From assembly GCA_964640635.1 (NCBI GenBank), contig CAZXFD010000002.1, forward strand, positions 179,115 through 243,114: DNA of 64,000 nt, given 5' to 3'. Positions within the stretch are counted from its first letter, which is position 1. The number at the start of each line of letters is the position of its first letter. Positions 1 to 64,000 of this stretch are shown in pieces. Source of the DNA: an uncultured Gammaproteobacteria bacterium (lineage in GTDB: Bacteria > Patescibacteriota > Patescibacteriia > UBA1558 > S5-K13). The translations under genes were made by a program, and so were the position numbers. The notes beneath the pieces are model-generated. The model had not been told where the DNA came from, searched no databases, and saw nothing but the letters and a program-made list of their open reading frames with translations.

Positions 1-326
1 ACGTATGGATGTTCATTTTGATAAGCAAGTTTCACAGCCCTCTCAATAATCTTCTGACACTCATTAGAAAAAATTGGAATTCCATTTTTATTTATATCAT
101 CTATATTAGAATTCTTTGCTATCTCTATTTTCAAATCATTCTCACTAATTCCAATATCACTCAAAAAATTGTATGCAATTGATCCCTTATCAACAGATAA
201 AACATAAAGAATATCCCAAAAATTTATTTCCGATTTATTAAGTGTCGTTGCTAAGTCTTGTGCCTTAATTAAGGTAGACTTTAGACGCCTTGAAAACTTA
301 GCAAATATATCATTTATATTTTCCAT
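1..326 (-). CDS. Partial CDS (N-terminus only; rest lies beyond window start) with a Clp ATPase N-terminal-repeat-like sequence (ClpC/ClpB-type)
   Basis: Minus-strand ORF starting at ATG 326-324 and running off the window edge. Translation MENINDIFAKFSRRLKSTLIKAQDLATTLNKSEINFWDILYVLSVDKGSIAYNFLSDIGISENDLKIEI resembles the double Clp_N repeat. It was not in the ORF track because it is truncated. Confidence 0.4.
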   Translation of the reverse strand, partial: MENINDIFAKFSRRLKSTLIKAQDLATTLNKSEINFWDILYVLSVDKGSIAYNFLSDIGISENDLKIEIAKNSNIDDINKNGIPIFSNECQKIIERAVKLAYQNEHPY

Positions 327-482
327 ATGAATAATTTACCTATTATTTAATCCTTCAAACTTCATATTCATTATATCATCACAGTACTTTATTCTAAAAC
401 ATTGAATCTCTACTGTAAAGATTGACAAAAATCAATATCTAAGATAAAGTAATATGAAAATAAAAAATATACTGGAGGAATC

Positions 483-1685
483 ATGACAAGAGAACAAGAA
501 TACTTATCTGCACTAGAGATAAGAACAATAATAGACCGGTTAGAATATTTAAGACCCCTTGTTTCTAGAGGTCCCATAAATATATCTAAACTCGCTGAAC
601 TTCTCATTGTGAAAAAATTTGTTAAATCCCTAACAGATGCAGGCTTTAATCTTAAGTTTTTGCCCCTAGGTCACGATTTTGGTCATCTATTAAGAGATTC
701 TATTCATGCCATTCTTGCGGGTCAAGATAAGAAAATTTTAAATGGAATCGACACGTTAGATCTTTTTGCTGGATCTTTCGGCGGATCGTTTCATGATGTA
801 GGATTAATACTACACGAATTTATAGAATTAACACAAAAAATATTCGGATTTATTCCTATATCCAGATACGAGGAAAAAAATAATTATATGCGCCATGCCG
901 AGTATATGGTATATCTAATTGACAAGTTCCTAGATCTTTCTTCGCTAAACTTATCAAGTATAGATGAAGAATATTTAAAACTTGCCATAAAATATGCTGT
1001 AGCAGCGCACACTAACTATCTTACGTCCTTCACTGTTGATGGAAAAATTCTTAATCCCTACAAAAGCACCTGGCAAGATGGATCTCCCATATGGTTTGTA
1101 ATATTGACCAGATGGTGTGACAGAATGGATTGTATAGGACCATATTTTACAATTAGACACTTTACAACCCTTCTCTATCACAAAGAAAAAAAGACCACAG
1201 ATTACTCAATGATTAATGGCAAAAGAGTATTCTGTGATATTGATTTCAAAAATCACATGTATCCTTTCAAGCCAAAAAACAAAGAGCAAAAATCACAAGC
1301 AACTATGAGAAGTCATTTGGAGATGTTTCTAAACTCTCAAAACAATGAAACACCGTATGGCAAAGATGACATTCTTGGATCTATAATGGTTTCTATGCGC
1401 GAATATTACAAAGACCTGGGCTGGGAAATCATAAATGCTTTAGATAGCACTGAAGATGTCAATCCTAAATTTAACTCAAGAAACCTATTCAATCTAATAA
1501 AAAAGGTTTCTAGACATCCCAAAGATGACCAAATATGGGAACTTGTAAATGAATTTGAAAACCTCCCCAATGAAAGCAAAATTCCATGGAGAAGAGCATT
1601 TCGTGTAATAAGAAAACAAATTTCGAATCTTGCTATTTCTAAAAGGAAAGAGGCCGAAGATCTTGTCAAAATAATGCTCAACTAA
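483..1685 (+). CDS. Hypothetical protein; possibly an HD-domain-like metal-dependent hydrolase
   Basis: 400-aa ORF preceded by a strong SD (ctggaggaatcATG). Contains GHDFGH and FHDVGLILHEF His/Asp clusters reminiscent of HD motifs; I recognise no clear family. Confidence 0.3.
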   Translation: MTREQEYLSALEIRTIIDRLEYLRPLVSRGPINISKLAELLIVKKFVKSLTDAGFNLKFLPLGHDFGHLLRDSIHAILAGQDKKILNGIDTLDLFAGSFGGSFHDVGLILHEFIELTQKIFGFIPISRYEEKNNYMRHAEYMVYLIDKFLDLSSLNLSSIDEEYLKLAIKYAVAAHTNYLTSFTVDGKILNPYKSTWQDGSPIWFVILTRWCDRMDCIGPYFTIRHFTTLLYHKEKKTTDYSMINGKRVFCDIDFKNHMYPFKPKNKEQKSQATMRSHLEMFLNSQNNETPYGKDDILGSIMVSMREYYKDLGWEIINALDSTEDVNPKFNSRNLFNLIKKVSRHPKDDQIWELVNEFENLPNESKIPWRRAFRVIRKQISNLAISKRKEAEDLVKIMLN

Positions 1686-1695
1686 TAAAACAGTT

Positions 1696-1728
1696 CCGCT
1701 AGATCGAAGAATTTAGCGGTTTTTTTAT
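1696..1728 (+). terminator. Rho-independent terminator after the 483..1685 CDS
   Basis: Stem ccgcta/tagcgg with a 12-nt loop, followed by a T7 run. Confidence 0.6.
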
Positions 1729-1774
1729 TTGACAACAATATAATTCCACGGTAAATTAAATTAAATTACAAATA

Positions 1775-2839
1775 TTGGAGGAAAAAATGAAAACAAATGA
1801 TTTTTCTAAATATGCAGAAAAAATATTAGCACATAGAGGGCGCGTATTAAGTTGGTTAAATAATGTTCCACCCAACCCTATCTTAATGGAGCTATATCCA
1901 AGCAACATGTGTTCTCACAAATGCCCCTATTGTCCTAATAAAAATAGTAATTCAAACGACTTCCTAACATTGGAACAAATGAAAAATTACATTTTGCAAT
2001 TTAAAAACTTGGGCGGTAGAGCAATTATTTTTTCTGGTGGTGGAGAGCCACTAGCTAATCCATCAACAAAGGAGGCATTAGCTTATGCCGCATCTCTAGG
2101 AATAGAAAATGGTCTTTTTAGTAATGCGAGTCTCTTAAATTCAGATGATTTAATAAAAACTATTCTAAATTCTTGTAAGTTTTTTAGAATTAGCCTTGAC
2201 GCAGGAAATCCAGAGTTATTTAATTTAACTCATGGCATAAAAAAAATCCACTTTGATAAGATAATAAGAAATATTAAATCTCTAACATCAATAAAGAAAC
2301 AAATAGGTTCTAAATGTCTTGTTGGTACTGGATATCTTACGGGTCAAAAAACAACCTCGATGATTGATATGGAAAGTTTCATCTTATTATCTATAGAACT
2401 CGGCGTTGATTTTGTTCAATTTAGACCCTATTTGGGAGACACTACAAACATTAATGAATCAATAGATTATTTAGAAAAAAAGTATTCTAATCAAATTATA
2501 ATACTTACGTCTAATCAAAAGTTTTCTCTATTTTCCGATCCTCGAAGAAAATACAACAAATGTCATATTGCAAATTTTATATTTACAGTAGGCGCCGATG
2601 CAAATGTTTATAGTTGTTGTCATTTAAGCTCTGCTATGGAATTATCATTGGGGAATCTAGAGAACTTAAGTCTAAAAGATATTTGGATTAATAAGGATTC
2701 CGTTATTAATAAAATAAATGTTTCAAAATGCATCATACTATGTCGTGGAAATGCAATAAATGAAACTCTTGAACAAGTTCGACAAACAAACTCTGTCCCA
2801 AGAATTAAGGGTCATATAGTCCATAAAAACTTCTTATAA
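1775..2839 (+). CDS. Radical SAM enzyme with a C-terminal SPASM/twitch-like Cys cluster
   Basis: CSHKCPYC (C-x3-C-x2-C) radical SAM motif near the N-terminus and a GGGEPL glycine-rich SAM motif. The C-terminal region YSCCH...GNLENLSLKDIW...KCIILCRG resembles the SPASM auxiliary cluster region. Strong SD (attggaggaaaaaATG). Confidence 0.65.
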   Translation: MEEKMKTNDFSKYAEKILAHRGRVLSWLNNVPPNPILMELYPSNMCSHKCPYCPNKNSNSNDFLTLEQMKNYILQFKNLGGRAIIFSGGGEPLANPSTKEALAYAASLGIENGLFSNASLLNSDDLIKTILNSCKFFRISLDAGNPELFNLTHGIKKIHFDKIIRNIKSLTSIKKQIGSKCLVGTGYLTGQKTTSMIDMESFILLSIELGVDFVQFRPYLGDTTNINESIDYLEKKYSNQIIILTSNQKFSLFSDPRRKYNKCHIANFIFTVGADANVYSCCHLSSAMELSLGNLENLSLKDIWINKDSVINKINVSKCIILCRGNAINETLEQVRQTNSVPRIKGHIVHKNFL

Positions 2840-2866
2840 AGCCGAGAATCAACTCGGCTTTTTTAT
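2840..2866 (+). terminator. Rho-independent terminator after the radical SAM gene
   Basis: Stem agccgag/ctcggct with a 6-nt loop plus a T6 run. Confidence 0.6.
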
Positions 2867-2900
2867 TAGAAAAGAAATAATTAATCTAAGCGCATTTCTA

Positions 2901-2926
2901 TCGGGTTGTACAACCCGATTTTTTTA
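2901..2926 (+). terminator. Second hairpin plus T-run (tandem terminator)
   Basis: Stem tcgggttg/caacccga with a 2-nt loop plus a T7 run. Confidence 0.45.
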
Positions 2927-3012
2927 TTCATAAAAACAGGGATGATCCATGCCCGCTCGCCTTTGGAGAGAATCATCCCTACAGAAATGCGCCCTATATT
3001 TTTTATGTTAAA

Positions 3013-3900
3013 TCAAACATTCATCTGTCTTAGTTTATTTATTCTATCCTCTATTGGCGGATGTGTTGAAAACAATTTAGCAAAAGATTTTTTACCTACT
3101 CCAAATGGAGATGAAATAAATAAATGTGCAGTTGCAGTATTTGTTTTTTGCATTCCCATTTCATCTTTACTTATCTTCTCTAGTGCATTTGCAAGTCCCT
3201 CTGGATAACGCGTTAGAAGTGCGCCTGATGCATCAGCTAAATATTCACGTTTTCGCGACACTGCGAGTTGAATAAGGTTTGCAAAAATAGGAGAAAGAAT
3301 TGCCAAAACAATTCCTACTATTATAAGTATTCCGCCTCCTTTATTTTCACTATCACGACTCCTAAAAAGACTTCCTCTTATAAAAAAGTCTGCTAATAGT
3401 GATATTATTCCCACGCAAATTATTACAATAGTCATAAGACGAATATCATAATTTTTTATATGACTCATTTCATGAGCTATCACGCCTTCAAGTTCTTCAT
3501 TTTCAAGTTTTGCTATAGCACCAGTTGTAATTGCGATGCTAGAATGTTTTGGATCACGCCCTGTGGCAAAAGCATTTATAGAATCATCCGTCATAATATA
3601 TACCTTTGGCATTGGATTGCCAGATGTAATACTCAAATTTTCTACCATTCTATATACATAAGGGTTTTCATTTTTCTCTAGTTGCTTTGCACCTGCAGAA
3701 AAAAGAGCCACTTTATCGCCAGAATAATAGCTTATCATGCTCATAAAAATTGATATAAAACATATAAATATTACTCCACCATATCCCCAATTATAAGCAC
3801 GTCCAAAAATATATCCTAGCAGTGTCACAAAAACAACAAAAATAAACATTAGTAAAAATGTTTTTCTTTTATTACTACTTATTTGATTATATAAATTCAT
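3013..3900 (-). CDS. htpX: Zinc metalloprotease HtpX (M48 family)
   Basis: Two N-terminal TM helices, HEMSHIKNYD (HExxH) zinc motif, and an overall HtpX-like layout. Confidence 0.85.
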   Translation of the reverse strand: MNLYNQISSNKRKTFLLMFIFVVFVTLLGYIFGRAYNWGYGGVIFICFISIFMSMISYYSGDKVALFSAGAKQLEKNENPYVYRMVENLSITSGNPMPKVYIMTDDSINAFATGRDPKHSSIAITTGAIAKLENEELEGVIAHEMSHIKNYDIRLMTIVIICVGIISLLADFFIRGSLFRSRDSENKGGGILIIVGIVLAILSPIFANLIQLAVSRKREYLADASGALLTRYPEGLANALEKISKDEMGMQKTNTATAHLFISSPFGVGKKSFAKLFSTHPPIEDRINKLRQMNV

Positions 3901-3969
3901 ATTTTTTTGAAATTTAATAATTTGAAATTTGAAATTGATTTGTCATTTGAAAATTGAAAATTGGAAATT

Positions 3970-4956
3970 CTATATTAGCCCCATTTTCTTTTTTATTTCC
4001 AACATATTTCTCGTTGCAATTTTTTGAGCTTGTTTTGCACCAGAATCTAATATACTTTTTATCTTTTTTGGATTTTTCAAAAATTCTTGTTTTCTGTATT
4101 GTATTGGTTCTAATTCTTTTATAATTATCTCTGCTAATTCTGATTTAAGCTCTGAATATTTAATTGTCTTATTATTATATTGTTTTAAAAAATTATCATA
4201 TACTTCTTTAGCGTCAAAAAACAACAACAAATCAAATAAATTTTTTACGCCCTTTGACATTTCTTTATCAAAATTTGAATCTGTTACAGCGCGAGATACT
4301 TTTCTTCTAATTTCATCTGGAGTATCTGATAGCGAAATATAACTTCCGGCAATTGATTTACTCATTTTTTTATCCGGATCGTTCAATGACATTATTTTTG
4401 CACCCGTTGTAATATATGGATTTACTTTTTTAAAAAACTCTCCGAATTTATTATTGAATTTTTTAAGAATTATATTTGTAAGCTCTAAGTGTTGCGACTG
4501 ATCTTCTCCAACAGGAACAATCTCTGTTCCATACAACAAAACATCCGCAGCCATAAGAACTGGATAATCAAGAAGTCCAATATTTATATTTTTTTCATTC
4601 TTAGAAGACTTGTCTTTATACTGTGTCATTCTATATAATTCTGAAACAGGAATAATTGTATTTAGTAGCCAACAAAGCTCAGCATGTTCTTTGACACGTG
4701 ATTGCAAAAATAATATTGATTTTTTTGGATCAATTCCACAAGCCAAAAGTGTTGCCGTCAAATCAATAATTCTATCTTGATATTGTTTTGGATTATAATC
4801 AATTGTAATTGCGTGTAAATCTACAATTGAATAAATACAATTATACTCTCCCTTGTTTTGAAGATTTACCCAATTTCGTATTGCACCCAAATAATTACCA
4901 ATATGCATTTCGCCCGTTGGCTGAATACCTGAAAATAGTATTTTTTTATTAGTCAT
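3970..4956 (-). CDS. trpS: Tryptophanyl-tRNA synthetase
   Basis: N-terminal LFSGIQPTGEMHIGNYLGA (class I HIGH-type motif) and KKMSKS motif; length 328 aa. Confidence 0.9.
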   Translation of the reverse strand: MTNKKILFSGIQPTGEMHIGNYLGAIRNWVNLQNKGEYNCIYSIVDLHAITIDYNPKQYQDRIIDLTATLLACGIDPKKSILFLQSRVKEHAELCWLLNTIIPVSELYRMTQYKDKSSKNEKNINIGLLDYPVLMAADVLLYGTEIVPVGEDQSQHLELTNIILKKFNNKFGEFFKKVNPYITTGAKIMSLNDPDKKMSKSIAGSYISLSDTPDEIRRKVSRAVTDSNFDKEMSKGVKNLFDLLLFFDAKEVYDNFLKQYNNKTIKYSELKSELAEIIIKELEPIQYRKQEFLKNPKKIKSILDSGAKQAQKIATRNMLEIKKKMGLI

Positions 4957-5010
4957 ATTTTTAACAAATATAAATTAATCAATTATCCTATTAATCTATT
5001 ATACTATTAA

Positions 5011-6819
5011 TTATACTTCTATAACAACGGGAAGAACCATTGGCCTTCTTTGTGTTTCTTGAAATAAGTATTGACCTATTTGATTTCTAATTTTGTTCTT
5101 GAAATACATATCGTTTGCCATATTTTCCTTATTTCCTGTTTTTAGAATTTGTCTTACCTTATCCCTCGTTTGTTCAATAAGTTCTTTGCTTTCTTTAAGA
5201 TATATAAATCCACGAGAAATAATATCTGGACTATGAACAAGCTCTCCCGTCTTAGCAGATATAGTTGCAATGACAACAATCATTCCATCATCAGACATAA
5301 TTTTTCTATCTCGAAGCACAATGTTAGAAATATCACCAACCCCTAATCCATCTACAAATACATAATCAGCGGGAATACGCTTTGTTGTAAGTCTTCCACC
5401 GAGCTTTGTAAACTCAATGATCTGACCATTGTCAGCTATAAAGATATTTTTTGCATCTATCCCCGCTTCTTCAGCTATCTTTGCATGAATATGTAAAAAA
5501 GAATGATTACCTTCAATAGGGATAAAATATCTTGGTCTTACAAGATTTATCATAAGCTTAAGATCTTCTTTTTTAGCATGACCTCCAGCATGAACGTCCA
5601 TCATTTGATAATGAATTACTTCAGCCCCCTGTCTATACAAACTATCCTTAAGACGTTGTACAGATCTTTCATTTCCAGGAACAACAGAAGATGAAAACAC
5701 CACTGTGTCACCCTTATCTACTTTTAAAAACTTGTGATCTCTGTTTATAATTCTCATCAAAACTGCATTATCCTCTCCTTGAGCACCTGTACAACAAACA
5801 ACAATTCTGTTTGCTGGATATTCATGAAGTTCTTTTTCACTAATTATTGTATGTTTATTATAGTGAAAATATCCTAGCTGATGAGCTATTTCAATATTTG
5901 TTTTCATACTATAGCCCTCTACAAGAATTTTTTTGTTCAATTTTTCAGCAGCATTGAAAACTTGTTGTAATCTATTTAAAAGTGAAGAAAATGTTGCTAT
6001 AACAACTCTTCCTTGAGCATTTCTTATAATATCAAATAGATTTGATTTGATTTCTGACTCTGATATCTGATGTCCACTTTGTGGTGCATTTGTTGAGTCA
6101 GCCATAAGGGCAAGAACATTGTGTTCTGAAAGTTCTGCAATTTTTGCAACATCTGGAAGGTCACCAGATTCTCTATCAAAATCAAGCTTAAAGTCACCAG
6201 TATGCACTACTTTTCCAAGCGGTGTATCTACAACTATCCCCATTGAAGTTGGAATATTATGGCTTACTGCAAAAAAAGATATTTTGAAATTTCCAAGATG
6301 CAATGTATCGTCTGTTGTTACAGCCTGCAAATTAAGTGGGGATACATCCTTGAATTCTTCCATTCTTTTTTTTATTATTCCCAAGCTAAGTGCAGAGCTA
6401 TAAATTGTTGGATTTCCAAGTCTTGGAACAAGATAAGGAATTGCCCCGATATGATCCAAATGAGCATGAGTTATAACAACTCCTTTTATATTTTTTTCTT
6501 TCCCTTTTAGATATTCAATGTTTGGAATGATAAAATCGATTCCTGGCATATCTTCTTCTGGAAATTGAAGACCCATATCAATAATTATGATATCTTTTTC
6601 ATATTCTAAAAGTGTCATATTTCTACCAACCTCTTCATTTCCTCCCAAAATCATTATTTTGAGTTTTCCATGTTCAAATGTTTTAACCTCGTCTTTTTCT
6701 ACGTGAGAAACTTTATTTTTTTTCACAAAAGAAGAATCCCCTCTTTTATGAAAACCTTTGTTTTGTTTTGGAGCAAGTTTTTTTGTCATAAAACCTGCTC
6801 GTTTTGTATTTTCTACCAT
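5011..6819 (-). CDS. rnj: Ribonuclease J (metallo-beta-lactamase/beta-CASP RNase)
   Basis: HAHLDHIG (HxHxDH) motif, beta-CASP region, about 600 aa. The N-terminus may be shorter than the ORF (alternative Met upstream of KLKIMILGGNEEVG). Confidence 0.85.
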   Translation of the reverse strand: MVENTKRAGFMTKKLAPKQNKGFHKRGDSSFVKKNKVSHVEKDEVKTFEHGKLKIMILGGNEEVGRNMTLLEYEKDIIIIDMGLQFPEEDMPGIDFIIPNIEYLKGKEKNIKGVVITHAHLDHIGAIPYLVPRLGNPTIYSSALSLGIIKKRMEEFKDVSPLNLQAVTTDDTLHLGNFKISFFAVSHNIPTSMGIVVDTPLGKVVHTGDFKLDFDRESGDLPDVAKIAELSEHNVLALMADSTNAPQSGHQISESEIKSNLFDIIRNAQGRVVIATFSSLLNRLQQVFNAAEKLNKKILVEGYSMKTNIEIAHQLGYFHYNKHTIISEKELHEYPANRIVVCCTGAQGEDNAVLMRIINRDHKFLKVDKGDTVVFSSSVVPGNERSVQRLKDSLYRQGAEVIHYQMMDVHAGGHAKKEDLKLMINLVRPRYFIPIEGNHSFLHIHAKIAEEAGIDAKNIFIADNGQIIEFTKLGGRLTTKRIPADYVFVDGLGVGDISNIVLRDRKIMSDDGMIVVIATISAKTGELVHSPDIISRGFIYLKESKELIEQTRDKVRQILKTGNKENMANDMYFKNKIRNQIGQYLFQETQRRPMVLPVVIEV

Positions 6820-6928
6820 AAATTATTTTTATATCCGAGAGATAACTCAAGGACAAGTTTAAATTTTAATTACTAATTTTTACCAAACACATGTTTGATA
6901 GTACTTATTTATTTGAAGTCCAAATATT

Positions 6929-8758
6929 TTATTTTATAGATTTTTTTGATCTAATGTACCAATTTGTTACATTACTAAATCTATCAGATGGAAGATAAAC
7001 CACTTTTGTATCTATTCCTTTTATGTTTTTACTGAAAATATAGTTAAATTGTGGTCTAAATAAAAATATTGCAAAATATTGTTGCTTTAAAATATCTTCA
7101 AATTTCTGATATTTCACAGTCTTTTCTTCTAAATTAGATGTCTTTCTTGCTGATTCCAAAATAGAATCAATATCAGAATTAGCTAGTAAACTGAGATTCA
7201 ATCCATTTTGCATCTGAGAAGAATGCCAAAATGGATATGGATCAATGTCGTATGACAATAATTGTCCATGTAACAGTATTTGATATTGTCTTGGAATAAT
7301 AACCTGTGTATTAATCTTTTGTCTTGAAATAATTTCAATATTTACAGTAATACCAAGTGAATTCCATTGTTTTTTAATATATTCCAAAATTTTTACATAC
7401 TCAGCGTTATCGACGCTTGTAATTGTAATTTCAAATTTTACTTCTCCTTTTTTAAGCACGTTTTCCGTCGTGTCATATTTAAAACCATAGTCTTCTAAAT
7501 TCTTTTTAGCTTTATCAATATCATAGACATCTTCAAGTGGCGCTATTAAAAAATCTAGTGGCGCATAAGCTTCTTTATCTTTTATGCCAGCATAGATAAT
7601 AAGGTCTTTTTTATTAATAGCTAAGCTAAGTGCTTCTCTAACTTTTGTATCTTTTAAAAATGTATTTTGTTTTGGATTAAAAAATAAAGCTGTATATTTT
7701 GGAGTATCAAAGCTATTTATAAATCTACTCTTTAAACTCTTTACTTTAGAAAAATCATATTTTGACACAGAGGCTATTGCATCTACATGACCATTATTGA
7801 AAGCCTCGATAAGACTATCTGTGTCTGAATAAAATCTAAAATCTATTTCATTTATATATGGTCTTTTTTCATAGTAATCCTTGAAAGAAACAACTTTGTA
7901 TTGTTTTATAACTCCATTTGCATCTTTTTTAAAGGAATCAAACTTGAATGGCCCACTTCCAATAGGTTTTCTATTTAACTCTGTAAGCATGTAATTTTCA
8001 TAAGACACTCCTTGCCAGACATGCTCTGGCAAAATTCCAAATGTTAAAAGAGATGTAAACTGATCAAGTGGTTCTTGTAAAGTAAGTCTAAAAATATCAT
8101 CTGATTCTTGTTGAAAAACTATTCCCTGAAATGTTCTATAGAGTGGGCTTTTGAAATTAGCATCTTGAATAAGAGATAATGTAAAACCTATGTCATCTGA
8201 TCCAATAGTTTCTCCATCATGCCACAATATATTTTTTCTTAGTTTAAAAACATATGTTTTGTTTTCATTTTCCAGCCAATAATCCTCTATCAAATCTTTT
8301 TGTAATTTTCCTTCTTTATCAATTTTGAATAATCCAGAAAAAATTAATCTGCTAATGTCTCTGTCTGCATCATTTGATTGAGAAAGTATCGGATTTATAT
8401 ATTGCAGAGATCCAAGTAATCCTTCTGTATAAATCCCTCCATATACTGGGCGTTCTATCATCTTTGAAAGAGCAAATCTTAATCCAAGCCAAGAAAAAGA
8501 AATTAAAAACACAAACAAACATATATTAAAAACTTTTTTTTCTTTATTTGTAAGAAAATGTTTAATTTGTTTAAATTGTTTCGTGCTCGGAAGATGTCTA
8601 TCTGATAAAGAGGAAATAAGCTTTTTATCTTCACTATTTTTATCAAAGACGTCTTTCATTTTTTGAACAATAAAAAAATCAAAGTATCTAGATGACCTTG
8701 TATAAAGTTTTCTAAAAGACTCCTTTTTTAATAAAAAATTTTTGAATTTTCTAAGCAC
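6929..8758 (-). CDS. Extracellular solute-binding protein, family 5 (peptide/nickel ABC-type SBP-like), N-terminally membrane-anchored
   Basis: 609 aa with an N-terminal TM anchor and overall similarity to OppA/DppA-type SBPs. No permease genes are adjacent. Confidence 0.55.
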   Translation of the reverse strand: MLRKFKNFLLKKESFRKLYTRSSRYFDFFIVQKMKDVFDKNSEDKKLISSLSDRHLPSTKQFKQIKHFLTNKEKKVFNICLFVFLISFSWLGLRFALSKMIERPVYGGIYTEGLLGSLQYINPILSQSNDADRDISRLIFSGLFKIDKEGKLQKDLIEDYWLENENKTYVFKLRKNILWHDGETIGSDDIGFTLSLIQDANFKSPLYRTFQGIVFQQESDDIFRLTLQEPLDQFTSLLTFGILPEHVWQGVSYENYMLTELNRKPIGSGPFKFDSFKKDANGVIKQYKVVSFKDYYEKRPYINEIDFRFYSDTDSLIEAFNNGHVDAIASVSKYDFSKVKSLKSRFINSFDTPKYTALFFNPKQNTFLKDTKVREALSLAINKKDLIIYAGIKDKEAYAPLDFLIAPLEDVYDIDKAKKNLEDYGFKYDTTENVLKKGEVKFEITITSVDNAEYVKILEYIKKQWNSLGITVNIEIISRQKINTQVIIPRQYQILLHGQLLSYDIDPYPFWHSSQMQNGLNLSLLANSDIDSILESARKTSNLEEKTVKYQKFEDILKQQYFAIFLFRPQFNYIFSKNIKGIDTKVVYLPSDRFSNVTNWYIRSKKSIK

Positions 8759-8828
8759 TTTTGTATTCTAAAACAATAAGATAAAGCTGTTTTTATAAAA
8801 ACAGCAAACGGATATATTTAGTACACCT

Positions 8829-9044
8829 TTATTTTATAAATAAATGTGCTGCGCTTATAAGACAAAATAGCACTGCAAGTACTATAGTAAAAATATGCAT
8901 GAATTTCTCAGCACCTCTTTTTACTTGAAAAACGCTACTTCCTCCGCCAAAAACAGAAGAGAGGCCTCCACCCTTTTGCTGTAAAACTATGGCGATAATA
9001 AGTAATATCGCTACAATAATTTGTAATATATAAAGAAATTTCAT
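8829..9044 (-). CDS. secG: Preprotein translocase subunit SecG
   Basis: MKFLYILQIIVAILLIIAIVLQQKGGGLSSVFGGGSS shows the typical SecG TM1, QQ.KGGG, glycine-rich loop and a second TM. The ORF-track start at 9065 is an alternative. Confidence 0.65.
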   Translation of the reverse strand: MKFLYILQIIVAILLIIAIVLQQKGGGLSSVFGGGSSVFQVKRGAEKFMHIFTIVLAVLFCLISAAHLFIK

Positions 9045-9181
9045 ATCTATATAATATACTAGCATATTGAAATAAATATGTCAATTTACTGCACAATATT
9101 GAAATTTTAAACAAAATCTTTGCTATTTTTGTAACAAATAAAAAACCTTGAATACTATTACGGCAATCAAGGTCTAAACGA

Positions 9182-9616
9182 TCATGCAAAAATTGCAACA
9201 TATATTGGTTCTGTAGAAAAGAAAGATCCATTTAAACGACAAACAAGATCAGTCCATGTTTTCCCTGATTCATTCCAGAAAATTTCAAAAACAAGATCAT
9301 CACGGCCAATACCAATACCAAAGCTACTATAAAAGGTTCCTAAAAAATAAATGCTACGATATTTCCTCCACTCCTTGGGAATCATTTCTTGATGAGCTAA
9401 AAAAAAATCCAAAAAACAACCATTAAGGGGGATTTTATTTTCTTTTTTCAATTGCTTCAACAAATCGGGTAATTTACAATATCCTCCATCAAAAATTCTT
9501 AACGTGATTTTTGCGATATCAAAAACAAATTTACCTTGTTTTTCATGCTCTGTGATTGAATACTCACGCCTAGCCAAGGGAAAACTATCCCCGTCAATAA
9601 TATGAGAGCTTACCAT
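9182..9616 (-). CDS. Hypothetical protein (145 aa)
   Basis: ATG at 9616 is preceded by a strong SD (aaaaggaggattaaaATG), and the ORF is followed by a hairpin terminator at about 9150-9180. No family recognised. Confidence 0.45.
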   Translation of the reverse strand: MVSSHIIDGDSFPLARREYSITEHEKQGKFVFDIAKITLRIFDGGYCKLPDLLKQLKKENKIPLNGCFLDFFLAHQEMIPKEWRKYRSIYFLGTFYSSFGIGIGRDDLVFEIFWNESGKTWTDLVCRLNGSFFSTEPIYVAIFA

Positions 9617-9780
9617 TTTAATCCTCCTTTTGGAAAATGTTAATTTACTATATATAATCATCTATAAAAAAATTTGTCAAACTAAATATCCATCCCCATC
9701 CATCTTTTCATTTACGTCTTACATCACAAAATATGCTATAATTTTATTATATACTGACAAAACTAAGAAGCTAACCCTAT

Positions 9781-9836
9781 CTGCCTACCGATCTTCGACT
9801 CTGAGAGTTGAGCTCTCAAGCTCAGACTCGAATGAG
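9781..9836 (+). repeat. 56-bp structured repeat, copy A
   Basis: ctgcctaccgatcttcgactctgagagttgagctctcaagctcagactcgaatgag matches the reverse complement of 15965..16020 at 53 of 56 positions. Confidence 0.8.
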
Positions 9837-9888
9837 TAAGTGGGCCAACCACCTAATTCACCCCGCTATGGCGGGGCAAGCTAACTCT

Positions 9889-10422
9889 ATGCCTAAAATA
9901 ATCTACTCTAAAAGACGAACTCTATGCCTTGAAATAGGAAAAAACGCGGAACTTATCATAAGGGCGCCAAAGCGATTACCAGAGTCCCAAATTTACAAAT
10001 TTATTCAGAAAAAAAGTGCTTGGATAAAATCTCGCCAAGAAAAAAAATTGGCCGACATTTCAAAAGTCCAAGAACTCGCCTCTAAAATAGACATCAAAAT
10101 ATCAAAATCAGATGCTTACAATATTATCTCTCAAAGAACTAAGGAATTATCTTCTACTTATAACTTTATCTATAATACAATCAAAATAAATAATGCGCGA
10201 ACAAGATGGGGATCTTGTAGTGCAAAAAATAATATTAACTTTACAAAAAAAATTGCAATACTTCCCGAATCAGTTATGAATTATATTATTGTTCACGAAT
10301 TATCTCATACAATAGAAAAAAATCATTCTCGCAAATTTTGGACTCTTGTCCGAAATATACTACCAAATTATAAACAACAACAAAAATGGCTCAAAGAAAA
10401 TGGACATATACTAGAATTATAA
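9889..10422 (+). CDS. DUF45/YgjP-like (WLM/SprT-type) metal-dependent hydrolase
   Basis: HELSHTIEKNHSRKFW (HExxH...H) near the C-terminus, about 178 aa. The true start is probably ATG 9889 (MPKIIYSKRRT...); the upstream extension of the ORF-track call overlaps repeat A and a GC hairpin. Confidence 0.6.
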   Translation: MPKIIYSKRRTLCLEIGKNAELIIRAPKRLPESQIYKFIQKKSAWIKSRQEKKLADISKVQELASKIDIKISKSDAYNIISQRTKELSSTYNFIYNTIKINNARTRWGSCSAKNNINFTKKIAILPESVMNYIIVHELSHTIEKNHSRKFWTLVRNILPNYKQQQKWLKENGHILEL

Positions 10423-11162
10423 TATTTTCTATTTTAACTTTGTTAATTTGTAATCAAATTACAAAAGCAGGAAGCACTAGCACAATAAGCATCGATGAAA
10501 CAATTCTTGATTCAGACAATGACGGACTTAGTGATTTCAAAGAAAAAAATATTTATTTTACAGATCCAAACAATTCTGATTCAGATGGAGATGGCTATAA
10601 AGATGGTGAAGAAATAAAATATAACTATTCTCCCAGAGACAATAAAAGAAAACTAATCTCCACAGACTCAGACCAAGATGGTCTAATGGATCTCTGGGAA
10701 ATAAATCTTGGAACTAATTTAATAAATCCTGACTCTGATGGCGATGGTTATAAAGATGGTGAAGAAATAATAGGTGGATATGATCCACTATCAAATAACA
10801 ACGAAAAACAAGAAAAGTTAATTAAAATTAATCTAAAAAATCAAGAACTAAGTTATTATCTAGGACCCAAAAAAATAACAAGCTTCAAAATATCAAGTGG
10901 CATAAAAAGCCTTGCGACTCCTCGTGGTACTTACAAAATATTAAACAAAATACCGGTTAAGCTATATAAAGGCATAGGATACAATTATCCAAACACAAAA
11001 TGGAATCTTCGTTTTTCTACCAGTGGATTATATATTCACGGGGCATACTGGCACAACAAATTTGGAACCCCAATGAGTCATGGATGTATTAATGTATCAT
11101 ATGAAAATATGGAATCACTCTACAATATGGCTTTAACTGGGGATAAAATAATCGTTGAATAA
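10386..11162 (+). CDS. L,D-transpeptidase (YkuD domain) with two N-terminal thrombospondin type-3-like Ca-binding repeats
   Basis: The C-terminal region (ATPRGTYKIL...LYIHGAYWHNKFGTPMSHGCINVS) carries the catalytic His/Cys of L,D-transpeptidases. Two D-x-D-x-DG-L-x-D...SDSDGDGYKDGEE repeats and an N-terminal signal/TM are present. Confidence 0.7.
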   Translation: MAQRKWTYTRIIIFSILTLLICNQITKAGSTSTISIDETILDSDNDGLSDFKEKNIYFTDPNNSDSDGDGYKDGEEIKYNYSPRDNKRKLISTDSDQDGLMDLWEINLGTNLINPDSDGDGYKDGEEIIGGYDPLSNNNEKQEKLIKINLKNQELSYYLGPKKITSFKISSGIKSLATPRGTYKILNKIPVKLYKGIGYNYPNTKWNLRFSTSGLYIHGAYWHNKFGTPMSHGCINVSYENMESLYNMALTGDKIIVE

Positions 11163-11280
11163 TCCCCCCCCCCCCCCACCCATCAGAAAATACAAAAAAA
11201 ACACAGTTTTTTTAAATTAACTGTGTTTTTTATTTGAAAATATTTTATTAATCCCTAAACCTTCTGATGGGTGGGGGGGG
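11163..11280. terminator. Long bidirectional terminator hairpin with a C14 homopolymer
   Basis: c14-acccatcagaa ... ttctgatgggtgggggggg outer stem of about 19 bp, with a nested inner hairpin acacagtt/aactgtgt plus T-runs, between convergent genes. Confidence 0.6.
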
Positions 11281-12309
11281 TTATTTCAATTCAAACGATG
11301 CAATAATATCTTTTATAGCATCAAATTTTGCTTTATCAGCGGTTACTGGAGCTTCAATGCTTGAATATGTAAATACATATTTAGTTCCTTCTTTTATAAC
11401 ATTCTCTAAGTTAGTGTCTTTGTCCTTTATTTTGTTCCATTGAGCCTTTGTAAATACAGAAATTGTAAATAATGGCTTATCAGTTGCAAAATTAAATGCT
11501 ATAGACTCTGTTTTGGTAGTATCTTTCTTATCTTCTTTTACTACATATCCAGCCCAAATTTGAGGAAATTTCAATGTAAATCCGTATGTTTCATTTTCAT
11601 AGTTCAAACCACTTACATCATAATCTTTAATCTTTACAGTTTGAAGCATAAGATCAAATAATTGTCCCTGTGCTTGACTATTTATATAATCATTTTGTGT
11701 TGCTAACTCAGCTGCATATGTTTCATTGATATAAAATCTTCTTATTAATGCAATATCTTTGCCCTTATTATCTTGTATACAATATGTAACTACACCACTT
11801 CCTTCTGCACCAACATCATATTTAATACCCTTTATATTTTGAAATACAAATTCAACCCCTGTGCTTTTTACATTTTCTGCCAAATATTCACAATCTTGTT
11901 CGACTTCTTGATTAAGAGAAATTTGCATATCTTTTGCAAGTTCACCCTCTGTTCCATCTTCTAGACTTTTAAGTTTGAAAGCTTGCATTTGGTGATAAAG
12001 TTCATCATTTTCTTCGTCTATTTTAAAAAGTGTATCTGGATACATTATGTCCATTCCAATTGTTTCATTGGAGTATGTTTTCCAATCTTGAACAGCTGGC
12101 ACTTGTAACTTACTTTGTTGATTTTGTTGGGCTTGTTGAAATTGAGCTAATTGAGTTTCAAGCTCTGTAATTCTTTGTTTTGCTTGTCTTGATTCCTCCT
12201 CTTTACTAATTAATATATTTTGTTGCCCAAAATATACAATACCCCCCACAATAAGAGCTGTTGCTATTATTGCAATGGAAAATAACCATATTGTTTTTGA
12301 TTGACTCAT
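11281..12309 (-). CDS. Hypothetical membrane-anchored protein with an N-terminal TM and a Q-rich coiled coil
   Basis: 342-aa ORF with N-terminal TM (IWLFSIAIIATALIVGGIVYF) followed by a QQAQQNQQ coiled-coil segment. No family recognised. Confidence 0.3.
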   Translation of the reverse strand: MSQSKTIWLFSIAIIATALIVGGIVYFGQQNILISKEEESRQAKQRITELETQLAQFQQAQQNQQSKLQVPAVQDWKTYSNETIGMDIMYPDTLFKIDEENDELYHQMQAFKLKSLEDGTEGELAKDMQISLNQEVEQDCEYLAENVKSTGVEFVFQNIKGIKYDVGAEGSGVVTYCIQDNKGKDIALIRRFYINETYAAELATQNDYINSQAQGQLFDLMLQTVKIKDYDVSGLNYENETYGFTLKFPQIWAGYVVKEDKKDTTKTESIAFNFATDKPLFTISVFTKAQWNKIKDKDTNLENVIKEGTKYVFTYSSIEAPVTADKAKFDAIKDIIASFELK

Positions 12310-12435
12310 ATTCTTTTTGTATCCAGCTATATAACTGGAGTTATTAATTTTTATTTAAACTTTAATTTGAATAAATTTTAGATAAATAGTCAAGTCGTTA
12401 GTTTCTATAAATATCATAGACATTATAACATATAG

Positions 12436-13179
12436 TTATTCAATGTCTATAAACCTTAAAATAAGTATAAATGCTATACCAAAAACGAAAAATGAAAAAT
12501 GTATTAAATTTTTCTTTATACTATTGTGATTTTTTATCTCCGGAATAAGGTCTGATGATGCAATATACACAAAACTACCAGAGGCAAAGGCCAATAAATA
12601 AGCTATGTTTATTTTTGAAGATACAAAATATGCCAAAACACCGCCCAACACTACTGTAAATGCAGACATAAAATTAAAAAGAAGCGCCTTCATTCTTTTC
12701 CAACCACCATGAATAAGAATACCAAAATCTCCCAACTCCTGTGGTATCTCATGAGCAATAATCACTAGCCATGTAATAATTCCTGTTTTTATATCAAAAC
12801 AAAACGCGGATCCTATTACAATACCATCTATAAAATTATGGACAGAATCTGAAATCAAAACTAAATAAGTAAATGGCTTTTGATGTTCGCTGGGCATCTT
12901 ATGGCAATGATGCCAATGAATAAACTGCTCCATCAAAAAAAATGTTGAAAATCCAATAAGCAAAAACACAAACACATCTTGACCACTTCCAAGTTTTTCA
13001 ATTGCTTCTGGTAAAAGATGCAGAAATGCCCCTGCAATAAGAGCTCCTGCTGAAAAAGAAACTAAATATAAAATTATTTTTCTTAAAAAATCTTCTTTTA
13101 TAAACAAAAACAATACCCCTATCCATGCAATAAGGGTTATAGAAAAAGTTGATATAATAATCCAAAATAATATTGACAT
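12436..13179 (-). CDS. ZIP family metal (Zn/Fe) transporter, ZupT-like
   Basis: HEIPQELGDFGILI signature in a polytopic 247-aa protein with a His-rich loop (HWHHCHKMPSEH). Confidence 0.75.
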   Translation of the reverse strand: MSILFWIIISTFSITLIAWIGVLFLFIKEDFLRKIILYLVSFSAGALIAGAFLHLLPEAIEKLGSGQDVFVFLLIGFSTFFLMEQFIHWHHCHKMPSEHQKPFTYLVLISDSVHNFIDGIVIGSAFCFDIKTGIITWLVIIAHEIPQELGDFGILIHGGWKRMKALLFNFMSAFTVVLGGVLAYFVSSKINIAYLLAFASGSFVYIASSDLIPEIKNHNSIKKNLIHFSFFVFGIAFILILRFIDIE

Positions 13180-14028
13180 TTATTTTTCCCAAAAATTAAT
13201 AATCTTTATATAATTATCCTTAATCATTTCAATTGCTTTATTTTTTGAAATTTTTCCATTATATAATTCCATTATAGGCTTATAAAAAATAGTTCTTCCA
13301 ACTGCAAAACCATTTATATCTTGAAATTTTTTTGCAATCTTTATCCAAGATCTGACCTGCTTCATATCTTCTCCTCTACCAAGCATTATAATAGCGACAT
13401 TATTTCTATTTTTCAAGTTTTTTATTTGTCTAATTATTATTTCCCAATCTGATTTTTTATCATAGGCTTCTATTTTCCAAATATCTGGATCAATGCCATA
13501 TTGCTGAATTTCAGAAATTACTAGAGCAGTATTTTTTGCTTTGTCGTTAATTTTTGGAGTAAGAAGCTCTATCAAAAACTTCATTTTATTTAATTTACAA
13601 AAATCATTGAGTTTTTTCAATTTTTTAAGCTGTAATAAATTTTGTTTTTTATTATCAAGATCATATCTTACCAAAACTTTAACAAAATCTGGATTAGAAC
13701 TTTTTATAAATTTTCCAAAATTACTACCGTGTTCAAACTCAAAAAACTCTTGACCACTTTTTTCTGTAGATATAGATAATAATATTTTTTGCTGTTTTGC
13801 AATCTTTATAATATCAGATCCAAATTCTTCATCTATCAATATAGCTAAATTTTTATTATTTTTTAATTGCTTTCTTGCCAATAAAAATCCTTGAAAAATA
13901 ATAGCCTTGTAAAATGATATAAGATTTTTATTTTCTTTTGATAGTGGTCTTTTCAAAGAAAAACTTCTAATCAAAAAATCTCTGTGATCAAATGGAAGCA
14001 TATAAATTTTGTCTTTGTATCCTAGCAT
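13180..14028 (-). CDS. Hypothetical protein, possibly a DeoC/LacD-type class I aldolase-like TIM-barrel protein
   Basis: N-terminal MLPFDHRDF resembles the LacD/DeoC-family motif ALAFDQRG. It is adjacent to and likely co-transcribed with gpmI (1-nt spacing to the ZIP gene). Weak call. Confidence 0.25.
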   Translation of the reverse strand: MLGYKDKIYMLPFDHRDFLIRSFSLKRPLSKENKNLISFYKAIIFQGFLLARKQLKNNKNLAILIDEEFGSDIIKIAKQQKILLSISTEKSGQEFFEFEHGSNFGKFIKSSNPDFVKVLVRYDLDNKKQNLLQLKKLKKLNDFCKLNKMKFLIELLTPKINDKAKNTALVISEIQQYGIDPDIWKIEAYDKKSDWEIIIRQIKNLKNRNNVAIIMLGRGEDMKQVRSWIKIAKKFQDINGFAVGRTIFYKPIMELYNGKISKNKAIEMIKDNYIKIINFWEK

Positions 14029-14033
14029 AAATT

Positions 14034-15626
14034 TTAAAAAACTTTTGTGATTATTTTTTTTATTAAATCTATTCCTATCATTTGTTTTGATGGCTTTATG
14101 TTCAAAAGTCCCAGCACGGTAGGAGCGATATCAGACAAAACTCCATTTATATCTTTTTGACAAAAATCTTCGTTTGAAATTTCTTTTGTTTTGTTTTTGA
14201 ATTTATCACTAACGATAACGCATGGAACTGGATATGAACTATGTTCTTTATCTATTTCTCCTGTTTTTAGATTTACCACTTCTTCTGCATTTCCATGGTC
14301 TGCTGTCAAAATAACTGTACCATTTTTCTTCAAGAAAGCTGGGATAATTTCTGATAAATTTTTATCGAGCGCCTCTATCGCCTTTATAGATGCATCAAGA
14401 TTTCCAGTGTGCCCTACCATATCAGCATTTGCAAAATTCACCACATAAAAGTTAAACTTATCTTGGTTCACCTTTTCTATAAGTACATTTTTAATTAATT
14501 CTGCAGACATTTCTGGGAGTAAATCATATGTTTCAACATCAGGAGATGGAATAAGAATTCTTTCTTCATTTTGATATTTTTCTTCTTTAAGTCCATTAAA
14601 GAAAAATGTAACGTGTGCATACTTTTCTGTTTCTGCTATATGAAGCTGAGACAAACCAGCGTTGTCTATAAGTTCAGACAAAGTTCCATTTATATCTGGC
14701 CTTCTAAAAGCTACCTCAACCGGTAAACCTTTTTGATATTCTGTAAAAGTTACCACTGACAAATTTTTTAGCTTCTCTCCCCTGTCAAACTCTTTGAAAT
14801 CTTCTTGAGTAAAAGCATTTAGTATTTGTCTTGCTCTATCTGCTCTAAAATTAAAAAATATTACTGAATCACCATCGCAAACTTTAGCTATAGGTTCACC
14901 GTCTTTGATGATAACAAGTGGATGAAATTCTTCATCAAAAATATTTTTTGCATAAGATGCTTGAATAGCTAGTGCAGGGTCTTCATCTTTGTCTTTTGCA
15001 ATACCATGAACAATTGCATCATAGCTAAGCTTAATTCTATCCCAATTATTATTTCTATCCATGCCATAAAATCTACCCGAGATAGTTGCTATTTTTCCAC
15101 ACCCATAAATTTCTATAGTCCTAAGTAGATTCTTTGTAAAAACAACCCCTTTATCTTTGGCAGTGTCACGACCATCTAAAAAAAGATGGATAAAAACTTT
15201 TTCTAATTTATTCTCACATGCCAGTTTCAAAAGAGATTCAAGATGTGCTTGATGAGAATGGACTCCTCCAGTTCCAAGAAGTCCAATAAGATGAAGTGCG
15301 CTATTATTGTTTTTTGCATTTTCTATAACTTTCAAAAGAACTTCATTCTTGAAAAAATTACCATTTAGTATTTCTTTATTTATTCTATTTAAACTCTGTG
15401 GAACTATTTGACCAGATCCAAGCGTAAGATGCCCTACTTCTGAATTTCCAACCTCACCATAGGGAAGTCCACTTGCCTCTCCCGATGCCTGCAACAAAAA
15501 AGATGGATAATTTTTTAACAAAAAATCCCAATATTTTGGCTTTGCAAGAGTTATTGCATTACCAATAGATGGCTCAGATACTCCCCAGCCATCTAAAATT
15601 ATAAGTGCAACTGGATTAGTAGTCAT
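14034..15626 (-). CDS. gpmI: 2,3-bisphosphoglycerate-independent phosphoglycerate mutase
   Basis: ILDGWGVSE, SEVGHLTLGSGQIV and ADHGNAEE motifs; 530 aa. Confidence 0.9.
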   Translation of the reverse strand: MTTNPVALIILDGWGVSEPSIGNAITLAKPKYWDFLLKNYPSFLLQASGEASGLPYGEVGNSEVGHLTLGSGQIVPQSLNRINKEILNGNFFKNEVLLKVIENAKNNNSALHLIGLLGTGGVHSHQAHLESLLKLACENKLEKVFIHLFLDGRDTAKDKGVVFTKNLLRTIEIYGCGKIATISGRFYGMDRNNNWDRIKLSYDAIVHGIAKDKDEDPALAIQASYAKNIFDEEFHPLVIIKDGEPIAKVCDGDSVIFFNFRADRARQILNAFTQEDFKEFDRGEKLKNLSVVTFTEYQKGLPVEVAFRRPDINGTLSELIDNAGLSQLHIAETEKYAHVTFFFNGLKEEKYQNEERILIPSPDVETYDLLPEMSAELIKNVLIEKVNQDKFNFYVVNFANADMVGHTGNLDASIKAIEALDKNLSEIIPAFLKKNGTVILTADHGNAEEVVNLKTGEIDKEHSSYPVPCVIVSDKFKNKTKEISNEDFCQKDINGVLSDIAPTVLGLLNIKPSKQMIGIDLIKKIITKVF

Positions 15627-15891
15627 AATTTATTGTTTCTATTTTTCCCTCAAGAGCTTCTCTAATCTTATTTTTTATAAGAGAATCATTTTCTTCTATT
15701 ATTTTCACGAGTTCTATTTTCTTGCTTTCATCTTGCTCTTTTTCAAGTTTGATGATCTTCTGATTCATTTTATAAACCAGATTCGTAATAATAGTAAGTG
15801 TTTTCTCTTTTTTATCTTCTGGAACGTTAAATTCCAAAAAATAGCTTTCTACTGATTTTTGCTTAATTTCTTCCATATTTTTGTTTATCAC
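15616..15891 (-). CDS. Small charged coiled-coil protein (91 aa), hypothetical
   Basis: ORF overlapping the gpmI start by 11 nt (translational coupling plausible). No family recognised. Confidence 0.3.
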   Translation of the reverse strand: MINKNMEEIKQKSVESYFLEFNVPEDKKEKTLTIITNLVYKMNQKIIKLEKEQDESKKIELVKIIEENDSLIKNKIREALEGKIETINYDY

Positions 15892-15964
15892 CCATATGAT
15901 GAAATAAATTTCTTACCTTTATTATAGCATTAATTTTAGGAGATTAGGAGGATTAGCCTGCCTG

Positions 15965-16020
15965 CTCATTCGAGTCTGGGCTTGAGAGCTCAGCTCTCAG
16001 AGTCGAAGACCGGTAGGCAG
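15965..16020 (-). repeat. 56-bp structured repeat, copy B (inverted relative to copy A)
   Basis: ctcattcgagtctgggcttgagagctcagctctcagagtcgaagaccggtaggcag is the reverse complement of 9781..9836 with 3 mismatches. It is nested in a larger inverted repeat ttaggagattagg (15938) / cctaatctcctaa (16079). Confidence 0.8.
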
Positions 16021-16194
16021 GGGAATTAGGTTAAATATAATCATTATTAGCATTAATACACTAATCTCACTAATCATCCTAATCTCCTAATCTAATCTTG
16101 ACTACTAGCCAATATTATGATAACTTCTATATAGACACTCGACGATTAAGCTTTCGGTGGCTTAAGACTACTAATATAATTAAATCAGAATAAA

Positions 16195-16809
16195 ATGACA
16201 AAAAACTTTCATTATGAATTGGGTTTTTTAATAGATGCAAACATTCCTGAAAATGAACATCCTAAAACAATCCAAACAGTTAAAGAGCTCCTCCTAGAAA
16301 AAGGTGCAAATATTATTTCCGAAATAGACTTTGGAAGAAAGAAATTGAATTATCCTATCAAAAAGTCTTTAAAAGCAAGCTTTTTTGTATTTGAATTTAC
16401 AATAGAAGCAAAGGAAATAAAATCAATAGAACAAACCCTAAAGCTCGAAAAAGCAATTTTGAGATTTTTAACAACAAAAAAACCTCATAATATTATCAAT
16501 CAAAAACCTACTGAAGTAGAGCCACAGAGAAACAACAACGATAGGAATGACAGAAACGACAATAAAAGAGAAAGGCCTTCTTTTGACAGAAAACCTGCGG
16601 AAACCAAAAAACCTGAGGTTATTGTAGAAAAAGAAGATGTAAAAGAAGATGTAAAAATCGAAGAACCTCAAGAACCTAAAGAAGAGATAGTAGAAGAAGT
16701 AGTAAAAACTGATGATATTAAACAGGCTGAAGTTGTTCAAAAAGAGCCTGTAGCTCAAAACGATTTAGACAAAAAATTAGATGAAATTTTAAATGAAAAC
16801 AAGTTTTAA
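16195..16809 (+). CDS. rpsF: 30S ribosomal protein S6 with a long acidic/Lys-rich C-terminal extension
   Basis: N-terminal about 95 aa (YELGFLIDANIP...KKLNYPIKK...FFVFEF) is S6-like. Conserved rpsF-ssb-rpsR gene order. Confidence 0.8.
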   Translation: MTKNFHYELGFLIDANIPENEHPKTIQTVKELLLEKGANIISEIDFGRKKLNYPIKKSLKASFFVFEFTIEAKEIKSIEQTLKLEKAILRFLTTKKPHNIINQKPTEVEPQRNNNDRNDRNDNKRERPSFDRKPAETKKPEVIVEKEDVKEDVKIEEPQEPKEEIVEEVVKTDDIKQAEVVQKEPVAQNDLDKKLDEILNENKF

Positions 16810-16839
16810 AAACATCAATTAACTAACTACATAAATCAT

Positions 16840-17268
16840 ATGGATTTAAACAGAGCAAGTATCATAGGAAGGGTTACAAATGACATTGAATCTCGTACAA
16901 CTCCAAATGGTCAAACAGTTGTTTCTTTTAGTGTAGCAACAAACTTCAAATGGACAGATGCAAGTGGACAAAAACAAGACAAAGCAGAATTTCACAACAT
17001 TGTTGCTTGGAGAAAATTAGCAGAAACAATTTCTCAATATCTAAAAAAAGGCTCAAGAGTATATATTGAGGGTAGATTACAAACAAGAAGTTGGGATGAT
17101 CAAAGTGGCAACAAAAAATATCGCACAGAAATAATAGCAGACAGTATGATAATGCTTGACTCAAAAGGTCAAACAATGCCATCCAAAGAAAACAATGACA
17201 CTACTTCAAATGATATAAAAATGCCTGAAGAAGAGGAAGAAATAAACATCGAAGATATCCCATTTTAA
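16840..17268 (+). CDS. ssb: Single-stranded DNA-binding protein
   Basis: OB-fold N-terminus (NRASIIGRVTNDIESRTTPNGQTVVSFSVATN...HNIVAWRKLAE), acidic tail ending DIPF. Confidence 0.85.
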   Translation: MDLNRASIIGRVTNDIESRTTPNGQTVVSFSVATNFKWTDASGQKQDKAEFHNIVAWRKLAETISQYLKKGSRVYIEGRLQTRSWDDQSGNKKYRTEIIADSMIMLDSKGQTMPSKENNDTTSNDIKMPEEEEEINIEDIPF

Positions 17269-17292
17269 GAAATTATTAAATACATAACAAAT

Positions 17293-17517
17293 ATGATCAA
17301 AACACAGATAGAAAAAAAAGATAGATATTGCTATTTTTGTAACAAAAAAATAGACTTTATTGACTATAAAGACTTACAACTTTTACAAAGATTTATTAGT
17401 TCTTACTATAAAATCGTTCCTAGAAAAAGAAGTGGGGTTTGTAATACTCACCAAAGAAAACTTTCTCAAGCCTTGAAAAGAGCTAGATTCATGGGTTTTC
17501 TTCCATTTACAAAATAA
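17293..17517 (+). CDS. rpsR: 30S ribosomal protein S18
   Basis: CYFCNKKIDFIDYKDLQLLQRFIS...KIVPRKRSGVCNTHQRKLSQALKRARFMGFLPF is the classic S18. Confidence 0.85.
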   Translation: MIKTQIEKKDRYCYFCNKKIDFIDYKDLQLLQRFISSYYKIVPRKRSGVCNTHQRKLSQALKRARFMGFLPFTK

Positions 17518-17554
17518 GCTTCTCTGCTCTAAAACAAGTTAACAAAGAAAAATT

Positions 17555-18115
17555 ATGTTGGATTTCAATGAATTAAAACTTGGAAAAATCATTTCTTTAA
17601 ATGATCAACCATATAAAATAGTTTTCACTCAACACTCAAAACAAGCAAGAAGCGGAGCTGTACTTCGCACTAAGCTCAAAAACCTTATCAATGGCTCTGT
17701 TGTTGAAAAAACTTTTGGTGGTGGAGACAAAGCAGAAGAAGCAAACTTGGAAAAAACAAAGGCTAGTTTCTTATATACAGAAGGAAATGAATATCATTTT
17801 ATGGATCCAGAAAGCTTTGAACAATTTTCCTTTCCAAAAGAAGAAATAGGTGACCAAGTACAATACTTAGTAGATGGCACTATCATTGATATACTCAAAT
17901 ACAATGGCAAACCAGTAAATATAAGTTTACCCACAAAAATGGATTTCAAAGTTATATCTGCTCCTCCTGGAATAAAAGGTGATACAGCTGGATCTGCATC
18001 AAAAATAGTTACTATAGAGACAGGTGCGCAAATCAAATGTCCTCTATTTATAAATGATGGCGATATCATAAAGGTAAATACAGAAACTAATGAATACGTA
18101 GAAAGAGCAAAATAA
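17555..18115 (+). CDS. efp: Elongation factor P
   Basis: KIISLNDQPYKIV..HSKQARSGAVLRTKLKNL, three-domain length of 186 aa. Confidence 0.9.
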   Translation: MLDFNELKLGKIISLNDQPYKIVFTQHSKQARSGAVLRTKLKNLINGSVVEKTFGGGDKAEEANLEKTKASFLYTEGNEYHFMDPESFEQFSFPKEEIGDQVQYLVDGTIIDILKYNGKPVNISLPTKMDFKVISAPPGIKGDTAGSASKIVTIETGAQIKCPLFINDGDIIKVNTETNEYVERAK

Positions 18116-18135
18116 TTTTCACATCTTATAATAAT

Positions 18136-18167
18136 AAAAACATGGAATTAAAAAACCATGTTTTTTT
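18136..18167. terminator. Hairpin terminator between efp and the convergent transposase-like gene
   Basis: Stem aaaaacatgg/ccatgttttt with an 11-nt loop, flanked by an A-run and a T7 run. Confidence 0.6.
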
Positions 18168-18645
18168 GATCTAAAAATGTATATTTATATTCCTCTGGAG
18201 TATTTGATAGTTTATGTTTCACACAATTAAAATAAACATAATTAGTAATCACTCCTAATTGTTTTTCTATATTAATTTCTCTTGATTTATAGATATACTC
18301 AAACAATCTTCCCGATCTTTTATACTTATCATTAAAATATCTTGTATACGAATGGGCTAATAAACCTATGAATTTTGATATAACTGAGCCACGATATTGA
18401 TTAACTCCAACCCGGGGTTGACCATTCGGCAACCCCGGGTTGGGTTCCTGCAAAACAAAATGATAATGATTTGGTAATAAACAATATGCAATTATATTTA
18501 TACCAGTTTTATAGCTATAAAACCTTAACTTATCCAAAAAATACTCAAAATCTATATCCGAAGCAAAAATCACTTTTTTATCTATGCCTCTATTGTAAAT
18601 ATGATATAGCCCACCACAATATATGTTTCTTTGATTTTTATGCAT
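18148..18645 (-). CDS. IS200/IS605-family Y1 HUH transposase homologue (TnpA/RAYT-like), single ORF
   Basis: YHIYNRG..., HUH motif LPNHYHFVL, and C-terminal NYVYFNCVKHKL (catalytic Tyr region); 165 aa. It contains an in-frame GC-rich perfect inverted repeat at 18408..18443. Confidence 0.7.
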   Translation of the reverse strand: MHKNQRNIYCGGLYHIYNRGIDKKVIFASDIDFEYFLDKLRFYSYKTGINIIAYCLLPNHYHFVLQEPNPGLPNGQPRVGVNQYRGSVISKFIGLLAHSYTRYFNDKYKRSGRLFEYIYKSREINIEKQLGVITNYVYFNCVKHKLSNTPEEYKYTFLDQKNMVF

Positions 18646-18718
18646 AAAAAAAGACCATTAATAAAAATTATTACGGCCATATTTAGATATTAAAATAATA
18701 TAAAAACAAAGTCAATGC

Positions 18719-20044
18719 CTATTTCAACTTCAATTTCCCAGCTATCTCTACGACATCTCTAAATAAAAATTGTCCTAGATTTATATCACCATAAACAATT
18801 GGGAAATATTTCTCTTGTCCTGACTTCTTAAATATATTTGCTATATACATTCCATACAAACCCGTTTCTCTTGGAGTAAGTGCAAACCTTGTAAACAAAA
18901 ATTGCAAATATAGACTCACCGTTTCAATACTGTCCAAATTGTTTGAAATGCTTGTAACAATATCTTCATCAAATTTCAAGAGTAGTGATTTTTTAAATTC
19001 AATAAACAAATTTTTATTATTCTTTATAAAAATATTTATAAGCTTATTTTTAGCAATAAAAACAACTGCTGAAATAAGTTTTTGTTTGTCTTTTGATCTT
19101 ATCATCTCATCAAATTCACCATAAAACTCATCCAAATTATTTTTGTATTTTTCAAACAATAACAAATCATTTTTTGTATTTGAAATACTCTTCTCAAAAG
19201 ATTTGTATTCTACAAGCAGTGCTTCTGCTGGATTTTGTTTCTTGACTACTGGTTCTGGAATTTTGACAGGAGTAGGTTGAACAAATACTTTGTTAACTGC
19301 AGAGACTGATCTATTTATATCAATATTATTAGAAATGTCATCGGTATTATCATTAATTATTTCTGTTTCTATGTCTTTTTTTATACCAAGCTTTGTAAAT
19401 TCTCCTTTGTTAAAATAATAAAGTTCCCCTGATTCATCTTCTATAATAAAATCATTTTCCATGCCCATTGGATCAAAAGAAGAAATACTTAATTTTCTAT
19501 AAAAATTTAATAAAATTTCAATTTTATTTTTTTCTTTATCGGGTAGAGCAAAAAAGTTTTTATCAGAATTAATAAATTTTGTAATGTTTAATGCATCTAT
19601 AAAACCACCTTCGGTAAATTGACCTCTAAAATATTTAAGCCAATTACTTATTGTAGGATCCTCTTGTATATTTCCTATATTTAAACTAGGTGTAGTAATT
19701 TTTAAATTCGATTCCCTAAGAGCGGTTTTTATTTTTGCTTTTAACTCATCTCTATCATCCAAATTTTCATAATTAGTAAGTAAATCATTCATTCTTGCTA
19801 ATATATCATAATTATCTATTTCAAAAACAACGTTAAAATGATTACTAATAAGGTCTAACACGTCATCTTCTTGCAATCTAGAAATTGCCAAATATCCTGT
19901 AACATGCTTCATATTGTATAAAGCTGGATCTTGTTGAGAAATATTTGTCTTTAAAAAATTCTTGATATCCAAAAATAACCTGTAAGCACTTACAATACTA
20001 TTATCATTTAATACATCATTAAATTGTTCTGAAAAATCTTGCAT
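18719..20044 (-). CDS. Hypothetical cytoplasmic protein (441 aa), last gene of the giant-protein operon
   Basis: ORF 12 nt downstream of the 975-aa gene on the same strand. No TM or known motif. Confidence 0.3.
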   Translation of the reverse strand: MQDFSEQFNDVLNDNSIVSAYRLFLDIKNFLKTNISQQDPALYNMKHVTGYLAISRLQEDDVLDLISNHFNVVFEIDNYDILARMNDLLTNYENLDDRDELKAKIKTALRESNLKITTPSLNIGNIQEDPTISNWLKYFRGQFTEGGFIDALNITKFINSDKNFFALPDKEKNKIEILLNFYRKLSISSFDPMGMENDFIIEDESGELYYFNKGEFTKLGIKKDIETEIINDNTDDISNNIDINRSVSAVNKVFVQPTPVKIPEPVVKKQNPAEALLVEYKSFEKSISNTKNDLLLFEKYKNNLDEFYGEFDEMIRSKDKQKLISAVVFIAKNKLINIFIKNNKNLFIEFKKSLLLKFDEDIVTSISNNLDSIETVSLYLQFLFTRFALTPRETGLYGMYIANIFKKSGQEKYFPIVYGDINLGQFLFRDVVEIAGKLKLK

Positions 20045-20055
20045 AATATTTAAAT

Positions 20056-22983
20056 CTAGGATTTACTACGTTTATTAATTACATCTAATAATTTTGGTGC
20101 CTGCTTGCTCAATTCCTTTGTAAAAATGTCACTCATTAAAACTTTTAAAATCTTCGGATTAAATGGGGTCTTTCCATCGTTTATAAGATCTATCAAATTT
20201 CTTTGATGCTTAACTAATTGTTGAATCATGTCGGGACTTACATTATTACCAACGGTATAAGAAGAAACGTGCATTTTTCTAAACAATTCTAATGTTTCTT
20301 TTCCACTATATATTATATCTATTACTTTTTTCTGAGTCTCATCTTTCCAGTGGACTGTCATATCGCTTTTACTACGAATATCTGCGCCGGGCTCGAATCC
20401 TACATTAGACCGCATCTTTCCGTCAATTCCAGTAACAGCCATTTTATCATATTTTAGATTATACTGTCCAGCCTCTTTAGAAATATTATTGGCCATCAAA
20501 GCTAATTGTTCTTCTATTCTTTTATTTGATCCTTTAAGTAGTTGTCTATCTACTACCATTTCTCTTCTTAAAAACTCCATCAATCCTTTACTAGACTTTT
20601 CATATCCAAATTTCTCTAAAATTGCTTCTAAATTATAATCCTTTGCTGCTTTCTGCATAACAACATTAACTTCTGCTATATTCCCACTTGCAAGAGCTTG
20701 ACTTATAGCCGGCACTTGATCTTTATCAAGACTTCCTAAGTTAGCATATTTAGCTTCTGCCTTTCTATTTTCTGCATCACTAACAATTTTACTAGACTCC
20801 TCTTTATTAAGTAGGTTATTCTGTAAAACTTCTTGTTGTTGTAAATCCGTTTCCTTTGTAAAAACTTCTTTCTGTTCTGATAAATATATTTTATTATCAT
20901 GCAAATCTGAAGATGTAACTGTAGTTTTCTTATCTAGATCATTTAGTTCCACCTCTCTTTTAGCAAAAGTATTTATAGCGTCTTGACTCTTCTTTTTTCT
21001 TTCTGATCCACTTATCGTTCTATCACTTTTAATACCCTCTAAAATAGAATTTAAATCATCTGCCATAGATCTTTTTTCTGCAGCAATAATATCTTTAATA
21101 AAAGTCTGTGTGCCACCCCTAGTGCTCATATCCTTAGACAACTCTATCTTCTCTTTAATTTGTTTACTCTCATTTATAAATTTTTGTAAGTCAGCCTCTT
21201 TTAGCTCTATTTGTTTTTCAATACTTTGCTTATCAGCGGCAGTTTTAGCTTTCCCCTTCTTTTTAGTCAATGCTTGAATTTCGAATTGAGCATCTCTAAT
21301 CTCTAAATCCTTATTTACTTGATCTGTTACTAATGCTGTTTCTTCTACTTTTGTTCCCACGACTCCCAAATCCAAGGCTCTTTTAACTCTGTCATTTAAT
21401 TCAATCCTCTTATCAATTTTACCAGAAGTTTCGGTCATCTTATCAATGCTTGTAACACGAGAATCTATAACACTCTTTCTTTTATTACCAAAAACAGCAG
21501 CTGCATACATTTTGCCCCATCCACCAAAAGTTCTTTCATTTTTTTCTCTTTCTGCCTTTGATGCGCCTGTTTTTCCATACCAAACTTTTCCAAAGTTAGA
21601 ATCATTAAACCCATCAACGGCATGTTTTTGTACCGCATCTTTTCTTTCTTTAACTCTATCTTTTCTATCCACATCTATCCTTTCTTTTCTAAGTTGATTT
21701 GCATATGTTCCTGGAATATATTGACCTACCCCAGTTTTACTTACAGCAGAATTCAAAGGATCTACAATGCCTCTTTTCAAAGATCCACCCACTCTTCTAG
21801 TAACACCTCTTTGCATACTCTTTACACCTCTCTTTACATATCCGCTCATCTTCTTCGTCATATTCCCCGCAATATTTCCTCCAGCAACACCAGACTCCTG
21901 AGCAATTTTCATTGACGTTATAAGAAGAGCAATAACTACAACATAATCAAACATATCGTCAATAGTAACAATAGAACTAGCCCCTATTACTTCTGACCCC
22001 TTTGTATTAGCGCCCTTAGTCATGCCCGCTACAATACTCCCACTTTGTGGATTTTCTGGACTTTGTGATCTTTGTATTGTAAGAAGTGACAAATAAAGAA
22101 AAAATGCGAGGACTGGTCCTGTCGTAAGCTGTTTTCCAAACTCAGTCCACCATCTGGAAGAGTATTTACTTCCAAAAGGAGTGCCTTGAAGAAAAAACGC
22201 CATTGGAGACAAAACAACAAGAACCCAAATATACACAATTCTCCAAACCAGTATCACAACAAACATCAAAAGTATTGAAGAAAGAATGACAAGCATAGCA
22301 AGTCCCAGGCCTGCCGTTGTAACTGCCGCTAAGGCTGCATTAAATTCATTATCTCCCTCAAGCTTACTCACAGCAGCATAGTCAAAGTTAAAAACTTTAT
22401 CCAAATGAAGTCCATAAATAATATTTCCTGATGCAATATCTTTGAATCCATTTACGAATGTAAGCATTACAACTTGAGAAAAATCTATCATAAGACCCAC
22501 TATTGTTTTTGAAAAATTTATTATAACAGCGGTCATTATTAATTTGCCGAGCCATTTCTTGTAAGAATATGCTTCATAATTTATTATTGTAGAAAATGCA
22601 ATGACAAGAAGGACTAATATAAAAAACATATTACAAATATCTCTAGTTATCTTCCATCCTTCATCTACGGCAGTGACTCCTTTTGAAAACTTGGTCCATT
22701 GAGCAAATGAAACAAACAATTGTAATTCAAGTTTAATAATTTCCCCTACTAAAGCTGCTAAAACACCTATAAGAGCCACTACTATATTTGCTACACCAGC
22801 ATAAAATACATTTGCATTTACAAAAAGCGGTGACACAAGCAAAATGGCAACCACAAAAACAGAAGACCCTACAAAAATCTTTCTTTTCTTTGATAACAAA
22901 TTCCATGATAACAAAAACTTTTGAAATATTTTTTTCAATCTATAATTCCACAGCGCTAAAGTTTTCTTAAATAATTTTTTCAT
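20056..22983 (-). CDS. Large polytopic membrane protein with a long charged coiled-coil tail; architecture resembles VirB6/TrbL-like T4SS channel proteins
   Basis: About 7-8 predicted TM helices in the first roughly 330 aa with Trp-containing loops, then about 650 aa of K/E/D-rich hydrophilic sequence. The assignment is by architecture only. Confidence 0.3.
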   Translation of the reverse strand: MKKLFKKTLALWNYRLKKIFQKFLLSWNLLSKKRKIFVGSSVFVVAILLVSPLFVNANVFYAGVANIVVALIGVLAALVGEIIKLELQLFVSFAQWTKFSKGVTAVDEGWKITRDICNMFFILVLLVIAFSTIINYEAYSYKKWLGKLIMTAVIINFSKTIVGLMIDFSQVVMLTFVNGFKDIASGNIIYGLHLDKVFNFDYAAVSKLEGDNEFNAALAAVTTAGLGLAMLVILSSILLMFVVILVWRIVYIWVLVVLSPMAFFLQGTPFGSKYSSRWWTEFGKQLTTGPVLAFFLYLSLLTIQRSQSPENPQSGSIVAGMTKGANTKGSEVIGASSIVTIDDMFDYVVVIALLITSMKIAQESGVAGGNIAGNMTKKMSGYVKRGVKSMQRGVTRRVGGSLKRGIVDPLNSAVSKTGVGQYIPGTYANQLRKERIDVDRKDRVKERKDAVQKHAVDGFNDSNFGKVWYGKTGASKAEREKNERTFGGWGKMYAAAVFGNKRKSVIDSRVTSIDKMTETSGKIDKRIELNDRVKRALDLGVVGTKVEETALVTDQVNKDLEIRDAQFEIQALTKKKGKAKTAADKQSIEKQIELKEADLQKFINESKQIKEKIELSKDMSTRGGTQTFIKDIIAAEKRSMADDLNSILEGIKSDRTISGSERKKKSQDAINTFAKREVELNDLDKKTTVTSSDLHDNKIYLSEQKEVFTKETDLQQQEVLQNNLLNKEESSKIVSDAENRKAEAKYANLGSLDKDQVPAISQALASGNIAEVNVVMQKAAKDYNLEAILEKFGYEKSSKGLMEFLRREMVVDRQLLKGSNKRIEEQLALMANNISKEAGQYNLKYDKMAVTGIDGKMRSNVGFEPGADIRSKSDMTVHWKDETQKKVIDIIYSGKETLELFRKMHVSSYTVGNNVSPDMIQQLVKHQRNLIDLINDGKTPFNPKILKVLMSDIFTKELSKQAPKLLDVINKRSKS

Positions 22984-23058
22984 TTACTTTTGTATAAATT
23001 ACAATACTCAATTCCCAATAACCAATATACAGAAATTAGAGTATTGATTATTCTTTTG

Positions 23059-26000
23059 TTATTGTGGGTATATTTTTATTGAACATGTATCAGCTCCACA
23101 CATATAGGTTCCCTTGCTTTTACCCCAGCTATCTGTAATTTGTAAATATGGTGTATATTTACAACATCCCCTTCCATTTCCACAATTATCTAACCATGTA
23201 TCGCTCATAGGGCTACAAGAATATAAATGTGAAAATGTTAAATAGCTTTTTTCATCGCCAATGTCTTCTTTACAAGCATCTTCATGATCTCCCCATGTTT
23301 TAGCAAAACACTGCATACCACTTGGACAAAGAACATTTTCTCCACACTCCGCACCCCATGTATTAGCACTTGTAGATGGAAAAGCTTGTTTATAGGTTAC
23401 TCCACATCTTCTTATACAATCAGGTTTACGATTTTTAAATGGACCTGCAACAGTAAAACAATCTCCATTTTCAGAATTACTATCCCAACAAATTTTTATT
23501 TCTCTTATTGGAGTTTGATTTGGCACTGCATAAGCATAAAAAGAAATATCTATGTTGGTATTATTTTTTCCAACTACAACATAATCCTTTGCTGGATTTC
23601 GATTAATAGAAAATCCTTCATTGCCCTCTCCGCCACCATCAGAAACTGATTTTACAGATCTAATTACAGGATTTTCACCACCAACAACATTCCAATTAAT
23701 ACTATTATCTTGTAACCACTCGACTCCATTAAAAGTTTTGAGATTACTATTCGGAATACCGACTATTAATTGCCCCAAATTAGTTTTTGCTTGCGCTATA
23801 TCATTTCCATAATACCCTGGAAACACACTACTAAAACCACCTGATACAAATATTGGATCTTGACTTGTACCAACAGCAGCTCCAAAACTTGGGTGTAAAG
23901 AATTAGCCACCCAAGAAGCAGAGTTTGTAGGCCCAACTTGTAAAATCATTTTATTATTTCTAGCGAAACCAGAAATACCATAGGAGGAAGATGATCCAGA
24001 CAACATAGACGGACAAAATATATCAGATGCTAGAGGGTCTTTACAAAATTCTCGCCATCCATCTATAGCTATTGCTGGTAATGTAGCGGTAGTAAATTTT
24101 TCAATAGAAATAGTATTTAAATAAAAATTATTTGCTTTAAACTTTACAGAACCATCTAAAATAGCAGAAGTTTTGCAACTCTTTAAACACTTATCATTTG
24201 CACAACTAGTTAGCATAGATTGTGTTCCTGATTGATTGAATATGCTACAAGTATTACAATCAGAATTTCCAAAACGCAAACAATCTTGATCAAAAAGTGG
24301 ATTAGGATTATTGCTATTAGGAAGCATGCGATTTTTTTGACAACCATCTGGACAACAACCATTTTTTCTATTTTCACATTTTCTTGTGCCATCAATATTG
24401 CGACAAGCACTATAAGGAATTTCTGCCGACCTACAATCCGCTACATTATTATATAACAATGGAGATCTTGGATCTTGATAATTATTAATATCATTTCCAA
24501 AACATCTTACAATCTCGCTTTCTAAACTTGGATATATATACGATGCGATCCCTGTGCTTGAATAAGGATCTCTATATATAGAACAAGAATGTGATATATT
24601 GTCTAATTGGTTAATAATTTCAAAGTGTGCAACAATATCACAAGATGTATCAAACTCATTGGGTGTTTGACTTTTACATAAACCAACATTAAAACTTCTA
24701 GGACCAGAAGGATTAGTGTTTTGTCCACCAAATTGATTAACTAGAGTTGCATACACAGATGTAGATGAAGAATTTCTAAGACATCCTCTTCCAAAGCTAA
24801 AATCTCCGGATTCAATAGGATCATACTTACAGTCTTTACCACATTTGCCAGTACGACTTGGCATTGGATTAACTCCTGAATCATTTATATAGTAACCATA
24901 AGTTCTAGGATTACAAGAAAGACTTTTCATGCGACGAGTATGTCCCATATTCGTCCAACCACAATGATCACCTTCCCATTCACGATAGCTTATCTGATGA
25001 GTATCTGTGGGACACACAGGAGTATCTGGCCAATCACCATTACAAGATTCTAAATATATATTGGTAGAATTTGAAAACTCAATATCATATGCATAAATAA
25101 GCATAGGCATAGATACTGATCCTACAAAAATATCATCAAAACTATCTGATAAATTTGCATTTGCTGTTAACCCAAATTGATCGCCAGAAAACATTCCGCC
25201 CAAAGCATTATCTTTTACTATTATGCTAGCTTGCCCTTGCACATCAAAATTAAGCTCGCTTCTTGTTTTATAATTGGTCAGCCAATATGTATTGCTACCA
25301 ATATTATTGGCACTAATCATTGAATCGTTTGGCACCAATACTAGTTTAATACACTGGTTACTTGCATCTGTTTGCAGACAATATATTCTATCTTCTGTAG
25401 TTTTATAATTATTTCCTACAATACACATCGTGGCACCCTCTGTAAGTTTAGAAACGATATCTGCTTGAGGGGCATAAGATGTAGAATCAACTTCTCCAGA
25501 TATTGCATCCACTGGATACCAGGAAAGACATCTATAATTCAAATTGCTTGGATCATTATATGATGTTTTATAGCCTGTATTTATAAATCTAGACTTATCG
25601 TAGTCAAGACAGAACCCAAACCATCCCATATTTTTTGCAATTTTTTTAATTTTCATTGTACTCGTTGTGATACCATCATTTGACGTCTCTATTGTATTTG
25701 GAATATCTATACCTTCATAAGGATAAAAAAGTGTTTCCATTCCATAATTTACACTCCTATAACTACAATCACTTGACTGTCCTTGATTCAAAACATTTGA
25801 CTCTCCAGGCTTTAGGGCACCATAAGATGGCTGAGAAATATTTGCATTTGCAAATGCTGAATCTTTTCCAGTAATTATTGCATATTTACTTCCTGCGCCA
25901 TTTAATTCATAATTTAAAACCATACTATTATTTGGCGTCCAAGAGAAAGGAGAGTCTTTTTCTGGATAAAGTCTACAAGACTTTAGACTAGAAATATTTA

Positions 26001-29000
26001 TTATACCAGCAGTATCTGCAATACTAGAGAGTGGATTTGTATATGAAATACCATCTTTATATAAATACTGTCCTCTTTTTATAATATGGCCTAGATTATA
26101 TGTAGACATACTAGAAGATGTCGTTTTATATGTACTTAGTGAATGAGGGGCATAAGCGCCTGGCATAGAATATCCACTATAGATCATATTAGACCATGAT
26201 CCAGAACCTAAGTCAGAATAATATTTTTCCAAATTAAGAGCCTTATCATTTTGATTTTTTGGAATATAGTTTGCACAATCTCCTGATGAGGAAAGATTAT
26301 TACATCCAATAAGTGAAACACAAGAGTATTTATCCTGTCCTTCAGTATCTACTGTTTTTATTTTTGATGAACATGTATCCCATTCTCCACACTCTCTATC
26401 TCTTACAACTTTTAGAAGTTCGTTGGAATCATTATTGTAGCTTGGATCATTTGAATTGATACCAACAAGAGATCCATTTTCATAACTTCTTAAAGCATTG
26501 GACGATAGGTTTGATTTAGAAAGATTATTAAATAACACGCAACCATCTTTTACACTTGCCTTACTACAGCTTGTTTTATCAAGCTCTTCATTATCTATAT
26601 AGTAATAATTACCCTCCATTTTCTCAAACCTAATATCTTTTAATTTTACTACTGCACCACTTTTACCTTTCACATAAAATGCAACATTACAATAATTAGC
26701 ACCTGGCAAGATTTTATATAGCCCCGATATTTGATGCGATTTATTATCTGATTCCTGTATAAAATAATTTGCCTTCGTAAATGGAAATGCGTATGGAATT
26801 GAACCAGATATAACACCCCCCTTAGGATTATTATTTTCCCCACCGACTACACTGTCTTCAACGTATGATATTGCTCCATCTTGACCTCTTGGACCACAGC
26901 TTAAAAATGTGCTTATATACTCTTTACCATCAGTGGTCAAGCCATCAAACTCTACATTAGCACTCAATCTATAAACAGCATTTTCACTAACAGAAAAGCC
27001 AAAAGGATTACTTTTTGAAGCCTTATAGATAATAGTATTTTTATCTGAGATATTAAAAGAAAGAACATTGTTCACACTTGAAGCCAACAAATTACTTACA
27101 TTTTCAAATTGTCCGTTTTGCCAATTTGCCGAACTCCAAGAACCAGAATTTGTAAAATTGATTTGCTGATGTGTTGCATTTGTAGCTTCTATAGATAAAT
27201 CTTTTGAATCTGTTGGATCTATAAACATAGAACACTTATTTTGATTACTATTACAAGAAACTGAGTAATCGTTGTTGTAGCCTCCAAATGGAGCAATGCC
27301 ACTATCGATATAACTTATATCACTGAGTAATAAATTATAGTTTTCATTATAAATACTTCCTTCACAAGAGATATTGGCATCATTTACATTATAGTATCCC
27401 GCAGCTCTACCGTTTGATGCGTCTGCTTCTTTATACTCGCAAACCTTGTCTCGAGGATGAATTTTATAAATTGTTCCACCACCAGAAACTGAAAACGCCG
27501 AACAATCTCTAAATTCAGAAAGACACAAAATTTTATTACTAGATCCAAAATAATCATCTTGTATATAATTATCTGGATTATTTATTTTGTATACATCTTG
27601 ATATTTACCGTCATCTCCCTTAAATCCAAATGCACTACACCCTTTGTTTGAAGATGCGCATAAATTATTTCTTTCTTTTATAATATATACTAGTCTATCT
27701 TTAGAAACTACTATTGTACTACTAGAGAAATTTCCGGAATTTATGTTTGAATAATTTTTATAGTATGTTCTTCCATTAGAACATTCTCCGCCAGAACTAT
27801 TTGAACAATATGCATTATAGGTTTGTTGAAATGGCATTTCTGAGTTTTGTGTATCTATCATAGCACTACAGCCAACATTCTTTTCATTACATGTATTTGT
27901 AAATTGATGAAAATACCAAGGATTATTATCTCTATCAGAATATTTTTGACATCCTAAATATCCTCTACACGTTGCAGGAGTTACCCAAGAATCTTTGATT
28001 TTGTAAAAATCACTTGTAATTTCTTTTAAGCTTATATTATCTATAAAAAATGTTTTATAATCATCTGGTAATGTTATTGAGAATTTCAATATATAATCCC
28101 CACTTGCTGAAGTTTCTAAGTCACGCCAATTATATTTATACTGCAACCATTCTTGATTATTTTCTAATTGCATCAATCCAAAATCAAGATTATTTACATT
28201 CAAAGCATGGGCTTTAAATAATTTAATTGGATTTAAATTGAGAAATTCTATAGCTGGCTTTGTTTTTTGTTGGGCGGTATCGTGATTATTATTATTTGGA
28301 TTATTATCGTTTGAACTTTTTGCCCAAAAATCAAGAGTATATCTTTTACCAGGAATAAGTGTCTCTCCATTTTGAGTCAAGTTGTATTCTATAGAAACCG
28401 TATTACCAGAGGAAGAATAAACTACCATAGAATGACCATTATACACAGTGGACTCATTACTTGGTGCCTTACTTCCTCCAAAAACTTCCCCCAGAAAAAC
28501 GCCTGAGGGTTCAAAATCTTCAAACAAAACACTTCTTATATTATTTCCATTATTACCCTTATATCTACGACATCCTACGCTTGTTGCACTACATTTTGTA
28601 CTCATAGATGGCACAGCTCTATAGACAACACTAGATCCATCAGATGCTTCTCTTCTTAAATCAATACAACTATCTGTTACCGGAATGGTTTTTGAAAGAA
28701 GTCTATTGTGCGGCTGGGCATCTTTATCATAGAAGGTTCGACAATCTAAATTTGTATTTGGATCACATTGTCCCTCCCCTTCTACATCGGCAAGACCTAT
28801 GTCAGAACAAGTGCTTGTTGCCCCTATTTCAACATTTGTACAAGGTGCCTCACTTTTATTACTCTTTAAAAACCTCCACGTCTTAAGCTGGAATCCACTT
28901 GTATCGGAGCCTTCCCATGTATAATAAATAGTTGATGAAACTGCAGATGGTTTTACGCACTGTCTTAAGTAGCTATAATATTCCCTTGCTTCACCACCCT

Positions 29001-32000
29001 TATTTGCTTTATCAACATTCGTAAACAACTCACAAGACTCTTGTGACGGAGAACAATCTTTTGCAGACCCTGAAATAAAATCTTTATTTTCTAGCCCTAC
29101 AATGCCAGAATTACTTTCAAGAATTTCAAAATAACTTGGATATTGTGAAAATGTTTGATAATTATTACACTCAGATGGACAAATATCTTCTTGAGATACT
29201 ATACCCGACACTATTTGATCCCCATTTTCAGGTTTATATGCCTCACAACCAAGATCGTCTTTGCTACAATATTTAGAATAATTAGCACAACTTACATCTG
29301 GATTTGCAGAATTACAATTATAATAACTTGGGGCTTTTTTCATATGCAAAATACCCTTTTCACCATAATTGTTATACATACTAGGAACACCCACTCCACT
29401 TGAAACATTAGATGCATCATAATTATTCAATTCAAATTGCACTGCATCTATGTAAACGTCTCCACTTACTGCAAATTTAATACTTGCGCCCGATGAATTA
29501 CCATTTACTCCAAAATATCCCGACTTCATTTCCCATTGAGATTCCCCACTAGAGTAATTTGCATCAGTATTAGTAATAGATTCCCCATTTAAAATCAAGC
29601 TTGGGGTAACACTTACCACATCACTCGATCTTAATTTTTTTACTCTATAACTAAGCGTATATAAACCTTTATTTAAAATATTAAAATCTGAATTACTTAT
29701 ATCCAATTTAAGAATACTGTCTCCTTTTGTATGTAGAATAGAGTACCTGCCATCAAAAGCTTCTGTAGTTGTTGTCATAAAATTTGGAGCATCCCATCCA
29801 TCTGGAATCATATCTTCGTTTTCATCTATTTCAAAACTTGGATTTGGAACAAGATTAAGTCCTGGAATAATTTCTATAAATTTTGAACATCCTTCATTAC
29901 CTTTATCACAAGATAATACATTTTTGTTGAAATAATTAAAGTCTGTTGTTGCCCAAACATAATTTCCTTCGGCATTTTTTGTTTTATATTTGGAATATTC
30001 TTTACATCCTGCTTCATCTGGTGGACAAGATTTTAGCGTATCTAGTATATAAGATTTTTCTTTGCCCGCATCATCTTTTAGAGCTACGCATCCTGCGGAT
30101 TTTTCATCACATTTTCTTCCTCTAAATTTCCATATATTTTTTTCTTTGAGACAATATCCATATCCCAAACAGTTTCCATTATCATCTTCTTTGAGACAAT
30201 TTTTTACATCCGCACAATCTTTGTATCTATTTGGTGACTCTGCTGACTCAAGAGCAGAATAGTATCCTTCTGAAGCACATTGTTGTTTTGGGGCTTTTAG
30301 AACCCAATTTGGATCTACAAGTCTACAGAATGGAGACTCGTCTTTTTCTTTCACAACACATCCTCCATATATCCACTCATGATAAAAAGTCTCTTCATAG
30401 CTATTATTACAAGTAGTTTCATTGTTCAAAGCAACTGCCGTTTCTATTTCTTTTGAAACAACGACGCCCTCACTATCGATATTATACTTCATACAATATC
30501 CTTGAGCATTTCCAGTCCCAACCCATTTTACATCAATAGTGGATGCATCCACCCCAAGCATTCCTGCAGCATTACAATTTGCAGCTGAGGTAATATTAAT
30601 ATTGTAAGGGGCGAGACTTACAGATCTATATCCACAATAATTGTCCTTTATGGTTTCATTACCCCTCTTAAAAGTTCCTGTTTTATCATATCCTTCCATG
30701 ACAGAAACTAGCTTACATCCCCTACTATCACATCCTGCTGGATAATTATCTGGGTTTAGTTTGGCTACTTTAAGGGCTGCAAATTCCCAACCCACAGGAA
30801 CAACTCTATTTTTTCTAAGTTTCTTTATGTTGTCATAAGAGTAGCCCTCATCAAGCATTGGTTGTCTAATCGAGGTGCCTATATCTATATAACCAATAAA
30901 TTTATTTCCATCTAAAAGATTTTCATCAATTGCTTCTTTGGTGGTAAGTGGTTCTGTTTCAGCACGTCTAAGCACGTCTGCAAATTTTGAGTCTATTGTT
31001 TTGTTGTTCATTTTTCCCATAAACTCATCACCCATATCCATTTCCATCTCAGCTATAAGATTTATATCTCGTGGATTAATATTCATAGAGATTCTGTTTA
31101 TAGTTGAAAAAATTTCATCAATTATACCCGTTTTACTGCCCACAAAAGATCCAGATCCATCTGCCAAATCTGCTTGTGGCGCTTTTTCTTTCATCAAATT
31201 TTGAATAAGTGTATTTAGGCCCTTACTTACAAGAGTATTTAAAAATATATTTGCCGAATCAACTAGAATATCCTCCGTTCTAAGTTTTGCAGCATCTTCA
31301 TTTCTTTTTTGGATATTAATAAGCTCTTGTTTTGTTAATTCTGCTGGAACTATTAAAGATTTAGTAATAAGGGACCTTTTACCTTTTGGAGAATCTCCTG
31401 CAGTTATATTTGCTACTGTATCAGCATCTGCTTTTTTTACCGCATCCTTAGCTGCCTGCACAGCATCTTGAACAAAATTTGTATCACTTTTTTGAAATGA
31501 AATAGTATCCTTCAAAAGTTCTGCCTGTAATTGCCTTCTTTGATCTGGAGTTAGTTTTGAATTTACAATTGAAGATGTAGGAATACCAAATTTTGAAAGA
31601 TCATATCCCGTAGTTTTTAATACATCCATCAAAGATGAATCATTTAAACTTATTATACTAAGCGGATTAGTAAGTTGAGTTGCAAAATCTCCCCATTTTT
31701 TCTTTAACTCGTCCAAAGAACATCTTGGCTTCATAGACGCTACATCCGTATCTTTCAAATTTAATTTCAAAGAAAGTGCCAAATTAATAGGTAAATCCAT
31801 TGTTGGTGGCTGACATATATTTATTCCATATCCTGAAGCCAAATTATCCAAAAACTCAGCACCAGCCGCTTCTCCTGCAAGTCTTGCTTCATCAACAATA
31901 AGTTTTGTAAACCACTGAGGCTTACCACCTGCATCTCCCGTTGCTATTTGAGTTGCTGCTTTGTATGCAAGCTGATTTGAAAAAGATTGAAATGCTCTCA

Positions 32001-32208
32001 TAAAAGCAACCGAGCCACCCTTGTTCCATAAATAAGTAGTAGCGCCAGATACTCTTTCCCAAACCCATTTACCAGCCTGCAAAACTGATTGAACAGGATC
32101 TGTAAATTGAGCATGTGCCTTTCGTGGAACAAAAAATGAAATATTAGCAGAAAAGAAAAAAACAAAAATCATTATTACTAAAGTTTGTTTTTTATTTTTT
32201 ATATTCAT
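23059..32208 (-). CDS. Giant (3049 aa) cysteine-rich protein with an N-terminal signal peptide and CBM4/9-like beta-sandwich modules
   Basis: N-terminal signal peptide (MNIKNKKQTLVIMIFVFFFSANISFFVPRKAHA). Very high Cys/Asn/Ser/Gly/Tyr content and a recurrent C-x4-6-G-C-x-x-[FY] motif (at least 9 copies, e.g. CDEKSAGCVAL, CSKDDLGCEAY, CNEKNVGCSAM). At least two segments start like CBM4/9 modules (NPSFEIDENEDMIPDGW, FEDFEPSGVFLGEVF). Confidence 0.6.
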   Translation of the reverse strand: MNIKNKKQTLVIMIFVFFFSANISFFVPRKAHAQFTDPVQSVLQAGKWVWERVSGATTYLWNKGGSVAFMRAFQSFSNQLAYKAATQIATGDAGGKPQWFTKLIVDEARLAGEAAGAEFLDNLASGYGINICQPPTMDLPINLALSLKLNLKDTDVASMKPRCSLDELKKKWGDFATQLTNPLSIISLNDSSLMDVLKTTGYDLSKFGIPTSSIVNSKLTPDQRRQLQAELLKDTISFQKSDTNFVQDAVQAAKDAVKKADADTVANITAGDSPKGKRSLITKSLIVPAELTKQELINIQKRNEDAAKLRTEDILVDSANIFLNTLVSKGLNTLIQNLMKEKAPQADLADGSGSFVGSKTGIIDEIFSTINRISMNINPRDINLIAEMEMDMGDEFMGKMNNKTIDSKFADVLRRAETEPLTTKEAIDENLLDGNKFIGYIDIGTSIRQPMLDEGYSYDNIKKLRKNRVVPVGWEFAALKVAKLNPDNYPAGCDSRGCKLVSVMEGYDKTGTFKRGNETIKDNYCGYRSVSLAPYNINITSAANCNAAGMLGVDASTIDVKWVGTGNAQGYCMKYNIDSEGVVVSKEIETAVALNNETTCNNSYEETFYHEWIYGGCVVKEKDESPFCRLVDPNWVLKAPKQQCASEGYYSALESAESPNRYKDCADVKNCLKEDDNGNCLGYGYCLKEKNIWKFRGRKCDEKSAGCVALKDDAGKEKSYILDTLKSCPPDEAGCKEYSKYKTKNAEGNYVWATTDFNYFNKNVLSCDKGNEGCSKFIEIIPGLNLVPNPSFEIDENEDMIPDGWDAPNFMTTTTEAFDGRYSILHTKGDSILKLDISNSDFNILNKGLYTLSYRVKKLRSSDVVSVTPSLILNGESITNTDANYSSGESQWEMKSGYFGVNGNSSGASIKFAVSGDVYIDAVQFELNNYDASNVSSGVGVPSMYNNYGEKGILHMKKAPSYYNCNSANPDVSCANYSKYCSKDDLGCEAYKPENGDQIVSGIVSQEDICPSECNNYQTFSQYPSYFEILESNSGIVGLENKDFISGSAKDCSPSQESCELFTNVDKANKGGEAREYYSYLRQCVKPSAVSSTIYYTWEGSDTSGFQLKTWRFLKSNKSEAPCTNVEIGATSTCSDIGLADVEGEGQCDPNTNLDCRTFYDKDAQPHNRLLSKTIPVTDSCIDLRREASDGSSVVYRAVPSMSTKCSATSVGCRRYKGNNGNNIRSVLFEDFEPSGVFLGEVFGGSKAPSNESTVYNGHSMVVYSSSGNTVSIEYNLTQNGETLIPGKRYTLDFWAKSSNDNNPNNNNHDTAQQKTKPAIEFLNLNPIKLFKAHALNVNNLDFGLMQLENNQEWLQYKYNWRDLETSASGDYILKFSITLPDDYKTFFIDNISLKEITSDFYKIKDSWVTPATCRGYLGCQKYSDRDNNPWYFHQFTNTCNEKNVGCSAMIDTQNSEMPFQQTYNAYCSNSSGGECSNGRTYYKNYSNINSGNFSSSTIVVSKDRLVYIIKERNNLCASSNKGCSAFGFKGDDGKYQDVYKINNPDNYIQDDYFGSSNKILCLSEFRDCSAFSVSGGGTIYKIHPRDKVCEYKEADASNGRAAGYYNVNDANISCEGSIYNENYNLLLSDISYIDSGIAPFGGYNNDYSVSCNSNQNKCSMFIDPTDSKDLSIEATNATHQQINFTNSGSWSSANWQNGQFENVSNLLASSVNNVLSFNISDKNTIIYKASKSNPFGFSVSENAVYRLSANVEFDGLTTDGKEYISTFLSCGPRGQDGAISYVEDSVVGGENNNPKGGVISGSIPYAFPFTKANYFIQESDNKSHQISGLYKILPGANYCNVAFYVKGKSGAVVKLKDIRFEKMEGNYYYIDNEELDKTSCSKASVKDGCVLFNNLSKSNLSSNALRSYENGSLVGINSNDPSYNNDSNELLKVVRDRECGEWDTCSSKIKTVDTEGQDKYSCVSLIGCNNLSSSGDCANYIPKNQNDKALNLEKYYSDLGSGSWSNMIYSGYSMPGAYAPHSLSTYKTTSSSMSTYNLGHIIKRGQYLYKDGISYTNPLSSIADTAGIINISSLKSCRLYPEKDSPFSWTPNNSMVLNYELNGAGSKYAIITGKDSAFANANISQPSYGALKPGESNVLNQGQSSDCSYRSVNYGMETLFYPYEGIDIPNTIETSNDGITTSTMKIKKIAKNMGWFGFCLDYDKSRFINTGYKTSYNDPSNLNYRCLSWYPVDAISGEVDSTSYAPQADIVSKLTEGATMCIVGNNYKTTEDRIYCLQTDASNQCIKLVLVPNDSMISANNIGSNTYWLTNYKTRSELNFDVQGQASIIVKDNALGGMFSGDQFGLTANANLSDSFDDIFVGSVSMPMLIYAYDIEFSNSTNIYLESCNGDWPDTPVCPTDTHQISYREWEGDHCGWTNMGHTRRMKSLSCNPRTYGYYINDSGVNPMPSRTGKCGKDCKYDPIESGDFSFGRGCLRNSSSTSVYATLVNQFGGQNTNPSGPRSFNVGLCKSQTPNEFDTSCDIVAHFEIINQLDNISHSCSIYRDPYSSTGIASYIYPSLESEIVRCFGNDINNYQDPRSPLLYNNVADCRSAEIPYSACRNIDGTRKCENRKNGCCPDGCQKNRMLPNSNNPNPLFDQDCLRFGNSDCNTCSIFNQSGTQSMLTSCANDKCLKSCKTSAILDGSVKFKANNFYLNTISIEKFTTATLPAIAIDGWREFCKDPLASDIFCPSMLSGSSSSYGISGFARNNKMILQVGPTNSASWVANSLHPSFGAAVGTSQDPIFVSGGFSSVFPGYYGNDIAQAKTNLGQLIVGIPNSNLKTFNGVEWLQDNSINWNVVGGENPVIRSVKSVSDGGGEGNEGFSINRNPAKDYVVVGKNNTNIDISFYAYAVPNQTPIREIKICWDSNSENGDCFTVAGPFKNRKPDCIRRCGVTYKQAFPSTSANTWGAECGENVLCPSGMQCFAKTWGDHEDACKEDIGDEKSYLTFSHLYSCSPMSDTWLDNCGNGRGCCKYTPYLQITDSWGKSKGTYMCGADTCSIKIYPQ

Positions 32209-32237
32209 AAATAGCCTGTCCCGCTATAACGGGATAA

Positions 32238-32969
32238 TTATTGATTTTTTGATGCTTCTTCATTTAATGTCTGAATGTAAACACTTTGTATTTCTTCATC
32301 TGAAAACTTCGACAAGTCACTTTCGGTTGCACCTTGACTTATCAAAAGTTGTTTAATTTCTTGAATTGACAAGTTCTTTAATTTCTCTAATTCAGAAGAT
32401 GCAGTATTTGTATTTTCGATTTCACTACCAGATGGAGTAATTTGATCTATAATTTCTTGTGAATACCCAGCCTCAAGTAATTGTTTTTTTATATCATCAT
32501 AATTTATAGCTTCACCAAAAATACTTGAGCTAGCAGAAATTACAGATAAATTTGCAGACGCATTACAAGATAAAATATCTGTACAATTATTTCCCTTACC
32601 TAAAATTACTTCATCATAATCAGATATATCATTACTATTTGTATCCGCCAAATAAGGACTTGTTCCATAAATATTCATTTCATCGGTATCAGATAATCCA
32701 TCACCATCGGTATCCTTGAGACTGTTTAAGCCTTCTATAATATAGGACTTATCACTAAGAGATATTTGAGAGGAGACAAATGAATTTTTTATTCCATATA
32801 TCATTTTCCAAGAACCTAGTAAAATAGACATAATTCCTATAACAAAAATAATTTTTACCCCCACTGAGTCTCTAGAAAAATATTTAAAAATTTTAACCAA
32901 AAAACCATCTTTTATTTCAAGAATACTTTGATCATTTTCAGCATATCTTTGTTCTCTATCAAGACCCAT
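32238..32969 (-). CDS. Membrane-anchored protein with a thrombospondin type-3-like Ca-binding repeat; first gene of the giant-protein operon
   Basis: One TM helix (IIFVIGIMSILLGSW), DTDGDGLSDTDEMNIYGTSPYLADTNSNDISDYDE repeat, and an acidic C-terminus. It lies 30 nt upstream of the giant gene. Confidence 0.45.
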   Translation of the reverse strand: MGLDREQRYAENDQSILEIKDGFLVKIFKYFSRDSVGVKIIFVIGIMSILLGSWKMIYGIKNSFVSSQISLSDKSYIIEGLNSLKDTDGDGLSDTDEMNIYGTSPYLADTNSNDISDYDEVILGKGNNCTDILSCNASANLSVISASSSIFGEAINYDDIKKQLLEAGYSQEIIDQITPSGSEIENTNTASSELEKLKNLSIQEIKQLLISQGATESDLSKFSDEEIQSVYIQTLNEEASKNQ

Positions 32970-33053
32970 AAATAAAATATTGGGAGATAAAAATCTTTAA
33001 CTTAATTATACTAATTTTTGTAAATTTGGTCAAAGAAATTTAATATAAAAAAT

Positions 33054-33890
33054 CTATTTTACTTTTAGAAGTTGCAATATAGCATTATCTAGTTTATACC
33101 AATCATCAATATTTAATTTTTCTGCTCTTATATCTTTAGAAAATCCAACATCTTCAACTAATTTTTCCATTACCAGTTTATCTATTTTTAAACCTGCACT
33201 CAAATTATTTACCAACGTTCTTCTTTTACTAGAAAATGCAAAATTTATCAGCTTCCAGTCTAATTCTTTTTTTGGCTTTTTTATATCATCAAAAATAATT
33301 ATAGCTGAATCAACCTTAGGAGGAGGGTAAAAACTATTTTTTGAAACTACAAAGGCGAGCCTTGGCTTTGCATAGTAATTACACATAAGAGATAACTTTG
33401 ACCATTTTCCATCACGCACAATAATGCGCTCTACAACCTCTTTCTGTAACATAAGTATCATTTGTTTAGGTCTAAAATTTCCTTCCAAAAATACTCTCAA
33501 AAAATGAGAACTAATATTATATGGTAAATTTGCAATTATTCTATAATCTGAGACAAAATCATGCCCCACTTCTTTTTCTAAATAAATTTTTAACACATCT
33601 CCTTTTATGATTTGAAAATCACCATAGACACTCTTGAGATTTTCTAATATTGTAACCATTGTATCATCAAGCTCTATCGCCTTTAAATTAACTCCGCCAT
33701 TTAATAATTCCCTACTAAGAGTTCCTATCCCAGGACCAATTTCTAAAACGTTTTCATTTTTTTTTAATTTGGCAACTTCAATAATCTGATTCAATATTTT
33801 TTCTGATACCAAAAAATTTTGTCCCTTCGAATATGATGGAAAAATTTTGTATTTTTTCAAAACTAATTTTGTTGTTTCTAATAATTCCAT
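33054..33890 (-). CDS. rsmA: 16S rRNA (adenine1518/1519-N6)-dimethyltransferase
   Basis: SKGQNFL...VLEIGPGIGTLS SAM-binding motif and IANLPYNISS motif; 278 aa. Confidence 0.85.
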   Translation of the reverse strand: MELLETTKLVLKKYKIFPSYSKGQNFLVSEKILNQIIEVAKLKKNENVLEIGPGIGTLSRELLNGGVNLKAIELDDTMVTILENLKSVYGDFQIIKGDVLKIYLEKEVGHDFVSDYRIIANLPYNISSHFLRVFLEGNFRPKQMILMLQKEVVERIIVRDGKWSKLSLMCNYYAKPRLAFVVSKNSFYPPPKVDSAIIIFDDIKKPKKELDWKLINFAFSSKRRTLVNNLSAGLKIDKLVMEKLVEDVGFSKDIRAEKLNIDDWYKLDNAILQLLKVK

Positions 33891-34011
33891 AACAAATCAA
33901 TGATCAATACACGATAATCAAATCACAGATAATAATCAATGTGCAATTTTTAATTTTCGATTATTGATTATTAGAATCTATCTGATTATTGGAACTTGTT
34001 TATTATTTATT

Positions 34012-35214
34012 TTACAGGGTTGCATAAAAAAGTGCCATCACAGCTGAAAACATAAAGCTTGCTGCAAAAAAACTATTTAAAGATGTAAACAAAAGTGCAA
34101 AAATAAACATAACAGAACATGCAAAAACTTTTCCAAGTATAAGACCCCCTTCAAAATTAACACAATCCTCCATTATACTATTATCATTTTCATCATTTTT
34201 GTCTCTATATGATTCTCTTGCATTTTCATATACGAAAGCTCTCATAGAGACATCCACTCCTGATTTTGCAGTTTTTGCAACCGTATCAAATGCAAATATT
34301 GGCGCAATTGTGCGTGCAAAAATTTTTGCTATCCAAGTAAAAGAATAAAAAAATGCACTGAGCCTAAGAACAATTTTTTTATCCCTCTTATCACATATCT
34401 TTCCTATATAAAGCGTTGCTAAAAGCATTATCATGGTAGATATTCCAGACAAAATACCAATCTTCTCATAACTTACTATAGCAATAGACATAAATATTGG
34501 CCAAAATACCCATAACACAAGTTCCTCTGCATAACCCAGTGTAGACAATAATTTTCTTAAATTCGTTTTTGCAAATAATTTTTTAAACATTATAGAATAC
34601 TTAAAATTTCTTTTTGTAAATTTTTCTCTCGTGAGAAGCATTGGTATGTTTGAAAAGAAAAATAATAATGATGAAACAAGAAATAAAACATTAAATCCAA
34701 AAAAAGTAATAATAAGCCCTCCAAATACTGGCCCAAAAACAAACATCAAAGACGATGAAATAGAAAACGAGCTAATTTCTCTCCCCTCTTCTTTGTTTGT
34801 AGAATTATGTGCGAAGTCAGCGTGATATGCTGGCCAATAAAACATTTTTTGTATTACATACAACAAAATAGCCACAATAAACATAAAGCTAAATTTGTTT
34901 ATAAAGAACAATGACAAATAAAATGGAACATACAAAGAACTTCCTATAAACATCCCTGTTTCATATCCATGTTTATTTGCAAATTTAGCACCCAGTGGAA
35001 GTGCAAAAAAATAAAAAACATAAACTAACAAATAAAAAAGTGCTATCTGGGAAATTGAATATCCTATTTTATAAAGATAAATTGGTTCAAAAATCTGAAC
35101 CATTGCAAGAGCCAAATTTATAATAATATTTGAAACAAAAAGTTCTTTTTTTTGCCTTCTCATTCTATATGGCAAAAAGTTACGTAAGAATTTAATAATT
35201 TTTTGTTTTGTCAC
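34012..35214 (-). CDS. MFS-type transporter (about 12 TM helices)
   Basis: 400-aa polytopic protein with MFS-like topology and a G-x-x-x-D/R-type loop. Weak family assignment. Confidence 0.45.
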   Translation of the reverse strand: MTKQKIIKFLRNFLPYRMRRQKKELFVSNIIINLALAMVQIFEPIYLYKIGYSISQIALFYLLVYVFYFFALPLGAKFANKHGYETGMFIGSSLYVPFYLSLFFINKFSFMFIVAILLYVIQKMFYWPAYHADFAHNSTNKEEGREISSFSISSSLMFVFGPVFGGLIITFFGFNVLFLVSSLLFFFSNIPMLLTREKFTKRNFKYSIMFKKLFAKTNLRKLLSTLGYAEELVLWVFWPIFMSIAIVSYEKIGILSGISTMIMLLATLYIGKICDKRDKKIVLRLSAFFYSFTWIAKIFARTIAPIFAFDTVAKTAKSGVDVSMRAFVYENARESYRDKNDENDNSIMEDCVNFEGGLILGKVFACSVMFIFALLFTSLNSFFAASFMFSAVMALFYATL

Positions 35215-35270
35215 TTTATTTTTATTTTTATCAATTAAATACTAAAACCCTAAACACTAAATACCAAACA

Positions 35271-37664
35271 CTATCTAACTATTATATTGCAAATCCTACC
35301 TTTCACATAAATAAATTTTGAAATTTCTTTATCATCAATATATTTCTTAATCTTTTCTTGAGACAAAACTAGCACTTTCAAATCCTCTTCACTAATTTCA
35401 GTATCAATTTCAATCATATCACGAAATTTTCCGTTTACTTGTATTGGTAAATTAATTTTTTCATCTTTTGCTAATTTTTCATCATACTTTGGCCAGGATT
35501 GTTTTTCTATAAATTCCTTATTACCCAATTTTTCCCAAATCTCACTTGATATATGTGGTGCAAAACAAGAAAGCATTATTAAAAATGGATCAATATAAGC
35601 ACGTGACAATTTTTGATTTTTAGAAAGTTCTCTAAAATAAATCATTAATGTACTTATTCCCGTATTGAATCTAAAATTTTCTATATCAGAGCCAACTTTT
35701 TCTATTGTTTTATGAAGTAATGATAAAAGTTCATCATTTGAATCTTTTCCGTATTTAAAATTTTCAAAATATTGAAATATTTTATCTAAAAATCTACGTT
35801 GTCCCCTAATTCCATCTGTAGACCATGGCTTAGAATCAACAAGTGGCCCCATAAACATTTCATATAATCTAAAACTATCTGCACCAAACTCATTTATGAC
35901 TTCATCTGGATTTACAACATTTCCACGAGACTTGGACATTTTTTGACCATCACTTCCCATGATAAGACCTTGATTTATGAGCTTCAAAAATGGCTCACCG
36001 AAATCTATGTATTTATTATCCCGTAAAACCTTTGTAAAAAATCTTGAATATATCAAGTGTCCTACGGCATGCTCTGCCCCTCCTACATAACAATCTATTG
36101 GCATATAAGATTTTATATTTTCTTTGGAACAAAACTCTTTTTCATTTTTTGGATCTAAATATCTATAATAATACCAAGAATTATCAACGAATCCGTCCAT
36201 TGTATCACACTCTCTTCTAGCATCAGCGCCACAAATGGGACACTTTACATGACCGAAACTAGGCGATGATTCAAGTGGAGATTTTCCAGTTGGTCTAAAA
36301 TCATTTATATCTTCTGGTAACAAAACTGGCAAATCGTTCTCTGGCACTGGAACTGTTCCGCAAACATCACAATATATAATAGGAATTGGTGCTCCCCAAT
36401 AACGCTGACGAGAAACAAGCCAATCTCTTATTTTGTATTGTGTTGTAAGCTGTCCATTTACTTTTTTTGTAATTTCTATTTTTGCAAGCTCGCTTTCCAT
36501 TCCATCAAACTCTTGTGAATTTATCATGACCCCAGAAGACTCAATAACCTCATTTCCCTCATCATTATCTGATTCAATTACCTTTATAATTGGCAAATTA
36601 AATTTATTTGCAAATTCAAAATCTCTTTCATCGTGAGCTGGAACACACATTATAGCTCCCGTTCCATAAGAAGATAAAACATAATCAGAAATATATATAG
36701 GTATCTCTTTTTGATTTACTGGATTTATTGCAAATACACCCTTCAACAAAACCCCTGTCTTATTTTTATTTAATTCTGTTCTCTCTAATTCTGATTTTTT
36801 CTTAGTCCTTTCTATATATAACGAAACTTCATCAAAATTTTCTATGACATCTTTTAATTCATTAACCAATTTATGCTCAGGTGCAAGTACCATATATGTA
36901 GCGCCATATAAAGTATCTGGTCTTGTAGTAAACACTTCAATTGGAAATTGGAAATTAGAAATTGGAAATTTAATAATCGCACCACTCGATTTTCCAATCC
37001 AATTTCTTTGCATTGTCTTAAGTGCTTCTGGCCAATCAAGTTCATCTAACCCACTTAAAAGCTCTTCTGCATAAGATGTTACCTTAAAAAACCATTGCTC
37101 TAAATCTTTTTTTATTACATCGCTAGAACATCTTTCGCACTTTGAATCTACCACCTGTTCATTTGCCAAAACTGTTTTACAAGAATCACACCAATTTACT
37201 GGAGCCTTTTTCTTATATGCTAAACCATTTTTATAAAGCAAAATAAAAAACCACTGACTCCATTTATAATATTCTGGACTAGACGTATTTATTTCTCTAT
37301 CCCAATCATAAGAAAATCCGAAACTTTTGACCTGCCTTGTAAAATTTTCTATGTTTTTGTTTGTGCTAATTTTTGGATGCACCCCCATTTTTATGGCGTA
37401 GTTTTCTGCTGGAAGACCAAAAGCATCCCAACCTATTGGATGCATAACATCAAAGCCACTAAAACGAAGATACCTACAATAAATATCTGTAGCTGTATAA
37501 CCTTCTGGATGACCAACGTGAAGACCAGCGCCACTAGGATATGGAAACATATCTAAAACATATTTTTTATTCTTAGGCTTTAAAGAAGACTTAAAAATAT
37601 CAGCATCACCCCATTTCTTCTGCCATTTTTGTTCTATTTGTTTATGATCGTAATTTAAGTTCAT
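35271..37664 (-). CDS. leuS: Leucyl-tRNA synthetase
   Basis: MFPYPSGAGLHVGHPEGY (HIGH-type motif), KMSKSRGN, CP1 editing region; 797 aa. Confidence 0.9.
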   Translation of the reverse strand: MNLNYDHKQIEQKWQKKWGDADIFKSSLKPKNKKYVLDMFPYPSGAGLHVGHPEGYTATDIYCRYLRFSGFDVMHPIGWDAFGLPAENYAIKMGVHPKISTNKNIENFTRQVKSFGFSYDWDREINTSSPEYYKWSQWFFILLYKNGLAYKKKAPVNWCDSCKTVLANEQVVDSKCERCSSDVIKKDLEQWFFKVTSYAEELLSGLDELDWPEALKTMQRNWIGKSSGAIIKFPISNFQFPIEVFTTRPDTLYGATYMVLAPEHKLVNELKDVIENFDEVSLYIERTKKKSELERTELNKNKTGVLLKGVFAINPVNQKEIPIYISDYVLSSYGTGAIMCVPAHDERDFEFANKFNLPIIKVIESDNDEGNEVIESSGVMINSQEFDGMESELAKIEITKKVNGQLTTQYKIRDWLVSRQRYWGAPIPIIYCDVCGTVPVPENDLPVLLPEDINDFRPTGKSPLESSPSFGHVKCPICGADARRECDTMDGFVDNSWYYYRYLDPKNEKEFCSKENIKSYMPIDCYVGGAEHAVGHLIYSRFFTKVLRDNKYIDFGEPFLKLINQGLIMGSDGQKMSKSRGNVVNPDEVINEFGADSFRLYEMFMGPLVDSKPWSTDGIRGQRRFLDKIFQYFENFKYGKDSNDELLSLLHKTIEKVGSDIENFRFNTGISTLMIYFRELSKNQKLSRAYIDPFLIMLSCFAPHISSEIWEKLGNKEFIEKQSWPKYDEKLAKDEKINLPIQVNGKFRDMIEIDTEISEEDLKVLVLSQEKIKKYIDDKEISKFIYVKGRICNIIVR

Positions 37665-37703
37665 GTTTTAGATTATTGATTATTGATTATTTTATCATTT
37701 TTC

Positions 37704-37779
37704 TAATCCTCTCCCGCAAAGTGGGATCCCGCAACAATTATAAAATATATGGGGGCGGGGCTAACCTCCTAGCCTAACC
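37704..37779 (+). repeat. GC-rich structured intergenic repeat (family member 1)
   Basis: tcctctcccgcaaagtgggatcccgcaacaattataaaatatatgggggcggggctaacctcc is nearly identical to 46001..46078. Confidence 0.75.
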
Positions 37780-38028
37780 CAATATTATCATTTTTACCTT
37801 AGTTATTCAATGTTAAAATGATTTTATAAATTTAAAATACCAAATTTGTCAATTGACCAAAGTGATAATATATTTTATCATAAAATTACGTATAAAAAAT
37901 AAAAAAAGACTATTTCTAAAATAAAAAAACATTTAATTCTTTTCTTTATATACACTGGAAAAACACTAAAATACATAGGTATTTATACTTTTAGGTCTAT
38001 AAAAGTACCGTTTTTCTTAATATTTTGG

Positions 38029-39270
38029 TTGTCAAAAAAGATTTTAAAAGACCCTATTTTATCTATTTATCACTTTTTATTAAAAATAAAGATAAAAAAC
38101 AAAAAAGAGAATAGCCAAGATTTTCATCCTCTTGCAAATAATAGAAAAAAACAAAAGAGCAATCTTCAATATATACTATTTATTACTTTTGCTATTTTTG
38201 TAATAAGCAATAACTTGTTTGCAAAAACAATACCCCCAGAAGAATTTGGCCAAAAATCAATACTCTCAAAAATTATTCCGCCGCAACAAAATGATTTTAT
38301 AGTTGGGGAAGAACTTATTGAAGAAAGAGGCAGTGCAATAATTAATCAAACGACAAATAGTGATCAGCTCGTGTATTATCCTGGATTTCAAGGGCAAGGA
38401 GATCCAGACATAACTAGTGGTGAAACAATAATCCAAACAACAAATGATGGAACAACTCTTATTGCAAGAAATGTAGCGAATACTCAACTAGGAAATGCTA
38501 TAAATAGAAATGAAATAACTCAGTATACTATTTTAGATGGTGATACAGTTTCTGGTATAGCACATAAATTTAATGTTTCTGTTGCAACCATTCTTTGGAG
38601 TAATAATCTTACAGAAAGAAGCCTTCTAAAACCTGGAATGACTCTAAAAATTCTTCCAACAACTGGAATATTACATAAAGTTGCGCGTGGAGAAACAATT
38701 GCCGCAATTGCAAAAAAATATAAAGCAGATGCTCAAAAAATATTAGATACAAATAGCCTTGCTAGCGCAAATCAAATAAAAATTGGACAAGAACTCATAA
38801 TTCCAGATGGTATAAGGCCAGCAAGTATAACAAATATTGTTACAAAAACAACGACCGCTGGAAAAACTACAGTTTCTAAAACATCTCTTAGTCCAACAAA
38901 TCCAAACACTGGCACAAAATTGTTATGGCCAGCGGGTGTAAGAAGAATTTCTCAATACTATGGATGGAGACATACTGGAGTAGATATAGCGGGTCCTATT
39001 GGAACACCAATTTATGCTGCCGAAGATGGGGTTGTTGAAACAGCTGGATGGAATAGTGGTGGCTATGGAAATTATATTATTATAAATCATGGGGGTGGCC
39101 TTAGAACGCTATATGGTCATGCATCTAAACTATTCGTCGGTCGTGGAGAAAAGGTAACTCGTGGACAAGTAATTATGGCAATGGGTTCAACTGGTAGATC
39201 TACTGGATCACATTTGCATTTTGAAGTAAGAATTAATGGATTCAAAAATCCTCTTAGTTATATAAGATAA
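38029..39270 (+). CDS. Cell-wall hydrolase with two LysM domains and a C-terminal M23 (LytM-type) peptidase domain
   Basis: Two LysM-like segments (YTILDGDTVSGIAHKFNVSVATILWSNNL; HKVARGETIAAIAKKYKADAQKILDTNSL). M23 motifs HTGVDIA...GSTGRSTGSHLHFEVR. N-terminal TM anchor. Confidence 0.8.
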   Translation: MSKKILKDPILSIYHFLLKIKIKNKKENSQDFHPLANNRKKQKSNLQYILFITFAIFVISNNLFAKTIPPEEFGQKSILSKIIPPQQNDFIVGEELIEERGSAIINQTTNSDQLVYYPGFQGQGDPDITSGETIIQTTNDGTTLIARNVANTQLGNAINRNEITQYTILDGDTVSGIAHKFNVSVATILWSNNLTERSLLKPGMTLKILPTTGILHKVARGETIAAIAKKYKADAQKILDTNSLASANQIKIGQELIIPDGIRPASITNIVTKTTTAGKTTVSKTSLSPTNPNTGTKLLWPAGVRRISQYYGWRHTGVDIAGPIGTPIYAAEDGVVETAGWNSGGYGNYIIINHGGGLRTLYGHASKLFVGRGEKVTRGQVIMAMGSTGRSTGSHLHFEVRINGFKNPLSYIR

Positions 39271-39340
39271 AGAACTGGTCTAATCCATTCCATCATAGTT
39301 TTACAAACAAAAAAACCTCCAAATAAATTGAAGATTAAAG

Positions 39341-39416
39341 TGGTACGCTGTGCAGGATTCGAACCTGCGACCGTTTGCTTAAGAGGCAACTGCTCTACCA
39401 ACTGAGCTAACAGCGC
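39341..39416 (-). tRNA. tRNA-Lys (anticodon CUU)
   Basis: Reverse complement GCGCTGTTAGCTCAGTTGGTAGAGCAGTTGCCTCTTAAGCAAACGGTCGCAGGTTCGAATCCTGCACAGCGTACCA shows cloverleaf arms, anticodon loop CT-CTT-AA, GTTCGAATC T-loop and encoded CCA. Confidence 0.8.
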
Positions 39417-39502
39417 ATAACTTGGTAATTAATTTTCAAAACATTATGCTTAGTAAAATTCCAACTGTCGTAGTGTAGTGAAGACCTTAAGCGACAGCCG
39501 AA

Positions 39503-39545
39503 AGGTCGAAGTGAAACGGAGATCCCGCAGAATAAAATGATTGCG
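39503..39545 (+). repeat. GC-rich hairpin repeat (short family member), followed by a 15-nt duplicate of the tRNA-Lys 5' end
   Basis: ggagatcccgcagaataaaatgattgcgggaagctaa (stem tcccgca/tgcggga). The gctaacagcgcataa at 39545..39559 duplicates 39406..39420. Confidence 0.6.
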
Positions 39546-39623
39546 GGAAGCTAACAGCGCATAATAATTAATTTATATAAAGAATAGCATATTTACTATA
39601 AAAATCAATAACAAATTACCCAA

Positions 39624-41039
39624 ATGGTTTTTAGTTCACTTATTTTCATTTTTGTATTCCTTCCAATATTTTTATTGGTCTATTATTTATTACCCCATAA
39701 ATGGCGCAATCTATTTATTGTAATTGGGGGTTATTTTTTTTACTCTTGGGGTGCACCAAAATTTGCACTTATTTTGTTCCTAACTATTGCAGTAGATTAT
39801 ATAATAAGTTTATATTTAGCCAAAATAAAATCTTCACAAAAAAAATATTTACTTGTTATATCTATATTAATGAACGTTGGGCTTCTAGCTTATTTTAAAT
39901 ATAGTAATTTTTTTATAGAGCAGGTGAATGGACTACTTATTTTTGCAAATTTTCCAGAGCTTCCATGGAAAGAAGTAATTTTGCCTATTGGTATTTCTTT
40001 TACTATATTTCAAGAGTTAAGTTATATTATAGAAGTTTACAAAGGCAAAATAAAACCAGCAGACACTCTTATTGATTTTGCAGCATACCTAATGCTATTT
40101 CCACATCTAATAGCTGGCCCTATAGTTCGCTATATTGATATTGCAAAGCAGCTAAAAACAAGAACTTATAATGCCAGCGGCTTCTATTATGGAATAAAAC
40201 GTTTTACACTCGGCCTATCAAAAAAAGTTTTGATTGCCAATCCAATGAGTTCCATAGCTAATGCAGCATTTCATTTAAACTCGGTTCGCGATCTAGCATC
40301 TCCACTAGCTTGGCTTGGAATATTATCATACTCATTACAAATTTATTTTGATTTTTCTGGATACTCTGATATGGCTATTGGGCTTGCAAAGATGCTTGGA
40401 TTTGATTTTAGAGAAAATTTCAATAGACCATATATTGCAAAGAATATTACCGACTTTTGGACTCGCTGGCATATTTCTCTTTCAACATGGATGAAGGAGT
40501 ATCTATATATACCACTTGGAGGAAATAGAATATCCACAGCAAGAACATATATCAATCTATGGATAGTTTTTGTAATCTCTGGATTATGGCATGGAGCAAA
40601 TTGGAACTTTATTTTATGGGGTGTTTTTCATGGAATTTTACTAGTCGCTGAACGCTCATTCTTACTAAAATATTTATCAAAAATACCTAAATTTATTCAA
40701 ATTGGATTTACTTTTTTCTTAATTAACCTATCTTGGGTATTGTTTAGAGAAGAAAATTTATCACTAGCAATGAAGTTTTACAGACGACTATTTACTTTGG
40801 GAGATTTTTTCAAACCCATTAATATTCGCATGGGTGAAATCATAAACACAAAACAAATAGCTATTTTTGTTATTGCAATGCTAATAATATTTATGCCTTG
40901 GAAAAAAATATTCCATAAAAATATATCTAACAAAAAAACCGAAATATTCTTAGGCGTATTTAATTTAGGATTATTTATTTTTGCAATCATGGAATTATTT
41001 AATTCTCAATTTAATCCATTTATTTACTTTAGATTCTAA
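39624..41039 (+). CDS. MBOAT-family membrane-bound O-acyltransferase (AlgI/DltB-like)
   Basis: Polytopic 471-aa protein with the conserved His in WTRWHISLSTWMKEYLYIPLGGNR, typical of AlgI/DltB. Confidence 0.8.
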   Translation: MVFSSLIFIFVFLPIFLLVYYLLPHKWRNLFIVIGGYFFYSWGAPKFALILFLTIAVDYIISLYLAKIKSSQKKYLLVISILMNVGLLAYFKYSNFFIEQVNGLLIFANFPELPWKEVILPIGISFTIFQELSYIIEVYKGKIKPADTLIDFAAYLMLFPHLIAGPIVRYIDIAKQLKTRTYNASGFYYGIKRFTLGLSKKVLIANPMSSIANAAFHLNSVRDLASPLAWLGILSYSLQIYFDFSGYSDMAIGLAKMLGFDFRENFNRPYIAKNITDFWTRWHISLSTWMKEYLYIPLGGNRISTARTYINLWIVFVISGLWHGANWNFILWGVFHGILLVAERSFLLKYLSKIPKFIQIGFTFFLINLSWVLFREENLSLAMKFYRRLFTLGDFFKPINIRMGEIINTKQIAIFVIAMLIIFMPWKKIFHKNISNKKTEIFLGVFNLGLFIFAIMELFNSQFNPFIYFRF

Positions 41040-41041
41040 AT

Positions 41042-42181
41042 ATGATTTTCAAAAAAATAATCATAACAATATTTATACTCATACTAAGTCTGCCACTAAT
41101 ACAGAGCATGTTTCATTTTATGCCAGAAACAAAACTAGGTGGAGAAATCCAAATAATAAACAAACCATATATTAATTTGACGAGTTGGCTAAGTGGAGAT
41201 ATACAAAAATATTTTGAAACCAAACTTGATCAAAGCCTTGGTCTAAAAGGATATTTTATAAAAACTGATAATCAAATAAACTACTTGCTTTTTGGACAAA
41301 TTTATCAAAAAACAGCAGCCCCATTAATCATAGGAAAACATCATTATATTTTTGAAAAAGGCTATATAGATTCATATATTGGAACTGAAAAAGTTGATTT
41401 GAATAAATTATCTGAACAAATTACACTCATGAAGAAAGTTCAGGATAAATTACAAAAGCAAAATAAAATATTTTTATTTGTTATTAGTCCTAGTAAAGCA
41501 AACTTTTTCAAAGAATACATCCCAAATAGTGCGCTAAAAGGAATTCATACTGAAGATTTAAATTATAATTATTTTGCATTAATTAGAGAATTAAAAAAAC
41601 AAAATATTAATTATTGGGACGGAAGTGAATTCTTTTTATCACAAAAATCCAAGTCTACTGCTCCTCTATTTTCAAAATCAGGAACTCATTGGAGTCTTTA
41701 TGGAGCTTGCCTAGCAACGAAAGAAATAATTAATCTCTTAGGAAGTCAACAAAATATAAATTATATTTCTCCACAATGCAACTCACTAGACTGGTCAAAC
41801 AAACCACTCGATCAAGATGCTGATTTATTAAATTTATCAAACATTTGGTTTAAATATCCTTTTGAAGAGAGACTTGCCTATCCTAAAACCGAAAAAATAT
41901 CTAATATCAACAACCTAAATATTTTATTAATAGGAGATAGTTTTTCCTGGAATTTCGTAAGACGGCTAGAGACCGGGCCATATGTAAACAACTACAATTT
42001 TGCTTATTATTTTAATACCTTGTATAGTTTCCCGGATAGAAAAAAAACTTCTGATATTAAACAAAGTAATGAACTATTAAATCTAATAGAATATAATAAT
42101 GCTGTAATAGTAGAGATAAATGAATCTGGAATTTCTGATATTGGTTGGGGATTTTTAAAGAGTGCGGATAAGGTTTTATAA
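41042..42181 (+). CDS. Probable MBOAT partner protein (AlgX/AlgJ/DltD-like SGNH-type O-acyltransferase/esterase)
   Basis: Starts 3 nt after the MBOAT gene. It has an N-terminal signal/anchor, a GTHWS motif and an LLIGDSFSWNF block resembling AlgJ/X-type proteins. Confidence 0.4.
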   Translation: MIFKKIIITIFILILSLPLIQSMFHFMPETKLGGEIQIINKPYINLTSWLSGDIQKYFETKLDQSLGLKGYFIKTDNQINYLLFGQIYQKTAAPLIIGKHHYIFEKGYIDSYIGTEKVDLNKLSEQITLMKKVQDKLQKQNKIFLFVISPSKANFFKEYIPNSALKGIHTEDLNYNYFALIRELKKQNINYWDGSEFFLSQKSKSTAPLFSKSGTHWSLYGACLATKEIINLLGSQQNINYISPQCNSLDWSNKPLDQDADLLNLSNIWFKYPFEERLAYPKTEKISNINNLNILLIGDSFSWNFVRRLETGPYVNNYNFAYYFNTLYSFPDRKKTSDIKQSNELLNLIEYNNAVIVEINESGISDIGWGFLKSADKVL

Positions 42182-42288
42182 ATAAAACACGAATCTCAAG
42201 AATAAAAAAATCCAGAATTAGTTCTGGATTTTTTTATTTAACTTCTAATTTCTAGTTTTTTATATCTTTGTTGTTAAAGTTTGACGAG

Positions 42289-42365
42289 TGGTGCACTCGG
42301 CAGGACTCAAACCTGCAACCCCTTGTTCCGAAGACAAGTGCTCTATTCAATTAAGCTACGAGTGC
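42289..42365 (-). tRNA. tRNA-Arg (anticodon UCG)
   Basis: Reverse complement GCACTCGTAGCTTAATTGAATAGAGCACTTGTCTTCGGAACAAGGGGTTGCAGGTTTGAGTCCTGCCGAGTGCACCA. Anticodon stem CTTGT/ACAAG, loop CT-TCG-GA, acceptor GCACTCG/CGAGTGC, encoded CCA. Confidence 0.8.
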
Positions 42366-42376
42366 GTAATAAATTT

Positions 42377-42943
42377 TTAATTATTTAATTCCTTTTCTAT
42401 TATAATCTGCACATCACTTACTGCTTGTGATAATTTTCCTTGAATATTTACAACCCTATAATCACAAATATCTGCAACTTTACTTTCTTCATCAACCTCC
42501 CTTAGTCTTCTTTCAACATCCTCTGGTGTAGAACCATCTCTTCCCTCTATCCTCTTTCTAAGATTTTCAAGTGAGTCTGGAACTACAAATATAGTAATTA
42601 AATTATCAACGACTTTAGATAAGTTTTCTACTCCTTGAGTATCGCAGACAAAAAGCGGAACATGCCCTGAATCAAAAATTCGTCTTACTTCTTTTTTTTC
42701 TGATCCATATAAATTTCCATATACATCTGCGGTTTCATAAAACTCATCTTTATTTCTCATTTCTTCCATTTCTTCTTTTGTATAGAAATAATAATCCTTT
42801 CCACTTTCTTCTCCTGGTCTAATACTCCTTGAGGTAGATGTAATAACTTTTTCTATTTTCGGATTTTTTTCTATAAGCTCATAAACAATCGTTGTTTTAC
42901 CAACTCCAGAAAACCCTGATATCAAAAACACTTTTTCTTTCAT
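42377..42943 (-). CDS. gmk: Guanylate kinase
   Basis: P-loop GFSGVGKTT, TSRSIRPGEESGKDYYF, 188 aa. Confidence 0.85.
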   Translation of the reverse strand: MKEKVFLISGFSGVGKTTIVYELIEKNPKIEKVITSTSRSIRPGEESGKDYYFYTKEEMEEMRNKDEFYETADVYGNLYGSEKKEVRRIFDSGHVPLFVCDTQGVENLSKVVDNLITIFVVPDSLENLRKRIEGRDGSTPEDVERRLREVDEESKVADICDYRVVNIQGKLSQAVSDVQIIIEKELNN

Positions 42944-42948
42944 AATAA

Positions 42949-43878
42949 TTATATCAAATTATCTATTATCCTTTTTAAATCGTTTGGGAGTTTTGATTTA
43001 AATTTCTTTCTAACACCGCTCAAATCTGAAAATTCTAAATAATATGAATGAAGAAATGTTCTAGAAAGATTAAATTTGTCCTTGTATTTTCTACTTCTAT
43101 ATAAATCATCTCCTATAATAGGGTGATCTATTGCATGCATATGTGCTCTTATTTGATGACTTCTCCCCGTCTTAATAAGCACGTCCAAAAATGTAAAATG
43201 ATTAAACTGTTGCTCTACAAAAAAATAAGTAAGGGCATCACGTTCTGCCTCACCCTTTGGCATAGCAACCATTTTCCCACTTCGCTTTGATCTGACAATA
43301 GGAAAATCTATTACCCCCTCATTTTTATCAAATATTCCATATACAAGGGCGTAATATCTTTTAACAATTTCTCTGTTTTGAAATTGACTCTTTAGGTGTT
43401 TAAACATTTTTGGATCTCTGGCCACCACCATAAGTCCCGAAACATTTTTATCTAATCTGTGAACAATTCCTGGTCTATATTTTTTCTCTTCTCCAATTTT
43501 TTTAATCTCTGGATATTTTTCTTTAAGAAAATCTACAAGCGAATATTCCTTTATATCTTTTGTCCCGTGGACTATGAGTCCTGCGGGCTTTTCAAGTACT
43601 ATATAATCATCACGCTCACTAATTATTTTTACCTTGTCTGCTAGACAAGCCTTGTCTATTTTTTCTTCTTTAATTTTTTTGACAACAAGACTCTTGATTT
43701 CTATTTTATCATTTTTTGAAAGCCAAGAATGTTTTATATTTACAACATCACCATTTACCTTAATGTTTCCATTTTCTATCAGACTCTGAATTTTTGAGCG
43801 TGACAAATCAGACAAATTTTCTACCAAAAATTTATCAAGCCTTGTCTTATTGTTTTCACATGTAAATAATTGTTTCAT
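42949..43878 (-). CDS. rluD: RluA-family 23S rRNA pseudouridine synthase (RluD-like) with an N-terminal S4 domain
   Basis: S4-like N-terminus (RLDKFLVENLSDLSRSKIQSLI), catalytic HRLDKNVSGLMVVAR motif, 309 aa. Confidence 0.75.
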   Translation of the reverse strand: MKQLFTCENNKTRLDKFLVENLSDLSRSKIQSLIENGNIKVNGDVVNIKHSWLSKNDKIEIKSLVVKKIKEEKIDKACLADKVKIISERDDYIVLEKPAGLIVHGTKDIKEYSLVDFLKEKYPEIKKIGEEKKYRPGIVHRLDKNVSGLMVVARDPKMFKHLKSQFQNREIVKRYYALVYGIFDKNEGVIDFPIVRSKRSGKMVAMPKGEAERDALTYFFVEQQFNHFTFLDVLIKTGRSHQIRAHMHAIDHPIIGDDLYRSRKYKDKFNLSRTFLHSYYLEFSDLSGVRKKFKSKLPNDLKRIIDNLI

Positions 43879-43917
43879 ATACTATAAACTACCATAATAA
43901 TAAGGTTTTAGCAATGT

Positions 43918-44700
43918 TTATTCCTTTGCAATATTCCACAAAACTTTAAAATAATTTTCAAAAGATTTTACAATCTCAACATTTTTTATTTCAAAAATAA
44001 TTGAATGAGTTGAATAAATAATAAGCTCAATTCTATCATTCCAAATTTGGATACCCACAGGAGAGTAAAACGACTCTGGTAAAAATTTAAACTTCTTTCT
44101 CTGCAATTGCGATTGATCTCTGTAATCTTTATCCATAAAATTGCTAATTTCATTTCTCTGATTTTCATAAGCTAAGAGTCGCTGATCTACATTTTTTTCT
44201 ATTCTAATTTTTTCATATTTATACAAAATTCCAGATTCTTTTGCTAAATCAATCCACTTTTGACTTCCAGCACCAATTATATAATTAACCGAATCTTTTT
44301 CTTGATTTTTTATATTTGTCATGTGAACTGTTTTAAATCCATCGAGCCCTTCATATACTCTTATATCAGAAATATTTTTGGAAGTATCTCTTTTTGAAAT
44401 AAGTTGGGGAAGCAATTTTTCTATTGTTTCTTCTTGAAGTCTGACATTTTCAAGTAATTGCTGAGGGTCTTTTGTCTGAAAATTCTTGCGTCCTGACTTT
44501 ACCACGGAGAAGACAAGCTCTTTTTCCTCGAGCTCTGCAAGAGTATTATAAACAGTCTGTCTTGGAAGCTTTGCTTTTGCAATTATCAGTCCTGCGCGAC
44601 TCTGTCCAAGCTCTAAAAGTGCCAAATATACCCTTGCTTGATTGCTAGAAAACCCTAATTTTATTAATTCTTGTTCCATATGTTCATTTGCCCGTCGCAT
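43918..44700 (-). CDS. TrmB-family transcriptional regulator
   Basis: N-terminal wHTH LGFSSNQARVYLALLELGQSRAGLIIAKAKLPRQTVYNTLAELEEKELV; 260 aa. A paralogue is at 59972..60730. Confidence 0.65.
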   Translation of the reverse strand: MRRANEHMEQELIKLGFSSNQARVYLALLELGQSRAGLIIAKAKLPRQTVYNTLAELEEKELVFSVVKSGRKNFQTKDPQQLLENVRLQEETIEKLLPQLISKRDTSKNISDIRVYEGLDGFKTVHMTNIKNQEKDSVNYIIGAGSQKWIDLAKESGILYKYEKIRIEKNVDQRLLAYENQRNEISNFMDKDYRDQSQLQRKKFKFLPESFYSPVGIQIWNDRIELIIYSTHSIIFEIKNVEIVKSFENYFKVLWNIAKE

Positions 44701-44892
44701 GACGGGATTGATTAATTGTCAAATATATTAGTCAATAATCATAAATATACCTTTATATAATCATTATATCATATATAAATATTGTAGTCAAACATAGTTG
44801 ACAATATACTGTATACATGATATATTTAACTATTACAACACAAAGAAAGCTATTTGACAACTTAATACCCTATTAATGGAAAGGAGGAAAAA

Positions 44893-45174
44893 ATGGAGCA
44901 AATGATTATCATTTCAATTCCAAAAGGTATCTTTGTTCTCATAGTGTTGGTTTTATTTTTTGTGGTTTTTTCAATTATTCCTGGTTTATTTATTGAATTA
45001 TGCGAAAGAGATTTACGTAGATTTTTAATCAGAAATAGAAAAAACGAAAAACTAATCACAAATATTGGAAATGCTGATGAAAAAGCATTAAAACTCATAA
45101 TATGCTTGCTGGAAGAATATGAGTTAACACCCCTGGGTCATATACGCTACAATTGGTGGAAACGAAAAAAATAA
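44893..45174 (+). CDS. Small membrane protein (93 aa), hypothetical
   Basis: Strong SD (ggaaaggaggaaaaaATG), one long hydrophobic helix, basic C-terminus. Confidence 0.4.
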   Translation: MEQMIIISIPKGIFVLIVLVLFFVVFSIIPGLFIELCERDLRRFLIRNRKNEKLITNIGNADEKALKLIICLLEEYELTPLGHIRYNWWKRKK

Positions 45175-45211
45175 TGAAAACAAAACTTGAAAAATCCTTA
45201 AGGAGGATAAA

Positions 45212-45826
45212 ATGTTAAGTGTAAAAAATCTGTTCTCAAAAAACAATCCAAAAATATCCGAAACACCTGAAAATAATAACTGCTCTATTAGTAGCAAAAA
45301 AATGTTAGAAAACTGGCGAGACAACTATGAATACACCAACAAGGAAGAATTCTTAATAGAATTGAATTTGACCTTAAAAAAAGAACTTGCAAGTGCCACA
45401 ACAATAGATCAAATTAAAGAACTATTAAAACCGTGGGAAAGCGATTACTTGCGAGCGATGAGAGAATTAGATGCAACTGGTGGATTTCATATGTATTGCA
45501 AAACTTCCGATTGGAAGATCTTTGTAGAGGATGTCTTTGAATCAATAAAGGTAGGTTTTGATAAATGGGACTTAATATCATCACATCAACTCAATAACCC
45601 TTGGGGCAGAACAAAAGAGATAATAATAAACTGTAGATTTGGAAGCGAATTATTTATGAAGATTCTTTACGATCTCGGTAGGTTTTTCTCTAAAAGTGAT
45701 TTCATAGAGGTTCAAAAATATATTATGAACTTCAAACATGGAATGCCCTACAGTTTGATAGAGTGTGAAGACGAAAGTGATTATTATCAAAAAGTTCTTT
45801 CCATAATAAACGAGATCGATAAATAG
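45212..45826 (+). CDS. Hypothetical protein (204 aa)
   Basis: Strong SD (cttaaggaggataaaATG). No recognised motif. Confidence 0.4.
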   Translation: MLSVKNLFSKNNPKISETPENNNCSISSKKMLENWRDNYEYTNKEEFLIELNLTLKKELASATTIDQIKELLKPWESDYLRAMRELDATGGFHMYCKTSDWKIFVEDVFESIKVGFDKWDLISSHQLNNPWGRTKEIIINCRFGSELFMKILYDLGRFFSKSDFIEVQKYIMNFKHGMPYSLIECEDESDYYQKVLSIINEIDK

Positions 45827-45877
45827 AAAACTAGTCCTCTAGGGAGAGCTAGCCAAAGTGCAGCGAATAAACACTGC

Positions 45878-45912
45878 GCAAAAACAGTTACAGCGTCGAG
45901 TCAAATAATTCG
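45878..45912 (+). terminator. Rho-independent terminator
   Basis: Stem agcgtcg/cggcgct with a 12-nt loop plus a T6 run. The same stem sequence recurs (reverse-complemented) in terminators at 57921..57950 and 58660..58750. Confidence 0.6.
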
Positions 45913-46000
45913 GCGCTTTTTTATTTTTTTAAGATTATTCCATAAATCTACCTTACCCCACCTTCGCCTTTTCACCTTCGCCATTTTTTCCAAGCTTCCT

Positions 46001-46078
46001 AGTCCTCTCCCACAAAACGGGATCCCGCAACAATTATAAAATATATGGGGGCGGGGCTAATTTCCTAATCCCCAACCT
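46001..46078 (+). repeat. GC-rich structured intergenic repeat (family member 2)
   Basis: About 93% identical to 37704..37779 over about 65 nt. It lies 136 nt upstream of galU. Confidence 0.75.
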
Positions 46079-46213
46079 CAAATTCGTGTATTATTATCCT
46101 ACTTACATTCGTATATTTGCATCAATATTTGCATAATTAGTATACATTAGTATATTGGCATTGTAGTCATTCGTATAGTATAATAAAAGCAGTTATAAAC
46201 TAAATTTTTATCT

Positions 46214-47089
46214 ATGCAAAAAATTCAAAAAGTTGTAATTCCTGCCGCTGGATATGGAACAAGATTTCTACCAGCTACAAAAGCTCAGCCAAAAGAAATG
46301 CTTCCAATAGTTGATAAACCAATTATTCAATATGTTGTAGAAGAAGCTGTCGCCTCTGGAATTCAAGATATTGTCATAGTAACTGGATATAGTAAACGTG
46401 CAATAGAAGATCATTTTGATTACAATCATGAGCTAATGCACATGCTCAAAAAGCAGGGTAAAGAAAAACTTCGTGAAGAAATAAAAAAAATTGCTGATTT
46501 GGCAAATTTTGTTTATATAAGACAAAAGGGTCCTTATGGAAATGGAACTCCAATCCTTAATGCAAAAAGCATTGTAGGAAATGAACCATTTGCAGTAATG
46601 TGGGGAGATGAATTTATTGATGCGCGCCCACACAGACTCAAACAAATGATGGACGTCTATGACAAATATGGAGGCATTGTAATTTCTGGTCTTAGAATAA
46701 AAGACAAAAAAAATCTAAAAAGATACGGCATAGCTGATATTAAACCTGTTGAAAAAAATATCTATGAAATCAAAAATATTATAGAAAAACCCGATCCAAA
46801 GGAGGCTCCGTCAAATCTAGCTCTTCTTGGTGCCTATATTTTGCCACCTGAAATCTTTGAGGCCTTTTCTCATATCAAGCCTGGTCAAGGTGGAGAAATT
46901 TGGCTCGTTGACGCAATAAATTATCTCAAGAAAAAAGGTGTTCCACTTTATGCCTGCGAAGTGCAGAACGGAAAATACTACGACTGTGGAAATAAACTTG
47001 AATACCTGAAAACAAATATTGAATTCGGACTAAAACATCCTGAAGTATCAAAAGATCTAAAAAAATATCTTAAAACTTTAAAATTTTAA
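46214..47089 (+). CDS. galU: UTP--glucose-1-phosphate uridylyltransferase
   Basis: KVVIPAAGYGTRFLPATKAQPKEMLPIVDKPIIQY nucleotidyltransferase signature; 291 aa. Confidence 0.85.
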   Translation: MQKIQKVVIPAAGYGTRFLPATKAQPKEMLPIVDKPIIQYVVEEAVASGIQDIVIVTGYSKRAIEDHFDYNHELMHMLKKQGKEKLREEIKKIADLANFVYIRQKGPYGNGTPILNAKSIVGNEPFAVMWGDEFIDARPHRLKQMMDVYDKYGGIVISGLRIKDKKNLKRYGIADIKPVEKNIYEIKNIIEKPDPKEAPSNLALLGAYILPPEIFEAFSHIKPGQGGEIWLVDAINYLKKKGVPLYACEVQNGKYYDCGNKLEYLKTNIEFGLKHPEVSKDLKKYLKTLKF

Positions 47090-47155
47090 TAATAAATTTG
47101 CGTTTGTAATAAGGCATTCTTTTGCCTTTTCACTTTCGCCTTTACAACTAAACTT

Positions 47156-48529
47156 ATGAATTTTAAAAAAATTGCTATTTTGCTTATTCTTACATTATTT
47201 ATAAGCTCTGGGGCTTCTTGTAGCAAAACTACTACTACCGACAAAAATCTTTTTAAACCCATTACTATAACTATTTGGGCTGTTTATGAAAATGAGGATA
47301 GCTTTGCACAGGTATTTCAAGAATTTAAAAAACAACATCCAACTGTAAATTTTAGTTTCCGCGTTTTTGAAGCAGAAGAATATGAAAATCAATTACTAAA
47401 TGCTTGGGCAGACAATCGTGGTCCAGATATTTATTTTCTTCCCAACTCCTCTATTGGAAAATACTATGCAAAAGGAAGAATTACCCCTCTACCAGAAAAA
47501 ATCAAGCTTCCATATAGACAAGCGACAACAAGGGGTGTGGGAATGTTTTCAAAAACAGAAATTAAAGACTTTGTAAAAGAACAAAAAACTATTACTCCCG
47601 CTCAAATAAAAGACGCTTACGCAACAGTTGCTTACAATGATATTGTTATAAACAACAAAATATATGGACTTCCTCTCAGCATAGAAACATTAGCAATGTT
47701 TTATAATAGAGATATTACAAATGGAGCAAATATTGCAACCCCCCCTGTCAATTGGAACGACTTTGTGGAAAATGTAAAACAAATAACGCTCCTTGATGAA
47801 AAAAAGGTCTTTATCCAAAATGGAACAGCAATGGGTTCTACAAAAAACATAGACAATGGCTCTGATATAGCACTGCTTCTTATAAATCAAAATGGCATAA
47901 ACACCCTAGAAAATAATTCTTTCAATCTTGGAAAAACTCAAGAAGAAGTGCAAAAAACGCTAGAAGCTATCAAGTTCTTTAACGATTTTTCTAATCCTAT
48001 AATGGAAGTACACTCATGGGACGACACCTCAAAACAAGATGCCTTTAGTGCATTTACGTCCAAAAAACTTGCATACTATTTTGGCTATCCACACAAAATA
48101 AAAGAAATACCAAAAACTCTAAACTACGGAATAGCTCCCGTTCCTCAGATAAACAAAACTGCTCCCGCAAATATTGCAGACTATTGGGTAATGACAGTTT
48201 CTCATCAAACCAAAAATATAGATATTGCTTGGGGCTTCATTGACTTTATAAACAAAGCAGAAAATGCTAAAATATATCTAAGTAAAAGTGGAAAACCAAG
48301 CTCACTTAGATCTCTTATAGATTATCAAAAAGAAAAACAACCTGAACTTACTCCATTCCTAGATCAAATACTTACAGCAAGATCTTGGTACAAAGGAACC
48401 AATCCAGAATTCGCACAAAAACAACTAAGTAGCTTTATAGAACAACTCAAAATAGCAAAAGATCAAAAACAACAAATAGAATTTCTCAATACAGCATTAA
48501 TACAAATCAATCAAGATAAAGTAAATTAA
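47156..48529 (+). CDS. Extracellular solute-binding protein family 1 (sugar-type ABC SBP), probable lipoprotein or anchored protein
   Basis: Signal peptide ending LFISSGASCSK, 457 aa with an SBP-like composition. No permease or ATPase genes adjacent. Confidence 0.5.
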   Translation: MNFKKIAILLILTLFISSGASCSKTTTTDKNLFKPITITIWAVYENEDSFAQVFQEFKKQHPTVNFSFRVFEAEEYENQLLNAWADNRGPDIYFLPNSSIGKYYAKGRITPLPEKIKLPYRQATTRGVGMFSKTEIKDFVKEQKTITPAQIKDAYATVAYNDIVINNKIYGLPLSIETLAMFYNRDITNGANIATPPVNWNDFVENVKQITLLDEKKVFIQNGTAMGSTKNIDNGSDIALLLINQNGINTLENNSFNLGKTQEEVQKTLEAIKFFNDFSNPIMEVHSWDDTSKQDAFSAFTSKKLAYYFGYPHKIKEIPKTLNYGIAPVPQINKTAPANIADYWVMTVSHQTKNIDIAWGFIDFINKAENAKIYLSKSGKPSSLRSLIDYQKEKQPELTPFLDQILTARSWYKGTNPEFAQKQLSSFIEQLKIAKDQKQQIEFLNTALIQINQDKVN

Positions 48530-48576
48530 CCCAAGTTAGCTACGAAGCTTTCGTAGCTACGAAGCTAACAACTCAA

Positions 48577-49785
48577 ATGAAAAATAAAAAAAATAAATCC
48601 TTATTTAATTTACCCAAAATACTTCCTCTCATTATTTTCTTTCTTCTAATACTAAATGTGCCTACAAACAAAACCTTTGCCTGTGCATTTACTGAGGATT
48701 GTGATCCATGTCAAAAATGTTCATGGACTCTTTGTGTAAATAATGACGAAGACACAAGGTGCTCTACAATGTGTGAAAGAGGGGTGTGTGCAAAACAATG
48801 CGAAGGCACTTGTAAATCAGTTTGTGAAGTAGAAAATGGAGAAACACCCGGAGATCCTATCAATGATGGAGAATGTTTTGAAAATAGACAACTATCTCCT
48901 TCACTACATTGTTGTATGCCTAGTGGTACAACTCAAGTAGAAAACTGTAGTGGAACTTGTAAAAATATTTGTAACTACACCACGGAAACTCAGGACTCCA
49001 CTGGCACTTGCCTTGGTAGCAAAAAATGTTGTATCGCCAAAGTCAATGATGATACTGATACTGATATAGTAGACATAGGAGGGTTAATAGAGGATACGGA
49101 AATAAATACCGGACTAACAGCTCAATCAAATGCTACGCAAGGCGTCCTCTTTACAGGTGTAAGTTGTATTGAGAGTGGAAATTGTAGCGTAACAGATATG
49201 ATGAATACCGCTATAAACGTAACAACATTTTTACTAGGAATCATAGGAAGTGTAGCGTTATTATTCTTCATACTTGCTGGTTTCAAGTTGCTTACATCTC
49301 GTGGAAATGAACAAGCTATAAGTAGTGGCAAACAAATGATGGTTCAAACTGTTATAGGAATATTTATATTTTTCTCTGCATTTCTAATAATCGACTTTAC
49401 TAGAAAATCGTTATTAGAGCCTCGATATGCCACTCCACTTGGAAATCCATATGAAGCACCTGGGACACAAGAAGTAGCAGTGCCAGAAGCGACAGAAGAA
49501 ACAACAGAAGCAACAACAATCAACGCAGAAGCCGATTGTAATGATACAACCACTGGAAAAATACATTGGAGATGTGTAGGGAGGTTTGGGGCTGGATCTA
49601 GATGCAGACAATTGACGTCTGGCGCAAGTGATCTCGTAAGTGACGGAAAATGTACTAGGGCTGGATTATGTCCAGTACAAGGATCCGCTAGCTTAGTTGT
49701 ATATTGCTGCAAATCAGACGTAACATCAGGAACCGTATATAATGGTCCAAAAACATGTCCATGTACTGGAAATTGCGAATATTAA
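48577..49785 (+). CDS. Secreted Cys-rich protein with an embedded TrbC/VirB2-like two-helix pilin core (decorated pilin-like)
   Basis: Signal peptide, then about 200 aa containing 26 Cys (CAFTEDCDPCQKCSWTLC...). The core TFLLGIIGSVALLFFILAGFKLLTSRGNEQAISSGKQMMVQTVIGIFIFFSAFLII is homologous to the downstream pilin genes. A Pro/Thr/Glu linker and an about 110-aa C-terminal Cys-rich domain follow. Confidence 0.5.
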   Translation: MKNKKNKSLFNLPKILPLIIFFLLILNVPTNKTFACAFTEDCDPCQKCSWTLCVNNDEDTRCSTMCERGVCAKQCEGTCKSVCEVENGETPGDPINDGECFENRQLSPSLHCCMPSGTTQVENCSGTCKNICNYTTETQDSTGTCLGSKKCCIAKVNDDTDTDIVDIGGLIEDTEINTGLTAQSNATQGVLFTGVSCIESGNCSVTDMMNTAINVTTFLLGIIGSVALLFFILAGFKLLTSRGNEQAISSGKQMMVQTVIGIFIFFSAFLIIDFTRKSLLEPRYATPLGNPYEAPGTQEVAVPEATEETTEATTINAEADCNDTTTGKIHWRCVGRFGAGSRCRQLTSGASDLVSDGKCTRAGLCPVQGSASLVVYCCKSDVTSGTVYNGPKTCPCTGNCEY

Positions 49786-49834
49786 TAAAGCTCACTAAAA
49801 AAATAATACTAATTTAAAATAAACATTAATCTAT

Positions 49835-50173
49835 ATGAAACACTCCAAAATAAAAAAAATATCTACTGCAAGCATCTTTGTAATCACGACAATACTCACC
49901 ACCCAAATAACTAGTGCTCAACTAACAAATCCTATGAGGGCAAATAGTATACCAGAATTAGTAGGTCTTATCATAACGGCTATCTTAGGGATAGTAGGAT
50001 CTATTGCACTACTTATGTTTATCTATGGTGGATTTACATGGCTTACATCAGGTGGTGCTGAAAAGAAAATAAAAGAAGGAAGAGAAACACTTATCTGGTC
50101 TATTATGGGACTTGCTGTAATATTTGCAAGTTATGCCATACTCCGATTTGTTTTTGGAATATTAGCTTTATAA
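49835..50173 (+). CDS. TrbC/VirB2-like pilin family protein, paralogue 1
   Basis: Signal peptide (…ITSAQ), TM1, loop GGFTWLTSGGAEKKIKEG, TM2; 112 aa. Confidence 0.55.
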   Translation: MKHSKIKKISTASIFVITTILTTQITSAQLTNPMRANSIPELVGLIITAILGIVGSIALLMFIYGGFTWLTSGGAEKKIKEGRETLIWSIMGLAVIFASYAILRFVFGILAL

Positions 50174-50275
50174 TAACCTTTTATATTTACTATAAAAATA
50201 GTATAATTTATATATAATTTTAAATAAGAAAAAAATAATAATCTCCCTTTACTGGGAAAAGAAAGGAATCAACAA

Positions 50276-50683
50276 ATGACAAATTTAACAAAAAAGGTAG
50301 TAAGTTTTTCTCTAGTACTTCTTATCTCCTGTTTCATGGTGTTTGGAGTAAGTGCTCAAATAAATGAGGGTCTAGACTATGCAGAAGACATTGCTACTAA
50401 CGGAGATCTTGGAACAGCAAATAGTGAAACTGCAATATCTACAATAATAAATACAGTTTTAGGATTTTTGGGAATTATTGCTCTTGTAGTAATATTGCTC
50501 GGTGGGTTCAAATGGATGACATCAGGTGGAAATGATGAAAAAATCAAAAAAGCAAAAGGAACTCTTATGGCAGGAGTCACAGGACTTATTATTGTTCTTG
50601 CAGCTTATGTAATAGTTGGCTTTGTAGTTGATACAGCTCAAAACGCAACAACCGAAGGAACAGGAACATCAATAACCGAATAA
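50276..50683 (+). CDS. TrbC/VirB2-like pilin family protein, paralogue 2
   Basis: Signal peptide (…GVSAQ), variable segment, TM1, GGFKWMTSGGNDEKIKKAKG, TM2, Thr/Gly-rich tail; 135 aa. Confidence 0.55.
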   Translation: MTNLTKKVVSFSLVLLISCFMVFGVSAQINEGLDYAEDIATNGDLGTANSETAISTIINTVLGFLGIIALVVILLGGFKWMTSGGNDEKIKKAKGTLMAGVTGLIIVLAAYVIVGFVVDTAQNATTEGTGTSITE

Positions 50684-50826
50684 TTTAGATACTCTTATCC
50701 TCTCTTTGAGGGGATAAGTAATTTGAATTATACCCTGCGGGGAATAAACAATACACAATCACCAATAATCAGACAAATTCCAGCTTCCACTTCTTGAATT
50801 CTTGATTATTGATTATTGAGCATTAT

Positions 50827-50871
50827 CTGTCTCTCAACCCTGTCTTCGACTCCGAGATCGCTCAGACTCGA
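50827..50871 (+). repeat. Degenerate third copy of the 56-bp repeat (lacks the central palindrome)
   Basis: ccctgtcttcgactccgagatcgctcagactcga aligns to tcttcgactctgaga...gctcagactcga of copy A. It is flanked by ttgattattgattatt motifs at 50797 and 50905. Confidence 0.5.
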
Positions 50872-50960
50872 GGAAAGGTCTCTGGACCGAAGGGTAATTT
50901 AAGATTTGATTATTGATTATTCACGAAGTAACTTATTTAATTGATATTAAAATCAATCTA

Positions 50961-51434
50961 ATGAAAAACAAAAACAACAAAAACGTGCTCAGTAGATTTT
51001 TTATTTCATTGTTATTTTTACTAATAACAATTTTTAATTTCCAAATCGCAAACGCACAGGGAAATGTTACAGAAGTTAGAACTCCTGAAAAATATGGGCT
51101 AACAGAGGCTGCGACGCATGGGGGGTTAATCACAAACGATTCTGATAATCAAGATATTATATTGATAGTTTCAAATATAGTTGGCTATGCTCTTTATTTC
51201 ACTGGATCTATATTTTTTATATTAATTATTATTGCTGGATTTACTTGGATGACTGCAGGAGGCGAAGAAAAAAAAGTATCTAGCGCCAAGGGCAAGATAA
51301 AGGGTGCTATCATGGGCATAGTTGTAATTCTTTGCGCTTATATAATTACAACATTTGTATTTAATACATTAAAAGCAACCATAGAAACAGATGAACTTGC
51401 TCCTCCACCAGCGGACAACACAATAGCGCCATAA
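50961..51434 (+). CDS. TrbC/VirB2-like pilin family protein, paralogue 3
   Basis: Likely start is ATG 50961 (MKNKNNKNVLSRFF…ANAQ); the ORF-track start is a TTG. Core AGFTWMTAGGEEKKVSSAKG, TM2, Pro-rich tail. Confidence 0.5.
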   Translation: MKNKNNKNVLSRFFISLLFLLITIFNFQIANAQGNVTEVRTPEKYGLTEAATHGGLITNDSDNQDIILIVSNIVGYALYFTGSIFFILIIIAGFTWMTAGGEEKKVSSAKGKIKGAIMGIVVILCAYIITTFVFNTLKATIETDELAPPPADNTIAP

Positions 51435-51446
51435 AAAGAATCAAAT

Positions 51447-51833
51447 ATGACTAAACTACAAAAAATAAAATACTCCCTCCTAACTATTTTGAGTTTTTTT
51501 GTATCTCCTATTGTTCGCGGACAAAGTGCGATAGAAAATGCCTCTATCGATGCCCAAAATATGGCTGGCCTAATTGGGTATAAAAATACCAGCTCTCAGA
51601 ACATACTATTTTTAATAGGCACTATCATAAAATATACACTTAGCTTTATCGGTGTAATATTTTTAGCTCTTGTAATAATAAATGGCTTCAAATGGATGAC
51701 TGCAGGAGGAAATGAAGAAACTGTCAAAAAAGCAAGGTCTGCAATACTCGATCTAGTAAAGGGTCTTCTAGTAATTGCCCTAGCATACATTATTACAAGT
51801 CTTATTCCATTTATTATGCTCGCAATAGACTAA
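51447..51833 (+). CDS. TrbC/VirB2-like pilin family protein, paralogue 4
   Basis: Signal peptide (…VRGQS), core NGFKWMTAGGNEETVKKARS, two TM helices; 128 aa. Confidence 0.55.
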   Translation: MTKLQKIKYSLLTILSFFVSPIVRGQSAIENASIDAQNMAGLIGYKNTSSQNILFLIGTIIKYTLSFIGVIFLALVIINGFKWMTAGGNEETVKKARSAILDLVKGLLVIALAYIITSLIPFIMLAID

Positions 51834-51859
51834 TAAAACATAATTTATAAAATAAAAAA

Positions 51860-52258
51860 ATGATTCACAAAAAAATAAAATACTCCCTAGTATTAATTAT
51901 TTTTGCATGTTTAATTGTTGTCAATTCTGCAATTGCAACAACCACGCTCAATCTTAGTGATACAGGAACTGGAATAACCAATCTTGCAAATACAGCTGGA
52001 TACGAAACATATGGCGTAGATCCATACAGAACCATAGGAAATCTAATCAAGGTGGCATTATCCTTTTTGGGAATAATATTTTTAATTCTTGTTATACTCA
52101 GCGGTTTCCAATGGATGTCGGCGGGTGGGAATGAAGAAGCTATCAAAAAAGCAAAGGGAAGAATAAAAAATGCTACAATGGGACTTGTAATTATTTTAAT
52201 GGCATATGCACTTACTTATTTCATATTAGATATTTTATTAAGTCAAACAATTAAATAA
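51860..52258 (+). CDS. TrbC/VirB2-like pilin family protein, paralogue 5
   Basis: Signal peptide, core SGFQWMSAGGNEEAIKKAKGRIKNAT, two TM helices; 132 aa. Confidence 0.55.
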   Translation: MIHKKIKYSLVLIIFACLIVVNSAIATTTLNLSDTGTGITNLANTAGYETYGVDPYRTIGNLIKVALSFLGIIFLILVILSGFQWMSAGGNEEAIKKAKGRIKNATMGLVIILMAYALTYFILDILLSQTIK

Positions 52259-52262
52259 CACC

Positions 52263-52670
52263 ATGAAAATCAAAAAAACACTTATATCAATATCAATACT
52301 TACAATATACTTATTTTTTACCGTAATAACTATTGCCTTTGCAGAAGGAACATCCACAAAACAAAATATACTTGGCAACACAAAAAATGTTAGTGAAAAT
52401 GCTGGATATCTTAGTGCTAATGCAGACACTCTAACGGCAACAATAGCAAATACTGTAAAAATACTACTTTCTTTTTTGGGAATAATATTTTTACTTCTTG
52501 TCATAATTAGCGGTTTTCAGTGGATGACCGCAGGGGGAAATGAAGATGCTGTTAAAAAAGCGAGGACCAAAATAAAAAATGCTACGATAGGTCTTATAAT
52601 AATCGTCCTATCTTATTCTCTAACAGCCTTCATAGAGTTTGAAATAATAAAAAAAGCTCAAGGATTATAA
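52263..52670 (+). CDS. TrbC/VirB2-like pilin family protein, paralogue 6
   Basis: Signal peptide (…AFAEG), core SGFQWMTAGGNEDAVKKARTKIKNAT; 135 aa. Confidence 0.55.
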   Translation: MKIKKTLISISILTIYLFFTVITIAFAEGTSTKQNILGNTKNVSENAGYLSANADTLTATIANTVKILLSFLGIIFLLLVIISGFQWMTAGGNEDAVKKARTKIKNATIGLIIIVLSYSLTAFIEFEIIKKAQGL

Positions 52671-52684
52671 ACTAAAAAAATAAA

Positions 52685-53092
52685 ATGCTAAAAAACTTAA
52701 AAATATTTATATTAACGCTCTTGCTATCTTTCTGTTTTTACAACGGTACTTTCGCGGTAACTAATATAAACTCCGAAGAAAGAACTGATGCTTTTGCCGG
52801 ACAAGCCGGCTTACTTGCTCCATCTCACACTACTATTATTGAAAATATTGTAAAAGTATCGCTAAGTTTACTTGCCGTCGTATTTCTTATATTAATAATT
52901 TACTCCGGTTTTGAATGGATGACTGCGGGAGGAAGTGAAGAAAAGGTTAAAAAAGCAAAGGGAAGAATAAAAAATGCTACAATTGGAGTCATAATAGTAT
53001 TATTCTCATACATAATAACGAGTTTTATATTCAGCACCATTGAGTGTAGCACCACGGGTTGTAATGAGGGGGTTTGGAACTTTAATTTCTAA
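52685..53092 (+). CDS. TrbC/VirB2-like pilin family protein, paralogue 7 (C-terminal CSTTGC tail)
   Basis: Signal peptide (…GTFAV), core SGFEWMTAGGSEEKVKKAKGRIKNAT; 135 aa. Confidence 0.55.
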   Translation: MLKNLKIFILTLLLSFCFYNGTFAVTNINSEERTDAFAGQAGLLAPSHTTIIENIVKVSLSLLAVVFLILIIYSGFEWMTAGGSEEKVKKAKGRIKNATIGVIIVLFSYIITSFIFSTIECSTTGCNEGVWNFNF

Positions 53093-53117
53093 ACATACAA
53101 ATTAAATTTATAACAAA

Positions 53118-53145
53118 AATCGGATCATAGATCCGATTTTTGTTA
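53118..53145. terminator. Bidirectional hairpin terminator between the pilin array and the convergent isomerase gene
   Basis: aaaaatcggatcatagatccgattttt: stem atcggatc/gatccgat flanked by an A-run and a T-run. Confidence 0.6.
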
Positions 53146-53163
53146 TAAACAATGTTATACTAA

Positions 53164-54174
53164 TTATTCCTTCATTCTTATTTTCAAATAATCCACATAA
53201 GGATTTGGCTGGGGATCAATATTATTAAAATATGCTAAGTAAAATGATGCATATGAAGAAGCTCCCATTATATACATTGCCTCCTCGCATATATTTTTAC
53301 CCATTGGCTTTATTTCAATAAATTTAATTTTCTTTTTATTTAGAATTTCTTTCATTATTTCATATCGTTTTTGATTTCTTTTGTAATAACTATTTGAGCT
53401 TATTAAAACATATATAATTTGCTTGTTTAGCTCTACTGGATTGTTAAGTCCCTCAAATTGATGATGACAAATTTCAGGAATAGAAAAATATGCTGACATA
53501 TTCTTGCCAGTTTCATTGATTTGATTTTGAAAAATATGAGCATTGGCAATAAGATGCTCCGATGCAATAATAATAGGCATTTTACCGCTTATATTTTTTG
53601 CAATTTTCTCTGCAACTGCCTTTCCCTTAATAAAGATTTTTACTTCTTTTTCAAGTTTTGAAATACTATACTTCAAAAACCCTAATTTATTTAGCAAACA
53701 AATAAAAACCGCTATAGAATAACCCGCTGCAAATCTAGGATTTTTTGCATAATTATAAATAGGATCATAAACAAATTTAGTGGAGTCTGCTTTTGAAAGT
53801 TCGCCACCAGTACAAATTACAAAAGTTTTAAGTCTCTTTTTCTTAGCACTTTTAAAACAACTAATAGACTCCTCCGTTGTGCCAGAAAAACTTGATATCA
53901 CAACAAGTGTTTGCTTATCAATCCATGCTGGTAAATCATATTCATTTGAAATAATGAGTGGAACATTAATATATTTTGAAAAAACACTTCTTACAAAATG
54001 TGGCCCCAAAGCTGATCCACCCATTCCACAAACAATAATTTTATCAACCCCCTTAATTTTGCTTAAATCAACATTTTTAAACTCCTTAAAAATTTGCTCG
54101 AACTGTTTGTGAGAATTTTCATAAGTTTTAAAAACAAATCCCTTATCAAAGTCTTTTATCTTTTTTTGGTCCAT
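53164..54174 (-). CDS. SIS-domain bifunctional phosphoglucose/phosphomannose isomerase-type protein
   Basis: IIVCGMGGSALGPHFVRS SIS motif; 336 aa, the length typical of PGI/PMI-family proteins. Confidence 0.5.
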   Translation of the reverse strand: MDQKKIKDFDKGFVFKTYENSHKQFEQIFKEFKNVDLSKIKGVDKIIVCGMGGSALGPHFVRSVFSKYINVPLIISNEYDLPAWIDKQTLVVISSFSGTTEESISCFKSAKKKRLKTFVICTGGELSKADSTKFVYDPIYNYAKNPRFAAGYSIAVFICLLNKLGFLKYSISKLEKEVKIFIKGKAVAEKIAKNISGKMPIIIASEHLIANAHIFQNQINETGKNMSAYFSIPEICHHQFEGLNNPVELNKQIIYVLISSNSYYKRNQKRYEIMKEILNKKKIKFIEIKPMGKNICEEAMYIMGASSYASFYLAYFNNIDPQPNPYVDYLKIRMKE

Positions 54175-54274
54175 ATATTTACTTATTATTTGTTTTATAT
54201 TTATTCTATATTTATTATATCTTAAATGTTACTACAAATCTATTAAACAATTAGTCTATTATACAATTAACCTA

Positions 54275-55933
54275 TTATTTCCCCACTTCATTCAAATAAA
54301 TATACTTTATAGGCGACAACAATGTGTTTGTCTTGCGCTTATCAATTACCTTGTATCCACCAAGTTCTGAAAAAGAAATAATATATTTCATCTGATGATT
54401 TTTGGAAATTTGCTTTACATACCATGGTGCCCAGGTAGGAGTAAATTTTCCCAAAGACTCGCCTTCCGACAATCTATACAAATTCCACCCATCCCACTCA
54501 TATCCTGCTTCAATATCTTTGATATCAACACTTTGCAACAGTAATCTTCCCATATCCCACCTTGTCTTATTCCACACTAAATAATCTCTTGTTCCAATGA
54601 AAACAAAAATAATCTGAGTCAATAATAAAATGACAAATATTCTTTTTGAAAAATTCTGTTTTTCTATTATCAGAGCATATAGCAATATCAAAAATGGAAA
54701 TATAATAAGCAGATATCTATCAAAAGACATTATTGGCAAAATCAAAACTAAATATACAAGCAAAAAAATAAATATAAAAGCATTTTTCTTAACGTATTCA
54801 TAAACCACTCTTCTATTTTCAAACAAGTGTAATATATTAAATATTGATAAAATGACAAGAACAATATTGATAAAAAATAAATCTAGATTACCCAAATACG
54901 AGACTACATCTCCTTGCATTATACTCTTACTTGGCCCTATTCCATATAAATTTATAATATTTCCCATAATTGGAAATTGAAACTTCTTGTAAAATACAGC
55001 CAAAGCAAATCCCAACACTAAGGTAATTATTACAAGTAGATTTTTCCGAGATATTATTTTTTTAATGCTCTCTAAGTTAACAATACTTAGAGTTATGGGA
55101 ACAAAAAACAATGATAATAGCAATATATAATTTATGGCATTAAAAACAATTGTTCTTGGAATTAGTTCAATTGGAACAAAACGTGCTGAAACTTCTTGAG
55201 GCACGAATCCAAAATAATTGAATATATAATAAATACCCATTAACAAAACCAGACTTGGCGAAAATGCCAATAATACTTTTTTCTTATCAAATTTACGTGA
55301 AAAAAAGAAGCATAAAAATGCTATAGCTGGCAAAAATGCTATAAACTGTCTTGTAAAAATACCTAGTAGAGAAACAATGCTAGCTAAAAAAGCATGTTTA
55401 TAGCTTTGCTTATTGTATGACACTTGATACAAAAATATAGAAATAAGTAAAAACAAAAATGCTATCTGATCCCCCATAAACGTATATGACAAATAAAAAA
55501 ATATTGGATTAAACCATAAAAGAAGTGAAAACAAAAATGAATTTAGCTTTGAAATCTTGTTATATCTCAAAAATAAATAAAATATATATACGATTATAAA
55601 AGACACGACCAAATTTCCACTTCTTAAAACTGCAAAAGAAAATCCGAAGATAGACGACAAAATAACACCAAATATTATGGGAACATAATTAAAGGCGGAA
55701 AACCATGCTGGGTAAAACAATTCTTTGTTTAAGTTAAAATGATAAATAGACAAGCTCTGCGTCCAATCATCATTAAGCGGGAAATTGTAATCTGGGCTCA
55801 ATATAAGAAGTTCTAAAATAAAAATGACCGGAAAAAGCAGAAATATTCTATTTTTGAAAAAACTAAAAATCCGATTTAACATACAAAATTCGTTATTTTT
55901 TATATATATATTGTATAACCTATACCCCAACAT
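54275..55933 (-). CDS. Large polytopic membrane protein (552 aa), possibly an ArnT/PMT-like (GT39/GT83-type) glycosyltransferase
   Basis: At least 12 predicted TM helices with aromatic-rich loops. No diagnostic motif seen; the call is by architecture only. Confidence 0.25.
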   Translation of the reverse strand: MLGYRLYNIYIKNNEFCMLNRIFSFFKNRIFLLFPVIFILELLILSPDYNFPLNDDWTQSLSIYHFNLNKELFYPAWFSAFNYVPIIFGVILSSIFGFSFAVLRSGNLVVSFIIVYIFYLFLRYNKISKLNSFLFSLLLWFNPIFFYLSYTFMGDQIAFLFLLISIFLYQVSYNKQSYKHAFLASIVSLLGIFTRQFIAFLPAIAFLCFFFSRKFDKKKVLLAFSPSLVLLMGIYYIFNYFGFVPQEVSARFVPIELIPRTIVFNAINYILLLSLFFVPITLSIVNLESIKKIISRKNLLVIITLVLGFALAVFYKKFQFPIMGNIINLYGIGPSKSIMQGDVVSYLGNLDLFFINIVLVILSIFNILHLFENRRVVYEYVKKNAFIFIFLLVYLVLILPIMSFDRYLLIIFPFLILLYALIIEKQNFSKRIFVILLLTQIIFVFIGTRDYLVWNKTRWDMGRLLLQSVDIKDIEAGYEWDGWNLYRLSEGESLGKFTPTWAPWYVKQISKNHQMKYIISFSELGGYKVIDKRKTNTLLSPIKYIYLNEVGK

Positions 55934-56050
55934 CGCAAATCAAAACCCAATACCCTATACTTTACACCCCAAACTTATATTGCTAGAATGAATTTAGTTG
56001 GTCAACCAACTACTTCAAACTTCATACTTTATACTTAATAACTTAACACT

Positions 56051-56752
56051 ATGTCTGGACACTCAAAATGGGCGACAACAAAGCATAAAAAGGCACTTAT
56101 AGACTCAAAGAGATCTTCTCTTTTTACAAAACTTACAAAAAACATTCAAATAGCAGCTCGAGATGGAGCTGACACCGAAATGAACTTTAAACTTCGTATG
56201 GCCGTTGATAAGGCTAGAAGCTACTCTGTCCCAAAAGAGAACATTGAAAGAGCTATAGCACGTGGATCTGGCTCCGGAGAAGGTACTGCCCTAGAAGAAA
56301 TGATATATGAAGGATATGGACCAAATGGTGTTGCTATTATAATAGAGGTTGTAACTGACAACAAAAATAGGGCTGCTTCTGATATAAGACACATTTTATC
56401 AAAACACGGCGGTGCTCTTGCCGCTTCAAACTCGGTGCTTTGGCAATTTGATAGAGTTGGTGTGATTTACCTAAAAAATACTGCGGTAACAGACGAGCAA
56501 GAACTTGCCATAATAGATGCTGGCGCAAATGATATAGAGGTATCTGATGACGGCGTAAGGGTAATTACAAATATGACTGACCTTCAAAAAGTCCAAGAGG
56601 CTATAAAAAATATTGTAGAAATTGATAATGCAGAACTAGAATACATTGCAAAAAACAAAGTAAAAGTAGAAGACACTGAGAGTCTTGATAAATTATTCGA
56701 CGCACTTGACGAAAACGAAGATGCAGGAAATTACTATTCAAATATTGAATAG
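56051..56752 (+). CDS. yebC: YebC/PmpR-family transcriptional regulator
   Basis: MSGHSKWATTKHKKALIDSKRSSLFTKL...IARG is the highly conserved N-terminus; 233 aa. Confidence 0.85.
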   Translation: MSGHSKWATTKHKKALIDSKRSSLFTKLTKNIQIAARDGADTEMNFKLRMAVDKARSYSVPKENIERAIARGSGSGEGTALEEMIYEGYGPNGVAIIIEVVTDNKNRAASDIRHILSKHGGALAASNSVLWQFDRVGVIYLKNTAVTDEQELAIIDAGANDIEVSDDGVRVITNMTDLQKVQEAIKNIVEIDNAELEYIAKNKVKVEDTESLDKLFDALDENEDAGNYYSNIE

Positions 56753-56769
56753 TTAAATGATTTATTAAA

Positions 56770-57264
56770 ATGCTTCAAACTAAGAAAATTTCTCCAAAAA
56801 TAATTTTAGGAGTTGATCCTGGACTAGCCACTGTAGGCTATGCTTTTATAACACACGAAAAAGAACCTCGTCTTATAAGCTGTGGTTGTATTGAAACAAA
56901 AGCTGGAGATGAGTTCAATCAAAGACTTAATACAATACACAAAGAACTTACATTTTTAATTAAGAAATACAAACCATCCTTCTCGAGTGTAGAAAAAATA
57001 TATTTTTGCAAAAATGTAAAAACTGCAATGGATGTAGGTCACGCTAGGGGCGTAATAATTCTTACCCTATCAGAAGCCCAGCTTCCTATTTACGAATACA
57101 CTCCTCTTCAAATCAAACTTGCAATAACTTCTTATGGAAAAGCAGATAAACGACAAATTGCAGAAATGGTCAAAATCGCCTTAAAGCTAAAAGCTATTCC
57201 AAAAAAAGACGATACGTCAGACGCTCTTGCAATAGCACTGACTTGTGGGTATCAGATGAGATAA
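56770..57264 (+). CDS. ruvC: Holliday junction resolvase RuvC
   Basis: ILGVDPGLATVGYAFI...DDTSDALAIALTCG catalytic acidic residues; 164 aa. Follows yebC as in many bacteria. Confidence 0.85.
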   Translation: MLQTKKISPKIILGVDPGLATVGYAFITHEKEPRLISCGCIETKAGDEFNQRLNTIHKELTFLIKKYKPSFSSVEKIYFCKNVKTAMDVGHARGVIILTLSEAQLPIYEYTPLQIKLAITSYGKADKRQIAEMVKIALKLKAIPKKDDTSDALAIALTCGYQMR

Positions 57265-57278
57265 ATTGTTTATAAGAT

Positions 57279-57830
57279 TTATTTTCTATAATTCCTATCA
57301 TTTTCCCAGTTACTGGGATTATTTTGTATATATTTTCTACATTTCCATAAATCAAGGTCTGTACGCATTATGCGATCATAAAATCCTTGTTGCCAACGGA
57401 AACTATAATGTTTAAATTGTATATTTATTATTTTTTTACAGATTGATTTGTAAGATCTAATTATCGATGATAATGACCCTGATTTTGGAGAAATGTTAGA
57501 CATTTGCGCATTTCCGTAGAGACGTAGCATTGCTACGTCTCTACGTTGTTTAAATCTAATAGACATTATCAAATGTACGTGATTTGGCATTATAATAAAC
57601 GAATCTATTTTAATAAAACGGAAATGCGCATCTATTTGTTTTAAATACTGTTTTACAATATACCCCAACTCATTTAATATCATCTTTTCCTCTTTAATTT
57701 CACCGAACATATTTACCCTATCCTTTGTACAGATTGTGACAAAATAAAAACCGGGATTAGAATAATCCCAGCACTCTAGCCTTGTCGATTTAACCCTATA
57801 TTTATTTTTAAATAAGGCCTTATTTTTCAT
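57279..57830 (-). CDS. IS200/IS605-family Y1 HUH transposase homologue (RAYT-like), second and distinct paralogue
   Basis: FYFVTICT, HUH motif MPNHVHLIM, C-terminal SFRWQQGFYDRIMR...YIQNNP. It contains an in-frame 31-nt perfect palindrome at 57514..57544. Confidence 0.7.
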   Translation of the reverse strand: MKNKALFKNKYRVKSTRLECWDYSNPGFYFVTICTKDRVNMFGEIKEEKMILNELGYIVKQYLKQIDAHFRFIKIDSFIIMPNHVHLIMSIRFKQRRDVAMLRLYGNAQMSNISPKSGSLSSIIRSYKSICKKIINIQFKHYSFRWQQGFYDRIMRTDLDLWKCRKYIQNNPSNWENDRNYRK

Positions 57831-57949
57831 ACAATCGCTTTTCAGATGATTATATAAATATTCTATGGATATACTATATAAAAATCAATATCAATAAAAT
57901 TACAAACAAAAAAGCGCCGAATTTTATTATCCGACGCTTGTTAACCTAT

Positions 57950-58654
57950 TTAACCAAATATATCCTCCCATGCAATACGATCTTTTAATTTATAGGAAGA
58001 TATAGTCTGATATTTGTTAAAAAATTCTTGACCTAAGGCTCTAAATCTTTTCACAATCTCTTCTTCATACCACACATCCTGCTTTGCGTTTAAAAAAGCA
58101 GATGCCTCTTTTATAAATTCAGGATCTTGGAGGGATTTAGCATGAACGACTTCATAAGTAGCGCCATACTCTTCCATTTTAGCTCGTATTTTTCCAAGTT
58201 CCCGCATACACATCATTCCCAGACATTCTGAAACACAATCATAACCCTTTGTAACCCTTTGATCAATCAAAAGCCTCATCTTCGTTCCCTTTGGTTGAAA
58301 AGAATCCTTGTCTAAGACGACCGTCTTGTAATCGCTATAAGTATCTTCTACTTGACCCCTGTATTTACATCCCATAAATACAATGAACTCTCTTACGCCT
58401 AAATTTAGAAAATAATCCAAAGACGACTGATCTATCGTCTCATTTGGCTCTAAATCAATATTTAAATAAATAATAATTCTCGCCTTTGGATTTTCTTTTA
58501 ATTCTTTTTCTAATTTATCGGCATCAAAAGCCCTGAGTATTATTGGTCTAGTCAAATTGACTTGATCAATTAATCTTATATTTTCCATGTCTTGCGCTGT
58601 AACATCTTGATTTGTATTCATTTTATCCTCCTTAAGGACTTTATAATTTTTCAT
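57950..58654 (-). CDS. Hypothetical protein (234 aa)
   Basis: ORF with its own terminator (57921..57950, stem cggcgct/agcgtcg). No family recognised; Cys cluster CVSECLGMMC. Confidence 0.3.
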   Translation of the reverse strand: MKNYKVLKEDKMNTNQDVTAQDMENIRLIDQVNLTRPIILRAFDADKLEKELKENPKARIIIYLNIDLEPNETIDQSSLDYFLNLGVREFIVFMGCKYRGQVEDTYSDYKTVVLDKDSFQPKGTKMRLLIDQRVTKGYDCVSECLGMMCMRELGKIRAKMEEYGATYEVVHAKSLQDPEFIKEASAFLNAKQDVWYEEEIVKRFRALGQEFFNKYQTISSYKLKDRIAWEDIFG

Positions 58655-58753
58655 ATAAAAGCGCCGAATTGCTCGCCTCGCTATTGCTACCTGCCTCGAC
58701 TTGCGTCTATAGCAAGGCGGGTGGTGAAGCGGGTATTATCCGACGCTTAACAT

Positions 58754-59602
58754 TTATTGCTTCTTTTTTGAACTCAATCTTTCAGCATGTTCACGTACTT
58801 GCCTTTGCCATATTATGCGAGGATCTTCAGTCCAATATCCAATATACATATCGTCGTCAAATATAGAATCATAACCTCTGACCAACTTAGTCCATTTTTT
58901 ATCTGCTACGGAAGTAGCACGAATATCTAACCTCGTCGTATAAAGTTCAGAATGATATTTATCCAAAAATTGTCCTAACTGTTTTTCATCCATTTTTTCA
59001 ATCTCTACTAATGCAATTTTATTCCATCTTTGCATTATTATTTCCGAACTATACTCCAGCTCTTTAGGGTCATGTAGATTTTCTACACAATTTATGTATT
59101 TTTTTATAAGCTCATCAATTTCATCTAGCGAAGTCATTTGTTCAACTATTGGTCTGGCAAGATCATCCCACTTCTGTATTAATGATTTATATGTATCACC
59201 CCATTCTAGCAATATCATGTTAGATATACGGTCATAACTATCATATTTTTTCATAAAGTCATTAACTTCATCTAGTGAAATCATTTGTTCAACTATTGGC
59301 TTGCCTAAATCAGCAAGCTTATTTAGAAGGGGTCTTACATGTCCATATACGAAATTTTTAACAGAATAACCATCAAAACAAGAGTATTTATCTTTATCAA
59401 TCTTTGTATAGAAACTAATTACCTTAGAGACCCGTACTAATGCATCATCTACCTCATCAAATGTATTGCAAACAATAGATAACTTATTTACGATATCATC
59501 AAAAGGAATATTTTCTAGTTCATTAATATTTAAAATACTAACTAATTCTTCATAGTTTGTTGCATTTTGTATTGCCAGTGAAACTTCTTCCTTCTTATCC
59601 AT
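58754..59602 (-). CDS. Hypothetical protein (282 aa) with an internal roughly 40-aa duplication
   Basis: LADLGKPIVEQMISLDEVNDFMKKY and WDDLARPIVEQMTSLDEIDELIKKY repeats. Its terminator carries the same stem as its neighbour's, with a 60-nt GC-rich loop insertion. Confidence 0.3.
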   Translation of the reverse strand: MDKKEEVSLAIQNATNYEELVSILNINELENIPFDDIVNKLSIVCNTFDEVDDALVRVSKVISFYTKIDKDKYSCFDGYSVKNFVYGHVRPLLNKLADLGKPIVEQMISLDEVNDFMKKYDSYDRISNMILLEWGDTYKSLIQKWDDLARPIVEQMTSLDEIDELIKKYINCVENLHDPKELEYSSEIIMQRWNKIALVEIEKMDEKQLGQFLDKYHSELYTTRLDIRATSVADKKWTKLVRGYDSIFDDDMYIGYWTEDPRIIWQRQVREHAERLSSKKKQ

Positions 59603-59971
59603 TTTATCCTCCCAGATAAACTTTATTTATTTTTCAAGGCACTGTCCTTGTCTGAATATACCATAATAGCATACCCCGGCCTTCTTGTCAAGTATTGTCA
59701 TCAACTTCTTGTTGACAACAATTATTTTATGATATATAATGATAGTATATAAGGGCAGATTAGAGCTCTCTGTCATATAATTATTGACACTCCTGCGCAT
59801 TTACAATTTGGCCATTTTTCATTTACAATTGATTTGCTATTGGCTATTTTGGCTATTTACCATTTAAATACAAAAAGAATAAAATATAGCTAAATAATCA
59901 AATAGCCCAATAAATTGAAAATAATAAATTATAAATCAATTGAAAATTACTAAATATTAAATTAAAAATAT

Positions 59972-60730
59972 ATGCTAAGCGATCTAAAAGATCTTGGCTT
60001 TACGCCAAACGAAATAAAAGTTTATGAATCATTACTAAAACTCGGAGAAACTCCTGTTGGGGGCATTATTAATGACCTGAAAATTCATAGACAAATTGCC
60101 TACAATGCGCTTGATACTCTAGAAAAACGAGGCATGATATCAAAAACAATGAAAAACAAAGTTTATCATTTCAAAGTTGAAGATCCAGAGATAATTGTAG
60201 AAAATATCCAAAAACAAGAACTTATCGCAAAAAGACTATCAGGACTGATAAAGCTTGAAATGGGTAAGACAAAAATAGACAATTCAATTGATATTTACAA
60301 TGGCAGAGAAGGAGTTAGAAAATTTCAAATTCATATGATGAATGAAATATCTACCAATGGAACAATATATATAATTCAAGGTGGTGCTACAGCATACCAA
60401 CAAACAATGGGATTAGACTTTATAATAAAAAAAATAGACCCTATAAGAATAAGAAAAGGTATTATTGTAAAAAACGTAATGTCTGAAAAAGACCGGTTAG
60501 AAAATAAAAAATACATGGGAAGTATAAATGCAAAAAGCAAAAACCTCAGGCAAGTTAAATTCCTTCCCTATCAAAATATTATCAATCCAACATTTACAGA
60601 TATCTGGGAAAATCATGTATCATTCATATCTTCTGGGAAAGAACCATTTGCAATAGATATCAAAAATCAAGAATTTTATAATTCATATTTAGAGCACTTT
60701 AATGTGCTTTGGAAAATGGCAAAGAAATAG
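59972..60730 (+). CDS. TrmB-family transcriptional regulator (paralogue of 43918..44700)
   Basis: LGFTPNEIKVYESLLKLGETPVGGIINDLKIHRQIAYNALDTLEKRGMISK wHTH; the C-terminal end resembles the other copy (FNVLWKMAKK vs FKVLWNIAKE). Confidence 0.6.
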   Translation: MLSDLKDLGFTPNEIKVYESLLKLGETPVGGIINDLKIHRQIAYNALDTLEKRGMISKTMKNKVYHFKVEDPEIIVENIQKQELIAKRLSGLIKLEMGKTKIDNSIDIYNGREGVRKFQIHMMNEISTNGTIYIIQGGATAYQQTMGLDFIIKKIDPIRIRKGIIVKNVMSEKDRLENKKYMGSINAKSKNLRQVKFLPYQNIINPTFTDIWENHVSFISSGKEPFAIDIKNQEFYNSYLEHFNVLWKMAKK

Positions 60731-60765
60731 ATATAATAAATATATAATCAATAATAAACAAATTT

Positions 60766-61026
60766 ATGGAAACAATAAAAGTAGTTAATATAAAATGTGG
60801 TGGATGTTCTTCAATGATAACAAGTTCTCTAGAAAAACAAGGCTTAAAAAACATTTCAATTGACGTAGATAATCAAACAATAAGCTTTGACGGAGACAAA
60901 GAGTTGGCAAAAAGGATTTTACAAAAAATAGGATATCCTGAAGCAAATTCAAAAGAGGCAAAAAATTTCTTAAAAAAAGCTCAATCCTATATATCTTGTA
61001 TGATAGGAAGGGTTAATAAGAAATAG
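60766..61026 (+). CDS. Small heavy-metal-associated (HMA/CopZ-like) domain protein
   Basis: VVNIKCGGCSSMITSSLEK (C-x-x-C metal-binding loop) followed by a pattern consistent with a beta-alpha-beta-beta-alpha-beta fold; 86 aa. Confidence 0.4.
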   Translation: METIKVVNIKCGGCSSMITSSLEKQGLKNISIDVDNQTISFDGDKELAKRILQKIGYPEANSKEAKNFLKKAQSYISCMIGRVNKK

Positions 61027-61120
61027 ATTAATAATTATCGATAAATATTCATAAAAAAAGATTTTCATCCTCTTGACCCAATAAAAAATATATGATTAAA
61101 TGATATAGTCCATTATTTAT

Positions 61121-61196
61121 GCGGGTGTCGTATAGTGGTTTATTATATCAGCCTTCCAAGCTGAGGAGGGCGGTTCGATTCCGCTCACCCGCTCCA
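61121..61196 (+). tRNA. tRNA-Gly (anticodon UCC)
   Basis: GCGGGTGTCGTATAGTGGTTTATTATATCAGCCTTCCAAGCTGAGGAGGGCGGTTCGATTCCGCTCACCCGCTCCA. Acceptor GCGGGTG/CACCCGC, anticodon loop CT-TCC-AA, GGTTCGATTCC T-arm, encoded CCA. Confidence 0.8.
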
Positions 61197-61204
61197 CCAA
61201 AAAA

Positions 61205-61228
61205 CCCTCTTTAAAAGAGAGTTTTTTG
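61205..61228 (+). terminator. Weak hairpin plus T-run after tRNA-Gly
   Basis: ccctcttt/aaagagag short stem, then a T6 run. Confidence 0.35.
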
Positions 61229-61278
61229 TTATAAAAAAGCCCAATTTGAAATTGGACATTAGAAATTTGATATTATCT

Positions 61279-61995
61279 CTAATTCCTTATTCCACACTTT
61301 TTTACATATTTTTCCATAATCTTCTTGAACTCTTTTAACATAGCGGGTGGAAATCCTAGTTCACCACTTAAATCTTCGTCTAATAGTTTTCCTCTATCTT
61401 CAAAATTTTGCAAAAATACTAAATTAGCACCTTTTAATTCCATGCCTAATTTATCTATATCATCACTAGTAAAATACTTAGGAAGTATTGTTGTTCTAAA
61501 TTCATATTTAAGCTTCGAATTAATTAAATAATTCTTTGTTTTTTCTACTTCCCTATATAGAGAATTCTTGCACCTTGTAATAGTTTCAAATAAACTCTTA
61601 TGCGCCTTATAATCCATTGCAATATAATCAACTAGTTTTTCATCTATTAATTCTTTTAATTTCAAAAAATTACTTCCATTTGTATCAAGCTTTATCTTAT
61701 ATCCCATTTTTTTAACACTCACAATAAATTCTTTGAGTCTTGGTTGTAAAAGTGGCTCTCCTCCTGTTATAGAAAGTGCTTCTAATTTGTGTTTTCTTTT
61801 TTTCAAAAAATCTAGCACATCATTTTCCGGCACATCAAAAATCACTTCCTGATTAAAGGAAATAAGTTCTGGATTATGACAATAACGACAACGAAAATTA
61901 CATCCTTGAGTAAAAATTATTGCAGAAATCTTCTTTGGATAATCAATAAGCGACGTTTTTTGTAAACCTGAAATTTTTAAACCATTATTTTCCAT
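61279..61995 (-). CDS. nrdG: Anaerobic ribonucleoside-triphosphate reductase activating protein (radical SAM)
   Basis: GCNFRCRYCHNPE (C-x3-C-x2-C), ITGGEPLLQ; 238 aa, immediately downstream of the nrdD pieces. Confidence 0.8.
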   Translation of the reverse strand: MENNGLKISGLQKTSLIDYPKKISAIIFTQGCNFRCRYCHNPELISFNQEVIFDVPENDVLDFLKKRKHKLEALSITGGEPLLQPRLKEFIVSVKKMGYKIKLDTNGSNFLKLKELIDEKLVDYIAMDYKAHKSLFETITRCKNSLYREVEKTKNYLINSKLKYEFRTTILPKYFTSDDIDKLGMELKGANLVFLQNFEDRGKLLDEDLSGELGFPPAMLKEFKKIMEKYVKKCGIRN

Positions 61996-62051
61996 TTTGA
62001 TAATAATAAACCCCCATCAAGAAAGTCTCGATGGGGGTATAAACTAAATAA

Positions 62052-62204
62052 CTAAACCTTTGCACACTTTCTTTCATTAAATTCAGCTTGCTTACCATCA
62101 TTCCATTGAGAAACTGGTCGCAAGTATCCAACTACACGAGAGTAGACCTCACATTTTTGTCTTTTTGGGGTCTCATTTAAGATTTTGTTTTTGTCTTCTT
62201 CCAT
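62052..62204 (-). CDS. Stand-alone glycyl-radical C-terminal module of NrdD (50 aa), separated from the main nrdD ORF
   Basis: ATG at 62204. Translation MEEDKNKILNETPKRQKCEVYSRVVGYLRPVSQWNDGKQAEFNERKCAKV contains the NrdD glycyl-radical signature RVVGY (T4 NrdD has RRTCGYLG). It is below the ORF-track length cutoff and in a different frame from the upstream ORF. Confidence 0.55.
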   Translation of the reverse strand: MEEDKNKILNETPKRQKCEVYSRVVGYLRPVSQWNDGKQAEFNERKCAKV

Positions 62205-62286
62205 AATATTAGCTTCTTAGCCAGATAGCTTCGCAGCTTCTTAGCTAATGTTAATTATTATTTATATTATAACTCTTTTTAAATTA

Positions 62287-64000
62287 TTAGTAAAAAGTCT
62301 TGTGATCACTACCTTGGGCTGCCTGATACCCTATTTCTGCATCACATTGAGGGCAGAAATAATGCTCTCCTGCGATATATCCGTGCTTTGGACACACAGA
62401 AAAAGTTGGCGTGATTGAAAAATATGGTAGCTTGTAATTTTTTGCAACTTTTTTTACAAGTTTTTTACAAACCTCTGGATCCTCTATTCTCTCACCAATA
62501 AACAAATGAATTACTGTTCCGCCAGTATAGAGCGCCTGTAAGTCATCTTGCTTATCTAATATTGAAAACAAATCGTCAGTATAATTAACTGGCAAATGAG
62601 TTGAATTTGTATAAAATGCTGGCGCACCATTTTTGTAAGATTCTTCATTTGCAATGATAATATCTGGAAAATTCTTTTTGTCGAGAAGTGCAAACCTATG
62701 ACTCGTTCCTTCTCCTGGAGTTGCTTCTAAATTAAACATATCTCCAGTTTCTTCTTGATATTTTTGAAGTCTATCTCTCATAAAATTCATTACTTCAAGA
62801 GCAAATTTCTTTCCTTCCTCAGAGCCTATATCTTTTTTCATAAAGTTTAGACATGATTCATTCATTCCAAGAAGCCCTATTGTATTAAAATGATTTTTCC
62901 AATAAGCATTAAATCTCTTGTAAATATCACGGAGATAAAATTTGGAATATGGATAAAGTCCCCGCTCAGTAAGTTGTTCTAATATTTTTCTCTTTGTTTC
63001 AAGAGTATCTTTTGCAATATCCATGAGCTCTCCGAGCTTATCAAAATATTCTTTCTTTGTTTTAGAAAGATACCCAATTCTAGGCATATTTATTGTAACC
63101 ACTCCAATGCTTCCTGTAAGTGGATTTGATCCAAAAAGTCCTCCACCTCTTTTTCTAAGAACCCTATTATCAAGTCTAAGACGACAGCACATACTTCTTG
63201 CATCGTCAGGACTCATATCTGAATTTACAAAGTTAGCAAAATAAGGAATTCCATACTTTGCAGTCATCTCCCAAATCTTTTTGTATTTTGGATTATCCCA
63301 ATCAAAGTCTTTGGTCACATTGTAAGTAGGTATTGGAAATGAAAATACGCGTCCGTTTGCATCACCTTCCATCATCACCTCTGCGAAAGCCTCGTTAAAC
63401 ATATCCATTTCTTTTTGGAACTCCCCATAAGTTTCTTTTTGAAGTTCACCGCCAATAATAACTGGCTCATCTTTCATTATTTTTGGAACTGTGAGATCAA
63501 GAGTAATATTTGTAAATGGATTTTGAAATCCAACTCTTGTTGGAACTCCCATATTAAACATAAATTCTTGAATAGCTTGCTTTACTTGTTTGTAGTCAAG
63601 CTTATCGTATCTTATAAAAGGAGCTAAGAGCGTATCAAAATCTGCAAAAGCCTGAGCTCCATTTGCCTCTCCTTGAAGTGTATAGAAAAAATTAACAGCC
63701 TGACCAAGAGCTGTTCGCAAGTGCTTCGCTGGTTTGCATGCAATTTTACCTGCAACACCTTTGAAGCCGACCATAAGCAAGTCTTTCAAATCCCAACCAC
63801 AACAATATACTGCGAGTAAATCCAAATCATGAATATGAAGCTCTCCTGATTTTTCAGCGTCTCTTGCTTGCTTTGAATAAATTTTGTTTAGCCAATAATT
63901 TTTCTGAACAGTAGAGGCAATATAACTATTTAATCCCTGAAGTGAAAAAGCCATATTTGCATTTTCTCTCACTTGCCAATCTAGCTCTCCAATATAGTTT
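62287..64000 (-). CDS. nrdD: Anaerobic ribonucleoside-triphosphate reductase NrdD, catalytic body (N-terminus beyond the window end; lacks the glycyl-radical tail)
   Basis: RENAN...GELHIHDLDL aligns with T4 NrdD NENAN...GIIHVHDIDY. Zn-ribbon remnant CPKHGYIAGEHYFCPQC at the C-terminus. The frame stays open upstream of the GTG at 63970 to the window edge. Confidence 0.8.
   Translation of the reverse strand, partial: NYIGELDWQVRENANMAFSLQGLNSYIASTVQKNYWLNKIYSKQARDAEKSGELHIHDLDLLAVYCCGWDLKDLLMVGFKGVAGKIACKPAKHLRTALGQAVNFFYTLQGEANGAQAFADFDTLLAPFIRYDKLDYKQVKQAIQEFMFNMGVPTRVGFQNPFTNITLDLTVPKIMKDEPVIIGGELQKETYGEFQKEMDMFNEAFAEVMMEGDANGRVFSFPIPTYNVTKDFDWDNPKYKKIWEMTAKYGIPYFANFVNSDMSPDDARSMCCRLRLDNRVLRKRGGGLFGSNPLTGSIGVVTINMPRIGYLSKTKKEYFDKLGELMDIAKDTLETKRKILEQLTERGLYPYSKFYLRDIYKRFNAYWKNHFNTIGLLGMNESCLNFMKKDIGSEEGKKFALEVMNFMRDRLQKYQEETGDMFNLEATPGEGTSHRFALLDKKNFPDIIIANEESYKNGAPAFYTNSTHLPVNYTDDLFSILDKQDDLQALYTGGTVIHLFIGERIEDPEVCKKLVKKVAKNYKLPYFSITPTFSVCPKHGYIAGEHYFCPQCDAEIGYQAAQGSDHKTFY

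Follow-up and report, generated by a model that had tools for sequence, protein, structure and literature searches.

Probable REP-type hairpins lodged in frame in the HUH-domain loop of two RAYT/TnpAREP-like genes

The RAYT/REP pair is a well-known case of a domesticated transposase co-evolving with non-autonomous repeats, and the E. coli-type enzyme, TnpAREP, recognises a GT[AG]G head. To our knowledge, REPINs have been described for RAYT groups 2 and 3 and not for group 1. The E. coli TnpAREP/REP system is reportedly that of Nunvar in 2010 and Messing in 2012 (PDB 4ER8), Bertels and Rainey are said to have described the REPIN in 2011 as two inverted REPs with a short spacer, mobilised by RAYTs, and the Rickettsia palindromic elements reportedly go back to Ogata in 2000. 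In vitro, TnpAREP has been found both to cleave REP/BIME DNA and to recombine it (Ton-Hoang 2012, PMC3333891).

The closest described arrangement is that of subclass 2.4. Section 13 and Table 1 of Quentin, Siguier, Chandler and Fichant (2018, BMC Genomics 19:475, PMC6006769) report internal REPs in subclass 2.4 tnpAREP genes, exactly the pattern that we see in the family of gene 2 below, and name them a "unique feature of subclass 2.4"; their Table 1 gives the HuH motif of the subclass as NH[IFV]H. In the same parts of that survey, subclass 2.1 is without REP-like sequences.

Here we analysed a 64-kb stretch of DNA (the window) with two genes of this kind, gene 1 and gene 2, each holding a GC-rich palindrome (Table 1). 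Set against subclass 2.4 as those parts of the survey present it, gene 2 shares the motifs NH[IFV]H, WQ and YIxNNP and the double-foot GT[AG]G...C[TC]AC REP inside the gene, and its family matches in phyletic spread (Cyanobacteria, Bacteroidetes and various other phyla). It differs in lacking flanking REPs, as no second copy within 3 mismatches, in the REPtron layout or otherwise, was found anywhere in the window. Gene 1 shows this phenomenon too, in the same loop, but it has a 2.1-type signature and its hairpin, without a GTAG foot, is a doublet of self-complementary units. The first-pass annotation had called hairpins within the coding sequence unexpected; for subclass 2.4 they had in fact been published in 2018.

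Table 1 Features of the two genes and their internal hairpins in the window.
Feature	Position	Strand	Remarks
Gene 1 ORF, intact	18148..18645	-	165-aa RAYT/TnpAREP-like Y1 HUH protein, subclass 2.1-type signature
Gene 1 HUH motif codons H60-Y61-H62	18460..18468	-	Translation check
Gene 1 catalytic-position Tyr136 codon	18238..18240	-	Y136 and N140 invariant in alignments A2 and A4
Promoter-like site TTGACT-17-TAATAT, upstream of gene 1	18687..18715	-	Consensus scan only
Gene 1 internal hairpin	18407..18443	.	37 nt; 14-bp perfect stem, 9-nt loop; codes residues 68-80 (PNPGLPNGQPRVG)
Gene 1 doublet unit 1, quasi-palindrome CAACCC-G-GGGTTG	18408..18420	.	
Gene 1 doublet unit 2, CAACCC-C-GGGTTG	18430..18442	.	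Reverse complement of unit 1
Gene 2 ORF, intact	57279..57830	-	183-aa TnpAREP/RAYT, subclass 2.4 (Bertels group 4) signature NHVH, WQ, YIQNNP
Gene 2 HUH motif codons H84-V85-H86	57573..57581	-	Translation check
Gene 2 catalytic-position Tyr167 codon (YIQNNP)	57330..57332	-	Y167, I168 and N171 invariant in alignment A1
Gene 2 internal double-foot REP, C-GTAGAGACGTAGCA-T-TGCTACGTCTCTAC-G	57515..57545	.	31 nt; codes RRDVAMLRLY

Other described systems resemble the two genes in part. The E. coli REPtron (TnpAREP, also RayT/YafM, with flanking REP/BIME) shares a single-copy Y1 HUH enzyme, genes 1 and 2 both being single-copy in the window; cognate GC-rich hairpins flank the gene, as in relatives of the window genes, and its TnpAREP, 4er8, is the best structural and sequence match of the window proteins. 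The E. coli REPs, however, are imperfect, bulged and extragenic and run to hundreds of copies, whereas the window hairpins are perfect, lie within ORFs and are single-copy in 64 kb. Like REPINs, elements of the gene 1 type pair two inverted units in a doublet, but their units are palindromic, their internal spacer is 1-9 nt and their copy number is very low. Intragenic REPs and the Rickettsia palindromic elements (Di Nocera 2013, PMC3733652) are likewise short palindromes inserted in frame at permissive sites, where they add some 10-30 residues; they strike many unrelated genes, whereas here the host is the cognate enzyme gene and the site recurs across the family. The IS200/IS605 TnpA proteins, with their subterminal hairpins, share the HUH Y1 fold and the logic of hairpin recognition. 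An IS200-type insertion sequence was nevertheless rejected, because the class 1 motifs DH[VI]H and Y[IV]ENQ are missing (the window genes have NH.H and Y...N), the IS200/IS605 TnpA equivalog model NF033573 (cut-off 55) gave no match to gene 1 and only 21.2 bits, far under the cut-off, for gene 2, and identical multi-copy insertions are absent.

That the genes encode HUH Y1 enzymes of the RAYT/TnpAREP kind, as had been read from the letters, was borne out by sequence and by fold. The sole match of both in a PDB sequence search was 4er8_A (TnpAREP with the REP hairpin bound), and the same entry came top in a Foldseek search with the AlphaFold model of gene 1 (mean pLDDT 89.5; E 1.7e-7, TM 0.67). 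Gene 1 passed the Pfam Y1_Tnp model PF01797 (25.5 bits, cut-off 23), as did gene 2. Against the NCBIfam REP_Tyr_transpos model NF047646, gene 1 scored 49.3 bits and gene 2 scored 55.6 bits, under the 80-bit equivalog cut-off; by these scores, both are relatives of the E. coli-type model and not equivalogs to it.

Gene 2 keeps N83, H84 and H86 invariant in its NHVH motif (residues 83-86; alignment A1), followed by W146-Q147 and Y167-I-Q-N-N-P172, which match the 2.4 motifs WQ and YIxNNP. On this motif signature together with its REP type we assign it to subclass 2.4, of which it is one further member and nothing new beyond that.

Gene 1 required comparison with subclass 2.1 (RAYT group 1), defined by NH[YF]H, by FQ or W[EQ] at the W position and by Y[IV]HLNP. 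It has NHYH, with H60 invariant and H62 nearly so (at least 90%; alignment A2), FE at the W position (LFE at the W/F position) and the Y motif YVYFNC (with Y136 and N140), in which Cys replaces the Pro of the class 2 Y---NP signature kept by gene 2 as YIQNNP. In its clade relatives these two motifs read FQ and Y[IV]NLNP; the consensus of the wider family is YIHxNPVxHGL. The C-terminal extension with a conserved serine motif, a 2.1 feature present as W.Y[ST]S... in the clade relatives (201-213 aa) and the wider family, is missing from gene 1 (165 aa) and its orthologue P0122 (173 aa), both of which end soon after the Y motif. Subclass 2.1 is thus the signature that appears to fit best, and by sequence gene 1 seems to belong to a small Patescibacteria-like clade of 2.1-type RAYTs. 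Its activity is uncertain because of the NC for NP after the catalytic Tyr motif and the missing C-terminal region of the clade. P0122 is 51% identical, syntenic and adjoins efp-rpsR-ssb-rpsF, indicating vertical inheritance.

Both palindromes are perfect and GC-rich (68% and 52% GC in a window of 31%) and lie in intact ORFs; they are in frame, as the first-pass annotation had it and a translation check supported. The arms of the gene 1 hairpin (18407-18420, CCAACCCGGGGTTG; 18430-18443, CAACCCCGGGTTGG) are 14 nt rather than the 13 first given, and are 100% complementary. Those of gene 2 are 15 nt, as first described, 100% complementary and 1 nt apart (57515-57529 and 57531-57545), so that the earlier coordinates were one base low; the double-foot ends are GTAG at 57516-57519 and CTAC at 57541-57544, around the REP core GTAGAGAC...GTCTCTAC. 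The encoded peptides are PNPGLPNGQPRVG in gene 1 and QRRDVAMLRLYG in gene 2. The DNA folding energies were -21.3 kcal/mol (z -7.2) for gene 1 and about -16 (-16.1) kcal/mol (z -6.9 to -8.7) for gene 2; over DNA and RNA together, z ranged from -5.9 to -8.7.

The elements of 37 and 31 nt are short (20-40 bp) GC-rich stem-loop palindromes, as REPs are. In the window each is the sole copy: no further copy of either was found with up to 2-3 mismatches, no other GC-rich hairpin with arms of at least 8 occurred beyond the two sites, and single GC-rich units of the gene 1 kind numbered two in the 64 kb, both in the doublet. With zero further copies, the defining "repetitive, extragenic" property of REPs is absent within the window. 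The GT[AG]G head is present in gene 2 (GTAG, CTAC) and missing from the gene 1 hairpin and from all 13 hairpins of its clade.

The claim that the inserts sit at the homologous variable loop with the frame kept was upheld by a profile-profile alignment (probability 95%), which placed both in one loop between the HUH motif and the next helix. In the AlphaFold model of gene 1, residues 67-87 form a low-confidence loop between the strand 60-66 (HUH) and the helix 88-108; the insert loop is thus predicted to be a peripheral segment, modelled with low confidence.

We then asked how the hairpins behave in relatives; aligning homologous transposase genes for the loop insert had been proposed in the first-pass annotation, and a hairpin proved to occupy the site in part of each family while most 2.1-like homologues were without it. 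In the gene 1 clade, 12 of the 13 members with DNA have a perfect stem of 13-19 bp, every one different in sequence; counted from the start of the PNH codons, these stems begin after 30-45 nt. The remaining member, L174, carries one unit. In an alignment of seven clade sequences, 96.6% of the cells were paired and compensatory changes occurred at 8 of 17 pairs. None of 500 shuffles was as good, and slid controls paired at 33-52%. The covariation supports both two tandem short hairpins and one long hairpin for gene 1; the long form is favoured because one covarying central pair exists only there, though the two are not fully separable.

The clade hairpins are not confined to the genes. At 11 of the 13 loci, all but the window and L081, the locus-specific unit of the internal hairpin is found also upstream and/or just past the stop codon (both sides, n = 7; one side, n = 4), and at three of the four one-sided loci less than 140 nt of sequence is available where the second copy would lie. 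Upstream copies stop 24-95 nt short of the annotated ATG, and clade relatives have a TTGACA box at the place matching the promoter-like site of gene 1, immediately 3' of the units that flank the gene. Spacers measure about 24 nt in the flanking forms, against 1-9 nt in the internal form, and L163 has two dispersed unit copies in 20 kb. For window gene 1 (64 kb examined) and the efp-linked orthologue locus L081 (20 kb examined), no flanking copies were found, only the internal one.

As for sampling, gene 1 as the homologue query retrieved one insert-bearing relative only, and the clade surfaced with P0122 as the query. A peptide-level screen of 150 representatives for palindrome compatibility gave P0374, P0359 and P0432 as suggestive leads only; the hairpins of P0374 and P0359 were then confirmed in DNA. 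A metagenome scan with the P0121 and P0122 alignment yielded no close gene 1 orthologues (identity up to 40%); its loci, with a fixed loop of 31-33 aa and no insert, served as a "no insert" outgroup and for flanking hairpins. Of 41 more distantly related 2.1-like loci that have no internal insert, 7 showed hairpins on both flanks, and five of these (L090, L097, L112, L118 and L157) resemble the window in that each arm forms a quasi-palindrome of its own. The 2.1-type RAYTs therefore do have cognate hairpins of a distinct architecture, unlike the description in the 2018 survey, and a second lineage has come to lodge a copy in the HUH-alphaC loop of its own enzyme.

The gene 2 family was sampled at 74 homologous loci from Bacteroidota, Cyanobacteria, Chloroflexota, Patescibacteria, Gammaproteobacteria and others. 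A perfect GC-rich hairpin lies between HUH and WQ at 37 of them, in 26 cases with the GT[AG]G...C[TC]AC double foot; GTAG/CTAC is kept and the inner stem varies from locus to locus. Nearly all other GTAG hairpins found in 1.29 Mb are close to the family gene, at a distance of no more than about 200 bp, and many match the internal copy exactly or almost exactly. Across the 74 loci, the palindrome is conserved and the peptide is not.

In relatives of both genes, then, the locus-specific hairpin of the insert also flanks the gene, so that an internal copy is added to the classical REPtron layout. Because of this match between flanks and insert, two options of the first-pass annotation fit the evidence: that recognition hairpins were taken up into the ORF, and that palindromic mini-elements sit in the loop. 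Our explanation, which we consider probable, is that both palindromes are REP-type hairpins, which RAYT/TnpAREP Y1 HUH enzymes recognise in single-stranded DNA, and that each was copied in frame into the gene of its own enzyme, in the solvent-exposed loop that joins the HUH beta-strand to helix alphaC. By analogy with E. coli TnpAREP, the encoded enzyme would bind and cleave its own hairpin as single-stranded DNA. The internal copy may have come from local, enzyme-mediated copying of a flanking REP and would persist as the loop tolerates the insert. Its perfect palindromy may be kept by homogenisation with other copies, by hairpin-templated correction or by selection for recognition.

The alternative that survives best, though we think it rather unlikely, is that the internal hairpin is a selected cis-regulatory element, either an mRNA stem-loop throttling translation or stability of a potentially harmful nuclease or an autoregulatory site of the enzyme on its own gene or transcript. 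RNA folding predicts highly stable hairpins (-34.6 and -24.7 kcal/mol, with z at about -6 to -7), perfect pairing is kept in the window and at L081 although flanking copies were not found there, and the hairpin position in the gene 1 clade varies little (30-45 nt past PNH in all 13 members). In IS200, transposase expression is held down by stem-loops. However, the element also lies outside the transcribed ORF, and it is this occurrence upstream of the promoter-like -35 box and past the stop codon that disfavours the RNA structure controlling translation put forward in the first-pass annotation. In addition, roughly half of the 2.4 homologues and the majority of the 2.1-like ones have no internal hairpin, the DNA palindrome reads identically on both strands, a property that an mRNA element does not need, and an Rfam scan of the whole window at gathering thresholds returned three tRNAs only, with no family on the hairpins.

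Much less probable is that the inserts are neutral scars of unrelated in-frame palindromic mobile elements that strike many genes, in the manner of the Rickettsia elements (RPEs) or intragenic REPs. Such insertions into unrelated genes are documented (PMC3733652), and the loop is predicted to be peripheral. Against this, neither element occurs in any other gene of the 64-kb window, across 74 + 13 loci the hairpin keeps to the RAYT gene and the sequence directly flanking it, and internal and flanking copies have a locus-specific sequence in common.

We give still less credence to a role of the inserted peptide (a Pro/Gly-rich or RDVA..RLY loop) in the protein with the palindromy incidental. Peptides such as RRDVALQRLY do recur in many homologues, and a conserved YKxNVNxF segment directly follows the hairpin in the gene 1 clade. 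The frame data contradict this reading: among 2.4 homologues one DNA palindrome is read in two frames, as VETLHATSLQ and as RDVACNVST, and the internal hairpins fall in codon phase 0 (n = 15) or phase 1 (n = 11) and never in phase 2 (n = 0), in which the GTAG hairpin would yield a TAG stop. The stem peptides of the gene 1 clade are unrelated and not conserved (PTLRVGDPEGR, PNPGLPNGQPRVG, STNQRPTFLTSDVG) while pairing stands at 96.6%, and matching nucleotide units occur in the non-coding flanks. What is conserved is the hairpin in the nucleic acid, not the peptide that it encodes.

Chance or compositional artefact is practically negligible as an explanation. The first-pass annotation had held that a lack of other genomic copies, together with homologues lacking a palindrome at the site, would point to chance or neutral insertions. 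The lack of copies, true within the window, is all that speaks for chance, and the comparative evidence decides against it: the feature recurs in dozens of independent assemblies. In addition, 100 first-order Markov simulations of the window gave a mean of 0.05 perfect inverted repeats with arms of at least 13 nt and zero with GC of at least 50%.

Within the preferred explanation, REP-type hairpins copied into the genes of their own enzymes, one feature stands out. A neutral insert should decay, yet the palindrome is perfect in two genomes without nearby flanking copies, which hints at an extra constraint or correction mechanism. A tentative and doubtful extension is that in streamlined Patescibacteria-type genomes the embedded REP might be the only survivor, actively maintained as the enzyme's cis site, be it a "seed" linking hairpin and enzyme or a self-recognition site by which a domesticated HUH nuclease would sense or regulate its own gene on single-stranded DNA, and that it might define an unrecognised 2.1-type REP class of self-complementary-unit doublets without GTAG.

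The gene 2 arrangement is known and that of gene 1 is a modest extension of it; gene 1 is the less ordinary and more informative case. For annotation, RRDVALQRLY, VETLHATSLQ and PTPGVVDPGGR in "transposase" entries are translated REPs, and upstream REPs are at times taken for N-terminal extensions. The genes with an internal hairpin only would be minimal pairs of an enzyme and a single substrate for biochemistry, and the two genomes with a perfect internal copy and no extragenic copy found near the gene offer a clean natural test of whether such a hairpin is functional or merely self-correcting.

Both inverted repeats that the first-pass annotation had placed inside the two transposase genes were found, with repeat 2 (that of gene 2) lying one base higher than it had stated, and each is, as it had claimed, in frame within an intact minus-strand ORF, reading as PNPGLPNGQPRVG in gene 1 and as RRDVAMLRLY in gene 2. 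The GC content is 68% for the gene 1 hairpin and 52% for the gene 2 hairpin, against 31% for the window. Simulated windows held 0.05 perfect repeats each with arms of at least 13 nt and no GC-rich ones, and the folding z-scores of the two hairpins are −6 to −9; a chance origin of both palindromes is therefore excluded.

The two genes and their inverted repeats in the window, with hairpins of the gene 1 clade
Feature	Position	Strand	Description
Gene 1	18148..18645	minus	intact ORF, 165 aa
Gene 2	57279..57830	minus	intact ORF, 183 aa
Repeat 1, in gene 1	arms 18407-18420 + 18430-18443		14 nt, perfect; 9-nt loop
Repeat 2, in gene 2	arms 57515-57529 + 57531-57545		15 nt, perfect; 1 base between
Window clade hairpin			CCAACCCGGGGTTG-9-CAACCCCGGGTTGG
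L081 clade hairpin			CCCCACCCAATGGGTGG-4-...
L163 clade hairpin			ACCGACCCTCAGGGTCG-1-...
L168 clade hairpin			CCAACGTCCGACGTT-3-...

Both proteins score above the Pfam Y1_Tnp cut-off, and the top NCBIfam match of each is “REP-associated tyrosine transposase”, with a score under the equivalog cut-off. The only PDB sequence match for either family profile is 4er8, the E. coli TnpAREP with a REP hairpin; by fold, too, the predicted gene 1 model matches this structure best. The HUH motifs, inserts and Tyr motifs of the two families line up in a profile–profile alignment (probability 95%), so both hairpins occupy a homologous loop, as had been proposed from the sequence. The loop spans residues 67-87 of the gene 1 model, where it links the HUH strand to helix 88-108 and is the sole internal low-confidence segment; the host site of the hairpin is a peripheral loop. 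The HUH motif and the Tyr at the catalytic position are intact. Relative to its clade, the window gene 1 protein has NC for NP and FE for FQ and lacks the C-terminal extension.

Homologues of gene 2 number in the hundreds across many phyla, and in their protein alignment the loop after MPNHVHGI is hypervariable in length, with recurring peptides (RRDVALQRLY, RDVACNVST, VETLHATSLQ, VEMGLQPIS) that at the DNA level are one kind of object. A perfect GC-rich hairpin lies between HUH and WQ in 37 of 74 loci, 26 of them with the form GT[AG]G-stem-stem'-C[TC]AC, in which loci share the outer GTAG(A/G)G(A/G)C and differ in the inner stem. Fifteen loci translate the palindrome in codon phase 0 and 11 in phase 1; phase 2, which would give a TAG stop, never occurs. 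The conserved object in this family is therefore the nucleic-acid palindrome, not the peptide. Within 1.29 Mb of flanking sequence, nearly all other GTAG hairpins lie just upstream or downstream of the same gene, and many match the internal copy exactly or nearly so.

The internal hairpin had been called unexpected; for gene 2, the pattern matches the published description of TnpAY1 subclass 2.4 (Bertels group 4) by Quentin, Siguier, Chandler and Fichant (2018; PMC6006769). Motifs given there for the subclass are NH[IFV]H, WQ and YIxNNP. Its REPs are of the “double foot” kind, with GT[AG]G on the 5' side and C[TC]AC on the 3' side, and a structural model puts the variable region in a peripheral position (PMC6006769). 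Gene 2, with NHVH, WQ, YIQNNP and the hairpin GTAGAGAC...GTCTCTAC, is a further member of subclass 2.4, and the phenomenon is already published. Its only peculiarity is that no flanking copy of its hairpin was found in the 64-kb window.

Several other features were seen at RAYT loci. Some database proteins of the 2.4 family start with REP-encoded peptides (MDLLICRDVALQRLY..., MQRLY...; N-termini of P0020 and P0016, L071:9934-9967); the extensions of these two proteins are the upstream flanking REP read as coding, an annotation artefact. Three identical copies of the hairpin GTAGGGCCATGCCATGGCATGGCCCTAC, in a regular array with 78-bp spacing, lie beside the RAYT gene at L074:9650-9833 and have a BIME-like look. 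A Cyclobacteriaceae gene of 2.4 type carries in its coding loop a 56-nt perfect palindrome with 28-nt arms and a GTAGAGACGCGG core (L053:10270-10325), far longer than the usual 28 nt. Some Patescibacteria genes of 2.4 type have two hairpins in one loop (L051:49-261 and 10226-10468, two paralogues ~10 kb apart; L065:10193-10486; L067:10217-10453), so the loop can accept repeated insertions.

The wider family of gene 1 has the signature NH[YF]H / FQ / YIHxNP, assigned to subclass 2.1 (group 1) (PMC6006769), and by its motifs gene 1 would be of subclass 2.1 type. Alignment of relatives' genes, which had been suggested, shows that most carry no insert: of 80 metagenome loci all but two have 31-33 residues from PNH to YFN, no comparable GC-rich hairpin was found among the 80 (three have just an 8-9 bp stem), and of 109 representative proteins roughly three in four likewise have no insert. 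An insert-bearing clade (P0241-P0248, P0261 and the more distant P0355, P0359 and P0374) surfaced with P0122, the one close relative, of 51% identity from a Patescibacteria MAG, as query. The genes for window gene 1 and P0122 are both convergent to efp, followed by rpsR and, at the P0122 locus (L081), by ssb and rpsF. This synteny indicates that gene 1 is a vertically inherited single-copy gene, and argues against a hopping insertion sequence.

Clade DNA was recovered for 13 members. In 12 of these a perfect 13-19 bp stem, different in sequence in every one, starts 30-45 nt downstream of the base that opens the PNH codons; the thirteenth, L174, has a single unit. A gap-free alignment of seven clade hairpins showed pairing in 96.6% of cells and compensatory double changes in 8 of 17 pairs, a level reached in 0/500 shuffles, while slid registers pair at 33-52% only. 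The peptide over the stem varies, and the YKxNVNxF segment after it is conserved. Because either arm is in turn quasi-palindromic (X-n-X'), the element forms a doublet of self-complementary units. A fold of two short hairpins is supported too; the units' central nucleotides, however, covary with each other, a pairing possible solely in the long hairpin.

In all 11 clade loci besides the window and L081, the locus-specific unit of the internal hairpin also flanks the gene, on both sides in seven and on one side in four, with <140 nt available on the missing side in three of the four. Upstream units end at a distance of 24-95 nt from the annotated ATG; in most loci a TTGACA box follows directly on their 3' side, and they often form a doublet with a ~24 nt spacer (REPIN-like) or a compact doublet as inside the gene; downstream units lie immediately past the stop codon. 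L163 has two further dispersed copies in 20 kb. Cognate GC-rich hairpins were found on both flanks in 7 of 41 more distant 2.1-like loci without an internal insert, with quasi-palindromic arms as in the window in five (L090, L097, L112, L118, L157); at L090 a regular array of 4-5 identical copies of ACGTGCCAGGCA...TGCCTGGCACGT stands on either side of the RAYT gene, again BIME-like. No flanking or other copy was found in the 64 kb of the window or the 20 kb of L081, and both internal palindromes are perfect despite this. Since the unit also flanks relatives' genes, we interpret the gene 1 hairpin, from sequence comparison, as the REP-type element that belongs to this RAYT lineage and has entered the gene at the loop also used in subclass 2.4. 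Dedicated regulation, with the hairpin acting as an autoregulatory site or mRNA attenuator, is possible but disfavoured, because the element occurs outside the ORF too and many family members have no internal copy.

Flanking units lie directly 5' of TTGACA/TTGATA (L163:9905-9935, L166:1770-1820, L167:40-75, L171:1110-1160) and downstream copies likewise before the next gene (L163:10643-10675, L166:2525-2560, L173:718-750), as if a −35 box were part of the REP-like element or adjacent to it. A second, different clade hairpin, AGGTCGC...GCGACCT followed by a T run, lies within ~40 nt upstream of the ATG (L166:1840-1880, L167:100-138, L171:1185-1222, L172:40-89, L174:4930-4976), abuts it in L166, L167 and L171, and resembles a terminator or attenuator of the 5' leader; no more than a weak counterpart is seen at window 18646-18690. 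About 4 kb downstream of the RAYT gene, L163:14434-16796 holds a diversity-generating-retroelement-like cassette (bAvd and reverse transcriptase, RVT_1), with one dispersed REP-like unit (16827) just past the reverse transcriptase gene.

Three other palindromes noted in the window are AT-rich. Two long perfect ones, at 53107-53149 (20-nt arms, between convergent ORFs 52685..53092 (+) and 53164..54174 (−)) and at 42201-42238 (17-nt arms, ~50 nt from the minus-strand tRNA gene 42292-42365), are probably terminators unrelated to the GC-rich hairpins. An imperfect one at 18121-18180, AAAAACATGG...CCATGTTTTT, spans the gene 1 stop codon and the efp–gene 1 gap and is likely a bidirectional terminator of this convergent pair.

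For the internalised REP-type element, the hairpin is conserved at the nucleotide level, and at a given locus internal and flanking copies share its sequence. The E. coli TnpAREP (structure 4ER8) is described as binding, cleaving and recombining REP/BIME single-stranded DNA (PMC3333891). By analogy, the encoded enzyme would recognise its own internal hairpin, and copies near the gene would arise through its own action. The β3–αC loop may be the only intragenic site where insertion survives, and stop-free reading frames alone would survive it. Perfect pairing could be kept by homogenisation, either with other copies or through hairpin-templated correction, or by selection. Hairpin-templated correction of quasi-palindromes is an established mutational mechanism.

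Our literature search found no description of Patescibacteria RAYTs or of subclass 2.1 REPs, and the 2018 paper makes no mention of Patescibacteria or candidate phyla (PMC6006769). That paper presents internal REPs as unique to subclass 2.4 and reports none for subclass 2.1. Unlike the REPs of subclass 2.4, the gene 1 element has no GTAG and is a doublet, and within the sequence examined it is internal-only. Gene 1 shows the same phenomenon as the subclass 2.4 system in a different RAYT subclass, and in candidate-phyla bacteria outside the sampling of that survey.

Follow-up and report, generated by a model that had tools for sequence, protein, structure and literature searches.

The four closely spaced genes analysed here raise the question of why a giant, Cys-rich and apparently secreted protein should be encoded beside a channel-like membrane protein, and whether the two act on their own or as part of a larger machine. 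The genes lie within positions 18719-32969 of the window, that is, the entire 64-kb stretch of DNA that was analysed, which comes from a Patescibacterium whose closest named relatives are Ca. Komeilibacteria. Re-derivation of coordinates and lengths agreed with the preliminary description for all four minus-strand ORFs, of 243, 3049, 975 and 441 aa in gene order. The spacers are short, as described, but measure 29, 75 and 11 nt, each one nucleotide less than implied by the range of 12-76 nt given earlier. The shared strand and the conservation of the arrangement in relatives bear out the view that the four genes form a single unit. A gap of 84 nt separates rsmA/ksgA from the leading gene of the module and contains the top-scoring promoter-like site across 17.5-34.5 kb; as such sites are, in total, no more numerous than in shuffled sequences, it is regarded as a candidate only. 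The GC content of the module (0.32-0.35) is close to that of its flanks. A Y1 (RAYT/IS200-like) transposase gene (18148..18645) abuts the module and is missing from the matching spot in relatives.

Table. Features of the module and of the pilin array, with window coordinates
Feature	Coordinates	Strand	Basis
Sigma-70-like promoter candidate, TTGACC-17-TATAAT	33005..33033	-	11/12 match
243-aa single-pass membrane TSP3 protein	32238..32969	-	Pfam and hydropathy
Giant protein gene	23059..32208	-	3049-aa ORF
Giant aa 1-34, Sec-type signal peptide	32107..32208	-	Read by eye and hydropathy
Giant aa 35-490, family-wide conserved N-terminal domain	30739..32106	-	
Giant aa 491-2299, conserved Cys-loop stalk	25312..30738	-	Motif statistics and Cys conservation
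Giant aa 1225-1410, CBM_4_9-type module	27979..28536	-	Orthology with Pfam-passing relatives
Giant aa 2300-2800, hypervariable cassette	23809..25311	-	Identity drop versus relatives
Giant aa 2801-3049, conserved Cys-rich C-terminal domain	23062..23808	-	Identity recovery
975-aa VirB6-like gene	20056..22983	-	ORF
975-aa protein aa 1-400, polytopic VirB6/TrbL-like domain	21784..22983	-	Alignments, fold, synteny
975-aa protein aa 401-975, charged tail	20059..21783	-	Composition and alignment
441-aa soluble protein	18719..20044	-	Directly after VirB6-like gene
Eight VirB2-like T4SS pilin genes, array	48577..53092	+	PF18895

The 975-aa protein itself has no Pfam or NCBIfam match, and its precomputed match to TrbL_3 (PF19590) is graded as weak. 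Among 35 relatives, 5 match TrbL (PF04610), all with scores (17.5-22.9 bits) that stay under the cutoff of 25.9. Family alignments revealed invariant GW..RD..NMFF and GPV.AFF motifs in the N-terminal domain, where hydropathy displays at least 6 peaks within aa 36-356 (approximately 8 by eye), in line with the 7-8 transmembrane segments proposed beforehand. The long charged tail was likewise recovered: its 575 residues are K/E/D-rich (K, 13%; D+E, 15%; net charge, +17), and the last 260 aa, with a mean column identity of 16% in 26 relatives, contain no conserved domain. The AF2 model of the N-terminal domain is all-helical (pLDDT 72), and 5 of its top 6 Foldseek matches in the PDB are TrwI/VirB6 chains of R388, with probabilities of 0.91-1.00, TM scores (target) of 0.32-0.58 and weak E values of 0.025-0.13; the fourth match is a designed helical repeat protein. 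Searches of the family alignments against PDB profiles yielded low-complexity or coiled-coil matches only for the full-length protein and none for the N-terminal part. Collectively, the sub-threshold TrbL matches in relatives, the TrwI/VirB6 folds and the synteny with VirB3 and VirB4 described below uphold the suggested VirB6/TrbL likeness, the 975-aa protein being a divergent VirB6/TrbL homologue, that is, a polytopic membrane subunit of a T4SS. By analogy, it may constitute the oligomeric base of the stalk or a platform for pilus assembly.

Synteny was assessed across 80-81 distinct loci, the closest of 586 relatives; because the set includes the closest relatives only, ABY1-like lineages are over-represented. 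The gene order is as follows: the TSP3 gene and the giant gene are followed by 0-2 small genes, the VirB6-like gene, a gene for a 441-like protein, the '497' family, PrgI/VirB3, a TraC/TrsD-like gene, VirB4 and the '207' family. Of the 52 loci with enough flanking sequence, 40 have the giant gene ahead of the VirB6-like gene, always in the same orientation and often across a gap of 0-200 nt. Approximately 5 of the loci without a giant contain a long ORF that is cut off by the end of the locus. Downstream of the VirB6-like gene, VirB4 (67-72% identical across lineages) is present in 38 of 48 loci, preceded by VirB3/PrgI and the TraC/TrsD-like gene. Among the 35 loci with both flanks, the giant and VirB4 occur together in 16, the giant alone in 9 and VirB4 alone in 10, and none lacks both. 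Since the same genes run on into VirB3/PrgI, TraC/TrsD-like and VirB4 genes in relatives, the module is part of the Patescibacterial T4SS, and the earlier notion of a stand-alone module dedicated to display or export had to be abandoned. Judged from sequence and gene order, the four genes are the conserved front, surface-proximal half of the known Patescibacterial T4SS cluster, here located apart from the VirB4 half. In relatives, the giant/VirB6 and VirB4 halves are sometimes parted by inserted metabolic genes (loci L008 and L087), which fits the complete split in this window.

Searches with HMMs for VirB4, PrgI/VirB3, TraC/TrsD-like, '497' and '207' proteins returned nothing in the 64-kb window and the 10 kb further left, so that a complete T4SS in this genome is an assumption. 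An array of eight pilin genes is located approximately 16 kb from the module. All eight match PF18895 (T4SS_pilin) with 28-47 bits (cutoff, 26.6), and the array is probably part of the same T4SS as the module. Given that VirB6 and pilin genes are ancestrally conjugation genes and that a transposase gene abuts the module, the locus might be viewed as the remnant of an integrated conjugative element. This is scarcely credible: the same chromosomal slot beside efp-rpsR-ssb-rpsF is common to relatives with VirB6-like proteins 38-59% identical, the GC content does not set the module apart from its flanks, the transposase gene is not at that spot in relatives, and no relaxase, coupling protein or integrase was found among the Pfam-scanned ORFs of the window (all but a few of those of at least 100 aa). 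Conservation of the chromosomal context was the reason for rejecting the mobile-element reading.

The first gene of the unit encodes a protein with a transmembrane segment (aa 35-53, by hydropathy), an extracytoplasmic TSP3 repeat and an acidic C-terminal half. Its assignment as a TSP3-repeat protein was confirmed by a match to PF18884 (bacterial TSP3) of 30.1 bits, above the cutoff of 25, which covers only one repeat, and by a Ca-binding-type DxDxDGxxDxxE motif, DTDGDGLSDTDE, at aa 86-97; the protein may be pictured, as before, as a putative Ca-binding anchor. In 22 of 36 loci, a complete giant gene is directly preceded by the gene for a TSP3 homologue, and in many Patescibacteria the genes for the giant and the TSP3 protein keep their place near the VirB6-like gene. 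TSP3 repeats are also present in unrelated envelope enzymes of this genome, for instance, in a YkuD protein (10386..11162). At the other end of the unit, the 441-aa protein has no transmembrane segment by hydropathy and no match in Pfam, NCBIfam or the PDB; in 63 of 65 loci, a member of its family is encoded next after the VirB6-like protein, and it is a conserved soluble partner of the VirB6-type subunit.

The giant belongs to a Patescibacteria-wide family that numbers, at E<=1e-30, no fewer than 1195 cluster representatives, almost all of them 2000-3300 aa long; NCBI names relatives 'carbohydrate binding domain-containing protein'. The signal peptide reported for it is borne out, by eye and by hydropathy, by a Sec-like N-terminus consisting of a K-rich n-region (MNIKNKKQ), a hydrophobic stretch (residues 9-27) and AHA|Q. 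The following N-terminal domain is mainly helical up to approximately aa 340 and then displays a conserved Y-S-Y..KKLRK.R..PVGWE.AA block. Neither a sequence-profile search of the alignment of aa 1-800 against the PDB nor Foldseek, in which all probabilities were below 0.1 for a poor AF2 model (pLDDT 57), produced a match, and no similarity of the N-terminal domain to VirB5 (TraC, TrwJ), PrgB or a solved fold was seen with this model. In the relative P0127, a weak DUF4141 match at aa 27-52 (20.9 bits, cutoff 30), which overlies the signal-peptide junction, was judged spurious.

As noted previously, the giant is rich in Cys, Asn, Ser, Gly and Tyr (S, 11.0%; N, 9.2%; G, 7.6%; Y, 5.1%; C, 3.5%, or 106 Cys). 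The C-x(4-6)-G-C-x-x-[FY] motif is real and far above chance (0.09 copies expected; maximum of 2 in 2000 shuffles), but it is present in 7 copies rather than the 'at least nine' first counted. The looser pattern C-x(5-9)-C-x2-[FYLMW] occurs 19 times, compared with 3.2 +/- 1.7 expected and a shuffle maximum of 9. In the stalk, C-x5-9-C-x2-aromatic loops alternate with 3 beta-sandwich-like segments (aa 780-965, 1225-1410 and 1680-1870); identity to P0121 across the stalk is 50-92% per 100-aa window, mostly 70-92%, and 64 of the 65 Cys residues in aa 481-2300 are kept in all 5 aligned relatives (35-74% identity). Searches of Pfam, NCBIfam and the PDB gave no match to the Cys repeats, in agreement with the statement that the motif could not be assigned to a described domain, and both this repeat and the N-terminal domain qualify as candidate new domain families.

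At least two CBM4/9-type segments had been suggested in the giant. The second of these (aa 1225-1410) scores 19.2-19.5 bits against CBM_4_9 (PF02018), under the cutoff of 25.9, and is upheld by orthology: CBM_4_9 is detected in P0127, P0131 and P0135 (32.1, 43.9 and 43.1 bits, respectively), roughly at the same position according to BLAST coordinates. The first (aa 780-965) does not match CBM_4_9, nor does aa 1680-1870. The best PDB profile matches of the CBM segment are xylanase CBMs, albeit non-significant (E 0.15-1); PDB profile searches with 2 of the beta-sandwich-like segments gave no significant match, and hhalign found no relation among the three. Orthology thus supports the presence of at least one CBM_4_9-type module, and the label 'glycan-binding adhesin' may be apt. 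Could the giant instead serve nutrient acquisition, as a scaffold of the cellulosome-like or polysaccharide-processing type? Such a role would account for CBM_4_9 in orthologues, for the type I dockerin in the relative P0135 and for the NCBI naming of the family, but it is highly improbable, given that only one CBM is supported, that Pfam and NCBIfam revealed no glycoside hydrolase, lyase or esterase domain, either in the giant or in the proteins encoded around it, and that a hypervariable cassette suits variable partners better than a uniform polymer.

The cassette is apparent as a sharp drop in conservation: whereas most of aa 1-2200 is 70-92% identical to P0121, identity falls to 14-23% at aa ~2300-2800, and the drop is repeated with P0122-P0126. 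Only 3 of the 25 Cys residues in the cassette are conserved, and even with the closest relative, to which the giant is otherwise 74% identical, BLAST was unable to align aa 2457-2670. Identity is back up to 54-63% in aa 2901-3049, and the C-terminal domain, with 12 of 14 Cys residues conserved, is alignable even in the distant P0128; no sortase signal, transmembrane segment or Pfam match was found in it.

Because the giant has a Sec signal peptide, VirB6 is not needed for its export. This bears on the possibility that the giant is a cargo or effector that needs the VirB6-like channel for release or surface deployment, a reading that would explain its tight linkage to a channel-type protein and would agree with the protein export suggested for the Patescibacterial T4SS (PMC10633639). 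We regard it as improbable, since a protein with a classical cleavable Sec signal peptide need not rely on the T4SS to cross the membrane and since the C-terminus, a conserved Cys-rich domain, displays no evident charged translocation signal. Moreover, approximately 50 probable extracytoplasmic disulfide pairs and a size of 3049 aa are atypical of T4SS substrates.

We consider it probable, if by no means certain, that the giant is the host recognition and adhesion part of the Patescibacterial T4SS, acting beside the VirB6-type subunit; it ranks as a good candidate for host-cell recognition. In such a scheme, the giant would be exported by Sec, and its approximately 50 predicted disulfide-type Cys pairs would stiffen it into a long stalk bearing CBM-like beta-sandwiches. 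The conserved N-terminal domain would hold it at the secretion machine or the cell surface, via the VirB6 platform, a VirB2-type pilus or the TSP3 protein, and the distal hypervariable cassette together with the sugar-binding module or modules would contact the host cell envelope. This contact would provide recognition and adhesion to a T4SS previously without an identified adhesin. The ATPase half (VirB3, TrsD-like and VirB4), split from the module in this lineage, would have to be encoded elsewhere. The conserved Cys, CBM_4_9 in orthologues, the dockerin of P0135 and the hypervariable cassette are points in favour of a surface adhesin; as to a T4SS role, the counterpoint is that the link between giant and T4SS is one of adjacency alone.

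The giant and its TSP3 partner could be a general surface adhesin or envelope pair that shares a transcription unit or neighbourhood with the T4SS but acts independently. The giant owns a Sec signal peptide, no domain ties it to any T4SS component, 10 of the 35 two-flank loci have VirB4 without a recognized giant and 9 a giant without nearby VirB4, TSP3 repeats recur in unrelated envelope enzymes such as the YkuD protein, and many large Cys-rich exported proteins are present in other CPR genomes without a T4SS tie (PMC4736985). Nevertheless, such independence appears somewhat unlikely, considering that in each of the 40 giant loci the giant gene precedes the VirB6-like gene in the same orientation, that upon splitting of the cluster it stays with VirB6 rather than with housekeeping genes, and that none of the two-flank loci lacks both partners. 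Going beyond recognition and adhesion, the giant may be an integral, unrecognized T4SS component, its N-terminal domain docking on VirB6 or capping a VirB2-type pilus, as an analogue of VirB5 with an unrelated fold, and its exchangeable cassette (aa ~2300-2800) and CBM modules setting the choice of host; this is possible, if on the doubtful side. Were it true, the giant would determine host range in much of the CPR.

Few machines have been shown, as the T4SS has, to be essential for the epibiotic lifestyle of Patescibacteria, and published surveys report no adhesin for this system. In these bacteria, which account for much of bacterial diversity, the very large and widespread giant family offers a concrete candidate factor in recognizing hosts and setting host range. 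Four further conserved, unannotated partners of this T4SS are the TSP3 membrane protein, the 441-aa family, the '497' family and a ~200-aa membrane protein.

The Patescibacterial T4SS, which is related to the MPF-FATA class (PMC10633639; Quinonero-Coronel et al. 2025, PMC12102498), has been shown to be essential for epibiotic growth and comprises pilins but neither a relaxase nor a coupling protein (Wang et al. 2023, PMC10633639); arrays of pilin genes have been described for it (PMC12102498, PMC10633639). The present locus agrees with this system in its VirB6-like polytopic protein, VirB2-like pilin array, chromosomal location and lack of a relaxase, as well as in the continuation of the relatives' operon into PrgI/VirB3, TrsD/TraC-like and VirB4 genes. 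It departs from the published description in that the VirB6 and VirB4 halves lie apart and in that the giant, TSP3 and 441-aa proteins are not among the listed components. The 2025 survey, in which the words giant, carbohydrate and TSP3 do not occur, states that 'No adhesins, such as PrgB, were detected' (PMC12102498); in the literature searched on CPR T4SSs, no link to giant, Cys-rich or TSP3 proteins was found described.

At the level of individual proteins, the predicted polytopic helical domain of the 975-aa protein finds its best structural match in VirB6/TrwI of the R388 stalk (PDB 7O3V, 8RT9, 8RTD), and its long hydrophilic C-terminal extension recalls the 'extended VirB6' proteins (PMC12857230). 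On the other hand, its sequence is only ~10-12% identical to that of VirB6/TrwI, and it lacks a Pfam match and has no recognized VirB5 partner; furthermore, in contrast to the Gram-negative setting, the cell is presumed to be monoderm, and the tail is not conserved. The CBM segment resembles CBM_4_9 in that giant relatives pass the Pfam cutoff at roughly its position and differs from the usual module in its sub-cutoff score in the window and its placement inside a non-enzymatic giant. By description, the giant is similar to the large, Cys-rich, strain-variable extracellular proteins with signal peptides of Ca. Peribacter riflensis, which have been proposed to function in attachment (Anantharaman et al. 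2016, PMC4736985), although those were reported without a T4SS link. Finally, whereas the giant is 2-10 times larger than PrgB or VirB5, Cys-rich and devoid of LPXTG, with no sequence or fold similarity detected using a poor model (pLDDT 57), it would, in the role proposed here, parallel PrgB of pCF10 and the pilus-tip adhesin VirB5 as a Sec-exported surface protein, encoded in a T4SS locus, that contacts target cells.

The four consecutive minus-strand ORFs of the module were found where the preliminary description had placed them, with minor corrections (see the table), and are separated by 29, 75, and 11 nt. Within the 17.5–34.5 kb range, the top sigma-70-like match (11/12) lies in the gap 5′ of the first module gene, none of the three gaps contains a convincing minus-strand terminator, and terminator-like sites on this strand occur only within the ORF of the giant. 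Promoter- and terminator-like sites are no more numerous than in shuffled sequences, so that the site evidence is suggestive only. The window has a GC content of approximately 31%, and its nearest named relatives are Ca. Komeilibacteria, followed by Falkowbacteria and Kerfeldbacteria, all members of the Patescibacteria (CPR). Many related public records (L010, L012, L014-L017, and others) are titled "uncultured Gammaproteobacteria bacterium" despite clearly Patescibacterial gene content and similarity, and one homologue of the giant (P0131) carries the label Nanoarchaeota; these labels are probably taxonomic misassignments.

Module genes and neighboring features, in window coordinates
Feature	Position	Strand	Remark
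243-aa protein	32238..32969	-	ORF
3049-aa giant protein	23059..32208	-	ORF
975-aa VirB6-like protein	20056..22983	-	ORF
441-aa protein	18719..20044	-	ORF
Y1 (IS200/RAYT-like) transposase gene	18148..18645	-	abuts module end
Y1 (IS200/RAYT-like) transposase gene	57279..57830	-	
Eight VirB2-like T4SS pilin genes	48577..53092	+	PF18895, 28-47 bits
YkuD L,D-transpeptidase	10386..11162	+	three TSP3 repeats, 62 bits
LysM + M23 peptidase	38029..39270	+	
MBOAT/AlgX-like O-acyltransferase pair	39624..42181	+	

Close relatives carry these four genes in the same chromosomal slot, adjoining efp-rpsR-ssb-rpsF, and the VirB6-like gene of more distant relatives runs on into the core of a type IV secretion system (T4SS). 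We annotated all ORFs by phmmer in the best 80 of 586 genomic relatives (81 loci after duplicate removal), which, being the nearest relatives, are skewed toward ABY1-like lineages and lack phylogenetic independence. Genes follow the canonical order TSP3 gene, giant, 0 to 2 small genes, VirB6-like gene, 441-like gene, the unannotated family "497", PrgI/VirB3, TraC/TrsD-like gene, VirB4, and the unannotated family "207". The giant is located 5′ of the VirB6-like gene in 40 of the 52 loci with at least 9 kb upstream, a lower bound, as several "negative" loci contain an ORF of 900–1700 aa leaving the locus end, and VirB4 is found downstream in 38 of the 48 loci with at least 7.5 kb on that side. 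Among the 35 loci with both flanks, 16 contain both partners, 9 the giant alone, 10 VirB4 alone, and 0 neither. The 441-like gene follows the VirB6-like gene in 63/65 loci, and 22 of the 36 complete giants are preceded by the TSP3 gene. The module represents the half of a Patescibacterial T4SS operon that contains VirB6, with the giant and TSP3 genes as conserved neighbors of the VirB6-like gene. Its earlier interpretation as a dedicated surface-display or export module for a giant adhesin is partly supported, the context in relatives being a T4SS operon half. That the module is the remnant of a conjugative element is unlikely, given its conserved chromosomal slot and the lack of a relaxase among the window ORFs scanned with Pfam.

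The two halves are completely split in the window and in Komeilibacteria-like relatives, and HMMs of VirB4, PrgI, TraC-like, "497", and "207" proteins matched nothing in the 64-kb window or the 10 kb beyond its left end. In some loci (L008, L087), a few metabolic genes lie between the giant/VirB6 and VirB4 halves, so that the separation proceeds stepwise. A family of 410–630 aa between the 441-like gene and PrgI (L007:13802-15295) and one of approximately 205 aa directly after VirB4 (L007:18376-18999), each with equivalents in about 40 loci and no Pfam match on record, always lie within the T4SS core. Most Patescibacterial T4SS loci also encode, directly 5′ of the VirB6-like gene, a conserved membrane protein of 150–270 aa (L008:9302-9997, L025:9384-10004, and approximately 60 others) with an N-terminus that is charged and disordered, an LGEEW motif, and a transmembrane (TM) segment at the C-terminus; its HMM matched 65 loci and nothing in the window or Komeilibacteria-like relatives.

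The 975-aa protein itself has no Pfam match. It has at least 898 relatives, those with a named source being mostly labelled Patescibacteria, and conservation is high in its N-terminal 400 aa, where the motifs GW..RD..NMFF and GPV.AFF are invariant. TrbL/VirB6 matches were sub-threshold in 5 of 35 relatives (top score, 22.9 bits), and one relative carries a weak precomputed TrbL_3 flag. The AF2 model (pLDDT 72, pTM 0.61) displays an all-helical membrane domain, for which 5 of the 6 top Foldseek matches in the PDB correspond to TrwI/VirB6 chains from the R388 T4SS (probability 0.91–1.00, TM up to 0.58, E only 0.025–0.13). The charged, unconserved 575-aa tail recalls the "extended VirB6" proteins (PMC12857230).

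The giant begins with a Sec-type signal peptide (by eye and hydropathy) and is rich in Ser (11.0%), Asn (9.2%), Gly (7.6%), Tyr (5.1%), and Cys (3.5%, 106 residues). The motif C-x(4-6)-G-C-x-x-[FY], for which at least nine copies had been claimed, is present in 7 copies, against 0.09 expected (maximum of 2 across 2000 shuffles), and the general short loop C-x5-9-C-x2-[FYLMW] occurs 19 times versus 3.2 ± 1.7 expected. No Pfam or NCBIfam family covers these repeats. Within aa 481-2300, 64 of 65 cysteines are identical across all five aligned relatives (35–74% identity) and are therefore likely structural. A DsbA/Thioredoxin_4-type gene located right after the VirB4 cluster in one relative (L008:22308-22532) could serve disulfide formation in the giant. 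The Cys-loop regions are interrupted by three beta-sandwich-like segments (aa 780-965, 1225-1410, and 1680-1870), of which only the second matches CBM_4_9, at 19.2–19.5 bits against a cutoff of 25.9. Three relatives (P0127, P0131, and P0135, the last additionally carrying a dockerin) exceed the cutoff, with 32–44 bits, at a site that BLAST coordinates put at roughly aa 1225-1410. Neither of the other two segments matches Pfam or the PDB, and hhalign gave no relation of either to the second. Thus, of the "at least two" CBM4/9-type segments proposed, one putative CBM is supported, the remaining candidates being unproven.

A word-indexed search identified 26 relatives of the giant (2350–3590 aa), and an exhaustive search with a profile of aa 1-800 yielded 2451 cluster representatives at E ≤ 1e-3, of which 1195 reached E ≤ 1e-30. 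Among the best 150 listed, nearly all are 2000–3300 aa long. The family is large. Conserved blocks cover aa 1-490, ~620-1600, ~1850-2000, and the C-terminal ~250 aa. Measured against the closest relative, identity is 70–92% over most of aa 1-2200, drops to 14–23% over aa 2300-2800, where only 3 of 25 cysteines are conserved, and recovers to 54–63% at aa 2901-3049; the same drop is observed against four other relatives. Based on this profile, the giant, a signal-peptide protein with conserved cysteines and a CBM-type module, consists of a base and a stalk that are both conserved, a cassette that is hypervariable, and a conserved end.

A single TM segment (aa 35-53) and a single TSP3 repeat, scoring above the Pfam cutoff, were identified in the 243-aa protein. 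Since YkuD carries such repeats as well, TSP3 looks like a general envelope-protein module here rather than one specific to the giant's partner. The 441-aa protein lacks TM segments, and no homology to annotated proteins could be detected. The pilin genes, arrays of which are a hallmark of Patescibacterial T4SS (PMC10633639, PMC12102498), encode proteins of 402, 112, 135, 173, 128, 132, 135, and 135 aa, the first with an N-terminal extension of ~200 aa ahead of the pilin domain. The peptidase and O-acyltransferase genes possibly function in cell-wall remodelling; peptidase and lysozyme genes are found within the essential T4SS region of S. epibionticum (PMC12102498). The transposase abutting the module scores 49 bits against the REP-associated tyrosine transposase model (cutoff, 80 bits) and is absent from this position in L002, L004, and L006. 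Approximately 6–8 kb past the left window end, parA and parB (L090:1-4074) are preceded by four small unannotated ORFs (129–198 aa), so the module may lie close to the replication origin, a location reported for the T4SS genes of several Patescibacteria classes (PMC12102498).

We propose that the giant would be exported by Sec, made rigid as a stalk by disulfide-type pairs, and held at the machine by its conserved N-terminal domain via VirB6, the pilus, or the TSP3 protein, with the distal variable part and CBM(s) binding the host envelope. Synteny alone suggests the functional link to the T4SS, and an independent adhesin merely co-located with T4SS genes is a rival reading. A T4SS cargo is unlikely, as the Sec signal argues against it, and a polysaccharide-processing scaffold, another rival, is disfavored by the failure to find catalytic domains in the giant or its neighbors.

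Patescibacterial T4SS, including VirB6 and pilin arrays, have been published (PMC10633639, PMC12102498, PMC12857230), so the VirB6-like assignment is not new in kind. The giant Cys-rich/CBM family, its TSP3 partner, the 441-aa family, and the hypervariable cassette were not found in these reports or in full-text literature searches of partial coverage. Our finding turns the question of how the essential CPR T4SS recognizes the host into specific tests. A 2025 survey stated that "No adhesins, such as PrgB, were detected" (PMC12102498), and large Cys-rich strain-variable CPR proteins were proposed in 2016 to mediate attachment (PMC4736985); as a host-binding protein, the giant would supply the adhesin missing from the former and fit the latter.

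Follow-up and report, generated by a model that had tools for sequence, protein, structure and literature searches.

Tandem arrays of divergent pilin genes have been described in Patescibacteria, where 441 VirB2 arrays of 2–11 genes show an average paralogue identity of 25% and a maximum of 54% (Quinonero-Coronel et al., 2025, PMC12102498). The pilin array of the saccharibacterium Southlakia epibionticum is located within a T4SS cluster (SEML1_0006–0019), and epibiotic growth requires it (Wang et al., 2023, PMC10633639; PMC12857230). VirB4 is encoded by 6 of the 6 genomes of Candidatus Komeilibacteria, a lineage placed in class ABY1, and by most ABY1 genomes, Komeilibacteria included, in the accessible part of Table S1 of PMC12102498. 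Surface variation has been proposed as the role of the Bartonella and Anaplasma VirB2 paralogues (cited in PMC12102498).

The array found in the window (i.e., the whole 64-kb stretch of DNA that was analyzed) is a further case of these published arrays. The loci nearest to it are those of Candidatus Komeilibacteria, and the source of the window is a patescibacterium of Komeilibacteria-like type (class ABY1). We propose that its genes are chromosomal and encode VirB2-like pilins (T4SS_pilin, PF18895) that are probably non-redundant parts of one T4SS-type structure. The tight link of the array to a gene for a solute-binding lipoprotein (SBP) was not found in the literature searched; neither this coupling nor a Cys-rich lead pilin was found in PMC12102498, PMC10633639 or a full-text literature search.

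Eight neighboring ORFs form a forward-strand run at 48577–53092 that is far beyond chance (Table 1). All eight exceed the gathering score of PF18895 (26.6 bits), and scanning all six frames of the window with the family HMM returned exactly the same eight genes, with no pilin fragments or silent cassettes, confirming the tandem array that had been described from the letters alone. Its assignment to the VirB2/TrbC type was also correct. PF18895 and NF045849 match all of 118 close relatives (best E-value for NF045849, 2.9e-13), PF04956 (TrbC/VirB2) matches 28 of the 118, and pilin 1 is slightly under the PF04956 cut-off (E = 3.2e-5). All window pilins are under the PF04956 and NF045849 cut-offs, and a PDB profile search returned spurious repeat matches only. 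None of the eight contains a PilA-type prepilin motif, in line with the earlier statement that they are not type IV pilins. In its AF2 model, pilin 6 is a helical hairpin (residues 55–87 and 92–130, pLDDT >90). The ATG start of pilin 4 agrees with the N-terminus of its orthologue, MKNKNNKNVLS.

Table 1. Features of the pilin array and associated genes (positions are those of the window).
Feature	Position	Strand	Details
Probable extended VirB6-like polytopic membrane protein	20056..22983	-	975 aa; 898 homologues
Orphan family-1 (sugar/oligosaccharide type) solute-binding lipoprotein gene	47156..48529	+	Pfam SBP_bac_1, E = 3.9e-23
Stem-loop between SBP gene and pilin 1	48535..48569	+	MFE -16.3 kcal/mol, z = -5.0
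Pilin 1	48577..49785	+	402 aa; PF18895 32.9 bits, PF04956 24.5 bits
Pilin 2	49835..50173	+	112 aa, shortest copy; PF18895 40.0 bits
Promoter-like site TTTATA-16-TATAAT upstream of pilin 3	50180..50207	+	10/12 consensus positions; consensus match only
Pilin 3	50276..50683	+	135 aa; PF18895 44.1 bits, NF045849 39.5 bits (cut-off 40)
Stem-loop directly 3' of pilin 3	50694..50718	+	MFE -17.1 kcal/mol, z = -3.3
Pilin 4	50961..51434	+	157 aa from ATG; 173 aa from TTG at 50913; PF18895 29.7 bits
Pilin 5	51447..51833	+	128 aa; PF18895 28.3 bits
Pilin 6	51860..52258	+	132 aa; PF18895 38.3 bits
Pilin 7	52263..52670	+	135 aa; PF18895 35.5 bits
Pilin 8	52685..53092	+	135 aa; PF18895 47.5 bits
Palindromic terminator-like hairpin common to array and convergent pgi gene	53107..53149	.	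20-bp stem; MFE -24.1 kcal/mol, z = -9.3

All the pilins share a layout of signal peptide, variable ectodomain, TM1, conserved basic loop, TM2 and variable tail, in which the signal peptides and their A-x-A-type cleavage sites were identified by eye and not with a predictor. The sequence-only reading had proposed a common loop motif, which is strict in genes 3, 5, 6, and 8, carries one conservative change in gene 7 and is not followed by genes 1, 2, and 4; the 64 nt that encode the loop constitute an eight-copy repeat family with 61–78% identity. Its range of 20–50 aa for the variable segment holds for six pilins (23–34 aa in their mature N-segments), but not for pilin 2 (11 aa) or pilin 1 (~173 aa). 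Pilin 1 has 32 Cys; its two-helix core lies between a Cys-rich N-terminal ectodomain and a C-terminal domain of ~120 aa that is likewise Cys-rich, and both ectodomains are present in its homologues P0246 and P0265. In related loci, Cys-rich lead pilins of 180–402 aa come after the SBP gene, and a conserved C-x2-[DST]-G-x-C-[ST] motif precedes their TM1. Identity among the paralogues of the window array varies from 22 to 47%. Their N-segments are 15.6% identical, as in shuffled controls (16.5 ± 6.8), against 43.7% for the core; between orthologues of the window and a related genome, the values are 43% for the N-segments vs. 75.5% for the core. The N-segments change faster than the core, but the hypervariability noted earlier applies only between paralogues and not between orthologues.

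Several hairpins accompany the genes. The stem-loop behind pilin 3 is kept in loci L001 and L068, where substitutions still permit a stem, and it is possibly an attenuator or an mRNA-stabilizing element. Across loci, a hairpin lies 3' of internal genes of the W3 class (mean MFE -13.4, with 53% at -12 or lower), while internal genes of the W5–W8 classes are without one on their 3' side (mean MFE -2.3 to -4.5; 0–3% at or below -12). The total of promoter-like sites in the region is not above that of shuffled sequence.

One relative carries a syntenic eight-gene array that is flanked by the same SBP and pgi genes. Comparison of the two arrays gave 53–82% identity on the diagonal (i.e., between 1:1 positional orthologues) and 22–48% off the diagonal, which indicates neither turnover nor homogenization, and the eight paralogues are ancient and fixed in position. 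Pilin 3 is the best-conserved orthologue (82% overall, 90% in the core and 93% in the signal peptide). The subfamily order W1, W2, W3, and then W4–8-like recurs across many loci: the W2-like gene is at position 2 in most loci in which an SBP gene is directly ahead of the whole array, and the W3-like gene occupies position 3 where the SBP gene is immediately 5' of the array, and the six-gene arrays at Falkowbacteria-type loci begin with it. Among 79 related loci the commonest run is six genes and the longest is 11, so that arrays of pilin genes are the rule in this clade.

This stability bears on the suggestion, flagged as speculation in the sequence-only reading and also raised in PMC12102498, that the array supplies alternative subunits. 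The eight genes would then be interchangeable major pilins, one or a few of which are expressed at a time for evasion of host defense or for switching of host range. The exposed N-segments and tails that cannot be aligned between paralogues with a conserved core are as expected from such a cassette, and the hairpins and promoter-like sites could permit differential expression. The age and positional stability of the paralogues, however, argue against a fast antigenic-variation cassette, as does the order of subfamilies. Every copy is full-length with its own signal peptide, the longest DNA word common to the copies is 35 nt, and there are no long identical tracts; genes 4–8 are separated by gaps of only 4–26 nt with no intervening hairpins. 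Furthermore, natural fusions, in which one polypeptide contains 3–8 pilin modules, may hint at co-assembly, and the Southlakia array is reported to be essential (PMC10633639; PMC12857230). We therefore do not favor this explanation and regard it as unlikely.

The array, the orphan SBP gene upstream and the Cys-rich lead pilin constitute a conserved module. Of 54 loci selected by pilin, 52 have the SBP gene directly 5' of a pilin gene, as do 66 of 73 loci selected by SBP, and the stop and start codons of the two genes often overlap. All 54 SBP relatives have a lipobox, and the nearest solved structures are those of sugar ABC-transporter SBPs. At 160 loci, the only ABC-type ATPase ORF found near the SBP gene was that of SMC, and no ORF for an ABC permease was found. 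As stated in the sequence-only reading, the window contains no VirB4, and at 79 related arrays no VirB4-like ORF was found within 10 kb; yet the window encodes a probable VirB6-like protein, 25 kb from the array. All its homologues with a source name are annotated as patescibacterial lineages; some have a precomputed PF19590 match and two have weak PF04610 (TrbL/VirB6) matches (E ~1e-3). The AF2 model of its N-terminal domain (pLDDT 81) was compared with the PDB by Foldseek, in which the sole matches at a probability of at least 0.87 were R388 TrwI/VirB6 (E 0.04–0.24), while hhalign against TrwI was negative. This protein is possibly part of the cognate machinery of the array.

The near-invariant SBP-pilin adjacency, the lack of ABC partners and of nearby VirB4, and the single chains of hairpin modules could also be explained by a T4SS-independent device, in which the hairpins, arranged side by side, form a hetero-oligomeric membrane ring or channel and, in ABY1, work together with the SBP lipoprotein in uptake or adhesion of a non-ABC kind. 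Such a physical complex is not demonstrable from gene order alone, and the HMM links to TrbC/VirB2 and to a pilin-like conjugation protein of mycoplasma ICEs speak against it, as do the position of the homologous Saccharibacteria array within a T4SS cluster (PMC10633639), the prevalence of VirB4 among the Komeilibacteria and other ABY1 genomes in the accessible part of Table S1 (PMC12102498), and the cleavable signal peptide of each window copy, which is expected of pilin monomers. We consider this device improbable. Although two-helix hairpins are structurally non-specific and pilin 4 weakly matches Colicin_V (E = 0.014, under the cut-off), it is very improbable that these are generic two-TM proteins (holins, bacteriocin-immunity or CvpA-like proteins) amplified in tandem, because besides PF18895 no Pfam family reached its own cut-off for any of the eight genes, a PHROGs search found no holin or other phage family, and the surrounding genes are syntenic housekeeping genes without phage or bacteriocin genes.

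Under the preferred reading of the eight genes as pilins of one T4SS-type structure, we infer pilus formation and function as follows. The precursors would be exported by Sec and cleaved by signal peptidase I, and each mature pilin would be a membrane hairpin whose two termini face outward and whose basic loop faces the cell interior. A T4SS of the monoderm type, with its genes elsewhere in the genome (VirB4, VirB3/PrgI, and VirB6, for which the window has its candidate), would extract and polymerize the hairpins into a pilus-like conduit, in which the conserved helices and loop would serve packing and the lumen and the divergent termini would be exposed on the outside. All eight pilins would be components of a single structure and not alternatives. 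With conservation and the hairpins as the only guides, likely roles can be suggested for the genes. Pilin 3 is likely the major subunit, given its upstream promoter-like site, its highest conservation and the conserved hairpin on its 3' side; the typical position of the hairpin after gene 3 and its relatives suggests a major subunit that is followed by accessory subunits, likely pilins 4–8. Pilin 1 is likely an adhesive or a tip-or-base subunit. Contact with a host cell, or uptake from it, may be the task of this structure, probably together with the SBP lipoprotein. To our knowledge, a pilus of this family has never been observed.

Like the arrays of Patescibacteria and Southlakia, the window array consists of tandem PF18895- or PF04956-type genes with low paralogue identity, a signal peptide and two helices, in a monoderm, reduced-genome, epibiont lineage; unlike them, it is outside a T4SS cluster and headed by an orphan SBP gene and a Cys-rich extended pilin. 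With the canonical diderm pilins (i.e., Agrobacterium VirB2, R388 TrwL, RP4 TrbC, and F TraA) it shares a small protein size, export by Sec, and two hydrophobic helices that a short basic loop connects. Against Agrobacterium VirB2 and R388 TrwL, hhalign aligned the equivalent TM1 and G-x-x-W-M regions, pairing this end of TM1 with its VirB2 counterpart, but at a probability of 6%, so that the statistical tie to canonical VirB2 is weak. In contrast to the one major pilin of these systems, the window has eight paralogues without adjacent VirB3 or VirB4, and because the host is monoderm, an outer-membrane core is absent, unlike in diderm T4SS. The Mbov_0395/MMCAP2_0565 family of mycoplasma ICEs (NF045849) is likewise associated with wall-less or monoderm lineages and an MPF_FATA-type T4SS. 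The ICE protein is single-copy and borne on a mobile element, whereas the window genes are chromosomal, syntenic and eightfold; given scores under the equivalog cut-off, they are not members of that family. In pap and fim (chaperone-usher) and type IV pilus operons, a hairpin separates the major subunit gene from the minor subunit genes downstream. The well-conserved subunit gene, stable stem-loop and close-packed further subunit genes of the window resemble the logic of these operons by analogy only, as the two kinds of system share neither protein families nor assembly machinery. The VirB2 clusters of Anaplasma phagocytophilum and Bartonella are also tandem, divergent virB2 duplicates with variable exposed parts; they occur in diderm pathogens whose VirB system is complete, and antigenic variation is supposed to be their role (cited in PMC12102498), whereas the window array is position-stable over long evolutionary distances.

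The eight consecutive plus-strand genes that the sequence-only reading had singled out as pilin-like all scored above the gathering cut-off of the Pfam family PF18895 (T4SS_pilin; 26.6 bits, whole-protein HMM score), with 32.9, 40.0, 44.1, 29.7, 28.3, 38.3, 35.5 and 47.5 bits for genes 1 to 8, respectively, and no other Pfam family attained its cut-off with any of them. A six-frame scan of the whole window with the family HMM returned exactly eight genes and zero fragments. For gene 4, the ATG at 50961 is preferred as the start, as it matches the N-terminus of the orthologue. Every copy has the same order: a leader that is basic and hydrophobic and contains a small-x-small site, then a variable segment, a hydrophobic helix, a conserved loop, another hydrophobic helix and finally a variable tail. 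Signal peptides (i.e., basic n-region, hydrophobic h-region and small-x-small site) and topology were assigned by eye, without a predictor; so read, all eight have the cleavable Sec signal, two hydrophobic helices and short positive loop of VirB2-type pilins. In the AF2 model of pilin 6, the hairpin (residues 55-87 and 92-130) had a pLDDT >90. The shared architecture proposed earlier thus stands, but the K/R-rich loop in its fullest form, G-F-x-W-M-T-[AS]-G-G-x-E-E-x-[IV]-K-K-A-[KR], is matched strictly by genes 3, 5, 6 and 8 only, and the variable segment, described as 20-50 aa, measures 11 aa in gene 2 and reaches ~173 aa in gene 1, which has two extra ectodomains and 32 Cys. The 64-nt loop-coding DNA forms an 8-copy repeat family (61-78% identity); the pairwise identity among the eight proteins is 22-47%. 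Published patescibacterial VirB2 arrays are defined as at least two PF18895- or PF04956-type genes of low identity, in tandem or one gene apart (PMC12102498), and the eight tandem PF18895-type genes of low mutual identity fit this definition.

Features of the array and of the surrounding DNA
Feature	Position (nt)	Strand	Remarks
Secreted protein with TSP3 repeats	10386-11162	+	
IS200-like Y1 transposase-domain ORF, 165 aa	18148-18645	-	E=1.6e-5; directly downstream of VirB6-like cluster
Conserved four-gene cluster	18719-32969	-	also in related loci L004, L005, L006
441-aa protein	18719-20044	-	no family match; in VirB6-like cluster
Probable VirB6-like protein, 975 aa	20056-22983	-	polytopic N-domain and long coiled-coil tail; 25 kb from array
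3049-aa giant protein	23059-32208	-	faint CBM_4_9 match only
Secreted TSP3-repeat protein	32238-32969	-	in VirB6-like cluster
TTGATTATTGATTATT motif	33957-33972		
TTGATTATTGATTATT motif	37669-37691		
72-nt intergenic repeat	37700-37771		
TrmB-type regulator gene	43918-44700	-	
72-nt intergenic repeat	45996-46067		
Family-1 solute-binding protein (SBP) gene	47156-48529	+	SBP_bac_1 E=3.9e-23; lipoprotein signal
Stem-loop, SBP gene/gene 1 gap	48535-48569		-16.3 kcal/mol, z = -5.0; fills 47-nt gap
Eight consecutive pilin ORFs	48577-53092	+	402, 112, 135, 157, 128, 132, 135, 135 aa
Stem-loop after gene 3	50694-50718		-17.1 kcal/mol, z = -3.3
TTGATTATTGATTATT motif	50802-50817		
TTGATTATTGATTATT motif	50906-50921		
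Stem-loop after gene 8	53107-53149		-24.1 kcal/mol, z = -9.3
IS200-like Y1 transposase-domain ORF, 183 aa	57279-57830	-	E=1.5e-6
TrmB-type regulator gene	59972-60730	+	

With PF04956 (TrbC/VirB2; gathering cut-off 27.9 bits), gene 1 gave the best score of 24.5 bits (E=3.2e-5), gene 4 scored 13.4 and the others had no match. In an alignment of 118 close relatives, all matched PF18895 and NF045849, and 28 matched PF04956 (E<=1e-3 for the latter two models). Because of these 28 relatives, a superfamily link to PF04956 is plausible, the window genes themselves being sub-cut-off. NF045849, the closest NCBIfam model, describes the Mbov_0395 pilin-like conjugal transfer protein of mycoplasma ICEs; gene 3 approached its equivalog cut-off of 40 most closely (39.5 bits), the others scored 17-36, and the best E among the 118 relatives was 2.9e-13. 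By these profile scores, the window pilins are related to NF045849 but are not members. The consistent match is not easily reconciled with the published absence of VirB2 homologues from MPF_FATA systems (PMC12102498) and suggests, contrary to it, that monoderm MPF_FATA-type elements have a VirB2-like component; it also bears on the origin of these pilins. A PDB profile search with the family alignment recovered only designer 'Pizza' repeat proteins, which are spurious matches via summed weak repeats, and hhalign of the family against VirB2 (pTiC58) and TrwL (R388) gave a probability of 6%. A type IV (PilA-type) pilin was rejected, as the sequence-only reading had done on topology: there are two TM helices instead of one, no class III prepilin leader (one that ends in G before a hydrophobic N-terminal helix with Glu5) is visible, and none of the eight matched Pfam families of pilin N-methylation or T2SS type.

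A syntenic eight-gene array, with the same SBP and pgi genes on either side, is present in a relative (GCA_019248045.1/GCA_019248485.1). Each pilin has its 1:1 counterpart at the same position in the other set (diagonal identity 53-82%, off-diagonal 22-48%), and at this level of protein identity between the available orthologues synonymous sites are saturated. Judged from these sequences, the eight-fold duplication is older than the split of the two genomes. Among the paralogues (genes 2-8), the identity was 15.6% in the N-segment (shuffled, 16.5 +/- 6.8), 43.7% in the core and 9.2% in the tail, compared to 43, 75.5 and 38%, respectively, among the orthologues. The exposed parts therefore evolve at ~2x the rate of the core, yet they are not hypervariable, as the N-termini had been called. 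The longest exact DNA word common to any two copies is 35 nt, and there is therefore no sign of recent gene conversion. Antigenic variation by gene conversion, of the pilE/pilS or msp2 type, which would require one expression site and promoterless truncated donor cassettes with long conserved flanks, does not fit the array, given eight complete genes, zero fragments, stable positional orthologues and so short a common stretch. Two related loci, L001 and L002, have identical pilin sets and hence do not provide a pair of close strains. In the homologues P0245 (820 aa) and P0247 (552 aa), as in ~30 of the best 150 matches, 3-8 consecutive pilin modules lie in one chain, each consisting of spacer, TM1, loop and TM2; internal signal peptides are absent. 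These chains correspond to the gene array of the window in naturally fused form, and the near-identical modules inside some of them point to recent internal duplication.

The SBP gene directly upstream of gene 1 encodes a lipobox-bearing protein (PF01547 SBP_bac_1, 83.3 bits vs. a cut-off of 26), the nearest solved structures of which are sugar or oligosaccharide ABC-transporter SBPs. Among 79 related loci selected by their pilins, no neighbour was shared more widely than this SBP family, which occurred in 54 loci and in each of them on the same strand. A pilin gene came directly after it in 52 of the 54, the spacing being mostly -38 to +59 nt; the window has a 47-nt gap here, but the two genes touch or overlap in most related loci. 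The reciprocal test used 80 metagenome loci picked by SBP similarity alone (33-46% identity), of which 73 had at least 450 nt downstream; a pilin started within 250 nt downstream on the same strand in 66 of these 73. Genes of this SBP family usually come together with ABC permease and ATPase genes. No ABC permease-like ORF was found in 160 loci, where the ABC-type ATPase ORFs were SMC only, so the SBP, although it has the family fold, probably does not belong to a classical ABC importer locus. In an alternative layout, one W1/W2-like gene (subfamily classes W1 to W8 are named after genes 1 to 8) adjoins the SBP gene and a six-gene array with a W3-like gene first follows a few kb downstream. 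The SBP-pilin adjacency outlasts the rearrangement separating the two architectures, which suggests selection beyond inherited synteny.

Arrays directly preceded by the SBP gene begin with a long, Cys-rich pilin of 180-402 aa and 6-32 Cys; its extra domain is N- or C-terminal to the hairpin, and TM1 is immediately preceded by a conserved motif, C-x2-[DST]-G-x-C-[ST]. Both ectodomains of gene 1, with the terminal CPCTGNC-x-Y, recur in homologues. The module is divided by three stem-loops (see table). That after gene 3 is kept in two other genomes, where substitutions leave the stem possible. Across loci, a stable hairpin (mean of -13.4 kcal/mol; -12 or lower in 53%) lies 3' of internal W3-class genes, as it does after array-terminal genes; internal W5-W8-class genes have no such hairpins (means of -2.3 to -4.5 kcal/mol; -12 or lower in 0-3%). 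Gene 3 is the most conserved orthologue (82% overall, 90% in the core), with a promoter-like site upstream that is a weak consensus match, and genes 4-8 are separated by gaps of 4-26 nt. By analogy with other pilus operons, gene 3 is likely to encode the major subunit and genes 4-8 co-transcribed accessory subunits.

The array is chromosomal and off any mobile element. Its neighbours are housekeeping genes, LeuRS, KsgA, EF-P, SSB, iPGM, PGI, RuvC and NrdD among others, and the mobile-element reading was rejected, as these flanks are syntenic with the relative and the GC content (~31%) is unremarkable. A scan of a species-level genome collection with a 6-sequence core alignment placed the closest loci in Candidatus Komeilibacteria, followed by Falkow-, Uhr-, Kuenen- and Magasanikbacteria; Komeilibacteria are assigned to GTDB class ABY1 in PMC12102498. 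Arrays were the rule among the 79 loci (commonest run 6 genes, in 39 loci; longest 11), with a conserved subfamily order of W1-like, W2-like, W3-like and then a W4-8-like group.

Several smaller features were seen in the same region. The motif TTGATTATTGATTATT (at most 1 mismatch) had five matches in four intergenic regions, with 0.06 expected. An ~88-nt insert of higher GC content in the gene 3-4 spacer, missing in the homologous spacers of L001 and L068, has one copy on each side, and the remaining copies lie just upstream of ksgA and leuS; the motif could act in regulation, or it could be the trace of a small insertion. The two copies of the 72-nt repeat are 90% identical and contain G/C-rich self-complementary stretches (CCCGC...GGGGGCGGGG). 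Rfam detected only three tRNAs in the whole window and, in the gene 3-4 spacer, one sub-threshold miRNA match that was dismissed. Paralogous TrmB-type (sugar-specific) regulator genes flank the wider region, the second having a TrmB-like counterpart at the equivalent position in L001. Two secreted proteins contain bacterial repeats of the calcium-binding thrombospondin type 3 (TSP3) kind; one of them is a fusion with a YkuD L,D-transpeptidase domain.

As the sequence-only reading had stated for VirB4, neither VirB4 nor VirD4 was found within the 64-kb window. Walker A ORFs of at least 400 aa within 10 kb of the 79 related arrays were only SMC- or FtsY-like, plus one unassigned 661-aa ORF; no VirB4 or VirD4 was thus found within this distance of the arrays. 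VirB4 occurs in all six Komeilibacteria genomes in the visible part of Table S1 of PMC12102498, and pilin genes lie apart from virB4 in ~40% of assemblies (PMC12102498). The window does encode a 975-aa protein that is probably VirB6-like, judging from its AF2 model (pLDDT 81) and homologues. Foldseek gave R388 TrwI/VirB6 as the only high-probability PDB matches (0.87-0.97), with E of 0.04-0.24 and TM-scores of 0.25-0.43. The protein itself had no Pfam match; of its 898 homologues, all those with a source name come from patescibacterial lineages, some carry a precomputed match to PF19590, which we take to be a TrbL-like family, and two matched PF04610 (TrbL/VirB6) at a sub-cut-off E~1e-3. An hhalign comparison with TrwI/VirB6 was negative (probability 0.6%), and a PDB profile search returned coiled-coil noise only. 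The order of the four-gene cluster containing this gene is repeated in two Komeilibacteria assemblies and a 952-kb JGI contig. KsgA adjoins the cluster and is listed as frequent near virB4 (PMC12102498).

Tandem VirB2-like arrays in Patescibacteria are already known: 441 arrays of 2-11 genes were reported from 383 patescibacterial assemblies, with an inter-copy identity of 25% on average and 54% at most (PMC12102498), and the saccharibacterium Southlakia has six divergent, essential pilins (PMC10633639; reviewed in PMC12857230). The array of the window is therefore of a known kind. In the open-access literature, our search found no report of a near-invariant SBP-pilin pair, a Cys-rich lead pilin, positional orthology, a hairpin after a W3-type gene or the mycoplasma-ICE family match; a full-text search found no paper linking an SBP with these pilins, and PMC12102498 is silent on such a link.

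A set of VirB2-like pilins is the best-supported reading of the eight genes, from which we infer a pilus and its dependence on a T4SS. After Sec export, the proteins would stay in the membrane as hairpins that expose both termini to the outside and keep the basic loop on the inner side, in agreement with the positive-inside rule and the known topology of F and T pilins. Their subsequent assembly into a pilus-like conduit would be the task of a monoderm-type T4SS encoded elsewhere, and in this conduit the conserved helices and loop may pack and line the lumen while the divergent termini face outward. In the published work, formation of an extracellular pilus is a possibility only (PMC12857230). 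Antigenic variation, in which the eight paralogues would serve as alternative subunits, is improbable: they are stable in position, the Southlakia array is essential (PMC10633639, PMC12857230) and 3-8 modules are naturally fused in single chains. These same observations lead us to favour co-assembly of distinct subunits over their alternative use. Equally doubtful is a membrane device that is coupled to the SBP and independent of any T4SS. A non-pilin identity of the eight proteins is very unlikely, and a holin, immunity or phage reading was rejected, since PHROGs gave zero matches.

Much of the uncultivated bacterial diversity consists of Patescibacteria, which live on other cells, and their T4SS with its pilin array is one of a small number of machineries with a demonstrated essential role in this lifestyle. 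The window provides a well-resolved ABY1 example of the array, in which one subfamily (gene 3) resembles a major subunit and ancient, positionally fixed and probably non-redundant paralogues point to a heteromeric structure rather than antigenic switching. The near-constant co-encoding of SBP and pilin agrees with speculation in the literature on the pilus as a conduit for uptake, with the SBP lipoprotein as a candidate ligand-capturing partner. We further propose, as a speculation that we consider unlikely, that in ABY1-type Patescibacteria the orphan SBP lipoprotein and the Cys-rich lead pilin, together with a fixed set of six to ten different VirB2-like hairpins, form one dedicated surface organelle of non-identical subunits in a defined order or stoichiometry, in which the SBP would capture host-derived glycans or bind the host surface at a VirB2-type conduit, possibly without a neighbouring VirB4. 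If true, this would be an SBP-coupled pilus or channel with no parallel among described T4SS and ABC systems.
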